Source: Candidatus Saccharimonadota bacterium | Lineage (GTDB): Bacteria; Patescibacteriota; Gracilibacteria; Absconditabacterales; Absconditicoccaceae | Assembly: GCA_000503875.1 (NCBI GenBank) | Contig: CP006913.1 | Span: 810,001-842,000 of the forward strand | Direction: 5' to 3' | DNA length: 32,000 nt | Made by a program: the position numbers and the translations under genes | Shown: positions 1 to 32,000 of the stretch, piece by piece | Layout of the letters: each line of letters begins with the position of its first letter | Numbering within the stretch: the first letter of the stretch is position 1 | The notes under the pieces: model-generated | The model's database searches: none | What the model was told of the DNA's origin: nothing | The model's input: the letters and a program-made list of their open reading frames with translations, nothing else

Positions 1-451
1 AGGCTTTTTAACAATAGCCTGAAGTTGAGCCCTTAATATAGGGTCAATTTCTTCAAATCCAAGCATAGAAGAACGTACAATTTCGGTAGAAAATATTTTG
101 CAGATAAGAGATATTGCTGGCCTTTGCAATGGACATTATACGACACTACAATTTAGTGATTTATCAAATTGATCAGAAATCATAAGTAATCAAAATATAA
201 CAATGAATTTACAATCAATAACAAAAATTCTAGGTAAAGATAATACTAGCCTCTCATTATGATTAATCATAGACAATCAACGATGAGCTACCAAAAATTC
301 TACAACACATATATATAGATCAATCGGAACAAATTGTTGATATATAGGACAATATGGAACAACTGGGGATATAAAAATAAATATCCCTGCAAATCAATCT
401 GCAGGAACATATAGAGGGAAAATATATTATTTATTGATAGATAATAATTAA
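1..451 (+). CDS. 3' end of a secreted/surface protein (partial at window edge)
   Basis: The frame starting at nt 2 is open to TAA 449-451 if 6 in-frame TGA are read as sense. The C-terminus ...IPANQSAGTYRGKIYYLLIDNN resembles the end of 3447..4019 (...PQNQTPGTYTSTFTITLPNF). Confidence 0.55.
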
Positions 452-1404
452 CGTCTTAATATTATTTTTAGAATTCGTCTCAAAACAAACAAAGCAACAA
501 AAAATCAGACTATTCCAAAAATCAACATCCATGGTACGAGGATAATGTTTTTATCATAAGAAAAATCTATTTTTTGTTTGTATTCTTCTGGCACATAAGA
601 CAGATCCAATCTGGTATCCAAAAGTGAAAATCACTGAAAAAAGAAACTATAAACTCATTTATAAAAAGGAATATCCGCAAAACGAAATTCAATCATCGAA
701 GACGTTCAATAATCTATTATTTTAGATGAAGTAACCATTCTTTCATATCCCAATATATTTGATAATCTTCAGGTATATTGCAAAAATTCTGGTAAAATTC
801 ATCAATTAGAAAAAGGCAGCAAAACAACCAAAGCACTATCTTCTTTATCTATATAATAAATCACAGAAGAATCATTATCAAATTCAATATTCCTTTTAAA
901 ATCTCCCACAACATATCCATCCATAAAATTTGCCTTACGAACAATAATATCAAAAGAAGATCAATCTTGCTGAAGACTTTTTTCCTGATCCAAAACGTGA
1001 TAAACCAAACATCAATTTACTTCACCAGAATATCCCAAAGGAAAAGAAAGCGTTCAAGTTTTTTGAACCACAGATCAAGAAGAAATTAACATAGTTTTTT
1101 CCAAAAAATCAACATAAGGTGAAAATAGCCTTCATTGATGAGAACATGCTTTGTTATGAAGTTCATCATTAGTTAATTCACCATCAACAAATCACAAAGA
1201 AAGAGAAACCTTTTCTTTGCTAGTATTTGCAATTTCCAAACAAAATTCATAAGGAACACCAGCTTGAGCTACAAAATTCATTGATTTACCATCAGCTCAT
1301 GTTGTATTATTACAAAAAGATACAGAAACATCTCAAAGAGAATCCGCAAAAGAGAAAGACAATCACAACAAGAATATAACAATCAGAAAACTTATTTTTT
1401 TCAT
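448..1404 (-). CDS. Surface protein paralog A: N-terminal signal peptide, C-terminal membrane anchor (318 aa)
   Basis: Runs from ATG 1404 to TAA 448-450. I checked every triplet and found no TAA/TAG but many in-frame TGA. N-terminus MKKISFLIVIFLLGLSFSFA. C-terminal hydrophobic helix plus basic tail ...WMLIFGIVGFFVALFVLRRILKIILRR. Shares the motifs FCNN..G and (I/L)(I/V)VRKA with the next two genes. Confidence 0.7.
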
Positions 1405-1423
1405 TCATTTCACAACGATAAAA

Positions 1424-2179
1424 TTATTTTTTATGGTTAGGCTTTTTTATCGAAGATTTTTTTTTGGAACGAATCATAGGAATCAAAGAATATACCAACA
1501 ATATTCCACAAACAATAATACCTATTTTTGCTATAGTACGAGTATTTTTCTTTACTAAAAGCATAATATCATCAAACCATTGAAAACGATATGGTTCTCA
1601 CATAACAGACACTTTTATATTTCCAGCTTTACGAATTACTAAATTAAAAGGAGAACTAGCAGAAAGTTTTTCTGAAGTTTCTAAATTAATAGCGAGACAG
1701 GTAATATATTTCCCTGATGCAACATCAGAAGCTGATAATCTAAAATGTTTTATAAGTTGTTGTTGTGCTCACAAATCTACAACACCTGATAGTTCTTCAA
1801 AATCAGAAACAGTGAAATCTCATGTCAAACCAGCTACATTAGAACATACAATATTTCCATTAGCATTTAATGAACCAGGAACAATATTTGCAACAATACG
1901 CAAAGGAGTAGAAGATTGATTTACCAAAGCAATACAAATATCTTTTTTTTGATTTGGTTTCATAATTAAATCAAGAGAAGAAGACAATTGATTAGTACCA
2001 AATCCGTTATTACAAAATTTCAAAGATACTTTATTAATCTGATTATTATGCACAAGTCACATATTTAATTGATCATTCAATATTTTAGTATCTGTTGTAA
2101 CATTATTTTCTCCTTCATTTTGTGCAAAAACAAATGAACTCAATAGGATAGGAACAAAAATCAAAAAATACTTCTTCAT
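1424..2179 (-). CDS. Surface protein paralog B: signal peptide and C-terminal membrane anchor (251 aa)
   Basis: Runs from ATG 2179 (MKKYFLIFVPILLSSFVFAQ) to TAA 1424-1426. The frame was checked triplet by triplet. It contains track ORF 1820..2053 and reads through several TGA. Motifs LKFCNNGFG and FNLVIRKA. C-terminus IAKIGIIVCGILLVYSLIPMIRSKKK. Confidence 0.7.
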
Positions 2180-2214
2180 ACTCTCTCTATAATAAATATA
2201 AAAACAAGTCTATA

Positions 2215-3189
2215 CTATTCAGCTGTTTTCTTTTTAGGAACAATAATTTTTACAATCAATCCAAGAATAATCAATGCAAGAATTACATACACCCAAGAAA
2301 AAATAAACAAAGATGCAGTTTCTTTTATAATAGTTGGTTGTTTAAATTTTTCATCTATACCTGTTGCATCAAATTCAAACAAAGGTTCTCCAATAACTGA
2401 AACTCTAGCTGAAAACAATCATTTATAAAAAGGGACTATTCCCAAGTTTACAGATATTTCATAAACATCTCCTGGTAACAATTTTCTTATAGGAGCATCA
2501 AATGGTCTTTCAAAACCAAGGGGGTTATATAGTTTTCCAGATAAAGAAACATTTTGAGTTAAGTTTCCATTGTTTTTTACATTAAATTTCAACATCAAAT
2601 CTCAATCTTCATTAACACTTGCTCAGATATTTTTATTTGACGAATAAAGTGATCACGTAACTGGAATAAGTTGAACAGTGTTGGATATAGAATCTTCTGA
2701 TCATACAAACAAATTAAGATGGACTGCTTTACGAACAACAAGATTAAACATTCCTCACATATTTTCAACTTCGGCTTTACCTAACTGATATGCAAGACAT
2801 CCATAATACATACCCATAGATCCCAAAGGGGGAGAAACCATTTCTTTTACAGTAATTGAAGAATTTCATGATAAAATCAATTGTCTATTTGAATTATCTA
2901 CCAAGAATCTAGCAAAATCGTTTGAGGTATCACATAATTGATTACCTCATTTACTAAAAGAAGCTTTGGGAAAAGAATATTTTACAACAATATTTTCATT
3001 AGATTTATTTTCAATATATATACAAAGTTCTTGTTTTTGTCACGGTTCTATCATAATTGTATATTTATTAACAAGACTACCAGTACCGTCATTACAAAAT
3101 CACAAGGAAACATCTTTTATTCCTTCTTGAGCAAAAGAAAAAGAGCTAAACATAAAAAGTCCTGCCAACAAAAGAAAATACTTTTTCAT
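2215..3189 (-). CDS. Surface protein paralog C: signal peptide and C-terminal membrane anchor (324 aa)
   Basis: Runs from ATG 3189 (MKKYFLLLAGLFMFSSFSFAQ) to TAG 2215-2217, frame checked. Motifs LGFCNDGTG and FNLVVRKA. C-terminus SWVYVILALIILGLIVKIIVPKKK (track ORF 2215..2418). Confidence 0.7.
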
Positions 3190-3352
3190 ACACTATTATC
3201 ATAAAAAAATAAAAATCAGCAATTACTTGTATTGTTCACAAGCAAAAAAGCAAACAAACTCATTGTTTTTCTCCTAGCTTATAACAAAAATATTTTACAA
3301 AACAGTTGACAAAAAGCCATTTTTATCGTTACAAAAAAAAGTATTCAAAAAT

Positions 3353-3381
3353 TTGACAAAAAAACAATTTCCCAATATAAT
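3353..3381 (+). promoter_or_regulatory. Sigma-70-like promoter for 3447..4019
   Basis: TTGACA (3353-3358), 17-nt spacer, TATAAT (3376-3381), about 65 nt upstream of the ATG. Confidence 0.4.
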
Positions 3382-3446
3382 TAGATGTACAATAAAGAAA
3401 CCAATCTTTATACAACAGTACATTTTACTTATTTATTCTTACAAAA

Positions 3447-4019
3447 ATGAAAAAAAATTTATTAAAAGTTGGAGCTTTGGCTCTAGGAATGTTTGCATTT
3501 TGATTAATGATTAATGCAAACGCTCAAGAAACAGGTCAAGTATCTTTGACTATTAATTCAGGAACATCTATTTGTGATTATGGAACAGATTTAACATTTA
3601 CAGCTCAAGAAGTTAAAATGGATTCTGGATACGTATTCCAATCAAACTTTCTTACTGGTGTTGGTCAAACCAATACTTGGAGTTGTATAGATAGAGCTGC
3701 AGAAAATACATGGTCTTTTTATGTTACAGCTAGTGATCTTGTATTAAGTGGACAACCTAGTGTAACTATCGCTTCAGGTAATATTGCTATTCAATATACA
3801 GCTGGAACTACAGAAGGAGACACTGTGGATTGTACAGTAGAAAATGAAGGAGCATGGAATTCTCTCTCTGGAGATGTTGAAATGATGCAAAGAGATTATA
3901 ATACAAAAGGAGTTTGTAAAGTAACTATTAATGCTGTTGAATTGAAAGTTGATGTACCTCAAAATCAAACACCAGGAACATACACAAGTACATTCACTAT
4001 AACATTACCTAACTTCTAA
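3447..4019 (+). CDS. Small secreted protein (190 aa), paralog-like of the partial CDS at 1..451
   Basis: ATG 3447 (MKKNLLKVGALALGMFAFGLMINANAQE, with one TGA inside the signal peptide) is in frame with track ORF 3507..4019. The protein ends ...PGTYTSTFTITLPNF. Confidence 0.75.
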
Positions 4020-4058
4020 TTAACTTTATCAAAACGTACTGTTGTAAAATATCAAAAA

Positions 4059-4087
4059 ACGCCGAGGCATGTCCCCGGCGTTTTTCT
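4059..4087. terminator. Rho-independent terminator between convergent genes
   Basis: Stem acgccgagg / ccccggcgt with loop catgt, followed by tttttct. It is preceded by an A-run, so it could work in both directions. Confidence 0.6.
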
Positions 4088-4135
4088 GTTATATTCTAAA
4101 TTGCAAACAGCAGTAAAGTAATTCAGTACTAAGAA

Positions 4136-5602
4136 TTAATTTCCCAACCACTCCATAAATACCTGATAATCATGCTGGATGTCCTCATCGTTTTTAAGTT
4201 TTTTTTCTATATTATCTACCGCATAAATTACCGACGCATGATTTTTTCCACCAAAATAATCTCCGATTTTTTCAAAAGTCCAATGGAAATGCTTTTTTGC
4301 CAAATACATCAATATCTGTCTTGGAACTGTTACTTCTTTGGTTCTTGTTTCTGACTTCAAATCAGCAACTCCTATAGAATAATACGAAGATACCATTTCT
4401 ACTAGTTGTCCAAAATTTTGAACTCCTTTCGTGTTAACTACCTGAGTAAACGAACGATCACTATCTATACTATATCACAAGGTTTTTAGACATTCAACAA
4501 CATCTTGTTCTCCAAGTTCTATATGAAGAATTTTTTTCCTTGTTAAAAGAATATTGAGTGCTCATTCTAATTCTCTTACATTATCTTTTATATGTTTTGC
4601 AATAAGTTCGAGTAAATGCGTATCAAGAGCCTCCCCTTTCGCTGCCAATTTTGTTTGCAAAATAGCAATTCTTGTTTCAAAATCAGGAGATTTAATATCA
4701 GCTACCAACCCCAAGGCAAAACGACTTTTAAGTCTTGGCTCTATATGCAAGAGTTCTTTTGGCGGACGATCAGAAGACATAATAACTTGTTTTTTTTGTG
4801 ATTGAAAATCATTGAAAATTGTATGAAAGATTTCTTGCGTTTTTTCTTTTTCCGCCAAAAATTGGATATCATCTATCATCAACACATCTACGCCTTCAAA
4901 TTTTTTATAAAGATTGGGCAATTTATTGGTTCTCGTAGCTGAAATAATTTCATCGATCAACTTAGTCGCGGGAAAATAAACCACAACCTTATCAGGATAT
5001 CTTTGCATAATTTCATTTCCAATTGCTTGCATCAAATGCGTTTTTCCAAGTCCTACATTTCCATACAAAAATAATGGGTTGTATGCAGTACCCGGTTGCT
5101 CAGCTACTGCCTTCGCAGCAGAAAAGGCAATCATTGTTGCTGAACCGACTACAAACGTATCAAACCTAAAAACAGGTTCAAACAAAATACCAAAATGCTC
5201 TGTTAATTCATGTTTTACTTCCTTTCTAGAAAGCAACGGTTCAATTTTATCATCAGATACTTTTAATATTTTTTTAAGATTCAACAAAAGTTCGCTTCCA
5301 TTGAGAAATGGCGGATAAACAAGGACTTTAATACCAAATTGCGGATTATAAATAGATTCTATCGCTTCTTTAAGTGATTTTTGAAAAAATTTCTTTACCT
5401 GCGTTAAGACAAATTCATTTGATACACCTATATAAACTATTTTTTCTTTCTCATCAATATCTATAATTCCTACCTTATTCAAAAATGAAAATAATTTCTT
5501 ATGATCATGGGAATTTGCTAACTGCAAAATCACTTTCTCCCATAATTCGCGAAGATAAGTTATTTTTTGAGAATCATATTGTTGAGCCAAATCTATCAAC
5601 AT
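4136..5602 (-). CDS. dnaA: Chromosomal replication initiator DnaA (488 aa)
   Basis: Track ORFs 4136..4396 and 4562..5602 share a frame. They are joined by TGA 4562-4564, which lands on the Gly of the DnaA motif VRELEGAL. Walker A GNVGLGKTHL, Walker B VLMIDDIQF, domain IV ...GGKNHASVIYA. Confidence 0.95.
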
Positions 5603-5646
5603 ATATAAAAAGGAATCTATAAGATAAAATATCGTTTAATAAGAAC

Positions 5647-6063
5647 CTAATGTTTAACAAAATGAACATATGCTTTTTGAAGAATATTTTTATCTGATTC
5701 AAAAGTCAACAAACGAAGTGCATTTTCAACGCTTTTCCAGCAAAAATTTCTAAGTTCTGCCTTTTGTAACACAACAGTATCATCATAAACTTCTCCCACA
5801 AAAAATCCAACCCTTTTATTAATCAATCCTCCTTCCCTATCAAAAAACGAATAATAATGATCAAAATACACATTGGGGAAAACAGTTATATCAGTCAATC
5901 CAGTTTCCTCGAATACCTCTCTTTTTGCGGTTTGCAAAGGTGTTTCTTGGGGTTCCATACGCCCTTTCGGAAACGACCAATGTCATCAAATATGCTGCAC
6001 AAGAAGTACATTATATCAAGATTTCTCCTTCAAAAAAGGAATAATTCAGTACGAATATTGCAC
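5647..6063 (-). CDS. Nudix hydrolase (138 aa)
   Basis: Nudix box GGHWSFPKGRMEPQETPLQTAKREVFEETGL, whose two leading Gly are TGA at 5983-5988. GTG 6063 is the first start after an in-frame TAA and is preceded by aagaagg. Confidence 0.8.
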
Positions 6064-6087
6064 AATACCTTCTTACAAAATAAATAA

Positions 6088-6486
6088 TTACACATAAAAA
6101 ATCTGACTTTTTATTTTCTTTACTATAGTCAACAACGATGGAATTGCTTTTTCCAAGTAAACTTTTTCTTCTTTGGGAAACAAAATATATGTATTAGCAT
6201 AACTTTCTGGTTCATGAACCAATCAATAAAGCAATGCTTCTTTTACAAAAATAGGCGTATTTTGGTAGTGATAAAGATTTCCAAAACTATCTCCCAATGC
6301 CACAAATTCTTCTTCTGATATCTTTTTGAGAAGCAACTCTTGAAAAGCCAAGAAAACAAATCATTGAGATGAGAAAGAAACAATTTTATAATCTGGATTT
6401 TCAATCATTTTTTCCGCCAAAGAAACATATTCTGCAGAAAAAGGTATTTGCAATAAATCCAATACCAAACCAAATATTTTTATCAT
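6088..6486 (-). CDS. Hypothetical protein (132 aa)
   Basis: Runs from ATG 6486 to TAA 6088-6090, frame checked, with 2 in-frame TGA. It overlaps the stop of the upstream gene by 7 nt, an operon-like arrangement. Confidence 0.55.
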
Positions 6487-7145
6487 AACAAATCTAAAGG
6501 AGTAAAAATAGAATCAAGCGTTTTTTTAAATATTTTTTGTTGTTCATCGACGTCAACATCCGAAATATGATCAAAAATCGATTGTAATCATGCTTGAACA
6601 ACTATTTTTTGTGATTCCTCCAAAGAAAGTCCTTTAGACATCATATAAAAGAGTTTTTGTTGATCAAGTGTATGAATTTTTGCTCAATGAGACGCTTTAA
6701 CACGATGCGAATGGACATCCAAAAGAGGACGGACAAGCAGATGTTTAGGAGTTCCTAACAGGAATTGTTCTTCTTTCAGGTGTCCTTCCACATGTTCAAT
6801 AGTTTTGCCAATTATGATATTTCCATCTACTTGCATAGTTGAACCTTCTTTGACGATACAAAAAAGATGCACACTAGCAAAAGCAGTATTTGCCAGCAAT
6901 GTAGTTACGACTTGGGATTTTACATCCCCCACAAAAATCCCAAAAAATTCCAAACGAGAACCGATTCAAGAAAGATCTATTTGAAAATCAACATTTGCAT
7001 TGTTTAATAGAGCAACGTAACAAACATTTGCATTATCATTCAACTGTATATTTTTTTTCCCAGAACAATCAAAAGAAACATCCAAAACTTGATGTTGTTC
7101 ACCTGATCAAAAGCTAATGGGAGAAAATATATTTTTTATCAGCAT
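6480..7145 (-). CDS. Short SufB/SufD-family (UPF0051-like) protein (221 aa)
   Basis: Runs from ATG 7145 to TAA 6480-6482, frame checked. The segment ...GHLKEEQFLLGTPKHLLVRPLLDVHSHRVKASHGAKIHTLDQQKLFYMMSKGLSLEES resembles the C-terminal SufB/D signature (P.L.I..DV.c.HGa..g.ld.eqlfYl.sRG). Confidence 0.6.
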
Positions 7146-7148
7146 AAA

Positions 7149-7580
7149 TTATTTTTCTTGTGATTTAATTAAATTAACAAAATCTTCTTTGGATATTGAA
7201 GGAGCAGTTTCTTCTTCTCAAGTCATAGATTTTTGATTATCCAAAGATCCAGAAAATCCAAATGAACCATCAGCTACATCAGCCTCTTTTGGCAAAAAAT
7301 AATCATCTTCCAAAAAACCAGATGATTCTGCTTCCAAAAGAGCATCTCTCAAAATCTCATCATCAGACATTTCGTTTTCTACTATTTCATCTTCTAATAG
7401 TTCATTTTCAATATTTGTTTTTGAGGAAAAGATTTCTTGGATACTTATACTATTCAAGTAGCCAATATATTCTATAAAATTACCTTTAAATTTTATCAAT
7501 CCAAATAAGAATGATCCCAAAAGAATTAATAATAATCACCAAAGCAAAGTTTTAATAGTTTTTCCTAGAAAAGTAGCCAT
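7149..7580 (-). CDS. Small membrane-anchored acidic protein (143 aa)
   Basis: Runs from ATG 7580 (MATFLGKTIKTLLWGLLLILLGSFLFGLI, one TM helix) to TAA 7149-7151. Contains track ORF 7218..7520. The tail is rich in Asp/Glu. Confidence 0.55.
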
Positions 7581-7658
7581 AGAGAGAGATAAAAAACTAA
7601 AATTAACTACTTCTATATTTTTACCAAAAAAAACAAATACAAACTCTATATAAAAAAC

Positions 7659-7686
7659 TTGACAATTTACATTAAATAATTAAAAT
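7659..7686 (+). promoter_or_regulatory. Sigma-70-like promoter for the repeat protein gene
   Basis: TTGACA (7659-7664), 16-nt spacer, TAAAAT (7681-7686). Confidence 0.35.
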
Positions 7687-7719
7687 ATAGATATACATTT
7701 ATTAATAAAAAAATTATTC

Positions 7720-9951
7720 ATGAAAAAAACCAGCTTTTGAATACTTCTTTTAGCATTATTTTCTTTGATAGGAAGTACTACTTTTGCAAGTGATTGTAAA
7801 CAAGTAGAGTTTGAAAATGGAGATGGAAGGGTTTGTGTAAATATAGAAAAAGATGATGATGAAACATTTCAATTAGAGACAGACATTGAAAAAGGTAATT
7901 GAGCATTACGATGCTGAATTCTTCTTTCCAACAATACCTACAAAGAAATCGCTGGTTGTAACAATGAATTTTTTGTAAGTAATTCAAAAGAACAACTTAT
8001 TAAATTATATATCAAATTAGGATCAGAGTATCCAACAGATTGGGACGGGAAACCAAACAATAAAACTGAACGATTATTTCCTCAATGGATGTATGATTTT
8101 GAGGAAGGAGAATGGACAGACGGTATTTCAAACAATGATGATGACGATGACGATAACGATGCCGGAGATGTTGATAATTTCTATGTAACTACTGACGATA
8201 CTACGCCTTCTATCAATCAACGAGTTGATCTCAAAATAAAAGCTCGTGACTCAGATAACGGTACGGTAACTGATTATACTAATGCTGTTGAATTCGTTGT
8301 TTATTACAAAACTTCTTCATCTTCTTCTTGGAGAGAAACTACTTCTTCTACGTATTTTGAATTGGATGATGATTATGAAGATGGATATGATTTCTCTTCT
8401 TCTGATGATGGATACGTAACTTTAACTGATGCTATCAGATTCAAAAAAGATTATGAATATAAAGTTGAGGTTGTTGATGAAGATGACGAAGATATCTTAT
8501 GATACAAAACCTTTGATATAGGTGGTACCAGTAACGATGACGATAACGACGCTTGAGACGTTGATAATTTTTATGTAACTACTGATGATACTACGCCTTC
8601 TATCAATCAACGAGTTGATCTCAAAATAAAAGCTCGTGATAACGGTAACAATACAGTAACTGATTATACTAATGCTGTTGATTTCGTTGTTTACTACAAA
8701 ACTTCTTCATCTTCTTCTTGGAGAGAAACTACTTCTTCTACGTATTTTGAATTAAAATCTACTTATAATAATGGATACGATTTTTCTTCTTCTGATGACG
8801 GATACGTAACTTTAACTGATGCTATTAGATTCAAAAAAGATTATGAATATAAGGTTGAGATTGTTGATGAAGATGACGAAGATATCTTATGATATGAAAC
8901 TTTTGATATCGGTGGTACCAGTAACGATGACGATAACGACGCCGGAGATGTTGATAATTTCTATGTAACTACTGATGATACTACGCCTTCTATCAATCAA
9001 CGAGTTGATCTCAAAATAAAAGCTCGTGATAACGGTAACAATACAGTAACTGATTATACTAATGCTGTTGATTTCGTTGTTTACTACAAAACTTCTTCAT
9101 CTTCCTCTTGGATAGAAACAACATCTTCTACATATTTTGAATTAGATGATGATTATGAAGATGGTTACGATTTTTCTTCTTCTGATGACGGATACGTAAC
9201 TTTAACTGATGCTATTAGATTCAAAAAAGATTATGAATATAAGGTTGAGATTGTTGATGAAGATGACGAAGATATCTTATGATACAAAATATTTGATGTT
9301 GGTTGAAATGATACTATAAGTGACGAAGATCTAGATAATTTTTATGTAACTACCTATGATACATATCCAGATATTAACGAACGAGTTAATCTATTTATTA
9401 AAGCTCGTGATAACGATAATAATACAGTAACTGATTATCGTGGTACGGTAAAATTTGATGTATATTACAAAAAAACTTCATCAAGTTCTTGGACAAAAAC
9501 AACATCTTCTACATATTTTGAATTAGATGATCAATATGAAGATTGATATACGTTTAAATCCAGTGATGATGGTTACGCAACACTATATTATGTTATTAAA
9601 TTCAAAAAAGATTATGATTTTAAAGTAAAAATTGTTGATGATAATAATGACGATATTTATGGTGAAAAAATCTTTTACATTTGAGGAGACTCTTCTGAAA
9701 CTGATTGATACACTGCAGCAGAAATAGAAAACATAGAAAAGGTATATAATTTACGAGATAAATTAATACAATCACTCAAAAGTTCTTCTAGTAAACTTAG
9801 ATATAATCAAACACGAATAACTATGAGCAATGATTTAAAAGAAGAAATGAGAAAAATTATAAATGATGAGGATGATAAAGAATATGATGATTACGAAGAA
9901 TTTTGAAAAGCTTTCAACGAACGATATTCATATACATTAAGGAATAAATAA
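7720..9951 (+). CDS. Secreted acidic tandem-repeat protein (743 aa)
   Basis: Runs from ATG 7720 (MKKTSFGILLLALFSLIGSTTFA) to TAA 9949-9951, frame checked line by line. It has four repeats of about 130 aa (NFYVTTDDTTPSINQ.VDLKIKARD...YKVE.VDEDDEDILGY) separated by poly-Asp linkers. Only fragment 8089..8502 appears in the standard-code track. Confidence 0.8.
8131..9690 (+). repeat. Intragenic tandem repeat: 3 near-identical 390-bp units (8131, 8521, 8911) plus a diverged fourth (9301 to about 9690)
   Basis: The landmark string ttgataattt(c/t)tatgtaact recurs at 8171, 8561 and 8951 with an exact 390-bp period. Units 2 and 3 are identical over long stretches. Confidence 0.9.
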
Positions 9952-10032
9952 GGCACCAAAACTTCCCCAGAAGTTTAAGAAACTTCTATATGATAAAAAA
10001 ACATTGCAAGCATTTTAAAAATCATTACACAT

Positions 10033-10065
10033 AAGCTATGGATCTTTAATTCATAGCTTTTTTTG
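10033..10065 (+). terminator. Rho-independent terminator after the repeat protein gene
   Basis: 8-bp stem aagctatg / catagctt with an 11-nt loop and a T-run, ending immediately before the next ATG (10066). Confidence 0.55.
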
Positions 10066-10803
10066 ATGAAAAAAAAGAAAAATACAAACGATAATAAAAC
10101 AAGCAATCGCGGAAGACCACCAAAAGCTTTTGTTTCTAAAAAAACTCAAATCAAAAGAGACAAACCAGGAAGACCAAAAAAACATGAAAAAATAGTATTA
10201 CCACAAATACCAGAAAAAAAAGAAAACAAAGTTAAAGATGCTATTATTTGGGCATTATTTATTATTTCTTTTTTTGTTTTTGGTTTTTCATTATATGTTA
10301 GTCAAAAAGAGAAAATAGCAGGATTATTAAGCCAAAAATCAACAATACCACAAGAAGAAATACAAATTCAAGAAACAGAATCGCTTATTGAAGAATCTAT
10401 ACCACAAGAGCCAATACCAGCTGTATCTCAAGATGAAAAATTTGTGATTTTGCAAAACATATATTCATTAATTCAACAGGCAAAATTTGACGAAATATAT
10501 ACTCATATAGATACAATTCTCAGACAAAGTTCTGTTTTTAAAACATATTTTTCCAAAAATCGATTACAAAGATTTATAAATAACATAGATAACCAAAAAA
10601 TATCTATAGAGCTAATTAATATAGATAATGACACATCAAAAATCAGATATAAACTAAGTTATTCTATCAAAAACGTACCCTTTATTGAAGAACGAGAAAC
10701 TGTTTTTATTACAAAAAATGACGAACAAAAAATAGCAAAAATAATGTGCATAACTCAATGATGTTCAAAAATGCCTTTCTTTAATCCAGGAAAATATTTT
10801 TAA
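10066..10803 (+). CDS. Membrane protein with an N-terminal AT-hook-like basic region (245 aa)
   Basis: Runs from ATG 10066 to TAA 10801-10803, reading through TGA 10759-10761. Basic motifs NRGRPPKA and KPGRPKK are followed by TM helix AIIWALFIISFFVFGFSLYV and then a domain of about 170 aa. Confidence 0.65.
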
Positions 10804-10838
10804 ACTAAAAAAATAAAGCAATAAAAAGAATAAAATAA

Positions 10839-10875
10839 GACGCCGAAACTTCCCTAGAAGTTTAACGTCGTTTTA
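10839..10875 (+). terminator. Hairpin terminator carrying a core shared with 9958..9987
   Basis: Sequence gacgccgaaacttc-ccta-gaagtttaacgtc followed by gtttta. Confidence 0.45.
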
Positions 10876-11055
10876 TATGCAGATTAGAATTTCTAATCTG
10901 TCAAACAAAAAAAGAAAACATCAACAAATTCACAATATCTGTAGTCAAAGCAGGAATATAATTATTACAAGGCTTTGCAACCAAACAAAGATATTGCTTT
11001 GATGGTTGATGCATTTTGTTTGTCTTTTATTGCAAATAAAATAAATATTTATAAC

Positions 11056-12024
11056 ATGATAACCAACACAATGGAAATCGAAGAGAAATATCAAGAAATA
11101 TTACAAGATGTTTCCGAATTTTATCATAAAAACCCAAATGGAGTGCTTGTAATTCGAGGTGCTACTGCAACATGAAAAAGCAAACTTTCCATCCTTTTGG
11201 CAAAAGACATCAAAAGCGAAATAATTTCTGCAGATAGTAGACAGATTTTTAAATATATGAATATTGGGACCGATAAGGTACCACTAGAAATCAGAAAAGA
11301 AATCCCTCATTACCAAATAGATATAATAGATCCTGACCAAACATATACTGCCGGCCAATGGAAACAAAATACTCAAAAATATATCGAACAAATTCAAACA
11401 AGTGAAAAGTTACCAATAATAGTAGGTGGGACGGGGCTATACATTGATACCATATACAAGAATTTCTCCCTACCGGAATCAGCCCCCAATCGAGAACTCA
11501 GAAAACAATTAGAAGAAAAAGAAGCACAAGAGGCAGGATACCTCTACAAAGAACTCTCCAAGATAGATCCTGAAGAAGCACAAAAAATGCACCCTAATTC
11601 CACGAGGTACCTTATTAGAGCATTGGAAATTTTTTATACTACAGGAAAAACAAAAACCGAAGGTTTTTTTCAACAAGCAGTACAACAACCGCTATTATTG
11701 CTTTGATTACGAAGAGAAAAAGAAGAAACAAACAAGAGAATTAATGCCAGAATCAAACAAATGTTTAAAGAAGGACTAATAGAAGAAGTTGAATGGCTCT
11801 TGAAGCAATGATACAAATCGAGTTTACAATCAATGCAAGGCATAGGATACAAAGAAGTTGCCGCTTATCTTGAGGGAGAATATGATAAAGAGAAATGTGA
11901 AGAGTTGCTCAGGAGAAATACTCACCACTTGGCGAAAAAACAACGTACCTGGTTTAGAAGATACATCGCCGAAGGTAAAGTTTCGCCAAAAGAAAATGTT
12001 ACCTATAAAACCTATTATTTATAG
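11056..12024 (+). CDS. miaA: tRNA dimethylallyltransferase MiaA
   Basis: The P-loop GATATGKS has its Gly encoded by TGA 11173-11175. Motifs IISADSRQIFKYMNIGTDKV, IIVGGTGLYI and RYLIRALEIFYTTGK. Three track ORFs share one frame. The start is uncertain: in-frame ATGs occur at 11002, 11056 and 11071. Confidence 0.9.
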
Positions 12025-12055
12025 ACAATCATATTTTTTGAAAAGTTATATCTTA

Positions 12056-13531
12056 CTAATTAAGGGTTACTTGAATGTTGTTTCAAAAATCAATCCAAGC
12101 AGAATTAAGAACAGAAACAAGAAATGCTCTTCCATCAGAAAGATATATTGCACGATATTGAGCGGGAATAGCCACACTATCTTTCACTTTACATTCATAA
12201 ACAATAACCTCAGGCTCTGAATCAATCAGATCTTTTTTTGCATATTCAATAATATTTGTCGCTACATAACAGTTTACTCAAGCAATATCTAGATTTTCAG
12301 AAATAGATGTAGAACTATAAGAAATTTTTGAAGAAGGAAATGAAATTGAATGTCCCCTACTTGATGTAAACACCAATGGTTTTTCCAAAGAAATTGGAAA
12401 TTGAGCAACATTTGTTTCTGTTTGAATGGGTTTTGTTTGAGAAACAACGGGAGTATCCAAAGTTGGTGTTAAAGTCGTACCTGTTAAACCGTTTTCTTTG
12501 TAATCAAAGCTTTTAACAGTTCAAAATGATGACAAAGAAAGATCCAATATTATTGTACATTCTGCACTTCATTTTTCCCAAGTTCCTGCAAAAGTAACAG
12601 CTGGTTTACCTTGGTCTATAAATAGTGTCGTCTTTTTAACTTCATTCATAACAATATTTCCTGCCTTACAAAGAGTACTAACTTTAGGTTGAATCATAGT
12701 TTTGATATATTCTGATGATGGCAATATAAGGTAAGAAGAAAGTTTTGTTACTTCTTGTTCTGGTACATTATTAATAAAATAACCAAAAAGATCTTGATTA
12801 GCAAAAAACCAAGAGCTTACCTCAGAGAGTTTATAAAAAGTTGTTCCATATTGAGTCGTAAATGTTTTTTCACTAGAATCAGCAAATGTCGAAGAAAGCT
12901 GTTTACAATCACGGTTAGAATCACCTTTTTTACATAAAAAGTAATCTATTTTTATAGTAGTATTTGATGTAAGTGATTTTATTTCGAGAATATTTTTATC
13001 AGTAGAAATAATCGTATATTCATCAAAAAAACTAGGAGAAAGATACAATCACATTTCAGAAAAATATTGGCCAACAATGGTTCCAGTTTCCAGTTCTCCA
13101 CTCATTAAAGCTCATGAATCAATTTGAGAAGTGATTTTGATGACATCAATTATAAACAATTCTTGATGTTGAGCGTCTATAATTCCTTCTATAAGGATAG
13201 TTCATGAATATTGATTGAGGTTAATAGTTTTACTTTTAAGTCCAAAAACACCACTTGTTAATGTAGAAAGTTTATGCGTATGGGTAATAAAATCACCATC
13301 TTGCGTAAGAATTCATTCTACAGAAACTTCTTCTCACAAAGTAAATCCAGAATTTAATGCAGTACTTTCCAAAGAAAATCCAAAAAACTCATTTATTTTG
13401 TCCCATTTACTAAATACCAAAAAAAGGAAAAAAAGCACGGAAATAAGTATAATCCAGAAAGTGTTAGATGCTCCTTGTTTATGATTAAATGTTGTAGGAA
13501 CGTCTTTTGCAGTAAAATGATTTGTTTCCAT
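12056..13531 (-). CDS. Membrane-anchored hypothetical protein (491 aa)
   Basis: Track ORFs 12278..12460, 12569..13048 and 13334..13621 share one frame. I translated all gaps and found only TGA between them, with the real stop at TAG 12056-12058. The preferred start is ATG 13531 (METNHF...), downstream of a promoter-like site. N-terminal TM helix FWIILISVLFFLFLVF. Confidence 0.65.
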
Positions 13532-13560
13532 AATAAGTAAAAAAGAGTAAAACTTATCTG

Positions 13561-13588
13561 ATTGTAAAAAAAGAAATGCTATTTTCAA
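13561..13588 (-). promoter_or_regulatory. Sigma-70-like promoter for 12056..13531
   Basis: On the minus strand: TTGAAA (13583-13588), 16-nt spacer, TACAAT (13561-13566). Its position argues against the longer ORF start at 13621. Confidence 0.4.
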
Positions 13589-13659
13589 TACAACAACACT
13601 ATTTGTATCACATTTTAACATTTTTGGCTAAGAATTATATCTAGAAAAAAGCTATTTTA

Positions 13660-13687
13660 TTGCAGAAAAGCGTTTTCAGAATATACT
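13660..13687 (+). promoter_or_regulatory. Sigma-70-like promoter for the MscS pair
   Basis: TTGCAG (13660-13665), 16-nt spacer, TATACT (13682-13687). Confidence 0.3.
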
Positions 13688-13720
13688 TATATAAAGATTT
13701 ATTTCTTAGATAGTATATTC

Positions 13721-14626
13721 ATGAATCCAGGAATAACAGCAAAAGCAACTGAAGCAGATCCTTCTGCTATAAACATGCTAATGGATAACGTAGTTGTAAT
13801 ATATGTTTTTAAAATTATTGGAGCAATTCTTGTTATCCTTTTTCTTTTGATGATATCAAAAATCGTAGCAAATATCGTTAGTAAAAAGATTGTTCAAAAC
13901 AGTACAGAAGGAAACAAACATATAGATAAAATCTGAAAATTAATTCACGATATTGTTTTCTATATTTTAGTTATCTTTTCATTTTTTATTTGATTTGAAA
14001 TTGTAGGTTTCAATGTAGGTCTTATCATAGGTTGAATCTCATTTTGAGTATGATTAGCCTTCAAAGAAATTCTTGGAAATATGATTGCAGGAATGATGAT
14101 GCTTTATACAAAGGAATTTAAATTAGGCGATATTGTAGAAATATATGCTGATCAAACATATTTTGGGAGAATTGAGGAAATAACTATCAGATATACTATT
14201 ATAAGAACACTTGATCTCAGGCAGGTAATAGTACCAAATATGACACTTATCACGGTTCCAATTAAAACATTTAGCTCGGAAGATCTTGTTAAATTAAGTG
14301 CGGTTTTTGGTGTTCATTATGATTCAGATGTGCCAAAAGTCTTAAAAATCGTTACCGATACAATTAATGCATTCAACTTTACAAAAGAAAAAGCTAGCAC
14401 AAAAACATTTGTTTCTAATTTTGCAGACAGCTATATAGAAATCAAATCTTTCTTCTATTTTGACCCAAAATGTGGAATTGTACCTGAAGTAGCACTTTGA
14501 GAAATTAATGAAAAAATAAATGACGCATTTATCACAAACAATATAGCTGTACCTTATAATATGCTCACTGTAACATTTGAAAATCCAAAGGATAAAGAAC
14601 ATCTTAAACAAATAACAACATCTTAA
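13721..14626 (+). CDS. MscS-family mechanosensitive channel, paralog 1 (301 aa)
   Basis: Track ORFs 13721..13936 and 14081..14500 are joined through TGAs that fall on Gly in ...GFNVGLIIGGISFGVGLAFKEILGNMIAG. Followed by KLGDIVEI...GRIEEITIRYTIIRTLDLRQVIVPN. TAA at 14624-14626. Confidence 0.85.
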
Positions 14627-14644
14627 TTTATTTATCTTCTATCT

Positions 14645-15481
14645 ATGCAAGAAAGCATTATCTCAACAAGTATATCTTATATTCAAAATAACCGATGAAC
14701 AATTATCGGGAGATGATTTTGAGGAATCGTAGCTTTTATTGCCATGTATATTATCATAAAATATATCGTCAATAGAGTAAAGAGAAAAATGGAAGGAGAT
14801 ACACTTATAGCAGATGTTTATGCCAAAAAAAACTCAAAATTAGTAGGAAGTATTATTTTTATTGTACTAATGATTTTCAATATTCTCTCAACATTTGAAA
14901 TTATTGGATTTGATGTAGCAATCATTATGGGAGGTATTTCATTGAGTCTATGATTCGCTATGGAAACAACAATAGGCAACATGATTTCATGAGTATTTAT
15001 TTTGACCAACAAAAAGATTAAATTGGGTGATTTTGTAGAGTTTTTGGGGAAATTAAACTTAAAAGGAATCATAGAAGAAGTAAATGTAAGATATACGGTT
15101 ATCAGAAGCTTTGACAAAAGAAGAACCATTATACCAAATAGTATTGTAGCAAAAACGCCTATCAGAACATTGAAATCTGAACCAATTCTTAAAGGAGAAC
15201 TTTGATTTACTGTTCCTCGCAATACACCATTTGAAATGGTAAAAGCTATTTTCACACAAATTATTAATAGTAATGATAAAATACTCTACCCAGAATATTG
15301 CAGTATTATGATAGAACATTTTGATAGTACAGGAATACGTTTAAAAGGATTCTTTTTCTCAAATCCAGCAAAAAGAGTCCCATTTCTCATAGCGAGAGAA
15401 ATAAAATGAATACTCTTTGAAGAATTAAAAAAACGTGGAATTGCAATTCCTTATCCACATATAACCATTACTACTGAATAG
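14645..15481 (+). CDS. MscS-family mechanosensitive channel, paralog 2 (278 aa)
   Basis: Runs from ATG 14645 to TAG 15479-15481. Motifs IMGGISLSLGFAMETTIGNMISGVFIL, KLGDFVEF...GIIEEVNVRYTVIRSFDKRRTIIPN and C-terminus ELKKRGIAIPYPHITI. Several TGA are read through. Confidence 0.85.
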
Positions 15482-15485
15482 AAAA

Positions 15486-15508
15486 AACCTGCGAAAGCAG
15501 GTTTTTTT
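15486..15508. terminator. Rho-independent terminator between convergent genes
   Basis: Stem aacctgc / gcaggtt with loop gaaa, a T7 run downstream and an A6 run upstream. Confidence 0.65.
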
Positions 15509-15520
15509 AGAAATATATTA

Positions 15521-16612
15521 TTATTTTTTAATCAATTCGTATACTCATTTTTCAACTCTTTGAAAAAGATTTTTGTATTTTTGAAGATTTAACATCACTG
15601 TATTTGGGCTTACCATCTTTTCTTTTAACATTTCTTTACAAAGTTCTTTAACATTCATAGGTCTTTCATTTTTTTCAAATATTCTTACAAGAATATCTAC
15701 CACTTGACCTCCTTGATATCCCCATTCTCTAAGACCATATATTCCAAGTCCAAGATTTACAAACATATCGTTATTTTTAACTAATTCATTGTGAACAGTG
15801 TTTACTTTAACATTTTTTGCTGGGAACCATTCCATAATTTTTGATGGAAGTTCTTGGAAATGAATTGGTTTATTTACTCTTCTCATTGTATAAAGAATCT
15901 TCAATTTGATAGTTTTTGGATTTACATCAGCAAATTCAGGTAATCCTACTTTTCCATCAAATACATTAATTTCTCTAATAGATTCAAAGAAGTTTACGTA
16001 GAATAAGTCATTTTTTATATAGTGAACATCTTTATAGTCTTTTGCAAAGTTATCTTTTACATATCCAATAAATTCATATAGGTCTTGGCTTTTTGCTCTT
16101 TTTTGAAAGTAAGCATTAATTTCCAATACCATTTTTGTAAGAAGATCTTCATACAAAGGTTCCAAATAGAACGCTTTATTAAGATATTTATTTCTCTTAA
16201 GATAGGTAACATCAAAATCAGATACCAATATAAGTTTAAGTTCTTGTTTAGAGAATTTGAAGATATTCTTGTTTACCATTTTAGAAATCAAAACATCTTC
16301 GCAAAGGAAACCACCATGAACATCAAGAATTTTCTTTGCTTCATTAAGAACTTCCATATAAAGTTCATTTCCTACGATCAATCTTCTAAATCTCATAAGA
16401 GCTTGCGTTTCTATTTGTCTAATTCTTTCACGAGTCAAATTGTATTCCTTTCCAATTCTTTGTAAAGGAGTTTCTTTGTTTCCATCAAGTCCAAATTTCT
16501 TCATAAGAACGAGTCTTTCTTTTGGTTTACAATAAATCAAGACATCCTTCAGGTTTGTGCCTTCTATATCGACTTTAATCCTTTTGTCATCCATTTTTAC
16601 ATTAAAATTCAT
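15521..16612 (-). CDS. Sigma-70 region-4-like HTH protein with C-terminal HARE-HTH-like winged-helix modules (363 aa)
   Basis: Track ORF 15545..16612 extends through TGA 15545-15547 to TAA 15521-15523. The N-terminal ERLVLMKKFGLDGNKETPLQRIGKEYNLTRERIRQIETQALMRFRR is a typical sigma region 4. The C-terminal ...PIHFQELPSKIMEW...VNLGLGIYGLREWGY resembles HARE-HTH. Confidence 0.7.
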
Positions 16613-16654
16613 TTCTTTATATGAAAATGTAAAATTTTATACTTTTCCAATCCC

Positions 16655-16682
16655 ATACTAACGATTCACTGGTTAATGTCAA
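16655..16682 (-). promoter_or_regulatory. Sigma-70-like promoter for 15521..16612
   Basis: On the minus strand: TTGACA (16677-16682), 16-nt spacer, TAGTAT (16655-16660). Confidence 0.3.
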
Positions 16683-16809
16683 GTGTATTTTCGAATTTTA
16701 AAAACCTAGCTGATAACCATTGTATTGCAAGATTTGCTATTTTTTGATAAAAATAAACACAAAATTCGATCTAATTTTCCCTAAAAAAAGCTATTAGCTG
16801 CTAACTAAT

Positions 16810-17916
16810 TTACACATTAAACTTAAAAATCATAACATCACCATCTTGCACAACATATTCTTTTCCTTCCAATCTTACCAATCCTTTCTCTTTTGCCTTT
16901 GTCCAACTTCCATGAGCCAAAAGATCGGTGTATTTTACCACTTCTGCTTTGATAAATCCTCTTTCAAAGTCCGTATGAATTGCTCATGCTGCCTGTGGCG
17001 CTGTTGATCAAATAGGAATAGCCCAAGCTCTTGACTCTTTCTCTCCTGTCGTAAAATAATACATCAATCCAACCTTATTATAGGCCAATGAAATCAAATC
17101 ATCTAACGTAGGGATATGAGCTATATTATCGATAGCCAACAACTCTTTGATAAAATCTTGTTTCTCTTCTCCATCAAAATCCATCATTTCAGATTCGAGT
17201 TTTGCACAAACAATAGACACAGGACTATGTAATTTTTCTTCAAATTCTTTTTGAATCTCTCCTGAAGATCATATATCATCTTGAGAAATATTGATAGCAT
17301 AAACAAACGGTTTCATTGTCAAAAAATTATATGGTTTAATCAATTTCCATTCTTCATTGGAGAGATCATTTCTAAGAACATGAGCAATTTTTCCTTCTTG
17401 CAAGACTTTTTGGATACGAGCAAGTGCATCAGCCAATTTCACATCATCTTTATTCGCAGCTATTCTAGATCTCTTTTGGATATTAGGCAATACTCTCTCT
17501 ATTTGTTCCAAATCAGACAAGATAAGTTCTGTATTGATGATTTCAACATCTCTCATGGGATCAACAGCCCCTTCCACATGTACCACGTCAGTATCCTTAA
17601 AATGTCTCAATACTTGTACAATAGCATCTACTTCTCTAATATGGGACAAAAATTTATTTCCAAGTCCTTCTCCCTGACTAGCTCCTTTCACCAATCCCGC
17701 AATATCCACAAATTCGATAGCCGCATAAACGATCTTCTGGGTGTTAGACATTTTAGAAAGTCGTTCTAGTCTCTTATCTTTTACATTTACGATTCCAACA
17801 TTAGGTTCGATAGTACAAAACGGAAAATTTTCCGCTGGTGCTGCGTATGATTTAGTCAATGCATTAAATAACGTCGATTTTCAAACGTTAGGAAGTCCAA
17901 CAATACCGATCTTCAT
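16810..17916 (-). CDS. ychF: Ribosome-binding ATPase YchF (368 aa)
   Basis: In [21 protein letters not shown] the P-loop Gly is TGA 17881-17883. Motifs [51 protein letters not shown] and ...[19 protein letters not shown]. The two track ORFs share one frame, and the gaps were checked. Confidence 0.95.
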
Positions 17917-18123
17917 ATCTAATTATATTACAAAAATTAAAGTCAGATTTTATTAGTTGATTATATATATTTCACGTTATCCCAACCTTATCAATAAAGA
18001 TTAGAATTCAACGTCCCATCTATAACAATTTCCCAACAAAAAACAATCGAATAAAAAAACTCTCCCATTAAACATCCCAATAAGATATAAAATGAAAGAG
18101 TTAAATCATAAAGAGTTAAATCA

Positions 18124-18333
18124 TTAGGTTCTAATTTTATCCCTTCTAATGCGTTTACATTTGTTACATTTAAAATAAATAACATGCAGATAAGAAGCAT
18201 CTAATTCATCAACTTCAGCAGGACGTGTTAATGTAGCAAGATGATGACGCGTCATAACATCTAACCGTGAATCGGTTTTAAACTCATGCAAAATCTCATC
18301 ATCATGAGAACAGAAAAACTTTTTGAGGTTCAT
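18124..18333 (-). CDS. Small Cys-containing protein (69 aa), possible zinc ribbon
   Basis: Complete ORF from ATG to TAA with no TGA. Contains CSH near the N-terminus and CNKC near the C-terminus. A promoter-like TTGACA (18384-18389), 16-nt spacer and TATATT (18362-18367) lie upstream on the minus strand. Confidence 0.5.
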   Translation of the reverse strand: MNLKKFFCSHDDEILHEFKTDSRLDVMTRHHLATLTRPAEVDELDASYLHVIYFKCNKCKRIRRDKIRT

Positions 18334-18405
18334 ATATTTTGGTTTTGGTTTCGACCAAAAGAATATACATATTTAATATTAAATGTCAATAGAGAAGAAC
18401 TACGC

Positions 18406-19416
18406 CTAATTAATTTCCAGATCTATATGTTTCACCTGAGGGAATTTCTTTTTGATTTCAGCTTCTACGACATCAATTCTCGTACCAATCAATCTCGGTA
18501 ACCTTCCCGTAAAATCTATACAAAATTCCAAGAAAGCTTGATAGTCATCCTTTACTTCTTCGTACTCATTTCTAAAGAAGTTATGTTTTCCAAGTTCCTT
18601 CATAAGCGCTGTTCCATTACATTCGATCTCGCACTTAATATGATAGGAATTAAAATCCAATATACTTGATTTGAAATCCAATACCTTATCGATAATCGGA
18701 TCTGCTTCGAGCATTTCTATAATTTCTTCTTTTATATCATGAGGAATTGCTTTCCCCAACAAAAATGCTCTATTTTTGGCAATCAAAAAGATTGCCATAA
18801 CAGCAAGAAGAACTCAAACCACAAGAGAACCTGCAGAATCCCGGAGAGGGTTTTTGGTTATGTGATATAATCCCAAACTCAGCATAGCAACAAGAACTCA
18901 AAGCACCGCTATACCATCTTCATATACAACCGCCAAAACTACAGGATCTCCATCACGTAATACTTTTTTTCGAGAAGATTCTCTATCATGACGTCTCAGT
19001 TCCCTAACCGCTATAAAAAAAGTAAATCCTTCTACGACAAAAGCAGTTACCAAAGCAATTATAGTAAATTTTCACAGTGCAACTGGGTGCGGATCTAATA
19101 TCCCTTCCACCCCGTGATACAAAGTTACTCCCGCACCCAGAAAAAATATTCAACACGCAGAAATCAGTGCCCAGAGGAATCTTTCTTTTCCAAAACCATA
19201 GGAAAAAGTACTATTAGCAGCTCTTCAAGAACTTTTGATACCAACCAATAACAAAGATTGATTGAGAAGATCTGCTAAACTATGAATAGCTTCTGAAAAG
19301 AGTGTTCAAGAACCCGAAAGAGAAAATCCAATAAATTTAAGAATCATAATAGATCAGTTTCACAAAAGAGCAGCTAATACTGACCAAAAACCATGTTTAT
19401 AGTGACCCGACGACAT
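18406..19416 (-). CDS. Cation diffusion facilitator (CDF) family transporter (336 aa)
   Basis: Runs from ATG 19416 to TAG 18406-18408, frame checked with many TGA. Motifs TLFSEAIHSLADLLNQ, FSYGFGKERFLWALISA and ...DSAGSLVVGVLLAVMA, plus the cytoplasmic C-terminal domain (track ORF 18406..18798). Confidence 0.85.
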
Positions 19417-19480
19417 TGTGTAAAACAAAAATAAATATCCAACAGTATAGGGATCGTTTACAAAAAAACAATATGATATT

Positions 19481-22400
19481 CTATGCAGAAGCTGAAGTAG
19501 GCGGTACTTGTTCAGGAGTAGCTGCTGGTGCGGGTACATCTTTTTCAGAAACCCCTAGTCTTGCAGCCATCTCAGCATCCACAAATTCTCTCTTTCTTCC
19601 ATATTTCTTGGAAGAATATTCTTTGAGAATAGGTACGATTTTTAGGTTTTGATAATCCTTAGTATAGATAGCATTCATACTAAATACACGAGTTGTTGAG
19701 TTATCAATATTGAGTTTAATATACGCTTTATAATTGGCGATTCCTACAATATCTTGTCCTGATAATACCGGAGCATATTCTTTTTCCAAGAATTCTGCAT
19801 CGGGAGCACCGACCTTAAATGATTGCATTGTTCCAACGTTACCAAACACGGCTGCTTTTACATCTCATTTTCCTCCTCCATCACCACCAAGTCCTTTAGC
19901 TGGTTCTAGCTGTGCAATATATTGATGCGCCATAATCAAGCAAAGTCTATATTTTCTGGCTTCTGACAAGATATCCGCAAAAGTTCCTGAAACAAAGTTT
20001 TGGAATTCATCGACATAGAGATAGAAATCTTTTCTGTCTTTTTCTGGCATTTTGGCTCTCGCCATAGCTCATGTATAAATTTTAGAAACAATAATCATAC
20101 CCAGAAGTTGTGCATTTAACTCCCCAATTCTACCTTTACTGAGATTGATAATCAGAATTTTTCTATTGTTCATTACATCTTCGAACGTAAACGCTGATTT
20201 TGTTTGTCCAATAATATTTCTAATCAATCTATTGGTATTAAATGATACGAATTTAGCAGACAAATACGGGATAATTTCTTGTTTTTCTCTATCTCCCATA
20301 GAAGCAAATGTCTTATCCCGCCAGTTTCTTACCGTAGCATTGGTTACTTTTTTACATTTATATTCTCTATAGCTTTCATCAGTAAATAATCTGACCACAT
20401 CAAGCAAAGTTGGTCTATCATCAAAATCTTCCAACAAGGTCAAACTTCCATATTTAAAATATTCTTGCAACCTTGGACCAAAAATTTCTGGACCAAACAT
20501 CTTCAAGAAAATTTCTGTAGCATCATTTACTACTCTATCTGCTTCATCCAAATTACTAATTTCATAGAGATTAAGTCCCATTGGTCTTTCTTCATTTCCT
20601 GCGTCGAAATAGATAACATCTTTTGCTCTCTCTTTTGGAATATAAGCAAGGACATCTTCTGCTAAATCGCCATGCGGATCAATCAAACAGATTCCATCAC
20701 CATTCCAGATATCTTGTCTTGCCATTGTTTGCAAGAATACGGATTTACCGGTACCTGATTTTCCAATACAATAATGATGTCTGGTTCTATCCTCTCTTTT
20801 CATATAGACCGGAGAATAGTTGTTTCTGTAGATATTTGCTCCAAGAAGCACTCCATCTTTAAATACTTTATATCCATGAATTTGTTTTTCTCCAATTTCT
20901 TTTACAAATTTATGCCCATCTTTTTCTACAATTTCTTTGCCTGTAAGTTGCTCAGAAGTATATTCAGTAACTGGTGTTAATTTTTCTTGTTTTTCTGTTT
21001 TTGTTCCTACTGCTCGATGATTTGGATATTCTTCCAAAATAGAACTAACACTTCCATTTTTATAGTTCTCTGCAAATTTACCATCAATAATATATCCGCC
21101 AAAATCTTTGAGTACTGGCAAATTTTCTGGTGCAGGCAACACTTTATATTGCATCCAAGAAATAGCTGGTGAACGGTTATATGCATTATCAGGGAAATGG
21201 AACAATGAAGCTAATTCATTTACTCCAAAATAATGTTTACTAAAGAAGAAACTCGTCAAACCAAACAATGCTGCAAACTTTCGCATTGGTTTAAAAAAGA
21301 ATCAGAATACATCATGTTTATTATTTTGATCACAAAATTCATTTCCATATTCATCTCCATATACATTGTACGAACTCGTTAATATATCCAAATTTGCATC
21401 CAAACTTTGTTTATTATCAGAAGAAGAAATCAACATTAATCAAGCTTGATAAAATGGCAAAGATGCTTCTTCACCCATACTATTGAGATAATCTTCTTTC
21501 GCTTTTACCATACGTACAAAATCCTTTCCTCCAACTTCACCTCCAGCCTGCTCTTCTTGTGGATTTTTATCTTTAGGACCACTAATCAACATTGATATAA
21601 GCGTAAAAGGATTGAGATATTTGAAAAAGCTTTTAATTTTGTAATGAGGATCGGTATATTTTTTATCATTTCTATAGAGTCCATTTGCCCATTTTTGAGC
21701 TTTTTTATTCATCCAATCACCAACGGGTTTGATAGGCATCACAATACTTACCGTATCATATTGAGAAATTTTTCCCATAGCATCGATAATATTATTAATC
21801 GGATCATCAGACATCTGTTTATAAATTCTGATATTATATACTTGGTTCTTTTTGGGTACCAACGGCATAATATCATAATATTTCTTTTTAAACAATTTTG
21901 GTGTTTCAATTCTTTCTATAGAACAATCGGAATATTGCGCAGAAATTGCTCCTTCCAAAATCTTTTGATATTCTGGGTAAACACCCATAATAAATGATAA
22001 TTGACCATCTTCATAATGATAAATCAGAGTTACCTTTGGTTTATAAAATAGTCGATGTAAGAACGAATCCATTGTACTCAATTCTCCAAGTTTGTGAACA
22101 TTATGAAAAACCTGAGACATACGACCTATTTTTTCCTTCATATCTTTTGCAAGTTCTTTTTGTTGCTCACGATCAGATTTACCATCATTTCTTGGAAACA
22201 TCACCTTGAGATAAATCATTCTAGGTGCGTTCAATACATCATAACAAAAATGAAGTAATTTTCTGATAAATTTTGTAAAAATTATTGCCAAAAGAGCAAT
22301 ACTAACACCCCACAAAATATAATACCCCCAAGAAGAGATAACATCCAATCAAAGAGAATCCAAAAAAGAAGTAGAAGTTCCTGTTGTTGTTTGAACTTCT

Positions 22401-22621
22401 TGAGAAGGTTGATTTACGACTACATCTGATTCCTTAGGTGCAACATAAGAAGTTTTCTTAAAAAGGAAATTTTTTACGCTAGAAACGCCTCCCATACGTT
22501 GGATACAATAAGATTTATCTGCTCCCCATGCGGTATTGGTGATTTTAGAAATATTTTCTGCCAAAATAGGATTTTTATCATACACGGCTTGAAGTTGTTG
22601 TTCGCACTGAATTAAATTCAT
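19481..22621 (-). CDS. Type IV secretion coupling-protein-like P-loop ATPase (VirD4/TraD-like), single 1046-codon ORF
   Basis: Five track ORFs (19481.., 19865.., 20069.., 21440.., 22349..) are all in one frame, separated only by TGA (junctions translated). N-terminal region and TM helix YYILWGVSIALLAIIFTKFI. Walker A IGKSGTGKSVF followed by ICLIDPHGDL. Walker B-like YLYVDEFQNF. Also RKYRLCLIMAHQYIAQL. TAG at 19481-19483. Confidence 0.75.
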
Positions 22622-22656
22622 ACGTGACTATCATTAAGGTTTAAAACTCATTAACA

Positions 22657-22686
22657 ATTATACTCAAACCCACAAAAAAATTCCAA
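22657..22686 (-). promoter_or_regulatory. Sigma-70-like promoter for the T4CP-like gene
   Basis: On the minus strand: TTGGAA (22681-22686), 18-nt spacer, TATAAT (22657-22662). Confidence 0.3.
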
Positions 22687-22833
22687 AAAACACACAAAAC
22701 ACAGTCAAAAAGACTTGCGTTTTTGTAAAAATGGGATGAAGATAAAAAAGTCAGCTAAAATTTGATACATCCGCTCGAAAAAACACTTTTTTGTTTTTTA
22801 TGAAGGGATGGATCAAATTTTCTTTGCGAAAAT

Positions 22834-22862
22834 TTGACAGAAACTGAATTTTTGGATAGAAT
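22834..22862 (+). promoter_or_regulatory. Sigma-70-like promoter for 22892..23578
   Basis: TTGACA (22834-22839), 17-nt spacer, TAGAAT (22857-22862). Confidence 0.4.
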
Positions 22863-22891
22863 TTAGATAGTTTATTTTCTATCTCAAAAAA

Positions 22892-23578
22892 ATGGAACTC
22901 TTAACAGAAATAGAACAAAGAAAAAAACATCAATTAGAAAAAATATCAAATAAGGCTAATGCTATTGTTAGCAAGAACAAATTTGATTTAGAAGAAAATC
23001 TCAATACAAAAAGAGAGCTAGTTTTACAATTTAAAGAAATAAAAGAAGAAGGTACTGATGAAGATGCTGATATAAAAAAATCATTAAAAAGAGCTCATAA
23101 TCGAGAACATATTCTTTTAGAAAACAAGGTAGAAGATAAGAAAACCAATGAAATATGTGTTGAAGTATTGAGAAATATATCATGTTATTCATGTATAAAC
23201 AAGCCTATTATCTTTCAATTAATAAAAGAATTGGATGAAAACGAAGAAAAATATATTATCAAAAGTCGTAATTATTACATCGATCCAACAGGAGAAAAGA
23301 CAGCTATATTAGAACAAAGATTAAAAGAAGGGAACGAAGATTCAAAAGATTCTCTTAGAAATAAATTTAAAGAAAGAATGCAAAACTGAGAACTAAACAA
23401 ATACGGAAACGCAGGATTGGGATATTTAGATATAGCGAAAAAAGTAAAAGATTTTAATATAACGCCATTTATCTATGAATTTACTAAACAAAAAGATGGT
23501 ACGGTAAAATTTGACCTTACGATCACTATCCCACAAAAGAAAAGAGAAAAAGCAATTGATAATGAGATTTTATCATAG
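22892..23578 (+). CDS. Lys/Glu-rich hypothetical protein (228 aa)
   Basis: Track ORF 22892..23389 continues through TGA 23387-23389 to TAG 23576-23578, frame checked. Confidence 0.6.
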
Positions 23579-23618
23579 AAATCATCAAATAAACAATTTT
23601 GTATAAAATAGACTGGAC

Positions 23619-23664
23619 AAAACACAGAAAATAAATATAAAACATCTGTGTTTTTGTTTTTTTC
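23619..23664 (+). terminator. Hairpin plus T-run terminator
   Basis: Stem aaaacacag / ctgtgtttt with a large AT-rich loop, followed by tgttttttt. Confidence 0.45.
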
Positions 23665-23672
23665 ATACTACA

Positions 23673-24263
23673 ATGGCTAAAAAAATAAACACCATTAAAT
23701 TAACCGAAAGGAAAATCAAGAATTGAACCAATATTCATGGACGCGAAACGCCTGAAGATCTTTTTCAAAAACGAGAAATAAAAATTCAAACTATTGATAA
23801 TGAAATTTCCAAAGGGATTGTTGAAGCACTAAAAGCTACCCCTGAAGAATGTCAGAAGAAAGTTAGCCACATTAAATGACTCCAAAAAACAACAAACGAA
23901 GAAATATCTAATATTCTTCAAGAGTTTTCAAAAATAACTATAAACGAATTACGAAGAAAAACCAAAAATAAAATAAGGGATAGTCTTGAAAAAAAAATAC
24001 AGGAAAATTTTGATATTTGTGAAGATAAACGAAAAAAAATAATGGAAACAGAAGAGGATGTAAATGACTTGAAAAGGTCAAAATCTGAAAGAGAAAATTC
24101 ACAAAAAATAATAAATGAGTTAGCTAAAAGATTCAAAATCACCAAAAATAATACAGTAGAAATTATCTCTTTATTGGAAAACGATTCTTTTTCACAAGAA
24201 ATACTAAAAAAATTACAATGATATGAAGCTTACATAAAAAATTATTACCCACATACAAAATAA
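23673..24263 (+). CDS. Lys/Glu-rich hypothetical protein (196 aa)
   Basis: Runs from ATG 23673 to TAA 24261-24263, frame checked line by line, with 3 in-frame TGA. There is no forward-strand ORF in the standard-code track; only the antisense ORF 23918..24145 is listed. Confidence 0.55.
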
Positions 24264-24270
24264 TTTTTTC

Positions 24271-24392
24271 TTGCATTTCTTTCTCCAACTCATATAATCA
24301 CAGCATGAAAACATCTAAACTTTCAGTCGTGATCTAACAAAAAGGAGAAAGATACCACTATCTCCTTGATTTCACCATCAAGGATTTTTTTT
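24271..24392 (+). promoter_or_regulatory. valS promoter plus leader with mini-ORF and alternative hairpins (candidate attenuator)
   Basis: TTGCAT (24271-24276), 16-nt spacer, TATAAT (24293-24298). Mini-ORF 24305..24337 encodes MKTSKLSVVI. Hairpin A pairs aaggaga (24342-48) with tctcctt (24361-67). Hairpin B pairs tccttgat (24363-70) with atcaagga (24377-84) and is followed by a T8 run (24385-92). Confidence 0.4.
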
Positions 24393-24412
24393 AACTCAAA
24401 TTTTAGACAAAA

Positions 24413-27376
24413 ATGGATAAAAGAGAATTTCCCGCAAGTTTCGATCATACAACAACGAGACAACTCTACGACCAACGAGAGGCAAAAAAACTATTTACAC
24501 CAGATGATAACCATAGCTATGATGGTACTTTTGTCGTGCCTATTCCTCCGCCAAATGTGACAGGAATCCTCCACTTAGGACATGCTATGACCATGGCTCT
24601 CGAAGATATTATGATCAGACATGCTCGTATGAACAACAAAAAAGCTCTTCGAGTACCTGGTACTGACCATGCTGGAATTGCCACACAAGTTGTAGTAGAA
24701 AAAAAAGTTGCCAAAGAAGAAGGAAAATCTAAAAACCAATTCGAAAGATCTGAATTTATCAATAAAATACGAGATTGGGCAAGTTCATGTAGATCAACAA
24801 TCGTCAATCAGACCAAAATGATGGGGTCTGCCTGTGATCGATCAAGAGAACAATTTACTCTCTCAGAAAAGCTTTCTCGCGCCGTTAGAAAATCATTTGT
24901 AAACCTTGCAAATGCACAAAAAATATATCAATCAAATTATATTATCAATCGATGTCCTAGATGTCAGACCGTACTTTCTGACTTAGAAGCCGAACACAAA
25001 GACACAGTAGGAAAACTCTATTATATCCAATACTTTAATTCAGATAAATCTGCGAGTATCACCGTTGCAACCTCTCGTCCAGAAACTATGTTTGGAGATG
25101 TGGCAATTGCTGTGCATCCAGAAGGGCAACGAAAAGAGCGAATTGGTAAAACAATTTGCATCCCAATATCCAACAAGGAGATACCGGTGATTTCAGAAGA
25201 TACGGTGGCACTAGATTTTGGTACATGAGCGCTCAAAGTAACTCCCGTACACGATCCTGTCGATTTTGCCCTTGGACAAAAACATCATCTCCCTCTAGAT
25301 ATTTTTGCATTTGATAAAGCAGGTATCTGGACTGAAGTTTCTGGTGAATTTAGCGGAAAAGATAGCAAAAAAGATTTCGCAGAATTTATGGAACAATTGG
25401 AACAAAAAGGACATCTTACAAAAACCGAAGACTATCCAACGACCGTTCCTCACTGTGAAAGATGTAACACGAGAGTTGAACCCTTAGTTTCCAAACAACG
25501 ATTTGTTGACGTAAAAGAATATGCAGACAAATCTATCAACGCCGTAAAAACAGGTGAGACAACGATTCATCCTGCGAGATTCAACAAAACATTTTTTGAT
25601 TGGATGGAAAATATTAGACCTCGATGTATTTCTAGACAACTTCGACGAGGACATAGAATACCAGTTCGATACTGCGAAAAATGACACGCTCATCCTATGG
25701 ACGAAGATGCTTTTTTCGAAAGCATCGAACAAACAGATGGATTTGTATTGGGACATATAGTTTTCAACCTTGTTGCTGATGATAGACTAGGAAAAACATT
25801 CTCTATCGAGAAATTAGTAGATCTTCTCAACACAACAAGTCTTACTCCACAAAATGGAACAATCGGAGATATTTATCACACAATTTACAGCACAAAATTC
25901 AAAGATAATCAAACATTACTCAATCAAATAGAAACAATAAAAACAGCCATTACAAACAAAGATATAAATCAGATTACATTATTATTAAATAGTATTCCAA
26001 ATATCAAAACAACTGACAATGGACAATTCACATTAGAATTTGCATGTAAAACTTGTGGAAGTACAACAATACACCAAGATAATGATGTATTAGATACGTG
26101 GTTTTCAAGCGCGCTTTGGCCATTTGCGATTATGGGACGACCAGAAAATACGCAAGATCTCGCTGAATATTATCCTAGTGAAGTATTAGAAACAGGGTAC
26201 GATATTATCTTTTTCCGAGTTGCGAGAATGATGATGATGGGGTTTGCCAACACCGGAAAATCGCCATTCAAACACGTATACTTGCATGGTCTCGTAAGAG
26301 ATGAAAAAGGGAAAAAGATGTCCAAATCCGCAGGAAATGGAATCGACCCAATAGAAATTATCAACAGTCATGGACCAGATGCCCTCAGATTAAGTCTTGT
26401 TTTGGGTGCGACTCCAGGAAACGATCTCAAATATTCATTGAGCAAAGTCGATTATGCTTCTAGATTTTTGCATAAGCTTCGAAATGCCTGTAAATACGTA
26501 GATATGAAATTTGAAGCAAGCGAATTATCTTGGGAAGAAGAACGTGATTTTATCACCACCAACTTCGCAGAAACAACAGACGCCGACAAATGGATCCTCA
26601 ATATTTTCGATCAACATATCGACCAAATCAATCAATATTTCAAAGATTTTATGTATGGAGAAGCTGGAAATAGCATTATAGAATTCGTTTGGAATTATTT
26701 CTGTGACTGGTATATCGAGATCACCAAATCATCACAATCAACCGTAACACCGCATATTCTTCGTTACAGCATTGGAACTATTCTCAAATTATTGCATCCA
26801 TATGCACCATTCGTCACAGAAACTTTACGAGATTTATTTAGTTTCAAAGGACATTTGATCCAACAATCACGACCAAAAACACTAGGCAAAGAGCCAGCTC
26901 GTGAGACATTCAATCTCTTCACCGAAGTTATCTGAGCAATTAGAAATCTGAGACAAGACAACGACATCAAACCAAACGAAAAAGTAAACGTTTTCATCAA
27001 AGGCATCGCCGACAAACAAGCATGGACAGAATATATTCCATTGATCACCAAGCTCAATACTGCTCTTTCGGTAATTATTATGAATGACAACGAAAATATG
27101 CAAGACAACGTCTATATCCAAGTGGTAGAAACACTAACCGTAGGTGTCCAGACGCACCAGGAAATCAATTGGGCAGAAGTTGAAAGCAAATTAACCAAAG
27201 AAATCGACCAGTTAACCAAGCACATAGAAAACCAAGATCGCATGCTCAACTCAGGCGATTTTCGCTCCAAAGCCCCTGCCCATATCATCGCTGATAGGGA
27301 AAAAAGCTTACAGGAGAATAGAGAAAAATTGATAAAGATGAATGAAGAGTTGGAGAATGTTAAGAAGAATAAATAG
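24413..27376 (+). CDS. valS: Valyl-tRNA synthetase (987 aa)
   Basis: Four track ORFs share one frame and are joined by 3 TGA; for example 25229-25231 is the middle Gly of FGTGALKVTP. HIGH motif PPPNVTGILHLGHA, KMSKS motif KKMSKSAGNG, DVLDTWFSSALWPF, and a C-terminal coiled coil. At least 15 CGA codons fall on ValRS-conserved Trp positions. Confidence 0.97.
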
Positions 27377-27387
27377 GAAAGAAAAAT

Positions 27388-27413
27388 CTGTACTTTTTTG
27401 TACAGGTTTTTTT
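27388..27413 (+). terminator. Rho-independent terminator after valS
   Basis: Stem ctgtac / gtacag with loop tttttt, followed by gttttttt. Confidence 0.55.
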
Positions 27414-27524
27414 AAAAATTCATAGAAGAAACTTCTTTTGAAAAAGGGAGTGAAATTTGAATTGTTATTTTAGAAAGAAATTAGTATAGTGTTTTTTAAT
27501 GTTTTAATTATTTTATAATATATC

Positions 27525-27827
27525 GTGTGAAGACATACTAATGCTCAAAATTTATCTATAACTATATATAGCATTAACAGTGTTATTTTTGCTATACGAA
27601 CAAGTGGTTTCATATCATCATATATTGCTAACTCATTTAAATTGACATGGTTAGCTGAGAATTTTATTCTAACTCCAATATTATTTATTCTATTTGGCGT
27701 AATAACTGTATATTATGTAAAAAAATATCAAATGAATATTGCATATAGCATAATAGTATCAATATTTCACTCTATATTATTACCCTTTTTAATACTAAAA
27801 TCTCACAAAAATGAATGATGAAATTAA
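27525..27827 (+). CDS. Small polytopic membrane protein (100 aa), start uncertain
   Basis: The frame is open from TAA 27516-27518 to TAA 27825-27827 (checked). GTG 27525 is the first canonical start codon, just after a TATAAT-like box. The protein has three hydrophobic segments. Confidence 0.4.
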
Positions 27828-28482
27828 AATAATTAAGATAATACTACGACCGGTTGCAATTATTATGTTATGAGTTGGTATTTTTTCGTATGTTACAAAA
27901 ACGCCATTATATGAATGACAGTATTCTGATATAAAATATCCTGAAGACACAACCTGAGCCACTATAGAACAACAAACAATAACTTGAGAAAGCATTACAT
28001 GAACAATAATAGACATACCAACAGATCCAAGAACATATTTTGATTATATTATAGAATATGGTAGTTGATGAATTGATTATATTTCAATAGCCCCGACAAA
28101 TCAACCATTAATGAATTCGAAAGCATGAAGTGAAAACACTTCAAGAATGCACGATTATTTATACAAAAATAGAATTAAATTTGATATACCAACAACAGAT
28201 AAACAATGATATATTATGTTTGTAACATCAAAGCCAGTTTCAAATATCAGTAATATTTTTTTATGAGTTAACGGCTCTACAATATGATGGTTAAATAAGA
28301 AAGAATCATTATCAGTAGAAAATAAAAACGAATATTTATACAAACTGAACCACATACCACTCATTGGGAATAATGATTATAATTTTCCAAAAGATTTATC
28401 GTGAAAAACAAATATTTATATAAATGCTGTGGTTTGAGAAAGCGACAATAAAATAGAAAAAATTATTATATTTTTCCAATAA
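27811..28482 (+). CDS. Signal-anchored hypothetical protein (223 aa), TGA-dense
   Basis: Runs from ATG 27811 to TAA 28480-28482, every triplet checked. By my count it has 13 in-frame TGA against 4 GGN Gly codons. N-terminal TM helix PVAIIMLGVGIFSYV. Confidence 0.6.
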
Positions 28483-28536
28483 CATCAACAAAATATTTTT
28501 CTAGAGAAAAACTAATTTATTTTCTAATCAAACATA

Positions 28537-29007
28537 ATGTTTAAGAAAATTATTGTGGCTTCTTTATTAATATCAGGAATATTTATTACATGATGTAGCA
28601 TAGAAAAACAAAATAGTGAGGACAAAACAACAATGACAGAAAATCAAATCTTTGATAAAAAAAAGGAATGCGCTAACTATAAAGACAAAATTATAGCGGA
28701 AATCGAGAAAAGAAATACTGAGTATACATACGATTGACAAGAGAGTTATGAAAAATTAGGATCTATTTTTTATAGTATACAGAAGAATACCTGCATGTAC
28801 GATACACGATGATTTTTTAAATATAACATAGATTGAAAAACAGAAAGTAGAGATGTAGTAACAGTATATGATTATTTTTCAAATGAAAAGGTTCTTCAAA
28901 CACCAAATTTTTGTAAAGATTCCAAAGAAAAATGGATTCCTTATAGACAATGAATATGTCTTGTAGATGATTTTTCACAGAAACTTTATGAACTTAAATG
29001 AGAATAA
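28537..29007 (+). CDS. Putative lipoprotein (156 aa)
   Basis: Runs from ATG 28537 to TAA 29005-29007, checked. In the signal plus lipobox MFKKIIVASLLISGIFITGCS, the lipobox Gly is TGA 28591-28593. 6 in-frame TGA. Confidence 0.65.
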
Positions 29008-29028
29008 TTTTATTATTATATATACATA

Positions 29029-29787
29029 ATGAGCGGTTCTTGATATATTGAAGAGTTTATTAATTACACAAAAAAGCCTGAATGGATTTGGTGAATAATA
29101 TTCAGTGTATTAACAGTTATATTATTTCGAGCAAAAAAATTTTTAATAAATTTTTTTTTCCGAACATTACGTAGAATAGATAATTTAATAAAATATATAG
29201 CCACAAAAGATTTATGATACTGAAACATAAACATAATTAGTGATACAGAAACGTACTTCATAAAATATGAAAAGCAAGGAAATTGACCAAAATTAAATTT
29301 AGCTAAAGGTCACGCTAAAATAGCGAAATATTCGGAAATAGAAGACAATGCTCGAAAAAAATATGAGAAATATGAAGAACTAAAATGATCTAAACGAATT
29401 GCTCATCATGAAATAATAACAAACGAAGAAGCAACTCATTGATGATATTATTTTTTTGAAAGAAAGTTTTCATTAAATTTTGATATATCAAGGATTAAAA
29501 AAGCTTATTTATATATAATCGTAGATGATGAATGCGAAATAACAATAAATGAATCCGATTTAGCAGAAAATATAAATTGAGAAAAGAAAAAAATAACCTC
29601 CAATGAAGCACTAGCCACATTAGATATAAAAGATTATTTGAAAAAAGGAGATAATCTAATAAAATTAAAAATCAGAAATATATCGTTTGAAACTCGTACA
29701 GATAATCTATTTGTAAATAGTACGGAAAAATGGAAACAAAATCCATATTGAGTTAAATATTGAATATGAATTAAATATATTAAATAA
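29029..29787 (+). CDS. Membrane-anchored hypothetical protein (252 aa) with a possible jelly-roll C-terminal domain
   Basis: Runs from ATG 29029 to TAA 29785-29787, checked, with 12 in-frame TGA. TM helix WIWGIIFSVLTVILF. The C-terminal YIIVDDECEITINESDL...LDIKDYLKKGDNLIKLKIRN recalls galactose-binding-domain-like modules; this is a similarity judged by eye only. Confidence 0.6.
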
Positions 29788-29826
29788 TTTCAGAATCCCC
29801 CTCCTTTACCCCTCAACCCTCTCTCA

Positions 29827-30285
29827 ATGCCCTACAAACACACCCAATTTAGTTATCTAATGCTAGTTGTTACCTTGATCGTACTAGCACTTTTCGTATG
29901 GGCGTATATAACGGCTTCTGCTGAGCCTGTTTCGTACAATTCTGGTCCAAATTTTGCTATGACGAGCATAATGGCTTTGATTGTTTTTCTTCTTGCTTCC
30001 TTCATATCACTCCAAGTACGTATTGATGAAAAACATATAGCAATCAAATTTGGATACGGGATTTTCAAGAAAAAGTTTTCGCTCGATGATATCCTATCTG
30101 CTAAAACCGTAAAAAATCATCGATATTATGGATGGGGAATCAGAGTATGGTTTTGGCCCAAGATGTGGATTTTCAATGTTTCTGGTTTTGACGCAGTTGA
30201 AATAAAAATGAAAAATGGCAAAACATACAGGATAGGTACGGACGAACCCAAAAAATTAGAACAAGCAATTCTGAAGATGGTGTAA
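29827..30285 (+). CDS. Two-TM membrane protein with a Trp-rich C-terminal domain (152 aa)
   Basis: Intact ORF in any code from ATG to TAA with no TGA. TM helices YLMLVVTLIVLALFVWAYI and IMALIVFLLASFISL, followed by YYGWGIRVWFWPKMWIF. Confidence 0.7.
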   Translation: MPYKHTQFSYLMLVVTLIVLALFVWAYITASAEPVSYNSGPNFAMTSIMALIVFLLASFISLQVRIDEKHIAIKFGYGIFKKKFSLDDILSAKTVKNHRYYGWGIRVWFWPKMWIFNVSGFDAVEIKMKNGKTYRIGTDEPKKLEQAILKMV

Positions 30286-30348
30286 TTTTCTTTTGTAAAA
30301 AGAAGCAAAATAGATACATTAAGATTGATTTATTCACTAACGAATAGG

Positions 30349-30888
30349 ATGAATAGAATTCAAAAATCAAAAGAATTTGCAGAAGAATGTTTAAAAGACA
30401 TAGATTCGGCACATGGGATAAAACATGCTGAGACTACTGCAAACTTTGCTAAAATTGTTTCTGAAAAAGAAAATATCAATACAGAATTATGTATTATTAC
30501 AGCACTTCTTCACGACATTGGAAGAAGCAAAACATGGAAACAAGAAACAATTGAAGACAATCATGGAGTTGATGGTGCAAAAAAAGCAAAAGATTTTCTT
30601 TTTTCATTAGAATTATCCAATGAAGAGGTTGATATGATTTGCGAAGCAATATCCCAACATTGTTTTCCAAACATTCAAACAAATCAAATTTCAAAAATAT
30701 TGCGAGATTCAGATAAATTAAATTCATTTTCAAAAGAAATGAAGTTGGAATATATCAAATATTGGAAGGAAAAAGGATGGGATGATGAAAAAATTACTGA
30801 ACAAATCAAAAAAGAAAGAGAATTTTATTTTAAGACATTTTACACGAAAACCGCACAAAAGATAGCAAAAGAGAATTTTACAGTATAA
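30349..30888 (+). CDS. HD-domain phosphohydrolase (179 aa)
   Basis: Contains HGIKH...ALLHDIGR (H...HD) and later RDSDKL. ATG 30349 is preferred over the TTG 30325 start used by the track. No in-frame TGA. Confidence 0.8.
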   Translation: MNRIQKSKEFAEECLKDIDSAHGIKHAETTANFAKIVSEKENINTELCIITALLHDIGRSKTWKQETIEDNHGVDGAKKAKDFLFSLELSNEEVDMICEAISQHCFPNIQTNQISKILRDSDKLNSFSKEMKLEYIKYWKEKGWDDEKITEQIKKEREFYFKTFYTKTAQKIAKENFTV

Positions 30889-30990
30889 AAAATAGAAATG
30901 GCCACGTAAATAAGAAATCTATTTTTTTCAAAACACCTTGTTTTCCAGCCACAAAACACTATCAAGAACATAACACTTAAAACATAACAT

Positions 30991-31989
30991 ATGACTATGT
31001 CCCTCTATCAATCTCACATTCGAAAGACCATTCAAAAAGATATTTACCAAAAGCCTAGCTTTACCCTCCATCTCTTCGGTAAAGACTATTTTTGAACAAT
31101 CAAAACCAAAAAAATCGGACCTATTACCCTCAAACGATATCAGATTCTATGAATTGAATTGCCAAAAGATCATAAAGAAATCAGCAAAGCTATCCAAAAA
31201 ATAAAGTCTGAATTTTGACATCATTGGACAGATATTTTTTTTCAACGAGGTGTGACTACTTCTATCCAAACTTTTGATGTCAAAGACATCGACAACGAAT
31301 TGGCGAGTTCGCTCAGAGATACGAGATTAAGTCTTCGTACTCACTTCAAAGAAGACTATCATCTTATCCATTCATTTAGAGAAAATCTGCCAGAAAGTAA
31401 TATTATTATTGATATTACAAAAACCAATGAAGAATTACTCCGTGAAATGAACAAATCATCCAGAGTTCGTGTCAGAAAATGAATAGAAAATGGGATAACT
31501 TTTAGAACACTCCAAGAACACGAATATCAAAAGTTTTATAACAAACGACAAACAACAGCAGACAAAAAATGATTTAACACCATATCAGAAAACCAATATA
31601 CCAAACTAATAAAAGAGCTGATACAGACCAAAACAGGAAATGTAGTAATTACCGAAAAAGATGGTGAAATCTTGGCAGGAAGTATAGTTATTTATGACGA
31701 CAAAAATATGGTGTGACTCTATGGATTTGCTGACAGAACACATAATACAATAGGGGGACAACAATATTTGAAATTTAAAACCTTTGAACGAGCGAGAGAA
31801 CAAGGCTTTACAACCTTTGACCTCATGGGCGGCGCTCCTACAGGATTTCCTGAACATGAATTAACAAGCGTCAGTGCTTTCAAAGAATCTATAGGGGGTA
31901 AAAAAATAGAATATACAGGAAATTTCGATATCATCCTCAATCCTCGACTCTACAAAATTTTCAAACGACTATTCACTTTAAAAAAATAA
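30991..31989 (+). CDS. FemAB-family peptidoglycan aminoacyltransferase (332 aa)
   Basis: Runs from ATG 30991 to TAA 31987-31989, frame checked, with 6 in-frame TGA. The segment ...GSIVIYDDKNMVGLYGFADRTHNTIGGQQYLKFKTFE(CGA)AREQGFTTFDLMGGAP matches the Fem/MurM C-terminal signature. Confidence 0.8.
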
Positions 31990-32000
31990 TAATAAAAATA

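Follow-up and report, generated by a model that had tools for sequence, protein, structure and literature searches.

CGA codons occupy conserved tryptophan positions of valS and interchange with TGG in an Absconditabacterales genome

RESULTS

CGA almost certainly encodes tryptophan in the genome from which the window (the whole stretch of 32,000 nt analysed here) was taken, as far as can be judged from sequence. We assign a probability of about 0.93 to a code in which UGA would be read as glycine and CGA, together with the rare CGG, as tryptophan, with only AGA, AGG, CGU and CGC left to arginine and a predicted Trp-type tRNA(UCG) as decoder. The reading of CGA as Trp had been proposed in a preliminary description of the sequence, and it follows from five independent tests that all agree: the residues found at the corresponding columns of valine--tRNA ligase (ValRS), the gain in HMM score, a scan of all amino acids, the interchange with TGG among orthologues, and the pattern seen in other genes (LeuRS and UvrD).

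Code background and lineage

The organism is placed among the uncultivated members of the Absconditabacterales (candidate division SR1). The nearest ValRS loci, at 82-91% identity, belong to MAGs of Ca. Absconditabacteria/Absconditabacterales, some of them labelled 'Peribacteria' in third-party assemblies. GC content in the window is 0.27-0.35, and AGA is the dominant Arg codon (185 occurrences, against 50 for CGT, 23 for AGG and 8 for CGC). Over all ORFs, CGA was counted 59 times, TGG 69 times and CGG twice. The 30 ORFs also contain 156 in-frame TGA codons, and the gene calls of the source contig, e.g. the 987-aa ValRS, read through them. One of these TGA codons, valS codon 272 (25226..25228, + strand), corresponds to a glycine in 70/70 standard-code ValRS sequences, and among orthologues the TGA sites swap mainly with GGA, GGT and GGG.

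CGA codons in valS

The valS gene (24413..27376, + strand; 987 codons followed by a TAG stop) contains 17 CGA, 0 CGG, 11 TGG and 22 AGA codons, as well as three in-frame TGA. Its columns were compared with a reference set of 70 standard-code ValRS sequences, in which Trp is the most frequent residue at 15 of the 17 CGA positions. At 14 of the 17 the column has a Trp majority, Trp being present in 48-70 of the 70 sequences; the remaining one is codon 22 (24476..24478), a column gapped in 46/70 sequences, where all 24 ungapped sequences, and also the Thermus thermophilus enzyme, have W. Among the next CGA codons (all valS positions are on the + strand), Trp is found in 68/70 sequences at codon 80 (24650..24652), in 66/70 at codon 120 (24770..24772), and in 69/70 both at codon 143 (24839..24841) and at codon 180 (24950..24952). 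Further downstream, the match is complete (70/70) at codons 363 (25499..25501), 404 (25622..25624) and 602 (26216..26218), and nearly so at codon 576 (26138..26140; 69/70). The two adjacent CGA codons 411-412 (25643..25648) lie in the QLWWGH motif and correspond to W in 69/70 and 70/70 sequences, respectively. Codon 690 (26480..26482) is W in 62/70, and three columns are more mixed, with other aromatic residues as the minority: W58/Y8/F4 at codon 419 (25667..25669), W56/Y7 at codon 806 (26828..26830) and W48/F14/Y5 at codon 820 (26870..26872).

The preliminary description had listed these 15 positions, and every one of them is indeed an in-frame CGA. Its statement that each in-frame CGA located in valS falls on a Trp therefore holds for the 15, but two CGA codons had been overlooked. 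Codon 243 (25139..25141) lies in a hydrophobic or aromatic column (L38/Y15/F9/M4/I3) where Arg never occurs. Codon 240 (25130..25132), which is CGA in all five related genomes, aligns with R (69/70) when CGA is rendered as R and with Y (69/70) when it is rendered as W or X; because a one-residue deletion adjoins it, the alignment is ambiguous between Arg and Tyr and the codon is uninformative. Two further observations made earlier were borne out. AGA encodes the true arginines of the ISRQ, GHRIP, ARM and SRE motifs, each of which sits in an Arg column, and TGG is retained for the Trp of DTWFSS and CDWYIE.

Altogether, 14 of the 23 Trp-majority columns of valS are written CGA, and none holds any of the other 31 Arg codons. 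This enrichment of CGA on Trp columns relative to the other Arg codons (Fisher p = 1.4e-9; binomial 9e-21) is far beyond chance. Profile scoring, which had been suggested as a check, was run on valS and gave the same answer, with W outscoring R at CGA. With the NCBIfam valS model NF004349, the score rose from 883.6 bits for the Arg reading of CGA to 976.7 bits for the Trp reading, a gain of 93 bits, and with TIGR00422 the gain was 91 bits. When all 20 amino acids were tried at the CGA codons, W came out on top with 998 bits, followed by Y (963) and F (957); the same scan applied to control codons returned R for AGA, R for CGT, W for TGG and G for TGA.

One could ask whether CGA is preferred over TGG at conserved tryptophans, for example to avoid misreading of UGG by tRNA-Gly(UCA). 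The counts do not support this: in valS of the window, 15/17 CGA and 7/11 TGG codons are on conserved Trp, a difference that is not significant, and in the ValRS of L007 the numbers are 8/10 for CGA/CGG and 12/12 for TGG.

Interchange of CGA and TGG among orthologues

Orthologous codons of the window and of five related genomes were compared at 4,282 sites. Among 46 sites with CGA or CGG, 21, distributed over seven genes, swap only with TGG, and 19 are invariant. Not one of the 46 sites swaps with AGA, AGG, CGT or CGC in these genes and genomes and, conversely, none of the 180 Arg-codon sites swaps with CGA or CGG, even though CGA is a single change away from AGA and two changes away from TGG. 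CGA thus evolves as a synonym of TGG.

In valS, codon 80 is TGG in L002 and L003, codon 143 in L004 and L005, and codon 820 in L005. The reverse is seen at codon 122 (24776..24778), which is TGG in the window and CGA in the orthologues of L002-L005 (W in 60/70 reference sequences), and also at 26099, 26117 and 26531. The VirD4/TraG-like gene (19481-22621, - strand) provides CGA codons 190 (22052..22054) and 447 (21281-21283), both of which are TGG in 5/5 relatives, and at codon 767 it has TGG where 5/5 relatives have CGA. CGG occurs just twice in the window, which therefore offers thin evidence on this codon; one of the two, codon 768 of the same gene (20318..20320), is TGG in all five relatives, as expected if CGG also stands for Trp. 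In ychF (16810-17916, - strand), codon 52 (17761..17763) is CGA in the window, L002 and L003, and TGG in L004, L005 and L020. The preliminary description had extended the pattern to the FemAB-like gene (30991-31989, + strand). Codon 267 (31789..31791) is an in-frame CGA there, with TGG in the orthologues of L002, L004 and L005, but solved homologues do not have Trp at this position (Y in Staphylococcus aureus FemX, R in 9wqw). More generally, comparison of MiaA, YchF and the FemAB-like protein with solved structures places their CGA codons on variable or hydrophobic positions, which are uninformative alone.

Taken together, the column and orthologue tests refute the reading in which CGA is still Arg and the proteins have swapped conserved tryptophans for arginine, to which we accord practically no probability. 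The standard code itself and a few CGA codons on basic columns speak for it, and nothing else does. It would require 15 invariant or near-invariant tryptophans of one essential enzyme to have all become Arg, while the true Arg positions use AGA or CGT; it is at odds with the 21 swap sites between CGA and TGG in the window genes, against none with Arg codons; and it costs 91-93 bits in the HMM scores. Just as improbable is that the genomic CGA is not the codon that is translated, owing to an assembly error or to RNA editing of CGA to UGG. We found no support for it; the same CGA codons are present in six genomes assembled independently from different samples, and editing would have to alter two bases, by a C-to-U and an A-to-G change, in each of the 59 codons and leave CGT and CGC untouched.

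Evidence from other genes and lineages

The reading of CGA as Trp extends beyond the window. The ValRS of L007, a distant member of the Absconditabacterales (41% identity), has 4/5 CGA and 4/5 CGG codons on conserved Trp. LeuRS of the sister MAG (GCA_028693445.1) is written with 20 CGA and only three TGG codons, and the 17 CGA that align with T. thermophilus LeuRS correspond to 12 W, four F or Y, and one K. In UvrD of the related contig L130, a CGA occupies the W of the YGWRGA motif.

A candidate decoding tRNA

A search with ARAGORN detected no tRNA of any kind in ~110 kb of DNA from the lineage of the window, comprising the window itself together with L001-L006, L020 and L129, and L007 and L131-L136 were likewise empty. 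However, the related code-25 contigs L084 and L130 each carry a tRNA(UCG) with A1:U72, G73 and U20, that is, lacking A20, which is present in 30/35 ordinary tRNA(UCG/CCG) genes examined as controls. The two genes occupy the same syntenic place and are set apart by a compensatory change of one base pair of the anticodon stem. BLAST searches of all DNA collected returned only those two copies, and synteny walks through FtsW and the DUF4012 gene led to further lineages, the sister MAG among them, in which this tRNA does not adjoin either gene. In its anticodon arm, the L084 tRNA matches E. coli tRNA-Trp exactly. This identity was considered as a sign of descent from tRNA-Trp and discarded, given that 43 viral contigs share the arm, mostly in ordinary A20-bearing tRNA-Arg(UCG).

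By analogy with these contigs and the literature, CGA in the window's genome would be read by a tRNA with a UCG anticodon that has lost the Arg identity element A20 and that, carrying the tRNA-Trp features A1:U72 and G73, would be charged by TrpRS and not by ArgRS. A TrpRS gene of this lineage is located on L001 (17040-18020, - strand). CGU and CGC would be left to a tRNA-Arg(GCG) unable to read CGA. The same tRNA set has been reported for Absconditabacteria (PMC8629427, section 11).

CGA and CGG on positions of basic residues

A few CGA and CGG codons fall on positions where a basic residue is expected, and they constitute the sole exception to the published picture. The clearest case is ndk, located just outside the window, whose codon 89 specifies an invariant catalytic, phosphate-binding Arg (every homologue from the PDB and the databases has R). 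Four lineages have CGA here and a fifth has CGG; AGA, CGT and TGG do not occur. Recent transfer of ndk from a standard-code donor was rejected as an explanation, the gene being found at the same position in four further lineages and evolving under purifying selection (dN/dS 0.06-0.23, with dS from 0.2 to >1). In L139, a CGA is also found at the second catalytic Arg of ndk (GTIR), where the others have CGT, and a new Arg appears two codons downstream. Outside ndk, codon 672 of the sister MAG LeuRS (CGA) is the residue following KMSKS, a Lys in T. thermophilus, and one fad site outside the window is AGA in the window's lineage and CGA in three relatives.

Such sites raise the possibility, which we consider small, that reassignment is dual or incomplete: CGA and CGG would mostly be read as Trp with some Arg inserted, for example by a competing Arg-charged tRNA or through mischarging of the tRNA(UCG). 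CGA or CGG could then be retained where Arg is needed, as at ndk codon 89 in five lineages, the second catalytic Arg in L139, LeuRS codon 672 and the fad site, and valS codon 240 may match a conserved Arg. Yet some molecules would then also carry Arg in place of some 15 invariant tryptophans in ValRS and 12 in LeuRS, which should be costly, and the single change from CGA to AGA that would fix ndk codon 89 has never occurred. The lack of TGG at one site in five relatives is statistically unremarkable, 14 valS sites being invariant CGA as well, and the extra Arg in L139 fits a genuine change from Arg to Trp with compensation. If true, dual decoding would amount to a natural ambiguous sense codon in a bacterium, exploited or tolerated by selection.

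DISCUSSION

Sense-codon reassignment is rare in free-living bacteria. The reading of CGA as Trp in the window is not a new reassignment, as it was already predicted in 2021: the Codetta screen of Shulgina and Eddy (2021, eLife 10:e71402, PMC8629427) predicted CGA and CGG to be Trp codons, with UGA coding for Gly, in Absconditabacteria. The preliminary description had pointed to this prediction, and section 11 of that paper bears it out. Papers from 2026 list the reassignment as 'known or suspected' (PMC13092985; bioRxiv 10.64898/2026.04.02.715157).

The window and the published Absconditabacteria code do not differ in kind. Both belong to the same clade and combine low GC content (~30%), UGA as Gly, CGA on conserved Trp, AGA as the main Arg codon and very rare CGG; the published tRNA(UCG), without A20 and with G73, has its match in the related contigs L084 and L130. 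In eight Absconditabacteria species, the CGA:TGG ratio was reported to range from 0.19 to 0.87 in Pfam-aligned regions (PMC8629427), and the window has 59:69 = 0.86 when all ORFs are counted, which puts it at the upper end of this range. CGA is in the majority in valS (17:11), the sister MAG LeuRS (20:3) and L130 (49:21). In PMC8629427 these reassignments were considered to be at an early stage, the codon not having rebounded yet. The window counts (CGA 59, TGG 69, CGG 2) would fit an old, settled reassignment under AT-biased mutation, and CGG may be rare as the GC-rich step between CGA and TGG, two synonyms of equal GC content.

Related changes are known in other bacteria. In Anaerococcus and in the RFN20/Onthovivens Bacilli, an Arg CGN codon has likewise been taken over by Trp, at low GC and through a tRNA with Trp identity (PMC8629427). 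However, these are Firmicutes and not CPR bacteria, only CGG is concerned, the tRNA has a CCG anticodon, CGA stays Arg by way of tRNA(ICG), and UGA is not recoded. Translation table 4 (Mycoplasmatales and insect endosymbionts), with UGA as Trp, is similar in that an extra Trp codon is read in an AT-rich, reduced genome by a tRNA-Trp-like tRNA with an altered anticodon; there, however, a stop codon was captured with anticodon UCA, whereas here a sense codon would be read with UCG. NCBI table 25 (Candidate Division SR1 and Gracilibacteria) has UGA as Gly, as in the window, but keeps CGA and CGG as Arg, whereas CGA behaves as Trp in the window. It had been stated earlier that no standard table has CGA = W, which is true of the NCBI tables in Biopython 1.87, the last being table 33, and our literature search did not turn up a newer NCBI table with this assignment.

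To our knowledge, the reassignment of CGA to Trp still awaits confirmation from protein data. The window offers clean sequence-level support for it, with 15 conserved tryptophans of one essential enzyme written as CGA and with orthologues that freely swap CGA and TGG. The practical consequence concerns annotation: because table 25 renders every CGA as Arg, about half of the Trp residues in the predicted proteins of this lineage are wrong. The public record of one window protein matches a translation with Arg at the CGA codon. Records with Arg in place of Trp harm homology searches, structure prediction and proteomic database searches, and in the public databases the proteins of these bacteria are listed with Arg at CGA codons where Trp is almost certainly made.

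Gene content of the window and reading of TGA

The window is AT-rich (GC 0.27-0.35) and forms coherent coding sequence only when TGA is read through, in which case 30 non-overlapping ORFs, terminated by TAA or TAG alone, tile the region and contain 156 in-frame TGA codons. Deposited gene calls for the source contig, from a sediment metagenome (ENA ERZ936476, run SRR944699), likewise read through TGA. Pfam matches were obtained for dnaA, NUDIX, SufBD-like, miaA, two mscS, ychF, cation-efflux and VirD4/TraG-like genes. The gene at 24413-27376 was identified as valS from an NCBIfam hit and from matching ValRS of solved structure, and that at 30991-31989 as FemAB-like from the gene calls of the source contig and from solved homologues. 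With one genome taken per GTDB species, the nearest ValRS loci belong to Candidatus Absconditabacteria metagenome-assembled genomes (MAGs; 82-91% amino acid identity), and the ValRS of a more distant Absconditabacterales MAG shows 41% identity.

TGA usage is very uneven among the genes. Several short secreted or membrane proteins (448-3189 on the minus strand and 27811-29787 on the plus strand) contain 10-17 TGA codons per gene, up to 17 in the 321 codons of ORF 448-1413, while there are none in ORFs 29827-30285 and 30325-30888 and only two in dnaA. A small patch in an mscS-like gene has recoded codons swapping: codon 17 (14693-14695) is CGA in the window and TGA (Gly) in four relatives, and codon 18 is TGA in the window and CGA, CTA or GTA in relatives. 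The ORF at 7720-9951 (plus strand) encodes a 743-aa acidic secreted protein with four tandem repeats of ~130 aa, each with a CGA at the equivalent place (8221, 8611, 9001 and 9382), which gives INQ-W-VDLKIKARD under the new code.

CGA codons of valS against conserved ValRS columns

The valS gene (987 codons) contains 17 CGA, no CGG, 5 CGT, 3 CGC, 22 AGA, 1 AGG, 11 TGG and 3 TGA codons. The preliminary description had proposed that CGA occupies conserved tryptophans of ValRS and is read as Trp; all 15 positions that it listed in valS are indeed in-frame CGA codons, and it omitted two (25130 and 25139). Aligned to the Thermus thermophilus enzyme (1gax), the 17 codons correspond to Trp at 12 positions and also at codon 22, to Tyr at two, to Leu at one, and to Arg at one position beside a gap. 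We then aligned the query with 70 ValRS from standard-code bacteria, all translated without internal stops, entering CGA as Arg, the choice least favourable to the Trp hypothesis. Trp was the majority residue at 14 of the CGA columns (48-70 of the 70 sequences each), and at codon 22 every one of the 24 ungapped sequences has Trp. For 14 of 17 CGA codons to fall on the 2.3% of columns occupied by Trp, the binomial probability is 9e-21, and a Fisher test comparing CGA with the gene's other Arg codons gave p = 1.4e-9, confirming the proposed association. By comparison, 14 of the 22 AGA codons lie on Arg-majority columns and none on a Trp column, the columns of CGT and CGC are Arg or variable, seven of the 11 TGG codons are on Trp columns, and TGA272 is on a Gly column (70 of 70). 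Of the 23 Trp-majority columns, valS writes 14 as CGA and seven as TGG. At codon 243 the column is Leu/Tyr/Phe. Codon 240 falls on Arg (69 of 70) when CGA is translated as Arg and shifts to the adjoining invariant Tyr when it is translated as W or X; it is uninformative either way, because the query has a one-residue deletion there.

Profile scores agreed with the column tabulation in preferring W over R at these codons: the valS product scored 976.7 bits with CGA as Trp and 883.6 bits with CGA as Arg against the curated model NF004349, and 897.1 and 806.4 bits, respectively, against TIGR00422, also curated. When all 20 amino acids were tried at CGA against an HMM built only from the 70 standard-code ValRS, Trp was best (998 bits), followed by Tyr (963) and Phe (957), and the control codons returned the expected residues (Arg for AGA and CGT, Trp for TGG, Gly for TGA).

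Codon exchange among orthologues and other genes

The strongest independent evidence for the meaning of CGA comes from the evolution of orthologous codons. The window was compared with five related genomes sharing its gene order, over 4,282 aligned codon sites, at 46 of which one or more genomes have CGA or CGG. Among these, 21 sites, in seven genes (valS, ychF, sigma-like, VirD4-like, g22, g28 and FemAB-like), alternate with TGG only, 19 are invariant, and six vary with TGA, ATA, TTA, CTA/GTA or CAA. No exchange with AGA, AGG, CGT or CGC was seen at any of the 46 sites and, conversely, none of the 180 Arg-codon sites in the same set swapped with CGA or CGG. A change from CGA to AGA takes one substitution and is silent under the standard code, whereas CGA to TGG takes two. 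The exchanges seen are thus opposite to those that the standard code predicts. For the CGA at 31789 in the FemAB-like gene, also singled out earlier, three orthologues have TGG, and the residue in solved homologues is Tyr or Arg.

A similar picture was obtained elsewhere in the clade. The LeuRS gene of the sister MAG GCA_028693445.1 (L129; 8217-10880) has 20 CGA and only three TGG codons, making CGA by far its main Trp codon, and the 17 CGA codons that could be aligned to T. thermophilus LeuRS correspond to Trp (12), Phe (3), Tyr (1) and Lys (1). In UvrD of GCA_964469925.1 (L130), CGA occupies the Trp of the YGWRGA motif and one further Trp, and CGA or CGG also falls on four aromatic residues, an Ile and two Arg positions that are variable. 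Furthermore, the ValRS gene of the distant Absconditabacterales MAG L007 has five CGA and five CGG codons, eight of the ten on conserved Trp. Taken with the ValRS columns, the HMM scores and the exchanges with TGG, these genes support the reading of CGA as Trp proposed from sequence.

CGA and CGG at basic positions

A few codons run against this reading. One is the only CGA of ndk, a gene 4.3 kb beyond the end of the window (16347-16778 of the extended contig, L001): codon 89 (16611-16613) aligns with the invariant phosphate-binding catalytic Arg of nucleoside diphosphate kinases. Four lineages have CGA at this codon and a fifth has CGG, with AGA, CGT and TGG never seen, and dN/dS values of 0.06-0.23 (dS up to above 1) indicate purifying selection on the gene. 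The ndk of L139 has CGA also at the second catalytic Arg (GTIR), which is CGT in the others, and a new CGT Arg two codons on. In addition, CGA codon 672 of the L129 LeuRS, after the KMSKS motif, is Lys in T. thermophilus, and one site outside the window is AGA in the window's lineage and CGA in three relatives; valS codon 240 is another, ambiguous, case. These Arg and Lys positions leave room for a decoding of CGA/CGG in the clade that is not purely Trp. They are few, however, beside the roughly 45 CGA/CGG codons that fall on Trp or aromatic columns, and do not overturn the Trp reading. The handful on arginine positions makes a case for a proteomic look.

The slot between an HI0933-like flavoprotein gene and trpS (L001 16290-17040) holds ndk in the window's contig and in four other lineages, and a cytidine deaminase gene (cdd) in three close relatives (L002 19705-20554, L004 and L005); L140 and L141 have both genes. 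The cdd gene at that place first suggested a recent import of ndk, an idea rejected because ndk occupies that place in four further lineages and is under purifying selection.

Candidate decoding tRNA

Neither the window nor the other DNA obtained for its own lineage yielded a tRNA gene; a TrpRS gene (TIGR00233, 292 bits) lies 5 kb past the window end. A metagenome scan for a YCG anticodon in a tRNA with an acceptor stem of the bacterial tRNA-Trp type (AGGGG...CCCCUG, hence A1:U72 and G73) returned four matches. One is on a 14-kb contig (Ga0210019_1003629, L084) with 129 in-frame TGA, 36 CGA, 8 CGG and 27 TGG codons, where the order of the SLH-protein and ruvB genes matches that in the DNA immediately beyond the window. 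The tRNA(UCG) on this contig scores 64 bits with the Rfam tRNA model, adopts a cloverleaf fold and carries U20 in place of the arginine identity element A20. Among 35 ordinary tRNA(UCG/CCG) genes with the same anticodon arm, taken as controls, 30 have A20. A second copy, 94.5% identical and with one compensatory pair change in the anticodon stem, occupies the same syntenic place in L130. The same tRNA criteria were used by Shulgina and Eddy (PMC8629427), who reported tRNA(UCG), tRNA(CCG), tRNA(GCG) and tRNA(CCA), and no tRNA(ACG), in most Absconditabacteria. Together, the related contigs and the literature suggest that CGA in the window's organism may be decoded by a Trp-type tRNA(UCG).

Trp-type acceptors with a CCG anticodon were also seen on two other contigs. 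That at 2576-2649 (minus strand) of Ga0137410_10050995 (L082), with G73 and U20, is on a contig of only 2.9 kb whose GC content, 66%, is remote from the low-GC background in which all known CGG reassignments occur. The other, at 2934-3007 of ERZ779877 NODE-1597 (L083), is on a contig of 27% GC using TGA as a stop, probably one of the known Firmicutes CGG-to-Trp lineages.

Codon usage and annotation

The assignment of CGA to Trp is a rediscovery: the earlier computational prediction cited in the preliminary description is that of Shulgina and Eddy 2021 (PMC8629427), and two 2026 papers treat CGA/CGG to Trp as known or suspected (PMC13092985; bioRxiv 10.64898/2026.04.02.715157). The window's CGA:TGG ratio (59:69) is near the upper end of the 0.19-0.87 reported for eight species by Shulgina and Eddy, in whose account the reassigned codons had yet to rebound, and L130 (49 to 21) and L084 (36 to 27) go beyond it; CGA also exceeds TGG in valS and the sister-MAG LeuRS. 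We infer that the window's counts, including two CGG, may reflect the mutational equilibrium expected in an AT-biased genome in which the three codons are synonymous.

As stated previously, no standard table holds this code, in agreement with the NCBI tables in Biopython 1.87 (the last being table 33), and a literature search for a newer NCBI table with CGA = Trp found none. The public protein for ORF 29827-30285 (plus strand) is identical to the translation that has Arg at the CGA codon at 30121, which is probably read as Trp; mistranslation is therefore present in public data. Annotation with table 25 (UGA = Gly, CGA/CGG = Arg) mistranslates about half of the tryptophans in these bacteria. 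What the finding still offers is a clean worked example, a reminder for annotation, and a pointer to the few CGA/CGG codons on Arg positions.

Follow-up and report, generated by a model that had tools for sequence, protein, structure and literature searches.

A probable accessory islet of two membrane-associated gene pairs, rich in compositional TGA codons, in a variable slot next to valS of an Absconditabacteria genome

Introduction

Which genes occupy the 2.3 kb that follow the valyl-tRNA synthetase gene valS in this Absconditabacteria (SR1) genome, and why should they write glycine mostly as TGA? In the 32,000-nt stretch of DNA that we analysed (hereafter the window), the standard-code track displays only short minus-strand ORFs at this place, and translation table 11 gives no plus-strand ORF of at least 100 aa between valS and position 29788. 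Read with TGA as Gly and CGA as Trp, positions 27525-29787 are occupied by four packed plus-strand genes, here called g1 to g4. The initial annotation proposed them as candidates for lineage-specific envelope or host-interaction functions, hidden by their TGA saturation. In Absconditabacteria, UGA encodes Gly (table 25) and CGA/CGG have been reassigned to Trp (Shulgina and Eddy 2021, PMC8629427). The code itself is thus known from the literature; what we add is the gradient of TGA use within the lineage.

Results

Invariant columns fix the reading of TGA and CGA

The valS gene (24413..27376, plus strand), whose product matches the T. thermophilus ValRS 1gax with an E value of 1e-173, was used as the calibration gene for the genetic code. 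Of its 17 CGA codons, 12 are opposite a Trp in 1gax, and TGA272 falls in the ValRS motif GTGALKVTP. TGA codons stand on this invariant Gly (G272) as well as on those of the Walker A motifs of YchF (G12) and MiaA (G77) and of the RELEGAL motif of DnaA. In g4, CGA123 is opposite Trp in 39/39 homologs, TGA138, TGA139 and TGA241 are opposite Gly in 37/40, 39/40 and 36/38 homologs, respectively, and the Gly of the GG/NPYG motifs is written as TGA. The 13 invariant Gly columns of the g2 family contain 59 TGA and 19 GGN codons, the two being swapped in 5 of the 13, and its single invariant Trp column contains three TGG and three CGA codons; in g1, CGA25 is opposite TGG in the homolog of contig L096. 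Overall, invariant Gly and Trp columns, in these genes and in valS, bear out the code assumed at the outset, which is identical to the published Absconditabacteria code (PMC8629427). Reading TGA as Trp (code 4) was considered and dropped, as it would mean ~5% Trp and conflicts with the invariant Gly columns. Note that the structure and HMMER searches used the NCBI code-25 versions of the proteins (P0022, P0024 and P0025), which still have Arg at CGA.

On the NCBI MAG record (L082), code-11 calling missed g1 to g4; in the code-11 annotation of the MAG, valS is split in four pieces and whole gene clusters are lost, which translation with TGA as Gly and CGA as Trp recovers. All four genes are present in the ENA/Logan calls, with TGA read as Trp, and code-25 translations of g2, g3 and g4 are present in NCBI nr. 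The supposed invisibility of the cluster is thus real for the code-11 calls and does not extend to ENA/Logan or, for g2 to g4, to nr; the further claim that the genes escape homology pipelines is not supported: public protein collections already include them.

Four packed frames are genes

The first gene, g1 (27525..27827), starts with GTG and encodes a small membrane protein of 100 aa and 2-3 TM segments, strongly hydrophobic at residues 47-65 and 72-90. Its end overlaps by 17 nt with g2 (27811..28482), coding for a 223-aa type II signal-anchored protein composed of an N-terminal TM segment, a disordered Gly/Thr-rich linker and a conserved alpha/beta sandwich domain. After a gap of 54 nt follows g3 (28537..29007), encoding a 156-aa lipoprotein, and after another of 21 nt g4 (29029..29787), encoding a 252-aa protein that is TM-anchored and ends in a galactose-binding-domain-like beta-sandwich (residues about 60-252). 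This layout is operon-like, and the terminator scan found no terminator internal to g1-g4. A promoter-like 29-mer, TTGTTA-N17-TATAGT (27462..27490, plus strand; 9/12 in the promoter scan), lies 5' of g1, and a promoter near 27462-27490 probably drives all four genes as one transcript.

Could these frames be chance ORFs or decayed pseudogenes, the short minus-strand ORFs being expressed instead? The standard-code track, with minus-strand ORFs only, would fit, AT-rich random frames can mimic TM proteins, and the length of g1 by itself is within chance (11% of dinucleotide shuffles reach >=103 codons). However, the four longest plus-strand ORFs free of TAA/TAG total 747 codons, far above what 1000 such shuffles give (mean 261, maximum 410), and g4 yields an AF2 model with a pLDDT of 89. 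Besides, all four plus-strand frames have homologs, and the dN/dS values, about 0.13-0.37 across the comparisons, are all <0.4, with TGA and CGA sitting on invariant Gly and Trp columns. By the conservation tests that the initial annotation itself proposed, this reading is already refuted and hardly conceivable, and g1 to g4 are four genuine same-strand genes with the coordinates originally assigned to them.

TGA use follows base composition

The counts first reported, 31 TGA against 10 GGN codons in g2-g4 and 3 TGA in valS, are exact; the TGA/GGN numbers per gene are 3/2 (g1), 13/4 (g2), 6/2 (g3), 12/4 (g4) and 3/45 (valS). TGA makes up 34/46 Gly codons in the islet formed by g1-g4 vs 129/551 in the rest of the window (Fisher p=8e-12), and the GC content of the islet is 0.24-0.26 vs 0.38 in both flanks. 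Across ORFs of the lineage, TGA makes up 17% of Gly codons at GC >0.36 and climbs to 68% at GC <0.24 (Spearman -0.63, p=4e-21, n=180 ORFs), a trend drawn from ~180 greedy ORF calls over ~200 kb that include a few spurious antisense ORFs. The islet (34/46, 74%) does not differ significantly from the other low-GC genes (519/863, 60%; p=0.065); its share is nominally above the low-GC average, and a small extra effect is possible. TGA accounts for about 6-17% of Gly codons in core genes and 60-94% in accessory genes, and the restriction-modification genes of relatives reach TGA/GGN numbers of 28/5, 30/2 and 14/1 (85-94% TGA). TGA saturation, first seen as a trait of this cluster, follows low GC lineage-wide, and the defence genes of relatives are more saturated. 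Heavy TGA use is what AT-rich accessory genes of this lineage ordinarily show. No description of this core-to-accessory gradient was found in the literature searched.

As the most AT-rich Gly codon here, TGA would drift in low-GC accessory genes to near the value set by mutation bias (about 0.77), selection on codon choice being presumably weak in these genes, and core genes such as valS would retain GGN. The neutral expectation from four-fold sites is ~0.77 at low GC, with 0.74 in the islet, and in high-GC genes a share of 0.17 is observed vs 0.51 expected. Some selection on TGA use exists, because core genes fall far short of the TGA level that four-fold sites predict. This deficit could be taken to favour an adaptive reading, in which saturation locks the genes to code-25 hosts or makes their translation depend on how much tRNA-Gly(UCA) is available. 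The first in-frame TGA occurs at codon 2-21 in each of g1-g4, and the genes are therefore untranslatable outside code-25 hosts; recoding as a genetic isolation of these bacteria is, moreover, a published idea (discussed in PMC8080830). However, the signal of selection is avoidance in core genes, not enrichment in the islet, which stands at the neutral expectation and not over it, and the TGA share tracks GC smoothly across the 180 ORFs. Since a few TGA codons already stop translation in a standard-code host, saturation adds nothing. We consider an adaptive origin very unlikely and retain the compositional one. For the evolution of codon reassignment, this means a reassigned codon that is near mutational equilibrium in AT-rich accessory genes and about three-fold under-used in core genes.

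The islet lies in a slot of variable content

On its left side, the islet is bounded by valS, whose orthologs in four sister species (L001-L004) are 82-92% identical. A GC-containing hairpin with T-runs on either side (27388..27405), found by the terminator scan, forms a terminator-like end of valS; it is also present 3' of valS in L002 and L003, where similarity ends past the hairpin, marking the left edge of the slot. The right flank is a conserved membrane protein gene without TGA (29827..30285, plus strand), the product of which has no family match; its orthologs in L001 and L002 are 92% identical and are located on the far side of their differing slot contents. Between valS and FemAB-like or DUF flanks, all conserved in L001-L004, each of the four sister species harbors an unrelated cargo of 1.5-2.9 kb, and g1-g4 are absent from all four slots. 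The cargo comprises HEPN_AbiU2 (2e-15) in L001 and AbiEii (1e-27), a weak AbiEi match and a HEPN_AbiU2-like ORF (by homology to the L001 ORF) in L003, and RhuM is also among the cargo of these species. The window has no tRNA gene, no integrase, mobility gene, tRNA or flanking repeat was found in the slot, and Rfam returned no RNA family in 27000-30200. Overall, g1-g4 do not form one conserved unit: they are missing from this slot in the four sister species, and g1-g2 and g3-g4 travel elsewhere as separate pairs.

The g1-g2 pair

Searches of g1-g4 against Pfam, NCBIfam, PADLOC and PHROGs gave no match above threshold, with signal-peptide-type noise only, and g1 in particular has no family match in these collections. 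The g1 homolog in L096 (56% identity, E 1e-41, dN/dS 0.37), with TTG at the start position, is directly 5' of a g2 homolog and overlaps it. For g2, we found 19 homologs (45-79% identity, dN/dS 0.13-0.28), none with a Pfam domain. The signal anchor proposed for g2 is supported, and its sandwich domain is predicted to face outward on a flexible linker. The AF2 model of g2 has a pLDDT of 75, and Foldseek against PDB and viral models gave weak matches (E at least 3e-3) to CBM, Cry domain III and malectin-type sandwiches; as these are weak and indicate a generic sandwich only, a fold assignment was dropped. Homologs of g2 repeatedly adjoin restriction-modification (type IIG and other), GmrSD or HEPN genes, and the order in L096 is g1-g2, then an Eco57I-like RM gene, then g3-like lipoproteins. 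Among the contigs found here, the g2 family occurs only on those with TGA=Gly/CGA=Trp codon usage (Absconditabacteria-type), and a scan of IMG/VR revealed no viral contig encoding g2.

These contexts bear on the question of whether the islet, codon habit included, was recently transferred from a lower-GC code-25 donor, be it an Absconditabacterium, its phage or its plasmid. Its low GC relative to the flanks and the variability of the slot among sister species would be expected from such a transfer. DNA similarity to contig L083 begins 46 nt 5' of g2, cassette-like, and the g2 homolog there adjoins a phage NinG-like ORF and a ClpP-like ORF (judged by eye); likewise, the 29-mer of 27462..27490 recurs letter for letter in the unrelated contig L089 (6703-6731), just 3' of a g2 homolog. 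However, the slot is devoid of integrase, tRNA and flanking repeats, g2 was found in no viral contig of IMG/VR, and neither plasmids nor phages matched g4 in tblastn. Recent transfer is not demonstrable, since g2 and its nearest homolog at the DNA level differ by a dS of 0.62, no shallower than the 0.58 of valS vs the sister species. We regard it as possible though on balance unlikely; it is compatible with the islet being accessory cargo of a variable slot.

The g3-g4 pair

The signal peptide of g3, MFKKIIVASLLISGIFITG, leads up to C20 in the lipobox I-T-G-C20 (ITG/C), in which Gly is a TGA codon; the sequence agrees, by motif only, with [LVI][ASTVI][GAS]C, and four more Cys are present. Lipoboxes are also found in its homologs (FFTG/C in L090; VLAG/C in the 209-aa lipoprotein of L096), so the lipoprotein prediction stands at the level of sequence. 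In L090 the g3 homolog (34% identity, E 7e-16) keeps the lipobox and Cys pattern and lies directly 5' of a g4 homolog, and L096 carries a g3-like ORF at E 8e-7; beyond L090 and L096, a word-indexed search of 5.8e9 proteins gave no relatives of g3. The same type of search returned only g4 itself for g4, and a full HMMER scan gave 55 relatives. Most of those that were aligned have Trp and Gly in the invariant columns, as the standard code would produce; this contradicts the view that g4 is lineage-specific. The dN/dS of g4 vs its L090 homolog is about 0.13. Metagenome scans with the g3 and g4+P0033 alignments gave nothing; note that back-translated patterns probably cannot match TGA/CGA-rich DNA.

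The g4 model matches the GH2 N-terminal sugar-binding domain and CBM35 in Foldseek (E 5e-6 to 1e-4, probability 1.0), with 233 PDB matches at E <=1e-3, and the family profile searched against PDB retrieves GH2 chains (E 1.5e-3). Glyco_hydro_2_N (PF02837) weakly matches 14/56 family members (best E 1.1e-5), g4 itself being below every Pfam threshold, including the PF02837 gathering score. The modelled structure thus supports the original proposal of a TM-anchored protein with a carbohydrate-binding-like fold. In relatives from other bacteria, the g4 domain is fused C-terminal to a CAP12/PycTIR-type TIR domain (PADLOC Effector TIR 2e-44, PycTIR 1e-31) or to a KAP/PifA-like NTPase, making a GH2_N-like domain common to TIR and KAP NTPase proteins; DUF4062 and AAA_15/21 proteins are among the neighbours of family members, most contigs with such members being too short to show gene context. 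From charge distribution and the positive-inside rule only, with a 2-TM hairpin in the family, a cytoplasmic location is predicted for the g4 beta-sandwich, which makes a glycan ligand uncertain.

Discussion

The reading that we consider quite probable is that of an accessory islet, 2.3 kb long with 25% GC, carried by the slot between valS and conserved downstream genes and composed of two travelling pairs, with compositional TGA use and defence/accessory cargo. The first pair would consist of the small 2-3-TM protein g1 and the signal-anchored g2, with its sandwich domain outward; the second, of the lipoprotein g3 and the TM-anchored g4, with its galactose-binding-like beta-sandwich inward. 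Both may act as membrane-associated modules in conflict with phages or foreign DNA, or in exclusion. Since g1-g4 match no PADLOC, PHROGs, Pfam or NCBIfam model above threshold, a defence role follows by association only, and cargo from the gene pool of defence/accessory islands appears most likely on that basis. The analysis flags g2 and g4, two uncharacterised families, as candidate defence-island cargo in a phylum whose defence repertoires are poorly known.

The initial annotation favoured another role, a lineage-specific envelope cluster for contact between an episymbiont or predator and its host, with the g4 domain or g2 as the putative binder of host surface glycans. An outward sandwich domain on a flexible linker in g2, a lipoprotein in g3 and a carbohydrate-binding-type fold in g4 would suit such a role, and Absconditabacteria reportedly invest in elaborate surfaces (PMC8080830). 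However, four sister species lack the genes in this slot, and the g4 family is widespread beyond the lineage; its 2-TM hairpin topology would place the domain inside the cell, this domain occurs in fusions with TIR and KAP NTPase domains, which are typically cytoplasmic, and RM and other defence genes prevail in the contexts of g2. We therefore find host attachment unlikely, and less likely than defence/accessory cargo, as the predicted cytoplasmic g4 domain and the gene contexts favour defence-island cargo over episymbiosis.

A more specific form of the cargo reading would make g3-g4 an undescribed two-gene membrane conflict module (anti-phage or abortive infection) with the GH2_N-like domain as a portable sensor, and g1-g2 a second module riding with RM. 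We offer this as a tentative idea of low probability; if true, other bacteria would couple a g4-type beta-sandwich sensor to TIR or KAP/PifA-like NTPase effectors. As it stands, the locus does not constitute a new kind of system.

Comparison with known systems

The slot resembles defence islands and hotspots in its conserved flanks, its low GC and its differing cargo including AbiEii and HEPN_AbiU2, and g2 homologs adjoin RM, GmrSD and HEPN genes as in such islands; it differs in that g1-g4 match no known defence family (PADLOC) and that the slot has no integrase. With the GH2 N-terminal domain (PF02837) and CBM35, g4 shares the beta-sandwich fold. Unlike GH2 glycosidases, it has no catalytic glycosidase domain, and it possesses 1-2 N-terminal TM helices and a predicted cytoplasmic domain; in its relatives, the domain follows TIR or KAP NTPase domains.

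Cap15 and PycTM are TM-anchored ligand-sensing effectors of CBASS and Pycsar. The PADLOC effector models match neither g4 nor P0033 or P0040, and nothing cyclase-like is found among g1-g3 or the flanks. The fold of g4 is GH2_N-like, not one of those described for these effectors, and its partner is a lipoprotein. It is, however, like Cap15 and PycTM in combining 1-2 N-terminal TM helices with a C-terminal beta-rich domain, and a g4 relative has a CBASS/Pycsar-type TIR domain upstream of the same beta domain.

Four coding genes downstream of valS

Downstream of valS (24413-27376, + strand), four plus-strand ORFs open when TGA is read as sense: g1 (27525-27827), g2 (27811-28482), g3 (28537-29007) and g4 (29029-29787). 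The initial annotation placed them exactly, and its codon counts are exact as well, with 13 TGA versus 4 GGN (standard Gly) codons in g2, 6 versus 2 in g3, 12 versus 4 in g4 and 3 versus 45 in valS. They cover 97% of the interval and sum to 747 stop-free codons, compared to a mean of 261 and a maximum of 410 in 1000 dinucleotide shuffles. For g2, we found 19 homologs (45-79% identity) with dN/dS of 0.13-0.28. HMMER retrieved 55 relatives of g4, the closest (62% identity) on contig L090, where a g3 homolog (34% identity, E 7e-16) that keeps the lipobox and the cysteine pattern lies ahead of it. Contig L096 carries a g1 homolog (56% identity, E 1e-41; dN/dS 0.37 against g1) directly 5' of, and overlapping, a g2 homolog; the g1 homolog has an alternative start codon where g1 has GTG. 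With these homologs, dN/dS of 0.13-0.37 and the agreement of Gly and Trp columns, all four are genuine genes; neither of the signs that the initial annotation had named as refuting them, dN/dS near 1 or broken frames, was observed.

The claim that they escape standard pipelines stands in part: code-11 calls on the MAG record miss them, but other public protein sets hold them. The window sequence is present in contig DPJE01000005.1 (GCA_003543185.1), and an ENA assembly of a sediment metagenome also contains it; the MAGs most closely related to it carry the label Candidatus Absconditabacteria or, in some cases, wrongly Peribacteria. ENA/Logan calls include all four genes with TGA translated as Trp, and NCBI nr has g2, g3 and g4, translated with code 25, from a 1,177,760-bp contig. 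In the NCBI-derived code-11 calls for GCA_003543185.1 (L082), valS is split into four fragments, many neighbours are broken up, and no gene is called over positions 7028-9512 of that record, which contain g1-g4.

Codon reassignment and TGA usage

ORFs across the window are sensible only with TGA as sense. TGA encodes the Walker A Gly in both YchF and MiaA, the Gly of the DnaA RELEGAL motif and G272 of the ValRS GTGALKVTP motif. In valS, 12 of the 17 CGA codons match Trp positions of Thermus ValRS, among them the WW in ISRQLWWGH. Judged from these alignments, TGA is Gly and CGA is Trp in the source genome, both reassignments being already published for the clade (PMC8629427). Homolog alignments indicate that the same code holds within g2 and g4 themselves. 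The 13 invariant Gly columns of g2 contain 59 TGA and 19 GGN codons, with switching between them in 5 columns, and its single invariant Trp column contains 3 TGG and 3 CGA. In g4, CGA123 corresponds to Trp in 39/39 homologs, and TGA138, TGA139 and TGA241 fall in near-invariant Gly columns.

TGA saturation had been proposed as special to the cluster. Over 180 ORFs drawn from the window and from related loci, the TGA share of Gly codons follows gene GC (Spearman -0.63, p=4e-21), from 17% above a GC of 0.36 to 68% below 0.24. The four genes (34/46, 74%) stand well apart from the remainder of the window (p=8e-12) but are not significantly different from the other low-GC genes (519/863, 60%; p=0.065), and restriction-modification genes of relatives reach TGA/GGN ratios of 28/5, 30/2 and 14/1. 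The neutral expectation, built from 4-fold third-position composition, is ~0.77 for low-GC genes, thus placing g1-g4 at neutral equilibrium; their TGA enrichment is mostly compositional. High-GC core genes are instead the unusual ones, avoiding TGA, since their share is 0.17 against 0.51 expected. In core genes such as valS and 19481-22627, TGA is about three-fold below the 4-fold-site prediction, a shortfall that suggests that conserved or highly expressed genes are selected to avoid the reassigned codon.

Elsewhere in the window, three adjacent minus-strand paralogs (448-1446, 1424-2209 and 2215-3192; 25-29% identity, E 1e-15 to 1e-26) each carry a signal peptide and a C-terminal TM anchor, the first being also TGA-rich (17 TGA versus 9 GGN). 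Two long ORFs overlap on opposite strands: 23607-24263 (+) has homologs 61-63% identical in L002 and L019, and 23570-24229 (-; 9 TGA, 2 GGN) is probably a spurious antisense frame of it. ORF 7684-9951 (+) encodes a secreted-looking 756-aa protein rich in Asp, Ser and Thr, with a repeat array (8144-9641) of 3.9 tandem copies of a 390-nt (130-aa) unit at 86% identity.

A variable slot carrying separable gene pairs

In four sister species, valS is 82-92% identical and is conserved together with a downstream FemAB-like gene; two of them also retain the right-flank membrane-protein gene (29827-30285, +). Between the flanks lie 1.5-2.9 kb whose content differs in each of the four, and no g1-g4-like gene occurs in this slot. 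Because the cargo varies and includes HEPN_AbiU2, AbiEii (with a weak AbiEi match), DUF6731 and RhuM, we consider the slot a variable, defence-type hotspot. The variable region reaches past g1-g4, since the HD-domain gene at 30286-30888 (+; 0 TGA) is absent between conserved neighbours in L001 and L002, with a RhuM-family gene instead in L001.

The four genes do not travel as the single unit first supposed: g3-g4 occur without g1-g2 in L090, and L096 carries the g1-g2 pair, with an Eco57I-like type IIG enzyme next to it and g3-like lipoproteins beyond that enzyme. Elsewhere g2 stands alone, adjoining the same kind of enzyme (L083/L084), near GmrSD (L086), near an integrase, SocA_Panacea and a CD-NTase fragment (L087/L088), or beside a methyltransferase-containing RM-type block (motifs judged by eye) with GmrSD, HEPN and ICEA genes (L089). 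A DUF4062 protein and an AAA_15/21 ATPase are encoded next to two members of the g4 family.

A 29-nt promoter-like element (27462-27490; TTGTTATTTTAGAAAGAAATTAGTATAGT) 5' of g1 has an identical copy at 6703-6731 of L089, an unrelated Absconditabacteria contig. This copy closely follows the g2 homolog, and a methyltransferase gene comes after it. The element may act as a portable promoter or mark the boundary of a cassette. In L083, 5' of the g2 homolog, positions 2379-3594 contain higher-GC ORFs, phage NinG-like and ClpP-type protease-like by eye only, close to a weak DUF3127 match, and may be a prophage remnant.

Predicted proteins and possible role

The g1 product has 2-3 hydrophobic segments and g3 is a predicted lipoprotein. 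The g2 model (pLDDT 75) comprises an N-terminal TM, a disordered Gly/Thr linker and a conserved alpha/beta sandwich, for which fold searches returned weak generic matches only. The g4 model is confident (pLDDT 89), and its C-terminal domain resembles the GH2 N-terminal sugar-binding domain and CBM35, as backed by weak Pfam and PDB profile matches. Its sandwich is predicted to be cytoplasmic because basic residues lie on both cytoplasmic sides of the 2-TM hairpin that most family members share, and four K/R residues follow the TM of g4 itself.

Overall, g1-g4 are accessory membrane modules, and the hotspot that contains them is of the defence type. None of them matches known defence models, so the case for a part in conflict with phages or foreign DNA is an argument by association; such a part is the best-supported guess. 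In other bacteria, the g4-type domain can follow a CBASS/Pycsar-type TIR domain, KAP/PifA-like NTPases (to which it is C-terminal) or TPR repeats.
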